Origin: Polyangiales bacterium
Lineage (GTDB): Bacteria; Myxococcota_A; Polyangia; Polyangiales; DASUME01
Direction of reading: 5' to 3'
DNA: 38,466 bases
NCBI GenBank assembly: GCA_040508235.1
Contig: JBEVNG010000011.1
Coordinates: forward strand, 1-38,466
The notes under the pieces were generated by a model. That model did not search any database, was not told the DNA's origin, and saw only the letters and a program-made list of their open reading frames with translations. Below are positions 1 through 38,466 of the stretch, in pieces (within the stretch, counting starts at the first letter, position 1; every line of letters starts with the position of its first letter). The translations under genes and the position numbers were made by a program.

Positions 1-367
1 GGCGCTGGCAGATGCGCCCGGCCACCAGCGAGAGCGTCGACGCAACCTCGCCCATGATCGCGGCCGCGCCGTTGACGTCGATCAGGCGCGAGACGGCGTT
101 GCCCACCTCTTCGGCGCGGCCCTGGTCGTCGAGCGCAATCAGCTGCACCTCGCGCCCGAGCAGCCCACCCTGCGCGTTGGCTTCCTCGACCGCGATCTGC
201 GCGCCGCGCAGCGTGCTCTCGCCGAACGTCGCCATCGAGCCGGTCAGCGAGAGATAGGCGCCGATCACAATCGGACCGGTCTCATTGTCGGTACCGGAGC
301 GCTTGCGCTTGCAACCGAACGAGAGCAGCACGGCGCACGCGAGCACCAGAGCGAGGGGGCGCCTCAT
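1..367 (-). CDS. ABC transporter substrate-binding lipoprotein, branched-chain amino acid type (LivJ/LivK-like, PBP type I). This is the N-terminal fragment; the gene continues past the window start.
   Basis: It is not on the ORF track because it runs off the window. The reverse complement from ATG at 367 reads MRRPLALVLLACAVLLSFGCKRKRSGTDNETGPIVIGAYLSLTGSMATFGESTLRGAQIAVEEANAQGGLLGREVQLIALDDQGRAEEVGNAVSRLIDVNGAAAIMGEVAST... This shows a signal peptide plus Cys, and the IGAxLSLTG...GxxxAVEExN..GG..G..v.L...DDq pattern typical of Leu/Ile/Val-binding proteins. Confidence 0.8.
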   Translation of the reverse strand, partial: MRRPLALVLACAVLLSFGCKRKRSGTDNETGPIVIGAYLSLTGSMATFGESTLRGAQIAVEEANAQGGLLGREVQLIALDDQGRAEEVGNAVSRLIDVNGAAAIMGEVASTLSLVAGRICQR

Positions 368-458
368 TGAGTTGCCCTATGGCACGCTCGCGAAGCCGTT
401 ACAAGACTAGACAACCAGGGCCTAAGCACGGATTTCACGGACGTTTCTCTGGAGGGCG

Positions 459-1148
459 CTACGGCTCCACCGGCGTGAGATTCGCCGGATCGTCGACCTC
501 GGTGCGGTTCATCCTCGGGTCGACGCGCCACACGCGCAACTCTTCGGCCGACGGCACCAACAGCGCCTTGAGCTGCTCGCGCGAGCTCTCCTCTTCACCG
601 AGCCAGCGCGCGAACGCGTCCGGCTCCAGGATCGCGGGCATGCGGTCGTGCACCGCCTTCAACGTCGGGTTCGCGTCGACGGTGATGATCGCGACCGTGC
701 GCAGCCACTCGCCCGTCGCCGGATCCATCCAGTTTTCCCAGATGCCGGCCAGCGCGAGCGGCTGCCCGTCTTCGCGCTGGATCGCCCAGGGCAGCTTCTG
801 CTTGCCCTGCCTGGTCCACTCGTAGAAGCCGTGCACCGGGATCAAGCAGCGCCGCTTGGCGAACGCAGCGCGGTAGTTGGGAGCGCGGTCGACCGTCTCC
901 GCGCGCGCATTGATCGACTTGTAGGCGCCCTTCTTGTCCGGCGCGAAGTGCGGGATCAGCCCCCAGTGCAGCGCGTCCAGGGAGCGACCGGCTCGGTCGG
1001 GGCGCGCGCGGATGACCAGGATGTCCTGGCCCGGGCCGACGTTGTAGCGCGGACGGGTCGCTTCCTCGCTAACCGCCGCCGACGACTCGGCCTGGAAGTA
1101 CTCGTGCAGATCCTCCTCGAGGATGTCCTGAAAGAAGCGGCCACACAT
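459..1148 (-). CDS. SOS response-associated peptidase (SRAP / YedK / HMCES family)
   Basis: Track ORF 459..1328 was trimmed to the internal ATG at 1148, so the protein begins MCGRF. The catalytic Cys must be residue 2 in this family. The result is 229 aa, the typical size. A purine-rich GGAAGGA lies about 11 nt upstream. Confidence 0.9.
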   Translation of the reverse strand: MCGRFFQDILEEDLHEYFQAESSAAVSEEATRPRYNVGPGQDILVIRARPDRAGRSLDALHWGLIPHFAPDKKGAYKSINARAETVDRAPNYRAAFAKRRCLIPVHGFYEWTRQGKQKLPWAIQREDGQPLALAGIWENWMDPATGEWLRTVAIITVDANPTLKAVHDRMPAILEPDAFARWLGEEESSREQLKALLVPSAEELRVWRVDPRMNRTEVDDPANLTPVEP

Positions 1149-1333
1149 GTTCGTGCTGATCCTTCCATTGATCAGGTGCGCCCGATGTTCGGAGGCGCCG
1201 CCTTGTCCCACCCGGTCGGACCGGTCAGTAGTTGGACCCGTTCGGACAAGTATTTCGAGCCGGAACGGACACGGATGCTCGCAGCGGCGTCCATTGGTTA
1301 GGTGTGAATACCCCGCAGTCAGGGACACCTTCG

Positions 1334-2650
1334 ATGCGCAATTCTTTCTTTGCTTTGGCCCTCCTGGTCGCGGCCTGTGGCAGTGACGGCTCGAACGACG
1401 AGCCTACCCTGGGCAGCGACGCGGATCTCACCGGCATGCCGTGCGAGGTGAAGACCATCCTCGACAGCAAGTGCGGCACCTGCCACGGCGACACGCCCAG
1501 CGGCGGCGCGCCGGTGTCGCTCAGCGAGCTGTCGGCCTTCCAGGGCAAGGCGCTCAATGGTGAGGCGATGTACAAGCGCGTGCTGGAGCGCCTGGCCGAC
1601 ACCAAGGCGCCGATGCCGCCGGTGTCGCGCGAGCAGCTCAGCGAGGCCGAGAAGAAGACGCTCGGCGACTGGCTCAACGCCAAGGCGCCTGCCAGCGAAC
1701 AGACCTGCAACGACGACAAGTCGACGCCGGACGCGGGCGCGCTGCCCGACACGGTCCCGGACTCCGAGTGTGAGGTGATCATCGAGCTGCGTGCGCACCA
1801 GAGCCAGACGCTCGACGACGCCACCGGCTACACGCCGCCGTCGGCCGACGATCACTACGAGTGCTTCCACTTCCCGGTGCCCTGGCTCAACAAGATGCAG
1901 GTGCTGAAGATCGAGCCGCTGATCGGCGACCAGCGCGTGCTGCATCACTTCCTGCTCTACCAAGATCCCAAGAAGGTCGCCGAGGACGGCGCCCACGAGA
2001 AGTGCCTCGGCGTGCACCCGGATGCCTCGCTGCTGACGGGCTGGGCGCCCGGTGGCCAGCCGGTCTCGCTGCCCAGCGACGTCGGCCTGCAGGTGGCGCA
2101 GGGTCCCGAGGCGCAGTTCAACCTGGAGATCCACTACAACAACCAGGCGCGCTACCCGGACATCAAGGACAACAGCGGCGTGCGCATCTGCGCGACCAGC
2201 AAGCTGCGCAAGAACGAGGCGTCGTCGCACTGGCTCGGCAGCGAGCTGATCTTGTTGCCTCCCGGGCAGCAGACCGATGTGCAGTCCTGGTGCCAGCCTC
2301 AGAAAGAGGCGCACATCATCAGCGTGTCGCCGCACATGCACAAGCTCGGTCGCCACATGAAGACGATCATCACGCGCAAGGACGGCACGCTGGAGACGCT
2401 CAACGACCGGCCGTTCGACTTCAACGATCAGCAGATCTATCCGGTCGGTGGCGCCGCGCGTGAGGTGGTGGTCGGACCAGGCGACATGCTGACCACGACC
2501 TGCACCTTCCAGAACGAGGGCACCAACTTCGTCAGGTTCGGCGAAAGTACAAACATGGAGATGTGTTACAACTTCGTGGTCGCCTGGCCCGCGGGCTCTC
2601 TGGACACGGGTGGCACCCTGCTCGAGGGTCCCAACCGCTGCCAGAAGTAG
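1334..2650 (+). CDS. Lipoprotein with an N-terminal CxxCH (planctomycete cytochrome c-like) module and a copper type II (PHM/DBH-like) monooxygenase core, paralog A
   Basis: Track ORF 1232..2650 was trimmed to ATG 1334, giving MRNSFFALALLVAAC-GS (signal peptide plus lipobox). CGTCH occupies residues 47-51, followed by APMPP...LSEAEKKTLGDWL. The copper-site motifs are VLHHFLLY, NLEIHYNN, SPHMHKLG and NMEMCYNF, which match the PHM HH / H / HxH / M ligand pattern. Confidence 0.85.
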   Translation: MRNSFFALALLVAACGSDGSNDEPTLGSDADLTGMPCEVKTILDSKCGTCHGDTPSGGAPVSLSELSAFQGKALNGEAMYKRVLERLADTKAPMPPVSREQLSEAEKKTLGDWLNAKAPASEQTCNDDKSTPDAGALPDTVPDSECEVIIELRAHQSQTLDDATGYTPPSADDHYECFHFPVPWLNKMQVLKIEPLIGDQRVLHHFLLYQDPKKVAEDGAHEKCLGVHPDASLLTGWAPGGQPVSLPSDVGLQVAQGPEAQFNLEIHYNNQARYPDIKDNSGVRICATSKLRKNEASSHWLGSELILLPPGQQTDVQSWCQPQKEAHIISVSPHMHKLGRHMKTIITRKDGTLETLNDRPFDFNDQQIYPVGGAAREVVVGPGDMLTTTCTFQNEGTNFVRFGESTNMEMCYNFVVAWPAGSLDTGGTLLEGPNRCQK

Positions 2651-2687
2651 CGTTGCCTCGGGGCGCCTCGCGCTCCAAGGTTCGCGG

Positions 2688-4001
2688 ATGAGACGCTTGA
2701 TCGGCCTCCGCGACTTCGTCCACGACGTGATCGAGAAGACGACCGACCTGGTCGAGGAGACGCACGAAGCGGCGGCCAAGAAGCCCGTCGACGCGCTCTC
2801 CTCGCTCGGTCTCGAGGCGCCCGCTCGCGCCGTCGACTCGCCGCGCGCGTTGATCGCCAAGCTCGTGTTCGACAGCATCCGCGCCACCAACCGCACCGTG
2901 CAGGCGGTCAGCGACGTGGGCGTGGCGATCGCCAAGCAGGTGGTCCCCGAGCAAGACGAGATCAGCGCGGCCAGCAAGCCCAAGGGCCAGCTGGAGGCGT
3001 GGATCGACGTCGCCGAGAGCGCCCTGAACGCGGTCGCGGGCGACTTCCTGGCGGCGCGGGAGAACGGCCTGTCGATCACCGCGCAGCTGCGTCACCAGGG
3101 CCATCCGCTGACGCTGACGCGCGAGCACCTCGCCACCGTGCTGCCGGATGCGACCGCGAAGATCTGCGTGTTCGTGCATGGCCTCGGCTGCTCGGACTCC
3201 GTGTGGCTGGCTCAGGAGCCCGTCGAGGGCGCGCAGCCGGAGCTCGACTTCGGCAGCAGCGTGCGGCGCGAGCTCGGCTACACGCCGATCTACTTCCGCT
3301 ACAACACCGGCCTGCACATCTCGCAGAACGGTCGCGCGCTGGCTGGCCTGATCGAGGAGTTGATCGCCAGCTATCCGGTGCCCGTCGAGGAGCTGGCGCT
3401 GATCGGCCACAGCATGGGCGGCCTGGTCGTACGCAGCGCGGCGCACTACGCGGACGAGCTCGAGCTCGGCTGGAAGCTCAAGCTGCGTCACGTGCTCTGC
3501 ATCGGCTCGCCCCACTTCGGCGCGCCGCTGGAGCGCGCGGGCAACGTGCTCACCAGCGTGCTGGCGTACTTCGACACCGCGGGCACGCAGGTGCCGGCCA
3601 AGGTGTTCAACGCGCGTAGCGCCGGCATCAAGGACCTGCGCTACGGCTCGGTGCGCGACGAGGACTGGAAGGACCAGGACGCGGACGCGTTCCTCACCGA
3701 CACCAGCCAGCACGCGGCGTTCGTGGATGGCGTGTCGTACGGCTACATCGCGGCACGTTTGCAGCCTGCGGCCGGCTTCGTGGCCGAGCTGGTGGGCGAT
3801 CTGCTGGTGCAGCTCCCCAGTGCATCCGGCCAGCACAAGGACCCGACGCGGGTGCTGCCATTCCAGATGGGGCACGTGCTCGACGGCGTGAACCACGTGG
3901 CATTGCCCACCAATCCCGCGGTTTACCAGCAGGTGGTGCGCTTCCTGAGCGAGTGCAAGCCGAGCCCCGCCGCGGTGCTCGCGAGCCAGGCCGAGGGGTA
4001 G
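2688..4001 (+). CDS. Alpha/beta hydrolase (lipase/esterase-like) with an N-terminal extension of about 170 aa
   Basis: Track ORF 2610..4001 was trimmed to ATG 2688 (MRRLIGLRDF). It has the nucleophile elbow LIGHSMGGLV (GxSxG) and FVHGLGCSDSVW upstream. GC3 is high throughout. Confidence 0.85.
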   Translation: MRRLIGLRDFVHDVIEKTTDLVEETHEAAAKKPVDALSSLGLEAPARAVDSPRALIAKLVFDSIRATNRTVQAVSDVGVAIAKQVVPEQDEISAASKPKGQLEAWIDVAESALNAVAGDFLAARENGLSITAQLRHQGHPLTLTREHLATVLPDATAKICVFVHGLGCSDSVWLAQEPVEGAQPELDFGSSVRRELGYTPIYFRYNTGLHISQNGRALAGLIEELIASYPVPVEELALIGHSMGGLVVRSAAHYADELELGWKLKLRHVLCIGSPHFGAPLERAGNVLTSVLAYFDTAGTQVPAKVFNARSAGIKDLRYGSVRDEDWKDQDADAFLTDTSQHAAFVDGVSYGYIAARLQPAAGFVAELVGDLLVQLPSASGQHKDPTRVLPFQMGHVLDGVNHVALPTNPAVYQQVVRFLSECKPSPAAVLASQAEG

Positions 4002-4021
4002 CCGGCGCCGGTTCGGCGTGA

Positions 4022-4038
4022 CTGGCACGCCGGCTGCT
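4022..4038 (+). promoter_or_regulatory. Sigma54 (-24/-12) promoter candidate upstream of ypfJ
   Basis: CTGGCACGCCGGCTGCT compared with the consensus YTGGCACGrNNNTTGCW has a single mismatch in the -12 TTGC and a pyrimidine at the loosely conserved r. It lies in the 50-bp gap before ATG 4052. Confidence 0.4.
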
Positions 4039-4051
4039 GTAGAACCTCACC

Positions 4052-4918
4052 ATGAAGTGGATCCCTGGATATCGCAGTGACGACGTCGAGGATCGCCGAG
4101 GCCAAGGCGGCGGTGGCTTCAGCTCCGGCGGCGTCGGCATGCTGTTCACGCTGTTCAAGCTGTTCGGCTTGCCGGGCGTGCTGATCGGCGGCGCCATCAT
4201 GTTCTTCGGCAGCGGCCTGCTCAGCAGCGGTGGCTCCGAGTCGCGCGCCGTGCCGCGTGAAGGCGCGCAGGCCGCGCAGCCCGGCGACGGCAGCGACTTC
4301 GTGGCCTATGTGTTCGACGATGTGCAGAAGACCTGGCAAGGCGTGTTCAGCGAGCACAACGAGCGCTACCAGGGCGCCAAGCTGATCCTGTTCAGCGATG
4401 CCACGCGCACCGGCTGCGGCACGGGTCAGGCGGTGATGGGTCCGTTCTACTGTCCGCTCGACACGCGCGTGTACATCGACCTGAGCTTCTACCAGGAGCT
4501 CAAGCAGCGGTTCGGCGCGCCGGGCGACTTCGCGCAGGCGTACGTGATCGCGCACGAGGTCGGCCACCACGTGCAGCACTTGCTCGGCTACGACGAGAAG
4601 GTGCAGCGCGCGGCCAAGGCGCAGCAGACCGGCGCGGATGCGCTGTCGGTGCGCCTGGAGCTGCAGGCCGACTGCTTCGCCGGACTGTGGGCCAAGGCGT
4701 CCGCTCGCCGCGATCAGCTCGACCCCGGAGACATCGACGAAGCGCTGACCGCGGCGCAGGCGATCGGCGACGACAAGCTGCAGAAGCAGGGCCAGGGCCG
4801 CGTCACGCCGGAGACCTGGACGCACGGCTCGTCGGCGCAGCGAGCGCGCTGGTTCAAGCGCGGCTACGAGCTCGGCACCATCGACGGCTGCGACACCTTC
4901 ACCGCCAGCAAGCTCTGA
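4052..4918 (+). CDS. ypfJ: YpfJ-family putative neutral zinc metallopeptidase (membrane-anchored)
   Basis: The N-terminus MKWIPGYRSDDVEDRRGQGGGG is followed by one hydrophobic helix. It has the HExxH motif in VIAHEVGHHVQ. The overall layout matches E. coli YpfJ-like proteins. Confidence 0.9.
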   Translation: MKWIPGYRSDDVEDRRGQGGGGFSSGGVGMLFTLFKLFGLPGVLIGGAIMFFGSGLLSSGGSESRAVPREGAQAAQPGDGSDFVAYVFDDVQKTWQGVFSEHNERYQGAKLILFSDATRTGCGTGQAVMGPFYCPLDTRVYIDLSFYQELKQRFGAPGDFAQAYVIAHEVGHHVQHLLGYDEKVQRAAKAQQTGADALSVRLELQADCFAGLWAKASARRDQLDPGDIDEALTAAQAIGDDKLQKQGQGRVTPETWTHGSSAQRARWFKRGYELGTIDGCDTFTASKL

Positions 4919-4919
4919 T

Positions 4920-6323
4920 TCACAGCGACAGGGCGCTCGGGAACGTCGACGCGCGCGTGTGGCGGGTGGGCACGACCGCGAACGGGTGCTGCATGCCGAG
5001 CGTGACCATCGGACGCGGGCGCACCGGGAAGTGCGGCGTCGCGCGGATGTCGAAGCGCTGTGCCATCGCTGCCAGGATCACGCGCGCCTCGGTGAGCGCG
5101 AACGTGTTGCCGATGCACATGTGCACGCCGCCGCCGAACGGCAGGTACGCGCCCTCCGGCACGCTCTGCGCACGCTCGGCGCGGAAGCGCTCCGGATCGA
5201 AGCGCACCGGGTTGGCGAACCAGCGCGGATCACGCTGCGTCACCCAGGTACTCCACACCACCTCGGTGCCCGCCGGCACGTGGAAGCCGCCGAGCTCCGT
5301 GTCCTGCGCGTTCACGCGGTCGGCGAACCACGCCGGCGGGTAGAGGCGCAGCGTCTCGCGCACCACGCGGTCGGTCAGCGTCAGCCGCGGCAGATCGTCG
5401 AAGCCCACCTCGCGCTCGCCGAGCGTGCCGCGCACCTCCTGCGTCAGCGCGTCGAGCAGCGTGGGGTTCTGCGTCAGCAGGTACCAGGCCCAGGTCATGG
5501 TGTGCGCGGTGGTGTCGTGGCCCGCGAGCAGCATGGTCAGCGTCTCCGCGCCGATGTCCTGGTCGGTGAGCGCGCTGCCGTCCTCGTCGCGCGCGCTGAT
5601 CAACATCGACAGCAAGTCGCCGCGATCCTCGCCCGAGGCGCGACGCTCGCGCACGATGTCGCGCACGATCTGGTGCAGCTCCGCGATCGCGGCCCGCGCG
5701 CGCTTGCCGTAGTACACGCCCTGCTCGATGCGCACGAGGCGCGACAGCATGGTGGTGGGCATGATCCACGGCATCGCGGTCTGCAGCGCCGCGTCCACTC
5801 GCTCGGCCTCGTGGCCGGTGTCGGTGTTGAACAGCGACCGCGAGACGATCGAGAACGTCAGCCGCATCATCGCTTCGCGCAGGTCGCGCTCCTGACCGCT
5901 CTGCCAGCTCTCCAGCATGCGGTAGGTCTCGTGGGCCATGATGTCGACGTAGCGCTTGATGCGCTCGCGATGGAACGCGGGCGCCATCAGCCGGCGGTGG
6001 CGCAGGTGCTGCGAGCCCTCCAGCGAGAGCAGGCCGATGCCGGCCAGCGTGCCCAGCGCCTTGCGCGTGCTCTGCGTGCGCTCGAAGGTTCGGTCGCGCA
6101 CCACGCGGTCGATCAACGCCGGATCGCTGATCAAGATCGAAGGTTGCAGCCCGACGCGAAAAGCGACGACATCGCCGTAATCGCGCTGCAGCTTGGTCAA
6201 GAACGCGAGCGGATCGGCCAGGAACGCGGGCAGATGTCCGAGCCAGGGCAGCGCGCGGGGGCCAGGCGGTAAACTCAGCTCGCTCTTATCCACAATTGAC
6301 GACCTCCCACGCGGCGGATACAT
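4920..6323 (-). CDS. Cytochrome P450
   Basis: It has the I-helix LLAGHDTT, ExxR in ETLRLYPP and the heme-thiolate loop FGGGVHMCIGNTFA. The start is ambiguous. ATG 6323 lies only 8 bp from the divergent ATG at 6332. An in-frame GTG at 6293 has GGGAGG 9-10 nt upstream and would keep the PPGP N-terminus. Confidence 0.9.
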   Translation of the reverse strand: MYPPRGRSSIVDKSELSLPPGPRALPWLGHLPAFLADPLAFLTKLQRDYGDVVAFRVGLQPSILISDPALIDRVVRDRTFERTQSTRKALGTLAGIGLLSLEGSQHLRHRRLMAPAFHRERIKRYVDIMAHETYRMLESWQSGQERDLREAMMRLTFSIVSRSLFNTDTGHEAERVDAALQTAMPWIMPTTMLSRLVRIEQGVYYGKRARAAIAELHQIVRDIVRERRASGEDRGDLLSMLISARDEDGSALTDQDIGAETLTMLLAGHDTTAHTMTWAWYLLTQNPTLLDALTQEVRGTLGEREVGFDDLPRLTLTDRVVRETLRLYPPAWFADRVNAQDTELGGFHVPAGTEVVWSTWVTQRDPRWFANPVRFDPERFRAERAQSVPEGAYLPFGGGVHMCIGNTFALTEARVILAAMAQRFDIRATPHFPVRPRPMVTLGMQHPFAVVPTRHTRASTFPSALSL

Positions 6324-6324
6324 G
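6296..6324 (+). promoter_or_regulatory. Sigma70-type promoter candidate for monooxygenase paralog B
   Basis: TTGACG is at 6296-6301, followed by a 17-nt spacer and TACATG at 6319-6324. Seven nt later is ATG 6332. Confidence 0.35.
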
Positions 6325-6331
6325 ACTCAGG

Positions 6332-7816
6332 ATGCGTAGAGTCTACTTGTCTTTGCTCGCCTTGAGCGCGCTGTCCTGCAACGAGGATCCGACGCCCGTG
6401 GGCGACATGAGTCCACGGAACACCCCGGACGCGGGCCACGCAGACGCGGGCTCGAGCACCGACAGCAAGCGCGATGGCGGCAAAGCGGACGCCCCCTCGG
6501 CCGCTGCGGACAGCAGCGTCGAGGTCGACGAGGCGCCGATCAGCGAGCAGGACGCCGGCGGCGGCGGCGCCTCGGACAGCGGCCTGCCCTGCGCGGTGCA
6601 GAGCGTGCTCGCGGAGCGCTGCTGGACCTGCCACGACCAGGTGCCGCAGTTCGGCGCGCCGGTGTCTCTGAGCAACTTCGAGCAGCTGCACGCGCAGTCG
6701 CCGCGCGCCAAGGTGCCTTACTATCAGGCGGTCGCGGACCGCATCCAGCCGGGCGAGCTGCCCGCGATGCCCCCCGCCGGACAGCCGCCGCTGAGCGCGG
6801 AACAGCGGGCCACGCTGCTCGACTGGATCGCGGCGGGCGCACCGGCCGGAGAAGCATGCGCCGTGGAGCCTCCGCCCGTGACGGGTGTGGACGCGGGCGT
6901 GGAGCCTCCGCCCGCGGAGAGCGACTGCGACGTGAGCTTCGAGCTACGCGGCACCGACTTCAAGGGCGGCGCGTACCCCGTACCGATGGCCGACGACCAC
7001 TACGAGTGCTTCTACTTCAAGGCGAACATCGAGCCCGGCACGCTGGCCACGCGCCTGACGCCGCTGCTCGACAAGACCAACGTGCTGCACCACTGGCTCC
7101 TGTTCGCGGCCGACAACGAGAACGAGGCGCCGTCCGGCACGCACGCACCGTGCAGCGGCATTCACCCGGGCGCCGCGCTGGCCGCCGCCTGGTTGCCGGG
7201 CACGCCCGAGCTGGTGATGCCCGATGACGTCGGCATGGAGCTGCCCAGTGGTCCGACCGCGCAGTTCATCCTCGAGAACCACTACAACAACATCCCGCGC
7301 TACGAGAACCTCAAGGACGACAGCGGCGTGAAGGTGTGCGCCACCAAGAAGCCCAAGGCGCAGCACGCGGCCATCCACTGGCTCGGCTCGGAGCTGATCT
7401 CGATCCCGCCGGGTGGCAGCGGCTCCGCGAGCGGGACGTGCACGCCCAAGCCGGATGGTCCGGTGCACATCCTCGGCGTGGTGCCGCACATGCACAAGCT
7501 CGGCTCGTACGTGAACATGACCATCCTGCGCGCGAACGGGAGCACCGAGACGCTGCACGACGGCGCGTTCGAGTTCGAGAGCCAGGGCTACTACGCCAAG
7601 GACATCGTGCTGCAGCCGGGCGACCGCGTGACCACCAAGTGCGACTACAAGAACACGTACACACGCACGGTCACGCTGGGCGAACGGACCGGCGACGAGA
7701 TGTGTTACATGTTCACGCTCGCCTACCCGGTCGGCCGCATGAACACCGGCGGCAACTACCTCAACCCGTTCACCGGGCAGCCGTTCATCCAGGGACCGAA
7801 TCGCTGCATGCGATAA
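6332..7816 (+). CDS. Lipoprotein with an N-terminal CxxCH module and a copper type II (PHM/DBH-like) monooxygenase core, paralog B
   Basis: It begins MRRVYLSLLALSALSC (signal peptide plus Cys), then an Asp/Ala/Ser-rich linker. CWTCH occupies residues 97-101, followed by LPAMPP...LSAEQRATLLDWI. The copper motifs are VLHHWLLF, ILENHYNN, VPHMHKLG and GDEMCYMF. Both paralogs end GPNRC. Identity to paralog A is roughly 40-50% by eye. Confidence 0.85.
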   Translation: MRRVYLSLLALSALSCNEDPTPVGDMSPRNTPDAGHADAGSSTDSKRDGGKADAPSAAADSSVEVDEAPISEQDAGGGGASDSGLPCAVQSVLAERCWTCHDQVPQFGAPVSLSNFEQLHAQSPRAKVPYYQAVADRIQPGELPAMPPAGQPPLSAEQRATLLDWIAAGAPAGEACAVEPPPVTGVDAGVEPPPAESDCDVSFELRGTDFKGGAYPVPMADDHYECFYFKANIEPGTLATRLTPLLDKTNVLHHWLLFAADNENEAPSGTHAPCSGIHPGAALAAAWLPGTPELVMPDDVGMELPSGPTAQFILENHYNNIPRYENLKDDSGVKVCATKKPKAQHAAIHWLGSELISIPPGGSGSASGTCTPKPDGPVHILGVVPHMHKLGSYVNMTILRANGSTETLHDGAFEFESQGYYAKDIVLQPGDRVTTKCDYKNTYTRTVTLGERTGDEMCYMFTLAYPVGRMNTGGNYLNPFTGQPFIQGPNRCMR

Positions 7817-7997
7817 ACAAGCAACGCCTGGAGCGCGATCCACGCCGCGATCCACCACCGCTTTCTGCGGTGCGTGTCACGGACAAAAGTCCGCTCCGCG
7901 CGCTCCTCGAAACCGGCGGGCGCCTCACGACGCGCCTCACGCCCCATCCGTCCCTGTTTCGCGAGTTGGCGCGAGTGGGTTCGCTATCGGCAGGGAC

Positions 7998-8792
7998 TCA
8001 GGCCTGAGCGAGCTCGGGCGTCTCCTGCAGGCGCGTTCGCAGGCGGCGGTAGCGGGCGCGGAGTAGCGGGCGGCGCTTGAGGTATGCGAGCAGGCACAGG
8101 CCGTCGAAGGCGAAGTAGAAGATGCTGATGCCGCTCGGCGGATTGCCGCTCGGCAGCAGCTTCACGCCGCCAAACGCGTACTCGTACCAGGTCCAGGCGC
8201 CGAAGCCGGTGCCGACCTGCTCCAGGAACGCCACCAGCAGGTACATCGCGAGGAAGAACGTGCGCGACTCCGCGTCGGCCAGCACGATCCACACGAACAC
8301 CAGCGCGCAGACGGCGCCGAACACGTCGTGCGCGGCGACCAACCACCACAGCGAGTAGCCGACGCTGGCGACGAACATCGCGGAGGTCAACGCGCGCCTG
8401 TGGCGCACCACGAACGGCTCCCGCACGAAGTGGTAGATCGCCCCATAGATCACGGGATGCCCCAGCGGCACGTAGAGCGGGATGTTGTGCAGCCGGTACT
8501 CGTACATGCCGAACACCAGCGAGCAGAGGCTCTCCCCCACGAGCCCGATCACCACACCGTAGCGCATCAGCGCGCGCAGCCGCGGCGGTCCCTGGTGCGC
8601 CATCCAGACGTAGAAGCCGATCATCACCGCGTCCGCGGCCCACTGTCCGTACGGCCAGCGCGCGGCGATGTACGCGCTGTCGAGGCCGCAGATCACGAAG
8701 GTCAGCGGCAGCAGTGCGACCCAAGCGGCCGTGTGCTGCGCGTCCGCGGCCACGCTGCGCGCGGAGATCCCGCGCGCGCTCGTTGTCAGCAT
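7998..8792 (-). CDS. Polytopic membrane protein of unknown function
   Basis: Track ORF 7998..9020 was trimmed to ATG 8792 (MLTTSARG), which is preceded by AGGAGA. There are about 7 hydrophobic segments and a basic C-terminal tail. I recognise no family motif. Confidence 0.7.
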   Translation of the reverse strand: MLTTSARGISARSVAADAQHTAAWVALLPLTFVICGLDSAYIAARWPYGQWAADAVMIGFYVWMAHQGPPRLRALMRYGVVIGLVGESLCSLVFGMYEYRLHNIPLYVPLGHPVIYGAIYHFVREPFVVRHRRALTSAMFVASVGYSLWWLVAAHDVFGAVCALVFVWIVLADAESRTFFLAMYLLVAFLEQVGTGFGAWTWYEYAFGGVKLLPSGNPPSGISIFYFAFDGLCLLAYLKRRPLLRARYRRLRTRLQETPELAQA

Positions 8793-9037
8793 TCCAGTCT
8801 CCTGAAGCGAAGGAGCAAAGTTAGTCCGGGCTGGACCTGCACCTATCACGACTGAGCGCTGTAGCGATGATGCGATGGGCCAAACTATGGGCGCGGCGTG
8901 CAGGCTGTGAGGTGCAGATCTACCCAGGTGTGGCGAGAGGAGACTCCGTCTGCGCTCCAGCTGCGGACTTTCGCAGGATGGCTCGGCTCGTGCAGACCAA
9001 CGGCGCACGCAGTCCCTCACGAAAGGAAGACACTCGC

Positions 9038-9715
9038 ATGGCTAAGCTCACACTCCGCTCGGGCGCGATGTTCATGGTCCTCGCCGGACTCGCCGTGGCC
9101 CCCGCGTGCGCCAAGCAGCACCCCACGACCACCGCGGAGCGCGCCGAGATCGCGCATGGCGAGCTCAAGGCGACCGACTCGCTGACCGCCACGGTCGACA
9201 AGATCGACGCCGCCAACCAGACCGTGTTCCTGCACGACGATCAGGGTCATCACTTCGCGGTCCAGGCCAGCGGCGACGCGCTGGAGCGTCTGCAGCCTGA
9301 CGACCAGATCAAGGTCGTCTACCAGGAGTCGATCAAGTTCGCGCTGCAGGAGTCCAAGAAGTCCGACGCCGAGCAGAAGACCAAGGTCGAGGACCTGACC
9401 CAGCTCAAGGGCGACGACGCCGTCGAGTTCGGGCGCAAGATCTCGACCACGGTGCAGATCCTCGCCGTTGGCGAGCAGGGCTCGGCCGTCGAGTTCCGCG
9501 CGCCCGAGGGGCATGTCCGCACGGTGGCGATCGACGACCACGAGAGTCGCGAGAAGATCGCGGCGCTGCGTCCGGGCGACAAGGTGGCCGTTACCTACGT
9601 CGAGAAGCTCGGCCTGGAGCTGGACGAGTCGCACGTGCTGCAGCGCGTGAAGAAGGGCGCCGAACAGGGCGCGGCCGAAGGCGAGCGCAGCAGCGGCGAC
9701 GAAGCGGCGCGCTGA
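9038..9715 (+). CDS. Secreted protein of unknown function with two internal repeats
   Basis: Track ORF 8867..9715 was trimmed to ATG 9038, which is preceded by AAAGGAAG. The signal peptide is MAKLTLRSGAMFMVLAGLAVAPACA-KQ. Two related segments are present (TVDKIDAANQTVFLHDDQGHHFAVQ...DDQIKVVYQE and TVQILAVGEQGSAVEF...RPGDKVAVTYVE). Confidence 0.7.
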   Translation: MAKLTLRSGAMFMVLAGLAVAPACAKQHPTTTAERAEIAHGELKATDSLTATVDKIDAANQTVFLHDDQGHHFAVQASGDALERLQPDDQIKVVYQESIKFALQESKKSDAEQKTKVEDLTQLKGDDAVEFGRKISTTVQILAVGEQGSAVEFRAPEGHVRTVAIDDHESREKIAALRPGDKVAVTYVEKLGLELDESHVLQRVKKGAEQGAAEGERSSGDEAAR

Positions 9716-9717
9716 GC

Positions 9718-10032
9718 TCAGGCTCGCGTCAGCAGGTCGTCGGTGACCTCCATCGTGAAGGCGGGCTCGACGGCCGCCTCCGCGATGGCATCGACGAAGG
9801 CGCGACGTGTCTCGGGCTCGTCGTAGACCATCTTGGCGTCGAAGGCGCGCTTCCAGGTCTCGTAGTCCGGCCACTCGGCGTAGCCGACGAAGCGGCCGTC
9901 GCGATCCTGGTGCAGGCGCGAGCCGTAGGAGCCGTACTTGGCCGTGATCAGCTCGGTGCCCCGGCACCAGGCGCGCCGAAACTGCTCCTCCTTGCCGGGC
10001 TTGACCCGCCACCAGTACACCGCGACGAACAT
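9718..10032 (-). CDS. Small ABM-fold (antibiotic biosynthesis monooxygenase-like) protein
   Basis: Track ORF 9718..10302 was trimmed to ATG 10032 (MFVAVYWWRVKPGKEEQF), with GGAGG 6 nt upstream. It is 104 aa with a ferredoxin-like ABM pattern. It starts 11 nt after the stop of the upstream gene. Confidence 0.7.
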   Translation of the reverse strand: MFVAVYWWRVKPGKEEQFRRAWCRGTELITAKYGSYGSRLHQDRDGRFVGYAEWPDYETWKRAFDAKMVYDEPETRRAFVDAIAEAAVEPAFTMEVTDDLLTRA

Positions 10033-10043
10033 GGCGACCTCCG

Positions 10044-10715
10044 CTACTTGTCGAGCGCACGCTCGAGCGCGCGCAGGTTCTCGGACGAGAGCGCGAACCC
10101 GAACGCGAGGTACGTCCCGTTGTCGCGGTAGCCAGGGTTGTGCGCGGCGTATGCGCGCACCTGGGGCGACGCGTAGAAGCTCTCCGGGTAGGCGGCGAGT
10201 TGCTGCGGCGTGATCTGGATGCCCACGCGCACCAGGCCGGTCGCACGGTCGTACGCAAAGTCGCTCTCGCGCGCGAGCCGCTCGATGGCGTCGCACTGCC
10301 ACGCGGGTACGTCCGGTGCGCGCACGATCTCGTAGTGCGCGAGCGCGCGCGTGATCGAGGCGAAGCCAAACAGGCTGGCCATGCTCAGGCGATGCACGGT
10401 GGGGAAGCGCTGCAGCTGCTCGCGGTAGAACGCGAGCCCCGAGCGAAGGTGCAGCGACCGCCTGCGATACGACGGCGCGATGCGCAGCTTGCCGCCCACG
10501 ATCAGGCGCGCCTCCGGCACCGTGAGCGCCTTCCAGAACTGAAAGCCGATCACGGCGCCCCGGTCGCGGAACAGGTGTACGCAGTCGTTGGTGTTCGCGT
10601 GCTTGTCGAAGTGCGCACGCGGCTCGGCGCTCATGGTGATCGCGAGCGCATGCAGCTCGTCGAGCAGCGCGGGCGTCCAGACTTCACGCGGATGGACTTC
10701 GAGAGCAGGCTCCAC
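10044..10715 (-). CDS. Hypothetical protein, possibly a GNAT-fold acyltransferase
   Basis: This 223-aa ORF has high GC3 and a GTG start at 10715, 17 nt after the carotenoid oxygenase stop. The segment GGKLRIAPSYRRRSLHLRSG only loosely resembles an acyl-CoA-binding loop. The function is not established. Confidence 0.65.
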   Translation of the reverse strand: MEPALEVHPREVWTPALLDELHALAITMSAEPRAHFDKHANTNDCVHLFRDRGAVIGFQFWKALTVPEARLIVGGKLRIAPSYRRRSLHLRSGLAFYREQLQRFPTVHRLSMASLFGFASITRALAHYEIVRAPDVPAWQCDAIERLARESDFAYDRATGLVRVGIQITPQQLAAYPESFYASPQVRAYAAHNPGYRDNGTYLAFGFALSSENLRALERALDK

Positions 10716-10735
10716 CCTGGCGAGCTTAGCGCGCG

Positions 10736-12196
10736 TCAGAGCGCGCGGAAGTTGCCGTGGAACCCCAGCGGCAGCGCCAGCTCCACGTCGCAGTGCGCCA
10801 GCGCCTCCATGGTGCGCGCGTCGATCACCGCCAGCGTCGCGCGGTCCTCCCGCAGGTGCGAGCCGACCGACAGCAGCACGCCGTCGTCTTCCTCCTGCGC
10901 TCCCGGTCGCGGCACGAACACGGGCTCACCGTAGGTCACGTCCGGCTCGCTGAAGCGGCGTACCTCGGGCTGCTCGCGATCGAGGCGCACCACCTCCGAG
11001 CGCCAACCGTCGGTGGCATCGTGCAACGCGAGGCCCCAGGCGTAGCGGTACGGGCGCCCGTGTACGCGGGCGTAATTGATCGCAGGAAAGTCGAAGCCGA
11101 CGTTCGAGAGCTGCTCCAGCTCCACGCGCTTGGCGCCCGGACGCAGGCGCGCCCGCACATAGCGCGGTGCGAAGTTGGGCAGCTTGCCGCGCGCGAGCTT
11201 GTCGGTGGTCAGCGCGTCGATCACGCTGGCGTCGTCGAAGGCCACGAAGTCGAACACCACGTCGTCGCCCTGCTCGAACGTGTTGACCACGTGGAAGCAG
11301 AACAGCGTCTCGGTCTCGTAGCGCGTCCAGCTGCCGCGCTTGCGATCGAACAGGTGCAGGAAGGTGCCCGTCTCCGGCTGCCACTTGAAGCGCTCGATGA
11401 ACGGCCGGTCGGTCCACAGCAGCGACAGCGCATTCACGCGCAGCGGGTGCTCGATCAACACTACATGCCGCGCGGTGACGCCGAAATCGTGCAGGTACGG
11501 CGTGCGGCTGAACGCGAGCTTGCCCTCCAGCGTGCGCGCCTTGTCGTGCGGGCCCTGACGGAACACGGAGATCTCACTCTTGGGCCCGAACGTGGTGCCC
11601 AGGTTGACCAGCGCGTTGCCCACGAAGTCGTAGTGCGGATGCGCGGTGGTGTTCATGCCCTTGGGCAGCTCGTCCTGGTACTCGTAGAGCCCACGCGTGG
11701 CCATGTCGTCGCTGCCGATCACGTGCTGCGCCGGGGTCTCGGTCATCGCGAGCCATGCGCCCTGCCAGGGCACCACGTTCACGTTCGTGTTGTCGGTCAG
11801 CGGCGGCGCCGGCTGCACCAGGCGCTGGAAGAAGCTGCGCTTCATCGGCGTGCCGAACGAGCCCATGCGGTTGCCGCCCGCCGCGGCGTGTTGCGCCGCC
11901 TTCGACGCCAGCAAGCGCTGCCGGAACGTCACGCCCTGCGGGCCAAAGTTGAACCCGTACATCAGGCCGAGGCCGTCGAACCAGTGCGCGGCACGCCAGC
12001 CCTCGGTCTCGAACACCGCCGGCGCCGTGCGCACCAGCTGCCCCGAGAGCCAGCTCGGAAGCTCGCCACGTGGCTGCACCGGCAGCTGGTCCTGGTTGCG
12101 TGCGGTCCAACGAAACGGTGCGCGATCGAGCGCGGGCTGCGCATGCACCGCGGGTACGGCCTGGAAACGGGTGAGCGTGGAGACGGCTTGGCTCAT
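10736..12196 (-). CDS. Carotenoid oxygenase family dioxygenase (CCD/RPE65/lignostilbene dioxygenase family)
   Basis: The N-terminal pattern is GELPSWLSGQLVRTAPAVFE...HWFDGLGLMYGF. Four conserved His contexts are present: TAHPHYDF, LHDFGVT, CFHVVNTFE and LGFHGNF. It is 486 aa, with TGGAG upstream of the ATG. Confidence 0.92.
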   Translation of the reverse strand: MSQAVSTLTRFQAVPAVHAQPALDRAPFRWTARNQDQLPVQPRGELPSWLSGQLVRTAPAVFETEGWRAAHWFDGLGLMYGFNFGPQGVTFRQRLLASKAAQHAAAGGNRMGSFGTPMKRSFFQRLVQPAPPLTDNTNVNVVPWQGAWLAMTETPAQHVIGSDDMATRGLYEYQDELPKGMNTTAHPHYDFVGNALVNLGTTFGPKSEISVFRQGPHDKARTLEGKLAFSRTPYLHDFGVTARHVVLIEHPLRVNALSLLWTDRPFIERFKWQPETGTFLHLFDRKRGSWTRYETETLFCFHVVNTFEQGDDVVFDFVAFDDASVIDALTTDKLARGKLPNFAPRYVRARLRPGAKRVELEQLSNVGFDFPAINYARVHGRPYRYAWGLALHDATDGWRSEVVRLDREQPEVRRFSEPDVTYGEPVFVPRPGAQEEDDGVLLSVGSHLREDRATLAVIDARTMEALAHCDVELALPLGFHGNFRAL

Positions 12197-12208
12197 GGTG
12201 CAGCTCCA

Positions 12209-12257
12209 ATCTTGTCGATGTCTAGATGCTGCGATCCCATCTTGCTTGTGTCAAGAT
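12209..12257. promoter_or_regulatory. Pair of 19-bp operator-like elements in the TetR / carotenoid-oxygenase divergent intergenic region
   Basis: ATCTTGTCGATGTCTAGAT is at 12209-12227 and ATCTTGCTTGTGTCAAGAT at 12239-12257. They share 14/19 positions and lie 30 bp apart start to start. The second contains the perfect inverted arms ATCTTG/CAAGAT. Each lies 12-13 nt from one of the two start codons. Confidence 0.4.
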
Positions 12258-12895
12258 CAGCTTCGCAAGATGCCGACATCACGCCCCAAGCGCAGCTATC
12301 ACCACGGCGATCTCCGGCGCGCGCTGGTCGACGCGGCCTGGCAGCTGGTGCGAGACGGAGGTCTGCAAGCGCTGAGCCTGCGCGAGGTCGCGCGCGTGGT
12401 CGGCGTCAGCCACGCGGCGCCGTACCATCACTTCCCCACGCGCGGCGCACTGCTCGATGCGCTCGCGGAGCAGGCCTTCACGGGCCTCGAACACGCGCAG
12501 CGCGTGGCGCTCGGCGACCTGACCGACGGACCCCAGATGCTCTACGCGATCGGCCGCGCGTACATCGACTTCGCGCGCGAGCACCCCGAGCAGGTGCTGG
12601 TGATGTTCCGCGCGCGCGCGGAGGACGAGGGCGCGTCTCCCGCCTCGCTCATCGAGATCGGCGAGCGCGCTTTCGCCCAGCTGTTCGACGTCGTCTCGAC
12701 CTGCCAACAGCAAGGCGCCGCCCCGCAGGGCGACACCCACGAGCTCGCACTCGCGCAGTGGAGCCTGGTGCACGGCTTCGCCAAGCTCTGGGTCGAGGGC
12801 CCGCTCACTGTGATGCCCTCCTACGCCAACAGCTTCGAGCGCCTGCGCGACGCCCTGCTGCACGGCGTGCGCGAGGGCTGGAGCGCACAGGCACG

Positions 12896-13924
<1,029 letters not shown>

Positions 13925-14002
13925 CAGCTCCAGGCTGAGGCACGCGAGCGCCGGCGGTAGCGCGCTGGACGCGAACGCATTTTCAACGAAATCTTGAGAA
14001 TC

Positions 14003-14893
14003 ATGGAGCGCCTCGACGACCTCGCCCTGTTCCTGCGCGTGCTGGACCTCGGCTCCATCAGCGCCGCCGCGCACAGCCTGGAGCTCTCCGTGGCGGTCGC
14101 GAGCCAGCGGCTCAAGCGCCTGGAGCGCGGCATGGGAGTGCAGCTGCTGCATCGCACCACGCGCCGCCTGTGGGCCACCAGCGAGGGCGCCGCGCTGGCC
14201 GAGCGCGGGCGTCCTTTGATCGAGGATCTGGAGGCGCTGACCAGCGGCATGCGGAGCGGAGAGATCACGGGCACCCTGCGCATCGGCGCCCCCGCGTCCT
14301 TTGGAAGGCTGCACCTGTCGCCGCTGCTGCCGCGCTTCCTGGAGCGCCACCCTCGCCTGCGCCTGAGCGCGCACCTGAGCGACGAGCTGATCGACCTGGG
14401 CTCGCGCGGCCTCGACGTGGCCCTGCGCATCGGCGCGCTCGATGCGTCGAGCCTGGTGGCGCGCAAGATCGCGGACGACCCACGCATCCTGGTCGCGTCG
14501 CCGGACTACCTCGCGCGGCGAGGTACACCCAAGAAGCCCGCCGACCTCGCGCAACACGACTGGCTGCGCTTGCTCGGCCAGCGCCCCACCCTGCGCCTGC
14601 GCGACGCGCGCGGACGTGAGGAGACGGTGCGTGTCGAGGGCCGCTACGAGAGCTCGCTCGGCGAGGCGCTGTGCGACGCAGCGGTCGCGGGACTCGGCAT
14701 CGCGCGCCACTCGACCTGGCTGGTGCGCCGCGAGCTGGCGGCGGGCAGGCTCGTGCGCGTGCTCCCGAGCTACACGACGCTGCCCGAGTCGGGCATCTAC
14801 GCCGTGATGCCCGCGCGCCGCCTGCTGCCCCCGCGGGTGCGAGCATTCGTCGACTTCCTGTGCGAGCAGCTGCCCGCGCGCCTATTTCCTTGA
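14003..14893 (+). CDS. LysR family transcriptional regulator
   Basis: The N-terminal wHTH is MERLDDLALFLRVLDLGSISAAAHSLELSVAVASQRLKRLE. The track start at 13994 is a TTG, so ATG 14003 is preferred. It is divergent from the aldo/keto reductase. Confidence 0.9.
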   Translation: MERLDDLALFLRVLDLGSISAAAHSLELSVAVASQRLKRLERGMGVQLLHRTTRRLWATSEGAALAERGRPLIEDLEALTSGMRSGEITGTLRIGAPASFGRLHLSPLLPRFLERHPRLRLSAHLSDELIDLGSRGLDVALRIGALDASSLVARKIADDPRILVASPDYLARRGTPKKPADLAQHDWLRLLGQRPTLRLRDARGREETVRVEGRYESSLGEALCDAAVAGLGIARHSTWLVRRELAAGRLVRVLPSYTTLPESGIYAVMPARRLLPPRVRAFVDFLCEQLPARLFP

Positions 14894-14955
14894 GCGATAA
14901 CAAGACACGAAACGATTCATTGGATCGATGCACCAACCCCACGCACGCTGAGGGC

Positions 14956-15678
14956 ATGCAGACCTGGAACGCTGGTGACTACGTTCGCAATGCTTCGTTC
15001 GTGCCCGCTCTTGGCGAGGCGCTGCTCGGGCTGATCACGGTCGCGCCGCCGGCGCGGGTGCTCGACCTGGGCTGTGGGGATGGGGCGCTGACGGAGCAGC
15101 TGCGTGGGTACGAGGTGGTCGCGGTGGATGCGAGTCCGCAGATGATCGAAGCCGCCCAGCGCCGTGGGCTGGACGCGCGCGTGGTCGATGGGCATGCGCT
15201 GCCGTTTCGCGACGAGTTCGACGTAGTGTTCAGCAACGCGGCGCTGCACTGGATGACGCGGCCCGACGAGGTGATCGCGGGCATCCATCGAGCGCTTCGT
15301 CCTCGGGGGGAGCTGGTCGCGGAGTTTGGCGGCGCCGGCAACGTGGCCAGCGTGGTCGAGGCGCTCAGCCGAGAGCTGGCCGCCAGAGAGCTGCCCGCGC
15401 CGCAGCCGTGGTACTTCCCGAGCGCGGGCGAGTACGCCAGCAAGCTGGAGCGCGCGGGCTTTCGCGTGGAGCTCGTCGCGCACTTCGACCGTCCCACGCC
15501 GCTGCCGGGTGACGTGCTCGACTGGATCGCGACCTTCGGCGAGCGCTTCACGAGCTGCGTTCGACCCGCGGAGCGCCCCCGGTTCCTGGAGGACGTGCGC
15601 GCGCGCCTGGCTCCGCTGCAGCAGGGCGAGTGGGTGCTCGACTACGTCCGCCTGCGCGTGCGCGCGCGCAAGGTTTAG
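14956..15678 (+). CDS. Class I SAM-dependent methyltransferase (trans-aconitate methyltransferase-like)
   Basis: Track ORF 14671..15678 was trimmed to ATG 14956 (MQTWNAGDYVRNASF). The SAM motif I is VLDLGCGDG, and the post-I/II spacing is VVAVDASPQM...VFSNAALHW. Confidence 0.88.
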   Translation: MQTWNAGDYVRNASFVPALGEALLGLITVAPPARVLDLGCGDGALTEQLRGYEVVAVDASPQMIEAAQRRGLDARVVDGHALPFRDEFDVVFSNAALHWMTRPDEVIAGIHRALRPRGELVAEFGGAGNVASVVEALSRELAARELPAPQPWYFPSAGEYASKLERAGFRVELVAHFDRPTPLPGDVLDWIATFGERFTSCVRPAERPRFLEDVRARLAPLQQGEWVLDYVRLRVRARKV

Positions 15679-15715
15679 CGCTATATCCCTGCCCTCACCG
15701 CACAGGAGCAGGCGT

Positions 15716-16096
15716 ATGCCGTTCGTTCGCATCGACGTCATCGAGGGCGCGTCTTCGCGCTTCAAAGCCCAGATCTCGGACGCGGTGCACACCGCGCTGG
15801 TCGACACCTTCAACGTGCCAGCGGACGACAAGTTCCAGGCCATCCACGTGCATGCGCCGGACGAGCTGGTCTACGCACCGGCCTACCTCGGCATCGTGCA
15901 CTCCAAGGCGATCGTGATCATCCAGATCACCTGCAACGAGGGCCGCACGCTGGAGCTGAAGAAGGCGCTCTACGCGCGCATCGCCGAGCTGATCGCCGGC
16001 AGCACCGAGATCGGAAAGAACGACGTGATCATCAACCTGATCGAGGTGAAGAAGGAAAATTGGTCGTTCGGAAACGGCGTCGCACAGTACGGCTAA
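15716..16096 (+). CDS. Tautomerase family protein (4-OT superfamily, long form)
   Basis: Track ORF 15326..16096 was trimmed to ATG 15716, which is preceded by AGGAG. The protein begins MPFVRIDVIEG, giving the catalytic Pro1 after Met removal. It is 126 aa. Confidence 0.85.
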   Translation: MPFVRIDVIEGASSRFKAQISDAVHTALVDTFNVPADDKFQAIHVHAPDELVYAPAYLGIVHSKAIVIIQITCNEGRTLELKKALYARIAELIAGSTEIGKNDVIINLIEVKKENWSFGNGVAQYG

Positions 16097-16981
16097 ATGA
16101 TGTACTTGGGCGCGCTGAGCGCGTTCGCGGCCTCGGTCACCTGGGCGTTCGCCTCCACGCGCTACTCCATCGTCGCGCGTGAACAGGGTGCGGTACGCGT
16201 GGGGGTCGTACGCGCCGTCACCGCCAGCGGGTTGTGGCTGACCTGGCTCGCCTGCACGGACGGGCTTGCCTCGCTGGCGCAGATCGATGGCCGCCACGCG
16301 CTGATCCTGATCGGCTCGGTGATGTGCTCGTACGTGGTGGGCGACCGCGTGTTCTTCGCGGCCTCCGCGCGGCTGGGTGTGCCCTCGGCGCTCGCGATCG
16401 CGACCATCTATCCGCTGTGGGCCGCGCTTTACGGCACGTTCGTGCGCGGCGAGTCGCTGGGGCCGCGCCGCATCGTGGGCATCGCGTGTTGCCTGGCGGG
16501 TGTGTCGGCGGTGCTGTGGATGAGCCGCGACCCCAAGCTGCACCAGGCGCGCGGCGTGTGGCAGGGCGCCGCGCTGGCGCTGTTGACCTCGTGCTTCTGG
16601 GCCGGCAACGCGGTGTTCCTCAAGCTCGGCACGGACGACCTCAGCATCTACCAGGCGAACGGCTTTCGCTACACGGTCGCCGCGCTGGTGCTGCTGGTGC
16701 AGCTGCGCACCGCCAAGCCGCCCGCGAGCAAGCTGCCGATGCGCGAGCTCGTGCGCACGATGCGCGCGCCGCTCGCGCTCGATGCCGGCTTCGGCTCCGT
16801 GTTGTTCGTCTACGGAATCGCGCACACCGACCTCGCGCTCGGCGCCACGCTGTCGTCACTCTCGCCCTTGGTCGCGCTGCCCGTCGCGGTCGCGATGCGC
16901 ACCGAGCGCGTCACCGCGGGCAAGGTCGCCGCCGTCTGCCTGACACTCAGCGGCGTCGTGCTGCTCGTGACGACCGCCTAG
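16097..16981 (+). CDS. DMT superfamily transporter (EamA-like)
   Basis: It starts immediately after the tautomerase stop. It is 294 aa with about 10 hydrophobic segments arranged in two halves, as in EamA repeats. Confidence 0.85.
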   Translation: MMYLGALSAFAASVTWAFASTRYSIVAREQGAVRVGVVRAVTASGLWLTWLACTDGLASLAQIDGRHALILIGSVMCSYVVGDRVFFAASARLGVPSALAIATIYPLWAALYGTFVRGESLGPRRIVGIACCLAGVSAVLWMSRDPKLHQARGVWQGAALALLTSCFWAGNAVFLKLGTDDLSIYQANGFRYTVAALVLLVQLRTAKPPASKLPMRELVRTMRAPLALDAGFGSVLFVYGIAHTDLALGATLSSLSPLVALPVAVAMRTERVTAGKVAAVCLTLSGVVLLVTTA

Positions 16982-17065
16982 AGTGCGTCATTCCGCTGAC
17001 GCTCGGGCACGTGTTGACGCAAAGCTGGCGGCAGACACCCGATTGGTGATTAATTGATCGAGCGT

Positions 17066-17135
17066 CGGCACGGGTCGGTCTCTCGAATGAGTCGGTCCAG
17101 GATTTCTGCGGGAGATCGATCCGTGCCGCCTTTTC
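17066..17135 (+). terminator. Intrinsic-terminator-like hairpin downstream of the EamA gene
   Basis: 17066-17085 pairs with 17109-17128 as a 20-bp stem. This includes 3 G-U pairs when read as plus-strand RNA. The loop is 23 nt, and CCTTTTC follows. The element lies between convergent genes. Confidence 0.55.
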
Positions 17136-18786
17136 AATCTGGAAGCCCCAGCGCGCGCACGGCGCCGTCGTCGCTCTCCCCGAGCTCCGCTACCGCGCGA
17201 TTGCCGCTGATCACGTAGACGCGGCCTTCCGAGACCACGGGCCCCGAGATCGCGCGCCCCGGGAACGTGAACTGCGCGACGGGAATGCCGAGGTCGGCTT
17301 GCAGCGCGATCAGCGAGAACGTCGGCAGCGGCACGCCTGCGTCGTCCGCGCCGCTGATCGGCGACGTGAAGTACAGGACGTCCTTGGCGAGCGCGAGCGG
17401 CGCCACGAACACGCCCATCGGCACGTCGAACGTCCAGAGCTGAAACAGGCCGTCGTCCGTGTACGCCTTCACCGTGCCGACGAACGGGCCGGTGTCGGTG
17501 GTCGGGTCGAGGCCGTTCAAGCCGTGCACGAACAGCTTGCCGCGGCCCTGCGCGCCACCGTTCTGCAGACCGCCGAGCTGGTTGGCCTGCTGCACGACTT
17601 GCGTCTGGCGCACCACCTCGCCGGTGGCCGCGTCGAGCACCCACAGCGCGCCGCTCTTCTGCCCGGCGGAGATCACCTTGCGGCCGTACCAGAGGCGATA
17701 GATCTTCGGCGCGTCGCCGAGGTCTTGATCGAGGAAGCGACCGTCTTCGCCGGGCGTCGGGATGCCGCGCACCCAGATGTCGTTGGCGGTGACCTGACGG
17801 TGCCACTTCACGGCGCCGGTCTTGGCGTCGAGCGCGAAGAACGAGTCGCTGCTGTCGGTGGCCTTGCCGTCCGGACCGGGCGAGTAGTTCTGGCCGGTGC
17901 CGATGTAGATCGTCTCGGTCTCCGCGTCGTACGTCGGCTGCGCCCAGATGTCGGCGCCCGACGGCCCCAGCTCGAACGGCGCGATCGCGACCGGCTTCAC
18001 GTCGGCGGCCTTGATGGTCTCGAAGCGCCAGTCTTCGTGGCCGGTCTTGGCGTCGAGCGAGACCACGAAGCCGGTGTGGCTGCAGCACTGGTACGAGGGG
18101 ATGGCCTGCTTGATCAGCAGCGCGTTGTCCTCGATGGCGGCGAAGCCGATCACGACCTTGCCGTTGGCGAGCAGCAGCGAGTTGCCGACGATGCCGCCGA
18201 GCGGGTGCGCGTCGAGCTGCTCCTTCACCCACAGCTCCGCGCCGGTGTCGGCATCGAGTCCGTAGATGTTGCCGTCGAGGTCGCCGAACACGACCGCGTT
18301 CGCTTCCTTGTCGTACACCGCGCCGCCGACGATGGGCGTGCCCGCGATGTCCGGGATCACGCCGCCCACCGGCGAGGGCTTGCCGATCTCCGCCAGCAGC
18401 GGGTTGGGCGGCCGCGTGACGAACTCCCAGCGCAGCGTGCCGTCGAGGTTGAGGGCGAAGAAGCGGCCGCTGTTGGAGCCGACGTAGAGCGCGTCCTCGG
18501 TGACCACCGGCGTGCCGTGCAGCGCGCCGAGCGGCCTGCCATAGCTGGTTCCGTCGAAGGTCCACTTCACGACCAGCTTCGACACGTTGAAGCTGTGGAT
18601 CGTGCGCTCGGCCTTGTTGAAGTGACTGCCCTGCGGGTCGTGGCCGGCCATTGGCCACGTCGCGGACTTGCCCGCGTGCTTCTCGCCCAGGCGCGCGGCC
18701 TGCACGTCCAGCGGTGTGCTCGGTTCCACTTCGCAGGCGGACGACAGCGCGATGCCAGCCACGGCTAGCAAGGGAAGCTTCTTCAT
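17134..18786 (-). CDS. PQQ-like beta-propeller repeat lipoprotein (quinoprotein dehydrogenase-like)
   Basis: The track start 18795 is a GTG. ATG 18786 is preferred because GAGAGGTG lies upstream. The protein begins MKKLPLLAVAGIALSSAC. The N-terminal pattern WPMAGHDPQGSHFNK....FNVSKLVVKWTF and the repeated GTPVV..D.LYVGS..G.FFALN..G motifs are typical of PQQ-type propellers. Confidence 0.85.
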   Translation of the reverse strand: MKKLPLLAVAGIALSSACEVEPSTPLDVQAARLGEKHAGKSATWPMAGHDPQGSHFNKAERTIHSFNVSKLVVKWTFDGTSYGRPLGALHGTPVVTEDALYVGSNSGRFFALNLDGTLRWEFVTRPPNPLLAEIGKPSPVGGVIPDIAGTPIVGGAVYDKEANAVVFGDLDGNIYGLDADTGAELWVKEQLDAHPLGGIVGNSLLLANGKVVIGFAAIEDNALLIKQAIPSYQCCSHTGFVVSLDAKTGHEDWRFETIKAADVKPVAIAPFELGPSGADIWAQPTYDAETETIYIGTGQNYSPGPDGKATDSSDSFFALDAKTGAVKWHRQVTANDIWVRGIPTPGEDGRFLDQDLGDAPKIYRLWYGRKVISAGQKSGALWVLDAATGEVVRQTQVVQQANQLGGLQNGGAQGRGKLFVHGLNGLDPTTDTGPFVGTVKAYTDDGLFQLWTFDVPMGVFVAPLALAKDVLYFTSPISGADDAGVPLPTFSLIALQADLGIPVAQFTFPGRAISGPVVSEGRVYVISGNRAVAELGESDDGAVRALGLPD

Positions 18787-18910
18787 CGGATTCACCTCTC
18801 GGGTGCGCGCGTCCCTGCGCGCACGGGAGGTCTAGACGGCCGGCGAGGCGTTCCGATGGCGTATTCGTGCTACCGATGGGACTCTGCCGCGGGGTAGCTC
18901 ACCAATCAAG

Positions 18911-19267
18911 TCAGACGTCCAGGTCCGTGCTGGTCAGGATCTCGTGGATCTCGAGCACGTTCGGACCGGCGAACATCTCCTTCGGGGGACGGTTGCTGTG
19001 CGCCTCGGCGAAGGACGGGCTGCGCGTCCAGGCGGCGAAATCCTCGACCGTCCGCCACCAAGTTTTGACCTCGTAGTACCCCTGCACGCCCGGATCGGGT
19101 ACGAAGCCCCCGCTCGTATGGTCGAACTTCATGGGCCGCGGGCGGTGCACCTCGTTGCGCACGAAGCCGGGCGCTTGGTCGACCAGATGGACGCGACGCT
19201 TGAAGCGCTCCTCGAAATCGATCTCGTGTCCCTGGGCGACGGGGATGCGGTTGGTGACGACGATCAT
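18911..19267 (-). CDS. ABM-domain monooxygenase (IsdG/HmoB-like)
   Basis: Track ORF 18911..19354 was trimmed to ATG 19267. The protein begins [25 protein letters not shown], an N-terminus typical of IsdG-like ABM proteins. It is 118 aa. Confidence 0.8.
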
Positions 19268-19398
19268 GCCGGGGTTTGTACCCCATGGACGCAGAAAATC
19301 CCGGCGAAGCAACTGCGGCAACACACGTTCGCAATACGTCTGGGGCAGGCTCAAGCGCCTGGACGAAGCGGGTAACTGGAAGGCGAGAGGACAGAGCG

Positions 19399-21573
19399 AT
19401 GCCGAGCAACCAAGTACGAGTGCAAGCCATTCAAGCGATCACGAGCCGCACGCTGCCGCCGCCCAAGGCTCCAGGAAAGCTCGAGGATCTCTGGGCGACC
19501 GACGTGTTCACGCTGCAGAAGATGCAGCAGCACCTGCCCAAGGCGGTGTTCAAGTCGCTCAAGAAGACCATCGAGAGTGGCGAGCCGCTCGACCTCACCG
19601 TGGCCGACGGCGTCGCCGCCGCCATGAAGGAGTGGGCGATCAGCAAGGGCGCGCTCTACTACTCGCACGTCTTCTACCCGCTCACGAACCTCACCGCCGA
19701 GAAGCACGACGGCTTCATTTCCGTGCAGAGCGATGGCTCGGTGATCAGCGAGTTCGCCGGTAAGGTGCTGGTCCAGGGTGAGCCCGACGGCTCGTCGTTC
19801 CCGAACGGCGGCATCCGCTCCACGTTCGAGGCGCGCGGCTACACGGCGTGGGACGTCTCCAGCCCCGCGTACATCGTGCAGACCAACAACGGCTCCACGC
19901 TCTGCATCCCCACCGTGTTCGTGTCCTGGACCGGCGAGGCGCTCGACAAGAAGACGCCGCTGCTGCGCTCGATCGCCGCGATGAACAAGGCCGCCAAGCG
20001 CGTGCTGACGGTGCTCGGCCACAAGGAGATCGCCACCGTCAACAGCAGCTGTGGCGCGGAGCAGGAGTACTTCCTGGTGGACGCGGCGTTCGCGGCCGCG
20101 CGCCCGGACCTGCTGATCGCGGGCCGCACGTTGTTCGGCAAGCCGCCCGCCAAGGCGCAGCAGTTCGACGATCACTACTTCGGCGCCATCCCCGAGCGCG
20201 TCCAGATCTTCATGCAGGAGGTCGAGGAGCAGATGTACAAGCTCGGCATCCCCGCGAAGACGCGCCACAACGAGGTCGCGCCCGGGCAGTTCGAGATCGC
20301 GCCCTTCTTCGAGGCCGCGAACGTCGCCAGCGATCATCAGCAGATGACGATGACGATCCTCAAGAACACGGCCAAGCGGCACGGCCTGGTCTGCCTGCTG
20401 CACGAGAAGCCGTTCGCGGGCGTCAACGGCTCGGGCAAGCACGTGAACTGGTCGGTCGGCAACGCCACCCAGGGCAACCTGCTCGACCCCGGCGACACGC
20501 CGCACGACAACGCGCAGTTCCTGGTGTTCTGCGGCGCCGTCATCCGCATGGTGCACAAGTACGGCCCGCTGCTGCGCGCCGTGATCGCCACCGCCAGCAA
20601 CGACCACCGCCTGGGCGCCAACGAAGCGCCGCCGGCGATCATGTCGGTCTACCTCGGCACGCAGCTGGAGGACGTGTTCAAGCAGATCCAGAAGGGCTCG
20701 CTGACCGGCTCCAAGAGCAAGGGCGTGATGAACCTCGGCGTCGACACGCTGCCGGCGTTCGCCAAGGACCCGGGCGACCGCAACCGCACCTCGCCGTTCG
20801 CCTTCACCGGCAACCGCTTCGAGTTCCGCGCGGTCGGCGCCAGCCAGTCGGTCTCCGGCCCGCTGATCGCCATGAACACGATGCTGGCCGACTCGCTCGG
20901 CTGGATCGCGGACAAGCTGGAGGCCGCCACGGGCTCCGGCCAGCCGCTCAACGCCGCCATCCAGGGCGTGCTCAAGGTGGTGATGGACGAGCACGGCGCG
21001 GTCGTGTTCGGCGGTAACGGCTACTCGGCCGAGTGGCACAAGGCCGCCGTCGAGGAGCGCGGCCTGCTCAACCTGCCCACCTGCGCCGAGGCGCTGCCGG
21101 TGCTCAAGGAGAAGTACGTCGAGGAGCTGTTCTCCAAGCTCGGCGTGCTCTCGCCGGCGGAGCTGTCCAGCCGCTTCGACGTCTACTCGGAGCAGTACAT
21201 CAACGCGATCGCGGTCGAGGCGCGCCTGGCCGTCACGCTCGCCAAGACGTCGATCTACCCAGCCGCCATGGCGTACCTCTCGTCGCTGTCGGACACGTAC
21301 ACCAAGCTCGCGGCGCTGAAGATCGAGACCTCCACCGAGCCGGCGACCAAGGTCGCGGGCCTGGCCAAGTCGCTGCTCGGCGCGGTCGCCAAGCTGGAGG
21401 GCGAGCTGGCCAAGCACGACTTCGAGGGCACCGAGGGCCACCTCAAGCACAGCGCCAAGGGCATCAAGCCGGCGATGGAAGAGGTCCGCAAGTACGCCGA
21501 TGCGCTCGAGGCCGAGGTCGCCGACGAGTTCTGGCCGCTGCCGACCTACCTCGAGATGCTGTTCGTGAAGTGA
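19399..21573 (+). CDS. glnN: Glutamine synthetase type III
   Basis: Track ORF 19276..21573 was trimmed to ATG 19399, which is preceded by GAGAGGA. It is 724 aa, the GSIII size. Diagnostic segments are [53 protein letters not shown] and GSGKHVNWS. Confidence 0.93.
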
Positions 21574-22338
21574 TCAGCAGCCGAGCGGCGCGCCCAGGTC
21601 GTAGGTGCCGTCCTGGTCCGCGTCGCTCAGCGCGCGATTCTCCACGCAGTCGGCGTTCTTGCCGGGCGTGAGCGCCCCTGCCACGCCGTTGCCGATCAAG
21701 CGCGCGTTGTTGCCGGTGATGTTCACCGCGCCGTGGACCTCGCAGCCGAGCAAGCGCAGGTTGTTGGCGCTGACCGTGAGCGACCCCTCGATGACACAGA
21801 ACGCGAGCGTGACGTCGTTCTTGAGCACGCTGACGTCGCCCGTGATGCGCACGCCGCGCACCAGCGCGTTGTTGCCGTCGAGCGTCAGCGAGCCGTCGAG
21901 GATCGCGACGCTCGGATCCTCGCCGTAAAGGACCACGTTGTTGGCGTCCACCGAGACGTCTCCGCGGATGTCGACGCCCTGGTCACCGCCGTCCAGCACG
22001 ATCGCCGTGTTGTTCTCGCGCTGCGCGATGTTGCCCTCGTGCGCGGCCAGGTCTTCCACGGACCAGGTCGGCGCGGCGGGATAGCAGAGCACGTCGAGCA
22101 GCTTGCCGTTGCGGTCGAGCGCGATGTCGACGGCGCCGCTGGCGCACTCGGCCCGGGCTTCCTCGCACGAGCCGCCCTCGAACTCGATGCAGCGCGATAC
22201 CTCGGCGTCGCTCGAGGAGTCTCTCTGCTGGACGACCTGGGTACGTCCTTCCCAGGGCACGCCGCCCGCGTGGCCGTCATCGCAGCCGAGGGCGGTGGTG
22301 AGGGTGACGAGGGCGAGCAGGGACTTGGTTTGCTTCAT
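21574..22338 (-). CDS. Lipoprotein with parallel beta-helix-type repeats
   Basis: It begins MKQTKSLLALVTLTTALGC (lipobox). About 20-residue repeats of the type I.G.V.V.ANNV.L are present: DIRGDVSVDANNVVLYG, TLDGNNALVRG, ITGDVSVLKNDVTL, SLTVSANNLRLLG and VNITGNNARLIG. The stop abuts the glnN stop with 0 nt between them. Confidence 0.8.
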   Translation of the reverse strand: MKQTKSLLALVTLTTALGCDDGHAGGVPWEGRTQVVQQRDSSSDAEVSRCIEFEGGSCEEARAECASGAVDIALDRNGKLLDVLCYPAAPTWSVEDLAAHEGNIAQRENNTAIVLDGGDQGVDIRGDVSVDANNVVLYGEDPSVAILDGSLTLDGNNALVRGVRITGDVSVLKNDVTLAFCVIEGSLTVSANNLRLLGCEVHGAVNITGNNARLIGNGVAGALTPGKNADCVENRALSDADQDGTYDLGAPLGC

Positions 22339-22452
22339 GGACCTATGGTGCCCTGGGCCTCGCGAGCGGTTGAAGCCGCCTGCGCACGCCAGCTCACCAA
22401 GCGATGCACGCGCGAGCCAAGCCGCTTGCGGCCGCGCGCACGCGGCTTGCGG

Positions 22453-23310
22453 TCAGAGCGTCTGGCGCAGGCCCGAGCGCTGCGCGATCGCGTGTCGGAA
22501 CGGGTCCGCGCGCTTGAACAGCGTATCGAGCCGCTGCAGCGAGAGCTCCGCGAGCGGCCCCGGCTGCACACCGAGCGTGCACTGCAGGTAGACCGCGACC
22601 TTGAGCAGGGGCTCCAGCTCCTCGCGACAGCGGCGCTCCCAGTCTGCTTCGTCGACGTTGGCGCGCTGCACGGCCATGTCGAAGTCGATGGGCAGCACCT
22701 CCAGCGGCGCGGTGCAGACGATGAAGTTGTGCAGCTCCGCGTCGCCGTGGGTGAGGCCGGCGTCGTGCAGGCGGGTGAGCGTCTGCATGATCTGCTCGGC
22801 CAGCAGCCACAGGCCCGCGGCGCTGGCGAGCGGGAGCTTCTCCGCGTGCTTGATGTTGCTGTCCTCGGGCTCGCTGCCGAAGGGCGTGATCGAGTCGAAC
22901 GGCTTGCCCGGCAACAAGCAGCTGCGGAACACGCCCTGGTGATGGCCGATGGGCGCGGGGATGCCGAGCACCTGGCTCGCCAGCAAGTGGCGCTCGTACT
23001 CGCCCTTGGGGTCCCCGCGCAGCTGGCCCGGGTAGTACGTCTTGCGGAAGTGCAGCGGGAACTGCTCGGCGAGCGCGAACTGCTCGCGCGCCGCGCGGCT
23101 GGCGATCACCAGCTCGCCGCTCATCAGCGGCATGTCGCCGGCCATGCGCTTGGCCAGCGTGCGCACGACGAAGTCCTGCTGCGGCGCGCGCTGGATCAGC
23201 GCCCAGTAGTCGTCGTCGACGGTGACCACGTGTCGCGGCGACACGCGAACGGCATGCTCTCCCTGCACAACCCGACGACCGTAGCAGGTTCCATCTCCGG
23301 GCACATCCAA
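22453..23310 (-). CDS. Protein-kinase-fold protein, Kdo/WaaP (lipopolysaccharide kinase)-like
   Basis: The catalytic-loop-like segment is LHDAGLTHGDAELHNFIV (HxD....N), followed by PIDFD (DFG-equivalent). HFRKTYY is a candidate beta3 Lys and GEYERH a candidate alphaC Glu. The start is uncertain: TTG 23310 or GTG 23304. Confidence 0.7.
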   Translation of the reverse strand: MDVPGDGTCYGRRVVQGEHAVRVSPRHVVTVDDDYWALIQRAPQQDFVVRTLAKRMAGDMPLMSGELVIASRAAREQFALAEQFPLHFRKTYYPGQLRGDPKGEYERHLLASQVLGIPAPIGHHQGVFRSCLLPGKPFDSITPFGSEPEDSNIKHAEKLPLASAAGLWLLAEQIMQTLTRLHDAGLTHGDAELHNFIVCTAPLEVLPIDFDMAVQRANVDEADWERRCREELEPLLKVAVYLQCTLGVQPGPLAELSLQRLDTLFKRADPFRHAIAQRSGLRQTL

Positions 23311-23391
23311 CGCTCATCCCACGCGCTCAACTGTCACCTCACTCGTACAGCGCACTTTTCGTGGCACCAGCGGATGGAAGAGGATGCGCGC

Positions 23392-24663
23392 ATGACCTTA
23401 CTGCGCTGGTGGATGGTGGCTGCGTGCTTGGTGGTCGCGTGCGGCGACGACGACGGTCCGGACGATACGCCGAGGGATGGCGGAGGCATGGCGGATGCGT
23501 CCAGGCCCGATGCCTCGCTCGACGCCGCGGTACCCGATGCGGCGCGCGCCGACGGGGGGCTCGACTTCCGCTCGTTCGATCAGGCGATGGAGAGCGCGAT
23601 CAGCCGCTACAACGCGGCGCGCGACGGCGGCGCGGAGATCGTGGGCGCGAGCGCGGCCGTGATCACCGCGGACGGCGGCACCGTGCACACCAAGGGCTAC
23701 GGCACGTTCGCGGCCGATCGCGTGTACCTGATCGCGTCGGCGAGCAAGATCCTGGCGGCGGGTGTGCTGCTGCGGCTGGCCGATCAGGGCAAGCTCTCCG
23801 TCGATGCGCCGATCAGCGCGCAGCTGGACGAGTGGGGTGCGCACAAGACCGGCGTCTCGGTGGCGCAGCTGGTCTCCAACAGCTCGGGCTTGCCGTCGCT
23901 GGCGGAGATCTCGGCCGCGGGCGCCAACCCGACCGGCCCCGACTTCGCGCGGCTCACGCCTCACTTCTGCCAGTACAACACGCCCGGCTCGCTGGCCGAC
24001 TGCGGCAAGGCCATCTACCAGGACGACGCGCCGGAGGGCAATCGCGAGCCCGACAAGGTGTTCCGCTACGGCGGCAGCCAGTGGCAGCTGGCGGGTGCAC
24101 TCGCGGAGCAGGTCAGCGGCAAGAAGTGGGCGGAGCTGATTCGCGAGACGTACGTGGACCCGTGCGGCGCGGCGTCGCTGGCGTTCACCAACCCGTACGC
24201 GCCGCGCACGGACGGCACCACCACGGCCAGCTACCCCGCCTGGTTCCAGGGCAAGGCCGCCAACGCACCGGCCACCGAGAACCCGAACATCGAGGGCGGC
24301 GCCTACGCGAACGCGCCCGATTACGCCAAGCTGTTGCTGATGCACCTGCGCGGCGGAAAGTGCGGCAATACCCAGGTGCTGTCCGAGAACGCGGTGCGCA
24401 CGATGCAGACCGATCGCGTGGCCAAGTACGGCGGCAAGCTGGAGACGGTGCCCGGCATGCCCGCGCCATACACCGGCTACGGCATGGGCTGGTGGCTGCG
24501 CGACGATCAAATCGCGGACCCGGGGGCGTACGGTGCGTATCCGTTCCTGGACCTGAAGCGCGGCTACGGCGCGGTGATCTTGTTCGAGGTGACCAGCGCG
24601 GTGGGCACGCAGATCGCGCTGTCGGTCAAGCCCAGCCTCGATGCGATCTTCGACGCGCGGTAG
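23392..24663 (+). CDS. Serine hydrolase, beta-lactamase/transpeptidase-like family, lipoprotein
   Basis: Track ORF 21733..24663 was trimmed to ATG 23392, which is preceded by GGAAGAGGA. The protein begins MTLLRWWMVAACLVVAC-GDDD. The SxxK motif is in LIASASKILAAG. An Asp/Ala-rich linker follows the lipobox. Confidence 0.88.
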   Translation: MTLLRWWMVAACLVVACGDDDGPDDTPRDGGGMADASRPDASLDAAVPDAARADGGLDFRSFDQAMESAISRYNAARDGGAEIVGASAAVITADGGTVHTKGYGTFAADRVYLIASASKILAAGVLLRLADQGKLSVDAPISAQLDEWGAHKTGVSVAQLVSNSSGLPSLAEISAAGANPTGPDFARLTPHFCQYNTPGSLADCGKAIYQDDAPEGNREPDKVFRYGGSQWQLAGALAEQVSGKKWAELIRETYVDPCGAASLAFTNPYAPRTDGTTTASYPAWFQGKAANAPATENPNIEGGAYANAPDYAKLLLMHLRGGKCGNTQVLSENAVRTMQTDRVAKYGGKLETVPGMPAPYTGYGMGWWLRDDQIADPGAYGAYPFLDLKRGYGAVILFEVTSAVGTQIALSVKPSLDAIFDAR

Positions 24664-24670
24664 AGCCGCG

Positions 24671-24700
24671 TTGACAGAGCGTGGGGGAAATCGATACCAA
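24671..24700 (+). promoter_or_regulatory. Sigma70-type promoter candidate that predicts a leaderless mRNA for the 24707 gene
   Basis: TTGACA is at 24671-24676. After 17 nt comes ATACCA (or 18 nt then TACCAA), ending 6-7 nt before ATG 24707. There is no Shine-Dalgarno sequence in between. Confidence 0.45.
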
Positions 24701-24706
24701 CGCTGA

Positions 24707-25441
24707 ATGCGCGCATGCCTCGTTCTGGTCGCTCTCGCTGCTTGTACCGCCGCGAATGGGAGACCGGAACCCGAGGATGCGCGGGTTCCCATGGATGCGC
24801 GTGTGTTCGAGGATGCGCGCGTGCTGGACGCTTCACCACGGGTCGACGCCGCCGCGGACGCGAGCGCGTGCGAGCGCAGCAACGTGGTCAGCCTCGACGC
24901 GCTGTGTGCGCTCCTCGCGGCCGACGGTCGACTGACCTGTCCACGCACGCGCGCGGACTTCGTGCGTTCGATCGACTGCAGCGCGCACGGGTTCCCGCAG
25001 CTGCGCCGCCATTGCAACTCCGACGTGCTGGAGTCCGGCCGCGCGGACGGTCTCACCTACAGCTGGACGTTCGACCGCGACTCGGGTGCGCTGGTCCACG
25101 CGAGCGTGGGCGGCAGGTTCGCGTGTGGCCCCACCCTGTATCGCACCGATCGCACCTGGCCATCGTGTGATGCACAGCCAGACGTGGACTGCGGGTTGTG
25201 CGAAGGAGGCGCCGAGCGCGATGCACGCTGCCCCGCGGACGTAGTCGCGGCCCTGCCGCACGCGCACTGCGAGCCGAGCACGATCTCCGCCTGCATCTGC
25301 AGTCCCGAGGCGCCGAAGCTGCCCTCGCCGGGCGGGCCGTGCAGTCCATCGTGTGGCGAGTGTCAGGACGGCACGTGCTGGGCAGACTGCGTCTGCAGCC
25401 ACGACGGCATGCATCGCTGGCGTGTGCAGTGCACGGAGTGA
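24707..25441 (+). CDS. Cysteine-rich lipoprotein of unknown function
   Basis: It begins MRACLVLVALAAC (lipobox). A (E/M)DARVx hexapeptide repeat linker follows, then 22 further Cys residues. These include a C-terminal cluster CSPSCGECQDGTCWADCVC. Confidence 0.75.
   Translation: MRACLVLVALAACTAANGRPEPEDARVPMDARVFEDARVLDASPRVDAAADASACERSNVVSLDALCALLAADGRLTCPRTRADFVRSIDCSAHGFPQLRRHCNSDVLESGRADGLTYSWTFDRDSGALVHASVGGRFACGPTLYRTDRTWPSCDAQPDVDCGLCEGGAERDARCPADVVAALPHAHCEPSTISACICSPEAPKLPSPGGPCSPSCGECQDGTCWADCVCSHDGMHRWRVQCTE
24773..24826 (+). repeat. Three tandem 18-bp repeats inside the 24707 gene
   Basis: The units are GAGGATGCGCGGGTTCCC, ATGGATGCGCGTGTGTTC and GAGGATGCGCGCGTGCTG. They encode EDARVP, MDARVF and EDARVL. 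Two degenerate units follow (DASPRV, DAAADA). Confidence 0.7.
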
Positions 25442-25461
25442 CGCACGCCGAGAGAAGAATG

Positions 25462-25490
25462 TTGAAGCAGCATATCGGCTCGCCTATAGC
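25462..25490 (+). promoter_or_regulatory. Sigma70-type promoter candidate that predicts a leaderless mRNA for the 25497 gene
   Basis: TTGAAG is at 25462-25467, followed by a 17-nt spacer and TATAGC at 25485-25490. Six nt later is GTG 25497. There is no Shine-Dalgarno sequence. Confidence 0.5.
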
Positions 25491-25496
25491 TGCGCC

Positions 25497-26321
25497 GTGC
25501 GCAAGCAAGCCATCCTGCTGACCTTGACTTTCCTGGCCTGCGACGATGCCGATGTCGCGGGACCGTTCGTGCTTCCCGATGGAGGACTGGACGATGCGGG
25601 CGCGCTCGACGCGGGAGTGCCCGATGCCGGCGGGCTCGACGCCGCGCTGGAGCTGGATGCGGCGGTGGACGCGGCTCCCGATGCGGCCGCACCGCAGGAC
25701 GCCGCGCTGAACGAGGACGCGACGATCGACGCAAGGGGCCTGGATGCCGGCGACTGCCGCCCGACCGTTCTGCTCGCGGGCGGAAGCGACGTGGCAGCGC
25801 AGGGCTGGATGATCGCGGCGCAGGACCCGCACACGCTCATGTACGTCGACGACTACGTGCGCCTCGCAACGTCCACTGCGAGCGGCGGCCGCACCAGTGG
25901 ACAGCTCCTGCTGTATTACCCGGCCGCGGTGCAGGTACCGTTCAAGCTGGAGGTGGTGCTGCAGGTCGAGTCGGTCAGCACGCACAACTCGCTCGACAGT
26001 GCCGCCGCCATCCTGGGCTCGTTCACGCCGAGCTTCGGCTCTGGCCGCGACCGCGCGCAGATGGTGTACCTCGACAGCGCGGCGGTCGGCTGGGCGGACG
26101 ACACGCAGTCCGCGGCCTCCAGCGTGGTCGACGGCCTGAAGCACACCTACGTGCTCTCGGTGGACGAGCAGAACGTCGCGCGGCTCACCGTGGACGGCGT
26201 CGCGAAGCTGACGCGCAACGACTACCAGACCAACGGCACCGTTGCCGTGGGCGACCAGACCAATGACGGCAACGTCGATGCCGCGCTGCGCGTCTTCTCG
26301 GTCAAGAAGCTCTGCCCGTAG
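25497..26321 (+). CDS. Lipoprotein with an Asp/Ala-rich linker and a C-terminal jelly-roll-like domain
   Basis: Track ORF 25353..26321 was trimmed to GTG 25497. This is the only in-frame start that yields a signal peptide, (M)RKQAILLTLTFLAC-DDAD. The C-terminal domain of about 190 aa resembles the C-terminal domain of the ThuA protein at 27628. Confidence 0.7.
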   Translation: MRKQAILLTLTFLACDDADVAGPFVLPDGGLDDAGALDAGVPDAGGLDAALELDAAVDAAPDAAAPQDAALNEDATIDARGLDAGDCRPTVLLAGGSDVAAQGWMIAAQDPHTLMYVDDYVRLATSTASGGRTSGQLLLYYPAAVQVPFKLEVVLQVESVSTHNSLDSAAAILGSFTPSFGSGRDRAQMVYLDSAAVGWADDTQSAASSVVDGLKHTYVLSVDEQNVARLTVDGVAKLTRNDYQTNGTVAVGDQTNDGNVDAALRVFSVKKLCP

Positions 26322-26449
26322 GCCGGGAATGCACGGCGTGACCCGGGCGTTCGGGTACCTTGCCGGGGTGCGTCGCAGCGCGCGGTGTCCCGGCTCACGA
26401 GACGTGTTCTCGGCGTAACGTCACGACGCGCGGCAGGGACTCATCGCAC

Positions 26450-27373
26450 GTGCTCGACACCTCCTCGCTGCCGCCCGCCGACCACATCGACCCACCGATT
26501 ACGCTGGTGAACACCTCGCGCCAGCCACGCCGCATCGACGCCTGGGCGTTGGCGCTGACGGCGGAGGGCGTCTCGTCGGTGTTGAACGTCGGCGAGGATG
26601 GCCTGGAGCTGCACGTGGCGCCGCACCAGGTGGCCTTCGCGCGCCGGGTGGCGGATGCGGTCGACGCGGAAGAGCGCGAGACCCATCGTGCGCACGCGGT
26701 GGACACCACGCCGTTGCCAGTGTCGAAGCACGGCGCGACCGGTGCGGTGCTGGTGGCGTTCCTGCTGCTGGCATTCTTCGCGGTGACTGGTCCGCGCGCG
26801 GGCGGCTCGGAGTGGTTCACGGCCGGCGCGTCCGACGCGGAGCGCGTGCTGCACGGCGAGTGGTGGCGCGCGATCACCGCGCTCTCGCTGCACGCCGATG
26901 GTGGACACGTGCTGTCGAACGTGGGCCTCGGCACGCTGGTAGTCGGCGCGGTGATGCGCTCGGAGGGCGTGGGCTTCGGCGCCGCGCTGGTGCTCGCCGC
27001 CGGCACCGCGGGCAACCTGATCAACGCCTGGGCGCACCAGTCGCTGCACAGCTCGGTGGGCTTCTCCACCGCGGTGTTCGCGGCGATCGGCTTGCTCGGC
27101 GGCATCGCGTACGTGCAAGCGCGGCGACGCATCCGGCGCATGCGCCCTGCATGGACCGCGCTCGCCGGCACGCTCGCGCTGCTGGCGCTGCTCGGCACCA
27201 GCGAGAAGAGCAACGTCGATATGCTCGCGCACGTGTTCGGCGCCGTCGCGGGTGTGGGCCTCGGCGTGCTCACCACGTCGCTGCGCTGGCGTCCCGGCAC
27301 CGCGGGCCAGTGGCTCGCGGGCCTGGGCAGCGCCGCCGCCGTGCTCGGCGCGTGGGTGATCGCGCTGGGCTGA
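26450..27373 (+). CDS. Rhomboid family intramembrane serine protease
   Basis: It has GEWWRAITALSLHADGGHVLSN (WR...H..N), the catalytic Ser context SSVGFSTAVFAAIG and the catalytic His context LAHVFGAVAGVGLG. The start is uncertain: GTG 26450 has AGGGA about 10 nt upstream, and TTG 26360 is the alternative. Confidence 0.85.
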   Translation: MLDTSSLPPADHIDPPITLVNTSRQPRRIDAWALALTAEGVSSVLNVGEDGLELHVAPHQVAFARRVADAVDAEERETHRAHAVDTTPLPVSKHGATGAVLVAFLLLAFFAVTGPRAGGSEWFTAGASDAERVLHGEWWRAITALSLHADGGHVLSNVGLGTLVVGAVMRSEGVGFGAALVLAAGTAGNLINAWAHQSLHSSVGFSTAVFAAIGLLGGIAYVQARRRIRRMRPAWTALAGTLALLALLGTSEKSNVDMLAHVFGAVAGVGLGVLTTSLRWRPGTAGQWLAGLGSAAAVLGAWVIALG

Positions 27374-27385
27374 TCGGCGCGCGCG

Positions 27386-27589
27386 GTGATCCAAGGCCGC
27401 GATCGAGGCGTACTACGAGCAAGTCTCGAGCGCGCGGGCTTTTTCGATGCGGAGCTCGCGTTCGTCCGCAGCGCCAGCGAAGCCGCCTTGGAGGTCTTCG
27501 AGCTGGAGCGCACGCACCTCGCGCGCGCTCTCGTCCTGATGGACGAGTATCGCGACCTGCCCATGGATCTCGCCGCTGTGACCCGGTGA
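27386..27589 (+). pseudogene. Short ORF, possibly a degenerate fragment of a PIN-domain (VapC-like) toxin
   Basis: This is a 67-aa GTG ORF. The C-terminal ...ARALVLMDEYRDLPMDLAAVTR* resembles the A..l...Y.D.p.dLADas segment of VapC toxins, but it stops before the last acidic residue. No N-terminal PIN Asp region and no antitoxin gene is present. GC3 is high only in the distal two thirds. Confidence 0.25.
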
Positions 27590-27592
27590 GGC

Positions 27593-27621
27593 TTGGTCGC
27601 GGGGCAAGCGCGCGGTATAGC
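27593..27621 (+). promoter_or_regulatory. Sigma70-type promoter candidate that predicts a leaderless mRNA for the ThuA lipoprotein gene
   Basis: TTGGTC is at 27593-27598, followed by a 17-nt spacer and TATAGC at 27616-27621. Six nt later is ATG 27628. The -10 hexamer and offset are the same as at 25485. Confidence 0.5.
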
Positions 27622-27627
27622 GAGCGC

Positions 27628-29118
27628 ATGGGGCGGCTCGGACCGATCTTGTTTTGCGCCGTGTTGTGCGCGTGCTCGGACGACGCGCCCGCGCGTGAGT
27701 CGCTCGATGGGGCGGTCGACGCACGAGTCGAAGCACGGGTGGACGCGTCGCTGGATGCCGCCCTCGATGCGTGGGCGCCGCGCGAGGATGCACACGTCGA
27801 TGCGGACGTGGCCGCGGACGCGAGCGCTCCGGGGCCGCTGCGCGTGCTGGTGTTCACGCGCACGCTCGGCTTTCGGCACGACTCGATCCCCGCTTCGATC
27901 ACCGCGCTGCAAGGGCTCGCGAGCGAACACCACTGGCAGGTGACCGCGAGCGAGGACCCGGCCGTGTTCAGCGACGCTGGGCTCGCGCCGTACGACGTGA
28001 TCGCGTTCGTCTCCACCTCGGGTGACATCCTCGACGCCTCGCAGCAGGACGCGCTGGAGCGCTTCGTGCGCGGCGGCAAGGGCTGGGTCGGTGTGCACGC
28101 AGCGTCCGACACCGAGTACGACTGGCCCTGGTACGGCGGCCTGGTCGGCGCGTTCTTTCAGGTGCACCCCGCGATCCAGCCGGCGACGCTGCGTGTCGAG
28201 CGCACGTCGCACCTCGCCTCGCGCGGCTTGCCCGCGACGTGGCAGCGCACGGACGAGTGGTACAGCTTCCGCACCAACCCGCGCGCCGACCTGCAGGTGC
28301 TGCTCTCGCTCGACGAGGACAGCTACCAGGCGGACCCCGGCCGCATGGGAGATCATCCGGTCGCCTGGTACCACCACTACGAGGGCGGTCGCGCGTTCTA
28401 CAGCGCGCTGGGGCACACCATCGAGAGCTGGTCCGAGCCGGCCTTCCTCTCGCACATCGCGGGCGCGATCGACTGGGCGGGGGGCGAGGAAGTCGCGCTG
28501 GTCGCCGACTTCGAGGGCGCCTCGGTGCCCCCGTGGCAAGCACACACGCTGGCGGGTGGCTTCGACTACGAAGTCCAGGCAGACGCGCTGCGCATGACCG
28601 ATCGCAACGGCGCCAACCAGCACCTCGTGCGCGCCGGCGTGGCGGTGGATGCGCAGCGACCGTACGCGCTGGAGGCGCTGTTCACGGTCACCAGCACGGA
28701 CCCAAGCGGCCTCAACTCGTTCTGCTTCAACCTCAACGTCGCGGGCAGCGACCTGTCGCCGCCGAGCACGTGGGCCAGCAACGTCGACTTCAATCCCACC
28801 CCGCCCGGCGCGGTCATGAAGCACATGGGCTTCGTGAACGGCGCGTTCGGCGCCCTGGGAGAGACCGTGACCACGTGGGGCGCGCGCGGCACGGAGTACC
28901 TGCTGCGCAGCGAGGTCGGCGTGCGGCTCGATGGAACGCGCGCGCCGAGCTTCGTCACCAACACCGTGCGCGAGCGCGGCGTGATCCGCGAGCGCTTCGA
29001 GGTCGACTACGCCAGCTTCGCGTACCAGCCGAATCGGATGCTTCCTGTCCGCATCGGCGTGAACACGCACGGCACCGACTGGGCCATGCGCAGCTTCCGC
29101 GCCCACTACCTCGATTGA
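27628..29118 (+). CDS. ThuA-domain lipoprotein with a C-terminal jelly-roll-like domain
   Basis: Track ORF 26812..29118 was trimmed to ATG 27628. The protein begins MGRLGPILFCAVLCAC-SDD, followed by an Asp/Ala-rich linker. ThuA signatures are RVLVFTRTLGFRHDSIPA, YDVIAFVSTSGD, GWVGVHAASDT and HPVAWYHHYEGGRAFYSALGH. An extra domain of about 200 aa follows. Confidence 0.88.
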   Translation: MGRLGPILFCAVLCACSDDAPARESLDGAVDARVEARVDASLDAALDAWAPREDAHVDADVAADASAPGPLRVLVFTRTLGFRHDSIPASITALQGLASEHHWQVTASEDPAVFSDAGLAPYDVIAFVSTSGDILDASQQDALERFVRGGKGWVGVHAASDTEYDWPWYGGLVGAFFQVHPAIQPATLRVERTSHLASRGLPATWQRTDEWYSFRTNPRADLQVLLSLDEDSYQADPGRMGDHPVAWYHHYEGGRAFYSALGHTIESWSEPAFLSHIAGAIDWAGGEEVALVADFEGASVPPWQAHTLAGGFDYEVQADALRMTDRNGANQHLVRAGVAVDAQRPYALEALFTVTSTDPSGLNSFCFNLNVAGSDLSPPSTWASNVDFNPTPPGAVMKHMGFVNGAFGALGETVTTWGARGTEYLLRSEVGVRLDGTRAPSFVTNTVRERGVIRERFEVDYASFAYQPNRMLPVRIGVNTHGTDWAMRSFRAHYLD

Positions 29119-29158
29119 CCACCCCGGCGTGCGCGTGGTAGCTCGCTAATCAACACAT

Positions 29159-30208
29159 ATGTTGACTAAGCGCTATCGGGTGATCCAGTGGGCGACCGGC
29201 AAGGTCGGGCGCGTCGCGATCCGGCACTTCGCCAGCAACCCGACCTTCGAGCTGGTGGGCGTGCTGGTGACGAACCCGAAGAAGGTGGGCAAGGACGCGG
29301 GCGAGCTCGCGGGCATCGCGCCAACCGGCGTGCTCGCGACCGACGACGTCGAGGCGATCGTCGCGCTGGAGGCGGACTGCGTGCACTTCTCGCCGCTGAA
29401 GCAGGACGTCGACGTGATCTGTCGGCTGCTGCGCTCCGGCAAGAACGTGGTGGGAGCGATCGGCCCCTGGTATCGCACGGAGCTGTACCGCGCGGACATC
29501 GAGCGCATCGAGGCCGCGTGTCGCGATGGCGGCACGTCGTTTCATGGCTCGGGTATTCATCCGGGCTTCGCGGGCGACATCCTGCCCCTGACGCTTACGC
29601 GCCTGATGAGCCGCGTCGATCGCATCCACATCACGGAGACCATCGACCACCTGGCCAATCCCTCGAAGTGGATCCGCTACATGGGCTTCGGTCGCGCACC
29701 CGAGGACGTGCGCCAGAACCCGAGCCGGCCCGCGGATGCGCACCTGATCTTCTCGCCCTCGATGCACATGCTCGCGGAGGGCCTGGGCAAGAAGATCGAC
29801 GACGTCACCTCCGAGATCCAGCTGAGCACGGCCACGCGCGACATCCCCTACGGCGATGACGTGATCCGCGCCGGCACGGTGGCGGGTCAGGAGTACGTCT
29901 GGACCGCGTGGTCCGAGGGGCGGCCGCTGATCGTGTTCCAGTCGTCGTGGAAGATGGGCGACGAGCACGTGGAGCCGCCGATCGCGGGCCAGAGCGGCTA
30001 CCGCATCGTGTTCCACGGCGACCCACCCATGGAGCTGACGCTGACCGGCCTCGCCGAGCGCAACGGGCAGCCGATGTTCCTCGCCATCCCCTGGACCGCC
30101 ATGGCCGGCGTCACCGCCATCCCCGACGTCTGCGACGCACCTCCCGGCGTGCTCACGCACCTCGACCTCGGCGTGGTCCGCCCGCGCGGGCTGGTGCGCG
30201 GAAGCTAG
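29159..30208 (+). CDS. NAD(P)-binding oxidoreductase, dihydrodipicolinate reductase-like / amine dehydrogenase-like family
   Basis: The N-terminal Rossmann segment is YRVIQWATGKVGRVAIRH, followed by FELVGVLV. It is 349 aa and resembles the roughly 350-aa DapB-N-domain proteins of GC-rich bacteria. Confidence 0.8.
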   Translation: MLTKRYRVIQWATGKVGRVAIRHFASNPTFELVGVLVTNPKKVGKDAGELAGIAPTGVLATDDVEAIVALEADCVHFSPLKQDVDVICRLLRSGKNVVGAIGPWYRTELYRADIERIEAACRDGGTSFHGSGIHPGFAGDILPLTLTRLMSRVDRIHITETIDHLANPSKWIRYMGFGRAPEDVRQNPSRPADAHLIFSPSMHMLAEGLGKKIDDVTSEIQLSTATRDIPYGDDVIRAGTVAGQEYVWTAWSEGRPLIVFQSSWKMGDEHVEPPIAGQSGYRIVFHGDPPMELTLTGLAERNGQPMFLAIPWTAMAGVTAIPDVCDAPPGVLTHLDLGVVRPRGLVRGS

Positions 30209-30867
30209 AGAGCCGCGCGTACGGGTTCGCGGCCGCCGAGCGTTTGATGGAGCACGCGCGCGTAGTCTTCGTGGAACACCACGTGGCGGCGCTCGCGCTT
30301 GCGCTCGTCGGCGACGCGCGCTTGAAGCTGCGCCTTGATGCGCTGCTGTTCCTGCATGCGTCGCACGTAGGCGTGCTGCGCGACGGGCGGCAGCAGGGCG
30401 GTCCGGAGCTGCAGGTCGTTGTAGGTCGCCAGGCACTGAGCGAGCGCCTGGTGCAAGTCCTGGTGGCGGATGCAGAGGCGGGCACGCAGCGGGGCGTCGA
30501 TCACCTGGCGTTGCGCGAGCGTGACCTCCACGCTCGCCAGCGCCGCGTCGAAGCGCTCCTTCATGAGCTGCGCGAACGCGAACTTCGCGTGCAGGTCGGC
30601 CAGCGCATAACGCCGCGCCTCGGCCTCCGCATCATGCCGCGACGCGAACCAGGCGCCGACCGCCTGCGCGCAGCGCTTCACCACCCCCTCCGCCACCACG
30701 CCACCCGGCGGAAACCCGGTCCGATACGTGACGTACGCCCTGGCCACCGCGCCCGCGACGTCGGCCACCTTGCCGCTCGCGATCGCCGCGGCCACCAGCT
30801 GCAGCTCCTCCCGGTGCGCTCGGAGGAACCCCCAAACCGCTTCGATCTCCCGCTGCCGCAGGTCCAT
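30205..30867 (-). CDS. Hypothetical all-helical protein
   Basis: Track ORF 30205..30897 has a TTG start and was trimmed to ATG 30867 (MDLRQREIEAVWGFL). It has high GC3 and no recognisable motif. Its stop overlaps the convergent gene's stop within CTAG. Confidence 0.65.
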   Translation of the reverse strand: MDLRQREIEAVWGFLRAHREELQLVAAAIASGKVADVAGAVARAYVTYRTGFPPGGVVAEGVVKRCAQAVGAWFASRHDAEAEARRYALADLHAKFAFAQLMKERFDAALASVEVTLAQRQVIDAPLRARLCIRHQDLHQALAQCLATYNDLQLRTALLPPVAQHAYVRRMQEQQRIKAQLQARVADERKRERRHVVFHEDYARVLHQTLGGREPVRAAL

Positions 30868-30874
30868 GCCCGCG

Positions 30875-30902
30875 ACTCTACCAGCCGTTCGGCGCAAGCC
30901 AA
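30875..30902 (-). promoter_or_regulatory. Sigma70-type promoter candidate that predicts a leaderless mRNA for the 30867 gene
   Basis: The minus strand reads TTGGCT, then 16 nt, then TAGAGT, then 7 nt, then ATG at 30867. Confidence 0.4.
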
Positions 30903-30947
30903 GAAGTAGCTTGCGCGGTCCACGCGCGAGCCACTACGGATCGGATC

Positions 30948-31430
30948 ATGGCATCCATCACCGATCTGGAAGTGCGGCGCGCCGGGCCAGAGGACGTGGC
31001 GCTGCTCGCGACGCTGAACGAGCACGTGCATGCGCCGCATGTGAACGCGGAGCCCGACGTGTATCGCACGAGCGACGAGGCCGAGCTTCGTGAAGTCTAC
31101 GCTTCGCGGCTGGTCGATCCGGACGTGGTGATCTTCATCGCGAGCGCGGAGCAGCCGCTCGGCTTCGCCCTCACCGTGCACATGCGTGCGCCGCGCAACG
31201 CGTTCTCGCCCGCGCGCGAGAGACTGCTGCTGGATACGATCGCCGTCGACCCAGCCGCCCGTCGCCGCGGCGTGGGGCGCGCGCTGATGCACGCCACCGA
31301 ACGACATGCGCGCGAGCTCGGCCTACGCAGCGTGCAGCTCGACGTGCGCGCGTTCAACAGCGAGGCCATACGCTTCTACGAGGCGCTCGGCTACCTGCCC
31401 GTGCAGCACCGCTACGAGCGCAAGCTCTAG
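30948..31430 (+). CDS. GNAT family N-acetyltransferase
   Basis: It is 160 aa. Motif A is IAVDPAARRRGVGRALM, and the C-terminal segment is NSEAIRFYEALGY. Confidence 0.9.
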   Translation: MASITDLEVRRAGPEDVALLATLNEHVHAPHVNAEPDVYRTSDEAELREVYASRLVDPDVVIFIASAEQPLGFALTVHMRAPRNAFSPARERLLLDTIAVDPAARRRGVGRALMHATERHARELGLRSVQLDVRAFNSEAIRFYEALGYLPVQHRYERKL

Positions 31431-31472
31431 AATCTAGGCGAGGCGCGCGAGCAGGGCGCGGGCCTCCGTGTG

Positions 31473-31598
31473 TCACTCGGTGTCGTCGCCGTTTTCGTCC
31501 CACAGCTCGCGTAAGCTCGGAGCTCTCGTAGACGCGCTGGAGGAGAGCCAGTCCCCTGCCGCGTCGTTGTCGAATGGTCCGTGTCCCCATGCGCCCAT
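31473..31598 (-). CDS. 41-aa ORF with a DUF4259-like N-terminus, possibly a gene remnant
   Basis: It is not on the track because it is under 60 aa. The minus strand from ATG 31598 reads MGAWGHGPFDNDAAGDWLSSSASTRAPSLRELWDENGDDTE*. MG.WG.GPFDND.A.D(W/F)L is the N-terminal signature I recall for DUF4259 proteins, which are normally about 130 aa. Confidence 0.35.
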   Translation of the reverse strand: MGAWGHGPFDNDAAGDWLSSSASTRAPSLRELWDENGDDTE

Positions 31599-31671
31599 GC
31601 GCCGAAACATAGCGAGACCTCGATCGAACCGCGAGCGACGAGTTGATGACGCCGTGGCGTTAACCCCGACT

Positions 31672-33228
31672 CTACGGCTTGCCGCCGCCCATCATGCCCA
31701 TGGTGGAGGCGTGCTGGAGGAACGTGTCGTCTTGGGGGCTGCGCTGGTTCGTGCGCAGGTACGTGATCAAAGCCGCGCGCGCCTCGGCATCGAGCTGACG
31801 GCTCTCGGGGGGAGGCATCGCACCGGGTGCGTGTGGGTCACGCTGCAGGCGGTCGAGCGCGACATCGAGCTCCTGGCGGGACATTCGGTCGAGCGCGACG
31901 TTGAAGCGCGCGCGTGTGATCGTCTGATCGAGCACGTCGTTGTGGCAGCTTGCGCAGACCTGCACGAGTGCCTGGGGGGCGGTGGCGCCGGGCTCGTTCT
32001 GCAGCCCGATCTTGGCGCGCGTCAGCGGGTCGTCCGGGAAGATGTCGGCGAGGTCGGGCAGCTCGTCGGCGCTCAGCTCGCCGTTGCGGTAGCGCTGGTA
32101 GGCCTCGCTGAGCGCGGCCTGCTTGGCGGGATCGGTGGGGCGCGGATCGAAGTGCGGCATCGCGAGCTGCTCACCGCGCTTGAACGCCTCGTAGCTGGCT
32201 TCCCAGGTGCGGCTCACGTTCGGTCCGAGGTAGCGCCCGGTGGCCTCCTCCAGCGGCCAGCGCTCCTCTTCGATCCGGGGCGCGTCGAACAACACGGGCT
32301 GGTCGCGGTTGACCAGGTTCTGCAGCAGCACGCCGAACGTGTGGCGCAGCGTGTACGCGGCCAGGCCTGCGTAGCTCTCGTCGCCCTTGGCGCGGTTGTA
32401 GTCGCGCACCAGATCGAGGCCGCGTACGCCGGGCAGCGAGCCGGTCTCGTAGCTGGGCGAGTCGAGCTCGAAGAAGTGCGTCCACGGCGCCTCCAGCTCG
32501 CGCATCAACAACATCGGCGTCTCGCGCCCACGCTGGTGGCACTGGCGGCAGTCGAATGTGGTGTTCTTCAGCTCCTCCGCGTCGCGGATGTGCACGCGCA
32601 GCCAGTCCGACTCGATGCGCGGCGTGTACAGATCGCCAGGCTTGCAGCCGGTGGCGTTGCAGGCTTGCTCGAACTCCAGCAGGTAGAAGTTGAGCTGCGA
32701 GAGGTCGCGTCGGAAGGCGACGATCTCCACCAGCTGCACACCGCGCTGGAACGTCATCACGCTGCTCTTGCCCAGCACGATGGCGCGCGGGTTGATCGGC
32801 GACACCAGCCTGCCCGAGAGCGCGGTGGAGTGACCCATGAACACCGCGACGTCGACGATGGTGTTCGGGTCTTCGAGCGCGTAGCCAGCGTCCGAATACG
32901 AGGTGGCCTCGGCGACGCGGATCGAGCCGTTCACGCCGAGCTGATCTTGCAGCTCGCGCAGGCGCGTGATGCGGGGTGCGCTGTCGCCGCAGAAGAGGTC
33001 GCGTACGGCATCCTCGCCGGGGCGCGCGCAGAAGCCGGGCTTCCGGTAGTCGCTCGAGGGCGTGGTCGCGTCGCGCGCTGGTGGAAGATTCGCGTCCAGC
33101 GGCAGCTCGTCCACCTCGTCCAGCTTGATGTGGCCGGCATCGAGCGCACCGGCGTCGACGCTCTCGGTCACTCCGTCCGAGCACGCGAACAAACCCACGA
33201 AAGCAAGCGCAAGGCGACGCACCCGCAC
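31672..33228 (-). CDS. Lipoprotein with two CxxCH motifs (putative c-type heme-binding protein)
   Basis: It has a GTG start at 33228 with GAGGG upstream. The protein begins (M)RVRRLALAFVGLFAC-SDG. CRQCH occupies residues 227-231 and CASCH residues 425-429. The second motif is followed by GAMPPPESRQLDAEARAALITYL, as in the monooxygenase N-terminal modules. Confidence 0.8.
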   Translation of the reverse strand: MRVRRLALAFVGLFACSDGVTESVDAGALDAGHIKLDEVDELPLDANLPPARDATTPSSDYRKPGFCARPGEDAVRDLFCGDSAPRITRLRELQDQLGVNGSIRVAEATSYSDAGYALEDPNTIVDVAVFMGHSTALSGRLVSPINPRAIVLGKSSVMTFQRGVQLVEIVAFRRDLSQLNFYLLEFEQACNATGCKPGDLYTPRIESDWLRVHIRDAEELKNTTFDCRQCHQRGRETPMLLMRELEAPWTHFFELDSPSYETGSLPGVRGLDLVRDYNRAKGDESYAGLAAYTLRHTFGVLLQNLVNRDQPVLFDAPRIEEERWPLEEATGRYLGPNVSRTWEASYEAFKRGEQLAMPHFDPRPTDPAKQAALSEAYQRYRNGELSADELPDLADIFPDDPLTRAKIGLQNEPGATAPQALVQVCASCHNDVLDQTITRARFNVALDRMSRQELDVALDRLQRDPHAPGAMPPPESRQLDAEARAALITYLRTNQRSPQDDTFLQHASTMGMMGGGKP

Positions 33229-33267
33229 ACGACTACCCTCGCGAGCGAGCGCTGTCCAGCGTGCTGT

Positions 33268-34839
<1,572 letters not shown>

Positions 34840-34870
34840 GGCTCGCTCCTCGCGCGCTGACCAGCAAGCG

Positions 34871-35743
34871 TCATGCCGTTTGTACGTCGGCTTGCAGGCG
34901 CGCGAGCGTCACGTCCGCCAGCGCCTCCAGCACGCCGAGCGTCACGCGCTGCAGATCCTCGAAGCGCGCGCGAGTGGGCAGGCTGCCCGTCAGCAGCTCG
35001 TTCTCCAGCGCGATCGCGCGGCGTGCGGCCGAGGTCGACGCCGCGCCGAGCGTGCCCTGCAGCTTGTGGGCGAGCTCGCGCAATTGAGCGAGGTCCCCAG
35101 CTCGCCAGCGCTCTTCCATGCGCGCGAGCTCCCGGGGCAGCGAGCTCTTCAGGACCACGAGCACCTTCGCCAGGATCGCCGCATCCTCGCCGCACGCCGC
35201 GAGCAACACCCGTGCGTCGATGGGTGCCGCGGCGGCGAGCGCGCGGTCGACCAGGCTCCAGAGCTTGGCGCCCTGGATCGGCTTGGGCAGGAGGTCGGTG
35301 AGGCCGGCGTCGAGGCAACGTTGCCGATCCTCCGCACGCGCGGTCAGCGCCACCACCTGCAGGTGCCCCCCCTGCTCGCGTTCGCGCTGGCGTTGGCACG
35401 CGACCACCTCGAAGCCATCGAGTCCCGGCATGTGCAGGTCGAGCAGCATCAGGTCGAACGGATCACGCTCGAGCAGCGCCAGGGCTTCGAGGCCATGGTG
35501 CGCGCGGACCGTGTGGTGGCCACGTCGCTGCAACAGCTCGCGCATCAGCTCGGCGTTGAGCTCGTTGTGCTCCGCGACGAGGATGCGCCCGGTGCGGGGC
35601 GGCGTCGGATCCTGCACGGCTTGGGTCGAGTCCACGAGCGCTGCCTCAGCGACGACCGTGCCAAACGTCGACAGGCCGTAAATCGCCTCTCTAATACGCG
35701 GAGCGCGGCGCGCGTGTGGCCAGCATTTGGCCACTCGGCGCAC
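34871..35743 (-). CDS. Response regulator receiver + Hpt (histidine phosphotransfer) fusion protein
   Basis: The REC domain has RILVAEHNELN...DLMLLDLHMPGLDG...LPKPI. The C-terminal Hpt has LAHKLQGTLGAA. The start is uncertain: GTG 35743, or GTG 35635 with GAGG upstream. Confidence 0.8.
   Translation of the reverse strand: MRRVAKCWPHARRAPRIREAIYGLSTFGTVVAEAALVDSTQAVQDPTPPRTGRILVAEHNELNAELMRELLQRRGHHTVRAHHGLEALALLERDPFDLMLLDLHMPGLDGFEVVACQRQREREQGGHLQVVALTARAEDRQRCLDAGLTDLLPKPIQGAKLWSLVDRALAAAAPIDARVLLAACGEDAAILAKVLVVLKSSLPRELARMEERWRAGDLAQLRELAHKLQGTLGAASTSAARRAIALENELLTGSLPTRARFEDLQRVTLGVLEALADVTLARLQADVQTA
35648..35663 (-). promoter_or_regulatory. Sigma54 (-24/-12) promoter-like match inside the 5' part of the REC-Hpt ORF
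   Basis: The minus strand reads TGGCACGGTCGTCGCT, with a single mismatch in the -12 element. It lies 14 nt upstream of the in-frame GTG at 35635. Confidence 0.3.
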
Positions 35744-35746
35744 TCT

Positions 35747-36337
35747 TCAGGGCGTCCAGTCCTGGCCGGTCTCGCAGTCGACGTGGCGCAGCGACAGCTT
35801 CCCTTCCGCGATCTCCAGCACGCCGAACACGATGGGCAGGCGCATGCGACGCGGCCCGATCGAGCCTGGGTTGAACACGGTGAGCCCCTTGTCGCGACCG
35901 ATGAACGGCACGTGCGAGTGGCCGCAGACGATCATGCGCGCCCCCGCCTCGTGCGCGAGCAGGGCGGCCTCCTTGCGCACGCGCGGACCGGCCACGACGA
36001 TGTGCATCAGCAGCATGGTCAGCACCGTGTCGTCGCCCGACTTGAGGTGCAGCGTGAGCCCGTCCGGCAGCTCGTTGGCGCGCTCGTCGATGTTGCCGCG
36101 CACCGCGTGCACCGGCGCCACCTGCGCGAGCTCTTCCAGCACCGCCAGGTCGCCGATGTCGCCGCCGTGCAGGATGGCGTCGGGCGCCAGCGCCGTCAGC
36201 AGCTCGCGCGTGCGCGGGTGCGGGTTGCTGTGCGTGTCCGCGACGCAGGCGAGGCGCAGCTTGCCCTCGCGCAGCGAGACGGTGCGCTCGTGCTGCACCC
36301 AGGACGCTACGCTCTTCGTAGCTCGAGCTCGACCCAT
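35747..36337 (-). CDS. Metallophosphoesterase, YfcE/MJ0936-like
   Basis: Track ORF 35747..36790 was trimmed. The motifs are VADTHSN, HGGDIGD, RGNID and VCGHSH. The start is either ATG 36337, which overlaps the upstream gene by 31 nt, or GTG 36298. Confidence 0.85.
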
Positions 36338-37152
36338 CCGTGGTGCGTAGCACCTGGAGCGAGCTTCAGCAGACCTTCGCCGCTGTTGAGCGCGTCGGGC
36401 GGCGAGGTCCAGGGCTCGATGCAGACGTAGTCCTTGTCGGCCAGGCTCCACACCACCCAGCGCGTGAACTCGCGCGAGGCACGCACCGCCAGCGTGGTGC
36501 CGTCTCCGTAGTGCAGCGCGCTGTCGGTGCCGCCGTGATCCAGCAGGTACAGGTCCTGCTCCTTGCGCGTGAAGTCGAAGCCGGTGAAGGGACGAACTTC
36601 CTTGGTCACGTTGTCGAAGATGGTGCTGGCGCGCGTGTCGATGCGGGCCGCGGCCTTGTCCTGCAGCAGGAAGTACGGATGGAAGCCGAGCCCGAACGGC
36701 AGCGGCACGCGGCCCGTGTTCTCGACCTCGATGCCGAGCCGGAGCAACGCGTCGGTCAGCGTGATCTGCAGCTGGTAGCGAAAGTCCCACGGGAACTGCG
36801 CGCGCGTCTGCTCATTGGAGCGCAGCGTGAGCGTGGAGCCCTGCACCTGCCAGGGCTGGTTGCGCGCGAAGCCGTGCTGCTTCATCGCGCCGCGCTTGCC
36901 CTCATGGCTGAACGCGTCGTCGCGCAGCTTGCCGGGCGAGGGAAACAACACCGGCACGCCGCCGCGCACGTTCTTGCTGGCGTCCACGAGGCTCGCCTGC
37001 TCGAGGTACAGCAGCTCGCGGCCGTCCACCTGAAACGAGGTGATCAAGCCGCCGCGCTGGGGCGCGACCTCTACGCGACTGCGCTCGCTCTCCAGCACGA
37101 GCAGGTCTCCGACCGCGGCTTCGCCCGAGGGGCGCGTTGAGAGCTTGGTCAT
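36307..37152 (-). CDS. Aldose 1-epimerase family protein (mutarotase-like)
   Basis: The motifs are [25 protein letters not shown] and CIEPWT. It is 281 aa and starts 18 nt after the ligase stop. Confidence 0.88.
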
Positions 37153-37170
37153 CCGAGACCTTAGCGCGAG

Positions 37171-38466
37171 CTAGCGGTCGAGGCCCTGGCTGCGCGCGTG
37201 AACGGCACGAATCTGCGACAGCGTGTCCGCCGCGGCGGCTTCCTTGTCGGGACGGTAGCGCTTCACACGCGCGAAACGCAGCGCCAACCCCGCGGGATAG
37301 TGAGGACTCGTCTGCACGTCGTTGAGCGCGATCTCCACCACCAGCTCGGGTCGCACGTACACGGTGTAGTCGTCGCGGTGGGTCTCGCGCGCCAGCAGCT
37401 GCTCCGTCTGCCAGCGCAGCAGCTCGTCGGTCAGACCCTTGAAGGTCTTGCCGAGCATCACGAAGCCGCCGTTCTCCTCGTCGCGCGCGCCGAGGTGCAA
37501 GTTGCTGAGCCAGCCCTGACGCCGGCCGCTGCCCCACTCCGCCGCCAGCACCACCAGGTCGAACGTGTGCGCCTGCTTGAGCTTGAGCCAGCTCGCGCCG
37601 CGGCTGCCGGCGAAGTACGGCGCGTCGAGCGCCTTGGCCATCACGCCCTCGTGGCCGCGGTCGAGCGCTTCCTGGAAGAACGTCTCGGCCTGCTCCGGGT
37701 CGTCGGTGACGATGCGCGCGGGCTGGTTCGCGAGCGGCACCACACGCGCCAGCGCGGCGACGCGCTGTTCCGTCGACGCGTTGAGCAAGCTCTCGCCGTC
37801 GAGCTGCAGGCAGTCGAAGAAGAACGTGGAGAGCGGCAGCGTCTTCCGCAGCGCCTCGACGTCGAGCTTGCGCCCGAAGCGACGCATGGTCTCCTGGAAC
37901 GGCAGCGGCGAGCCGTCTTCACGCAGTGCGATCACCTCGCCGTCGAGCACCAGCTCGCGTGCCGGCAGCGTGCGCACCAGCTCGACCAGCTCCGGTACCG
38001 CGAACGTCACCTCGTTGAGCGAGCGCGTGTAGACCTTGACCTGCTCGTCCTGGCGATGGACCTGCACGCGCGCGCCGTCGAGCTTGATCTCCAGGATGGC
38101 GCGCTTCAGGCGCTCGATCGCCTCCGCGGGATCGGCCGCGGGCTCGGCCAGCATCGGCTGCAGCGGGCGAAACAAGCGCAGGTCGAACTCGGCCAGGCCC
38201 GCTTCACCGCGCGTGAACGCGACCTCCACCACCTCGCGCAGGTTGCCCGAGAGCATCTGCGCGCGACGCACGGAGGGCGACGACGTCTTGGACGCACTCG
38301 CGATCGCATCGAGGATCAAGCTCTCCAGCGCGCCCTGCCGCAGCTCGCCGAGCATCAAGCGGATCAGGAACGACTGCTCTTCGGCGGTGGCGCGCAGCAA
38401 CAGCGCACGCAGCGCATCGAGGCGTGCCTTCGCCGAGCCCTTGCCGCTGATCACCGCCAGCTCCGA
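37171..38466 (-). CDS. ATP-dependent DNA ligase (Lig1/LigB type). The N-terminus lies beyond the window end.
   Basis: The adenylation motif I is EIKLDGARVQVH, with downstream motifs FFFDCL, EGVMAK and WLKLK. The frame stays open to the window edge (…SELAVISGKGS), so the track start at 38454 (GTG) is internal. Confidence 0.9.
   Translation of the reverse strand, partial: SELAVISGKGSAKARLDALRALLLRATAEEQSFLIRLMLGELRQGALESLILDAIASASKTSSPSVRRAQMLSGNLREVVEVAFTRGEAGLAEFDLRLFRPLQPMLAEPAADPAEAIERLKRAILEIKLDGARVQVHRQDEQVKVYTRSLNEVTFAVPELVELVRTLPARELVLDGEVIALREDGSPLPFQETMRRFGRKLDVEALRKTLPLSTFFFDCLQLDGESLLNASTEQRVAALARVVPLANQPARIVTDDPEQAETFFQEALDRGHEGVMAKALDAPYFAGSRGASWLKLKQAHTFDLVVLAAEWGSGRRQGWLSNLHLGARDEENGGFVMLGKTFKGLTDELLRWQTEQLLARETHRDDYTVYVRPELVVEIALNDVQTSPHYPAGLALRFARVKRYRPDKEAAAADTLSQIRAVHARSQGLDR

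Follow-up and report, generated by a model that had tools for sequence, protein, structure and literature searches.

The window analysed here is a stretch of 38,466 nucleotides from a Polyangiales bacterium. It carries on its forward strand two paralogous genes, A and B, whose products join a lipoprotein signal and a predicted cytochrome c module to a two-copper core of the peptidylglycine alpha-hydroxylating/dopamine beta-monooxygenase (PHM/DBH) type. The two genes and their parts are as follows.

1334..2650, + strand: paralog A gene (438 aa plus stop), with a lipoprotein signal, a predicted class I cytochrome c module, a linker and a PHM/DBH-type two-copper core.
1334..1378, + strand: A residues 1–15, predicted signal peptide with the lipobox-like L-V-A-A-C15 at its end; the translation reads MRNSFFALALLVAAC followed by GS.
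1436..1708, + strand: A residues 35–125, predicted monohaem class I cytochrome c module, flanked by C37 and C125.
1472..1486, + strand: A C47-G-T-C50-H51, predicted haem c attachment motif and proximal His.
1613..1621, + strand: A M94-P95-P96, with the predicted distal (sixth) haem ligand Met.
1709..1768, + strand: A residues 126–145, linker from the cytochrome module to the copper core.
1769..2203, + strand: A residues 146–290, N-terminal beta-sandwich with the CuH site: H204, H205 (1943–1948) and H267 (2132–2134).
2204..2647, + strand: A residues 291–438, C-terminal beta-sandwich with the CuM site: H334, H336 (2333–2341) and M410 (2561–2563).
6332..7816, + strand: paralog B gene (494 aa plus stop), with the same architecture as A and a longer N-terminal tether.
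6584..6859, + strand: B residues 85–176, predicted cytochrome c module, aligning with that of A: C87, CWTCH 97–101 (6620–6634), MPP 146–148 (6767–6775) and C176.
6926..7813, + strand: B residues 199–494, two-copper core: H253/H254 (7088–7093), H317 (7280–7282), H386/H388 (7487–7495) and M457 (7700–7702).

Both open reading frames lie where an earlier note on this DNA had placed them, and all of its residue numbers were reproduced. Its description of two paralogs, each with a lipoprotein signal and a cytochrome-like module fused to a copper core, was borne out by the ORF translations, by Pfam and by pairwise alignment, in which A and B were 40% identical over 420 residues (E = 2e-105). Each protein has 13 Cys, at equivalent positions. 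The copper ligands of A lie in the motifs VLHH (H204/H205), EIHYNN (H267), PHMHKLG (H334/H336) and EMCY (M410), accompanied by DDHYECF at residue 172 and GPNRC at residue 432; B has the same ligand set beside DDHYECF at 221 and GPNRC at 488. A tblastn search of the window recovered A and B only, and no third copy.

A and B are members of the copper type II (PHM/DBH) monooxygenase superfamily. As the note had proposed, both proteins matched both Pfam domains of this superfamily above the gathering scores. In A, Cu2_monooxygen (PF01082) scored 59.7 bits (E = 4.4e-16, residues 166–272; gathering score 30) and Cu2_monoox_C (PF03712) scored 63.6 bits (E = 2e-17, residues 307–422; gathering score 23); the corresponding values in B were 35.0 bits (E = 2e-8) and 49.6 bits (E = 4e-13). 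Among PDB sequences, the best match of A was human DBH (E = 1e-17), and rat PHM matched at E = 1.7e-15. The AlphaFold2 model of A (pLDDT 90.1, pTM 0.86) likewise had the anticipated PHM/DBH double beta-sandwich. When this model was searched against the PDB with Foldseek, PHM and DBH alone were found at E values of 1e-16 to 1e-20, over approximately 300 aligned columns and with a TM score of 0.75–0.78 normalised to PHM; the matches after these had E ≥ 3.8e-5 and TM < 0.25.

The six His and Met residues listed in the note as copper ligands aligned one-to-one in sequence with those of PHM (the PAM catalytic core; 1PHM, 1OPM, 1SDW), such that H204/H205/H267 correspond to H107/H108/H172 of the CuH His3 site and H334/H336/M410 to H242/H244/M314 of the CuM His2Met site. 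These ligands did not vary in an alignment of 47 relatives and were 100% conserved in 225 relatives. Second-sphere residues were kept as well, with Y175, Q366 and E409 of A equivalent to Y79, Q272 and E313 of PHM; the position of PHM Q170 is occupied by a Glu, E265, in A. We infer that both proteins are loaded with copper and have hydroxylase chemistry.

By profile and motif comparison, the module that precedes the core is a predicted class I c-type cytochrome, similar to c6, c551 and c552 and belonging to Pfam Cytochrome_CBB3. The isolated module of A matched Cytochrome_CBB3 at 29.0 bits (gathering score 27); within the full-length proteins the scores were 24.5 bits for A and 18.4 bits for B, both under the gathering score of 27. 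When 30 modules from the family were searched, all 30 matched Cytochrome_CBB3 (best E = 2.7e-8) and 27 matched Cytochrom_C. In a PDB search with the family profile, the class I cytochromes c552, c6 and c551 were matched (E = 2.6e-4 to 1e-2), and the similarity spanned the whole domain and went beyond the motif. In these profile alignments, M94 of A fell on the Met-Pro methionine of two of them, Kuenenia c552 (7O38) and cytochrome c6 (3DR0), which we take to be the axial haem ligand of those proteins. The planctomycete PSCyt1 label (PF07635) that had been attached to the module in the earlier note did not hold, as neither A nor B matched it at E ≤ 1 and 11 of the 30 family modules did so weakly (best E = 0.0027); this identity is ruled out by the Pfam search of A, B and the 30 family modules.

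Conservation in the family pointed in the same direction as the profiles. The CxxCH motif, M94 and P95 were unchanged in 47/47 aligned relatives, and more than 90% conservation was observed in the same alignment for P60 and L63, which resemble the Pro and Leu that follow the haem motif of class I cytochromes. Exactly one CxxCH per protein was found in 108 of 120 and in 101 of 135 relatives, most of the others being N-terminally cut fragments. Rare relatives had only CH in its place, or CxxxCH, a known haem-binding variant. A Cys pair flanked the module (C37/C125 in A) in 196 of 205 members. Within the model of A the module was helical, with a pLDDT of 90–98, and M94 sat in a loop ahead of the helix formed by residues 104–115. 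Modelled in isolation and built without haem, it had four helices and a pLDDT of 93.9. The best four Foldseek matches of this isolated model were all c-type cytochrome domains (8Q1V, 8QK0, 2EXV and 8YTS), none of them significant (E ≥ 1, TM 0.31–0.50), with TtX183A (8Q1V) ranked first at a non-significant E of 1.0. The assignment thus relies on the sequence profiles, and the module is presumed to be loaded with haem.

Judged by their lipobox-like signals, A and B are predicted exported lipoproteins. The signal peptide of B ends in LSALSC16, in which A-L-S-C16 is a less canonical lipobox than the L-V-A-A-C15 of A. C15 was at least 90% conserved in the 47-sequence alignment, and 196 of 199 module-carrying members had a Cys after a hydrophobic N-terminus within their first 45 residues. 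All three PHM disulfides have aligned Cys in A, both residues in the case of C81–C126 and C293–C315 and the first Cys only in the case of C227–C334; C177 and C224 were missing together in one clade of the 47-sequence alignment. The signal peptide with its lipobox-like Cys, the aligned disulfide Cys and the Cys pair around the module together argue for a location outside the cytoplasm. PHM also works outside the cytoplasm, and attachment of haem c by the Ccm system requires such a location.

The module and the core are joined by a linker in which the pLDDT of the A model fell to 76 and 67 in blocks within residues 121–140. Across the family its length varied widely, the distance from the axial Met to the HH motif having a median of 112 residues and reaching 181, and some members (e.g. 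P0060) had Pro/Ser-rich inserts in it. The pTM of 0.86 over 438 residues, approximately 50 of which are disordered, suggests that the A model fixes the position of the 90-residue module relative to the core with confidence.

The family comprised 387 clusters at 50% identity (E ≤ 1e-30) and was found at 172 loci in GTDB species genomes. The labels of 80 of these 172 loci were almost entirely Myxococcota or deltaproteobacteria, with the cultured Sorangium cellulosum among them, and at least 5 of the 80 came from one genome assembly. Approximately 90% of 255 relatives had the cytochrome module. The full-length lipoproteins that consist of the core only (12–16 in number) kept all six ligands, and some of these were 65–73% identical to fused members. 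Because about 90% of relatives are fused and the core-only relatives keep the six ligands, the module is a detachable accessory, in the manner of fused redox partners. When 209 fused cores were compared with 16 core-only cores, no docking patch specific to the fused members was found, the sole differing position being P195. This argues against a fixed docking interface, which a mobile tether would not need.

No conserved neighbour gene was found across 86 related loci, which suggests that no separate reductase is encoded nearby. The neighbours from the window that were searched for (SRAP, a PGAP1-like hydrolase, Zn_peptidase, P450, a membrane protein, a lipoprotein, ABM and RPE65) recurred only in the nearest relative (L001/L002) among the 86 loci. 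All-against-all clustering of the neighbouring ORFs returned nothing in more than 8 loci other than the gene in question and the shadow ORFs that overlap it. Conserved operon partners were rejected on the grounds that the neighbours did not recur in the 86 loci, and function was no longer sought from gene context. A scan of positions 1–9800 detected no promoter-like site; its 6 terminator-like sites, compared with 3.5 ± 1.8 in shuffles, were not informatively placed. Genes for a PQQ-type beta-propeller and for another cytochrome c lipoprotein are also present in the window. A 518-aa protein (31672–33228) has a C-terminal cytochrome module that showed no significant similarity to that of A (E = 0.86).

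We favour, with somewhat better than even confidence, a reading in which A and B are Sec-exported, lipid-anchored periplasmic C–H hydroxylases whose tethered haem would relay respiratory electrons to CuH. Bacteria do not generally make ascorbate, and animal DBH receives its electrons from ascorbate that is regenerated through cytochrome b561, not from a fused haem c domain. The note had already suggested a built-in donor in place of ascorbate, an idea in keeping with all of the evidence: in the bacterial proteins, the part that ascorbate (vitamin C) plays as electron donor in animals probably falls to the haem domain. Each protein would be assembled from five parts. A flexible, low-complexity tether would lead from the lipobox Cys to the monohaem class I cytochrome c, and a flexible linker would connect this to the PHM/DBH-type non-coupled two-copper core. 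Haem c would be attached to C47 and C50 by the Ccm system, with H51 and M94 as its axial ligands. The presumed direction and route of electron flow begin at the periplasmic respiratory cytochrome c pool, from which single electrons would pass to the haem and on to CuH (H204, H205, H267), two per turnover, which is the job of ascorbate in animals. From CuH they would reach CuM (H334, H336, M410), which would bind O2 and hydroxylate a substrate C–H bond. The substrate would lie in the cleft between the two beta-sandwiches and would not be a C-terminal peptidyl-glycine, and the enzyme would operate without dedicated partner genes. Against this reading stand the sub-threshold Cytochrome_CBB3 scores of full-length A and B, the non-significant Foldseek result for the isolated module, the lack of a docking patch specific to fused members, the widely varying linker length and the behaviour of the TtX183 domains described below.

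Several known systems share parts of this arrangement. In fungal cellobiose dehydrogenase, single electrons reach the copper of an LPMO from a haem domain that moves on a flexible linker, and the concept of a mobile haem domain serving a copper monooxygenase is common to both; its domain differs in binding haem b and in having another fold, the transfer takes place between proteins, and the enzyme is fungal and secreted. By analogy, the closest precedent for the proposed wiring is the three-domain copper nitrite reductases, such as RpNiR of Ralstonia pickettii. These also hold a class I cytochrome c and a periplasmic copper enzyme in one chain, and the fusion is proven to work, the cytochrome c feeding the electron-entry copper and replacing a separate donor protein (PMC6038957, PMC13324648). 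They differ from A and B in their unrelated fold (a cupredoxin trimer) and chemistry (nitrite reduction without O2 activation), and in that the cytochrome of RpNiR is C-terminal. The X183 domains of Cbp2D-type proteins (CjX183 and TtX183A; 8Q1V) are likewise small monohaem c-type domains on extracytoplasmic multidomain proteins, but they are not fused to a copper enzyme, the LPMO is a single-copper histidine-brace enzyme of unrelated fold, and the structural match of the module to TtX183A had an E of 1.0 and a TM of approximately 0.5. CjX183, a relative of TtX183A, reduces a copper monooxygenase (LPMO) and can stand in for ascorbate in reducing bacterial LPMO copper (PMC8981238). TtX183 domains, to which the best-ranked structural match of the module belongs, reportedly did not activate the cognate LPMO TtAA10 (PMC10916295).

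Four other explanations were weighed against this reading. It is unlikely that the haem of a real copper monooxygenase only primes the coppers once, after which the enzyme would run as an H2O2-driven peroxygenase, as proposed for LPMOs, or that the haem serves mainly to limit uncoupled O2 reduction and so to protect the enzyme. PHM is capable of a peroxide shunt in vitro, and the best-ranked, though non-significant, structural match of the module was TtX183A. Compared with ascorbate, the related CjX183 reduces a bacterial LPMO while forming less H2O2 and causing less damage to the enzyme (PMC8981238). However, PHM and DBH are established to couple O2 reduction tightly to hydroxylation, with two electrons per turnover (PMC9064607), and the full CuH electron-entry site was 100% conserved in 225 relatives, which points to electrons being delivered repeatedly. 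No feature of the sequence separates a priming or peroxygenase mode from sustained electron delivery.

It is quite unlikely that the CxxCH module holds no haem at all and is instead a Cys- or metal-binding helical domain (for example, for the capture or delivery of copper) or a disulfide-stabilised cap, with a small molecule or another protein as the electron source. The scores for Cytochrome_CBB3 under threshold in full-length A and B, the non-significant Foldseek result for the isolated module, the two extra conserved Cys and the rare relatives with CxxxCH or only CH would fit such a domain, as would the core-only relatives, which evidently do without the module. Nonetheless, the module resembles class I cytochromes over its full length and M94 aligns with their Met-Pro methionine, and family modules matched Cytochrome_CBB3 in 30/30 cases and Cytochrom_C in 27/30. 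Moreover, the two Cys, the His and the Met-Pro of the module are strictly invariant, P60 and L63 exceed 90% conservation, CxxxCH itself is known to bind haem, and the protein is predicted to be exported, as Ccm requires.

Reverse electron flow is very unlikely. In that case, by analogy with quinohaemoprotein dehydrogenases, the copper core would oxidise a substrate as an oxidase or a dehydrogenase, and the electrons would leave through the cytochrome c for the respiratory chain. Periplasmic dehydrogenases with fused cytochrome c domains are common, and the PQQ-type beta-propeller and second cytochrome c lipoprotein of the window could be taken to favour this direction. All the characterised enzymes that share this fold and these ligands (PHM, DBH and TBH) nevertheless consume electrons to activate O2 at the His2Met CuM site. 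Both ligand sets, His3 and His2Met, are conserved without change, as are the second-sphere residues, and Pfam detected no organic cofactor-binding domain in A or B.

With respect to the animal enzymes themselves, A and B differ from PHM (EC 1.14.17.3) in being bacterial and lipid-anchored and in carrying an N-terminal cytochrome c, whereas PHM depends on ascorbate; their identity to PHM was 22–26%, and the PHM residues R240, N316 and Y318 were not conserved. DBH, TBH and MOXD1 (4ZEL) share the catalytic core and ligand sets, and DBH was the best sequence match of A (1e-17), but A and B have neither an N-terminal DOMON domain (no Pfam match at E ≤ 1) nor a C-terminal dimerisation domain, ending approximately 25 residues past the CuM Met. 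The NHL-repeat lyase PAL was absent from A, B, the window neighbours and the neighbours at related loci. True bacterial orthology to PHM (peptide alpha-amidation) or DBH (phenylethylamine beta-hydroxylation), with action on secreted peptides or amines, is scarcely credible and is ruled out despite the same fold and ligands and E values of 1e-15 to 1e-17 to both, because the substrate anchors R240, N316 and Y318 are replaced by S332 (variable S/W/T), Y412 (Y/F) and F414 and because DOMON and PAL are absent from the proteins and their neighbours; identity to PHM and DBH is just 22–26%, and several divergent paralogs occur per genome, which suggests varied substrates.

The earlier note had known of no bacterial member of this fold with an assigned substrate, and our searches agree with it: no published study of bacterial members was found in the full-text literature, a corpus whose coverage leaves out most subscription-journal papers. 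When myxobacterial names were combined with 'peptidylglycine', none of the best 15 of 671 matches contained 'peptidylglycine', and the matches for noncoupled binuclear copper with bacterial were judged unrelated from their titles and abstract openings. To our knowledge, all characterised PHM/DBH members are eukaryotic and ascorbate-driven.

If tethered haem does relay respiratory electrons to CuH, as we favour, a bacterial version whose electron-entry side bears a covalent haem c would demonstrate that respiratory electrons can drive this catalytic core. How two electrons reach and cross the inter-copper gap of approximately 11 Å in the textbook copper enzymes PHM and DBH, and whether the 'open' or the 'closed' form is active, are debated. 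The haem c would also provide an optical and electrochemical readout, already part of the protein, with which electron transfer could be timed. Should the role given to the haem be wrong, a well-supported, uncharacterised bacterial branch of a known superfamily would remain. More tentatively, these proteins may represent a new class of cytochrome c-dependent PHM/DBH-fold monooxygenases, wired to the respiratory chain instead of to ascorbate and expanded in predatory and polymer-degrading Myxococcota, where they might carry out periplasmic or cell-surface C–H oxidation of compounds very different from the substrates of the animal enzymes, for instance ones derived from prey, cell walls, lipids or lignin. 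On that reading, electrons would enter through a covalent haem visible by spectroscopy, and in no earlier natural system could their delivery to CuH, and the contested step from CuH to CuM, have been triggered and tracked directly. A bacterial version of the core would also make a large unstudied enzyme family accessible to substrate discovery and biocatalysis, and it would bear on the origin of the animal peptide-amidating and catecholamine-forming enzymes.

Paralogs A and B, predicted lipoproteins in which an N-terminal CxxCH cytochrome module is joined to a two-copper core of the PHM/DBH monooxygenase type, are encoded with the following neighbours in the window, which is ~69% G+C throughout.

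459-1328, minus strand: SRAP (YedK-like abasic-site sensor), divergent from A; position conserved only in the nearest relative
1334-2650, plus strand: paralog A, ORF of 438 aa
2688-4001, plus strand: PGAP1-like alpha/beta hydrolase, between A and B
4052-4918, plus strand: YpfJ-type Zn_peptidase, between A and B
4920-6323, minus strand: cytochrome P450 (Pfam 6.3e-85), between the peptidase and B, divergent from B
6332-7816, plus strand: paralog B, ORF of 494 aa

The ORF coordinates given in the earlier note were confirmed, and all its motifs and residue numbers were reproduced by script. The script located CGTCH 47-51, H204/H205, H267, H334/H336, M410, DDHYECF at 172 and GPNRC at 432 in A, and CWTCH 97-101, H253/H254, H317, H386/H388, M457, DDHYECF at 221 and GPNRC at 488 in B. 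The two are indeed paralogs (40% identity over 420 residues, E 2e-105), and a search of the window for further copies found none besides A and B.

Membership of the copper monooxygenase families, also proposed earlier, was confirmed in both proteins by scores above the Pfam gathering scores for Cu2_monooxygen (59.7 bits for A and 35.0 bits for B; gathering score 30) and Cu2_monoox_C (63.6 and 49.6 bits; gathering score 23), and a PDB sequence search with A matched only human DBH (1e-17) and rat PHM (1.7e-15). In the PDB sequence alignments, H204/H205/H267 of A aligned with PHM H107/H108/H172 at the electron-entry copper site (CuH), and H334/H336/M410 with H242/H244/M314 at the O2-activating site (CuM); Y175, Q366 and E409 were equivalent to PHM Y79, Q272 and E313, and E265 stood in place of Q170. 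A was modelled with AlphaFold2 from a 47-sequence alignment (mean pLDDT 90.1, pTM 0.86). Foldseek comparison of this model with the PDB returned 31 PHM and DBH chains (E 1e-16 to 1e-20, ~300 aligned columns), with TM scores of 0.70-0.78 normalised to PHM and 0.43-0.44 for the longer DBH chains; beyond PHM/DBH, the best remaining E was 3.8e-5, with TM < 0.25. Thus the predicted fold agreed with the earlier reading, as did the alignment of the six His/Met with the PHM ligands. These six residues were invariant in the 47 aligned relatives and showed 100% conservation across 225, members without a cytochrome among them. On every criterion that could be tested, A and B belong to the PHM/DBH copper monooxygenase superfamily.

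Orthology to PHM or DBH was rejected, and neither DOMON nor PAL domains were found in A or B using Pfam. Because the PHM anchors R240, N316 and Y318 are replaced in A by S332 (variable), Y412 and F414, the substrate should not be peptidyl-glycine.

In the full-length proteins, Cytochrome_CBB3 scored 24.5 (A) and 18.4 bits (B), below its gathering score of 27, and PSCyt1, the planctomycete family to which the module had been likened, was not among the Pfam matches of either. The module was excised from 30 family members for separate profile tests. Once isolated, the A module reached 29.0 bits against Cytochrome_CBB3, above the gathering score, and the 30 excised modules matched Cytochrome_CBB3 (30/30), Cytochrom_C (27/30) and, weakly, PSCyt1 (11/30, best E 0.0027). 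Of the earlier structural reading, the core, the fusion and the lipobox-like signal stood, but the PSCyt1 label was not supported by these profiles and was rejected. A profile of the family module matched class I cytochromes almost exclusively among PDB sequences, including Kuenenia c552 (2.6e-4), cytochrome c6 (3.1e-4), actinobacterial bc1 cytochrome c subunits and c551; the alignment covered the whole domain, and the invariant M94-P95 matched a Met-Pro in both c552 and c6, where this Met is the axial haem ligand. C47, C50 and H51 were likewise invariant in the 47-sequence alignment, with P60 and L63 conserved at ≥90%. The module was modelled with high confidence as helical (helix, CxxCH, loops, Met loop, C-terminal helix). 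Foldseek with the isolated, haem-free module model gave no significant match (best E 1.0); TtX183A ranked first (TM 0.45-0.50), and the top four, none significant, were all c-type cytochrome domains. We conclude that the module is most likely a class I cytochrome c with a single haem.

At the N-terminus of each protein is a hydrophobic signal peptide, the last residue of which is a lipobox-like Cys read from the sequence (LVAAC15 in A, LSALSC16 in B), and C15 of A was conserved at ≥90% in the alignment. The Ccm haem-attachment machinery requires an exported protein. Each paralog has 13 Cys at equivalent positions. Of 205 members, 196 have an extra pair flanking the module, with one Cys 10 residues ahead of CxxCH and the other ~31 beyond the Met (C37 and C125 in A); this pair probably staples the module, whereas C146 and C286 belong to the core, because core-only relatives (those with the copper core but no module) keep both. 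Both Cys of the PHM disulfides C81-C126 and C293-C315 are aligned in A, as is the first of C227-C334; C177 and C224 are absent together from the 'HYEMF' clade of the 47-sequence alignment, a covariation typical of a disulfide.

The lipobox Cys is joined to the module by a low-complexity stretch of 0-130 residues (family median 75), the predicted axial Met is separated from HH by a median of 112 residues (maximum 181), and pLDDT in the A linker dips in residue blocks 121-140. The pTM of 0.86, despite ~50 disordered residues, suggests that the module is docked on the core in the A model; the linkers vary, however, and no patch on the core proved to be conserved in fused members alone, which suggests that the module is mobile and not rigidly placed.

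At the nearest related locus in GTDB species genomes (L001, 71% identical), the gene order is SRAP (minus strand), A, PGAP1-like hydrolase, Zn_peptidase, B and a lipoprotein, with same-strand gaps of 24-163 bp, those from A through hydrolase and peptidase to B being operon-like (24-45 bp). The window holds the same genes plus the opposite-strand P450, which was gained or lost recently, because L001 is otherwise syntenic and has no P450 between peptidase and B. Such a gene order is confined to this lineage: in less closely related loci the homologue stands alone among unrelated neighbours, the window's neighbours, including hydrolase and peptidase, did not recur in the other 84 related loci, and neighbour clustering yielded no cluster common to >8 loci. 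Since no neighbours are conserved, no dedicated partner gene would be needed nearby, consistent with a redox partner that is part of the protein itself.

Elsewhere in the window, a 518-aa putative lipoprotein (31672-33228, minus strand; LFAC|SDG) carries CRQCH near residue 227, CASCH near 425 and a C-terminal Cytochrome_CBB3-type module (29.4 bits) that ends 'GAMPPP...L..YL' in the motif layout of the A/B module. Its remainder had no Pfam match, and BLASTP gave no significant similarity to A (E 0.86); the protein may be a further periplasmic enzyme with a fused cytochrome c, or else a redox partner. A 553-aa PQQ-dependent dehydrogenase-type beta-propeller (17134-18795, minus strand; Pfam PQQ 2.6e-29) is likely another periplasmic redox enzyme. 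An RPE65-family carotenoid-cleavage oxygenase (10736-12196, minus strand; 2.4e-102) overlaps the adjoining TetR-family regulator (11697-12929, plus strand), so translation of TetR probably begins further downstream than listed. A small ORF just upstream (9718-10302) resembles ABM weakly, at 21.9 bits against a gathering score of 23.1. Three long ORFs in the region 23398-29106 (minus strand; 552, 363 and 903 aa) had no Pfam match at E ≤ 1e-4, and some may be shadow ORFs in high-GC DNA; a Rhomboid-domain ORF (26360-27373) overlaps the 903-aa ORF on the opposite strand, and a Rhomboid gene also adjoins the A/B homologue at related locus L003. Ordinary chromosomal genes encode a type III glutamine synthetase (19276-21573, plus strand), a sigma-54 response regulator adjoining a response-regulator/Hpt protein (33268-35743, minus strand) and an ATP-dependent DNA ligase (37171-38454, minus strand).

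A word-indexed search found at least 599 relatives, with source names that were either 'hypothetical protein' or domain-derived ('cytochrome c5', 'mono/diheme cytochrome c family protein', 'Copper type II ascorbate-dependent monooxygenase...'). When representatives at 50% identity were searched exhaustively, 387 matched at E ≤ 1e-30, rising to 1,870 at E ≤ 1e-10 and to 5,123 at E ≤ 1e-3. Among GTDB species genomes, 172 loci had a relative; the 80 listed were labelled almost entirely as Myxococcota or deltaproteobacteria (a few merely as 'bacterium', 'Proteobacteria' or 'Pseudomonadota'), and included Polyangiales, Nannocystaceae (five loci from one assembly), Sandaracinaceae, Labilithrix, Bradymonadia and three complete genomes of cultured Sorangium, the homologues of which have the complete architecture (lipobox, CQTCH, MPP, VHH, PHMH, EMC). 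CxxCH or CxxxCH was present in 210 of the 255 relatives retrieved; ~20 were N-terminally cut gene calls that still held the MPP part of the module, and ~12-16 were full-length lipoproteins that have just the copper core. Some core-only and fused pairs are 65-73% identical (e.g. proteins P0153 and P0090), which implies that the module has been lost repeatedly and that a separate donor is used; other core-only members form their own group. Among family variants, P0143 has CAGTCH (CxxxCH) and P0224 keeps only the 'CH' of the motif; others include P0153, P0243, P0200 and P0206.

For the fused proteins, the haem module as an electron donor in place of ascorbate, as the earlier note had proposed, is in our judgement the most likely explanation, with a somewhat better than even chance of being right. 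The protein would be exported and acylated and would acquire haem c and two coppers; the haem would receive electrons one at a time from the pool of periplasmic cytochrome c and reduce CuH, which would in turn reduce CuM, where O2 would be activated and a C-H bond hydroxylated. Architecture, conservation and fold are shown; which cofactors are bound, which way electrons flow and what reaction is catalysed we infer from homology and two precedents, namely cytochrome c-tethered copper nitrite reductases (PMC6038957, PMC13324648) and the X183 cytochrome domain, which stands in for ascorbate as the reductant of a bacterial LPMO (PMC8981238).

Bacterial members are known to databases through domain matches, and a literature search with most subscription-journal papers outside its scope found no study of any of them. 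The two-paralog finding is real and conserved, in an uncharacterised family that is new in that the core is fused to a class I cytochrome c, has a predicted lipid anchor and occurs in bacteria.
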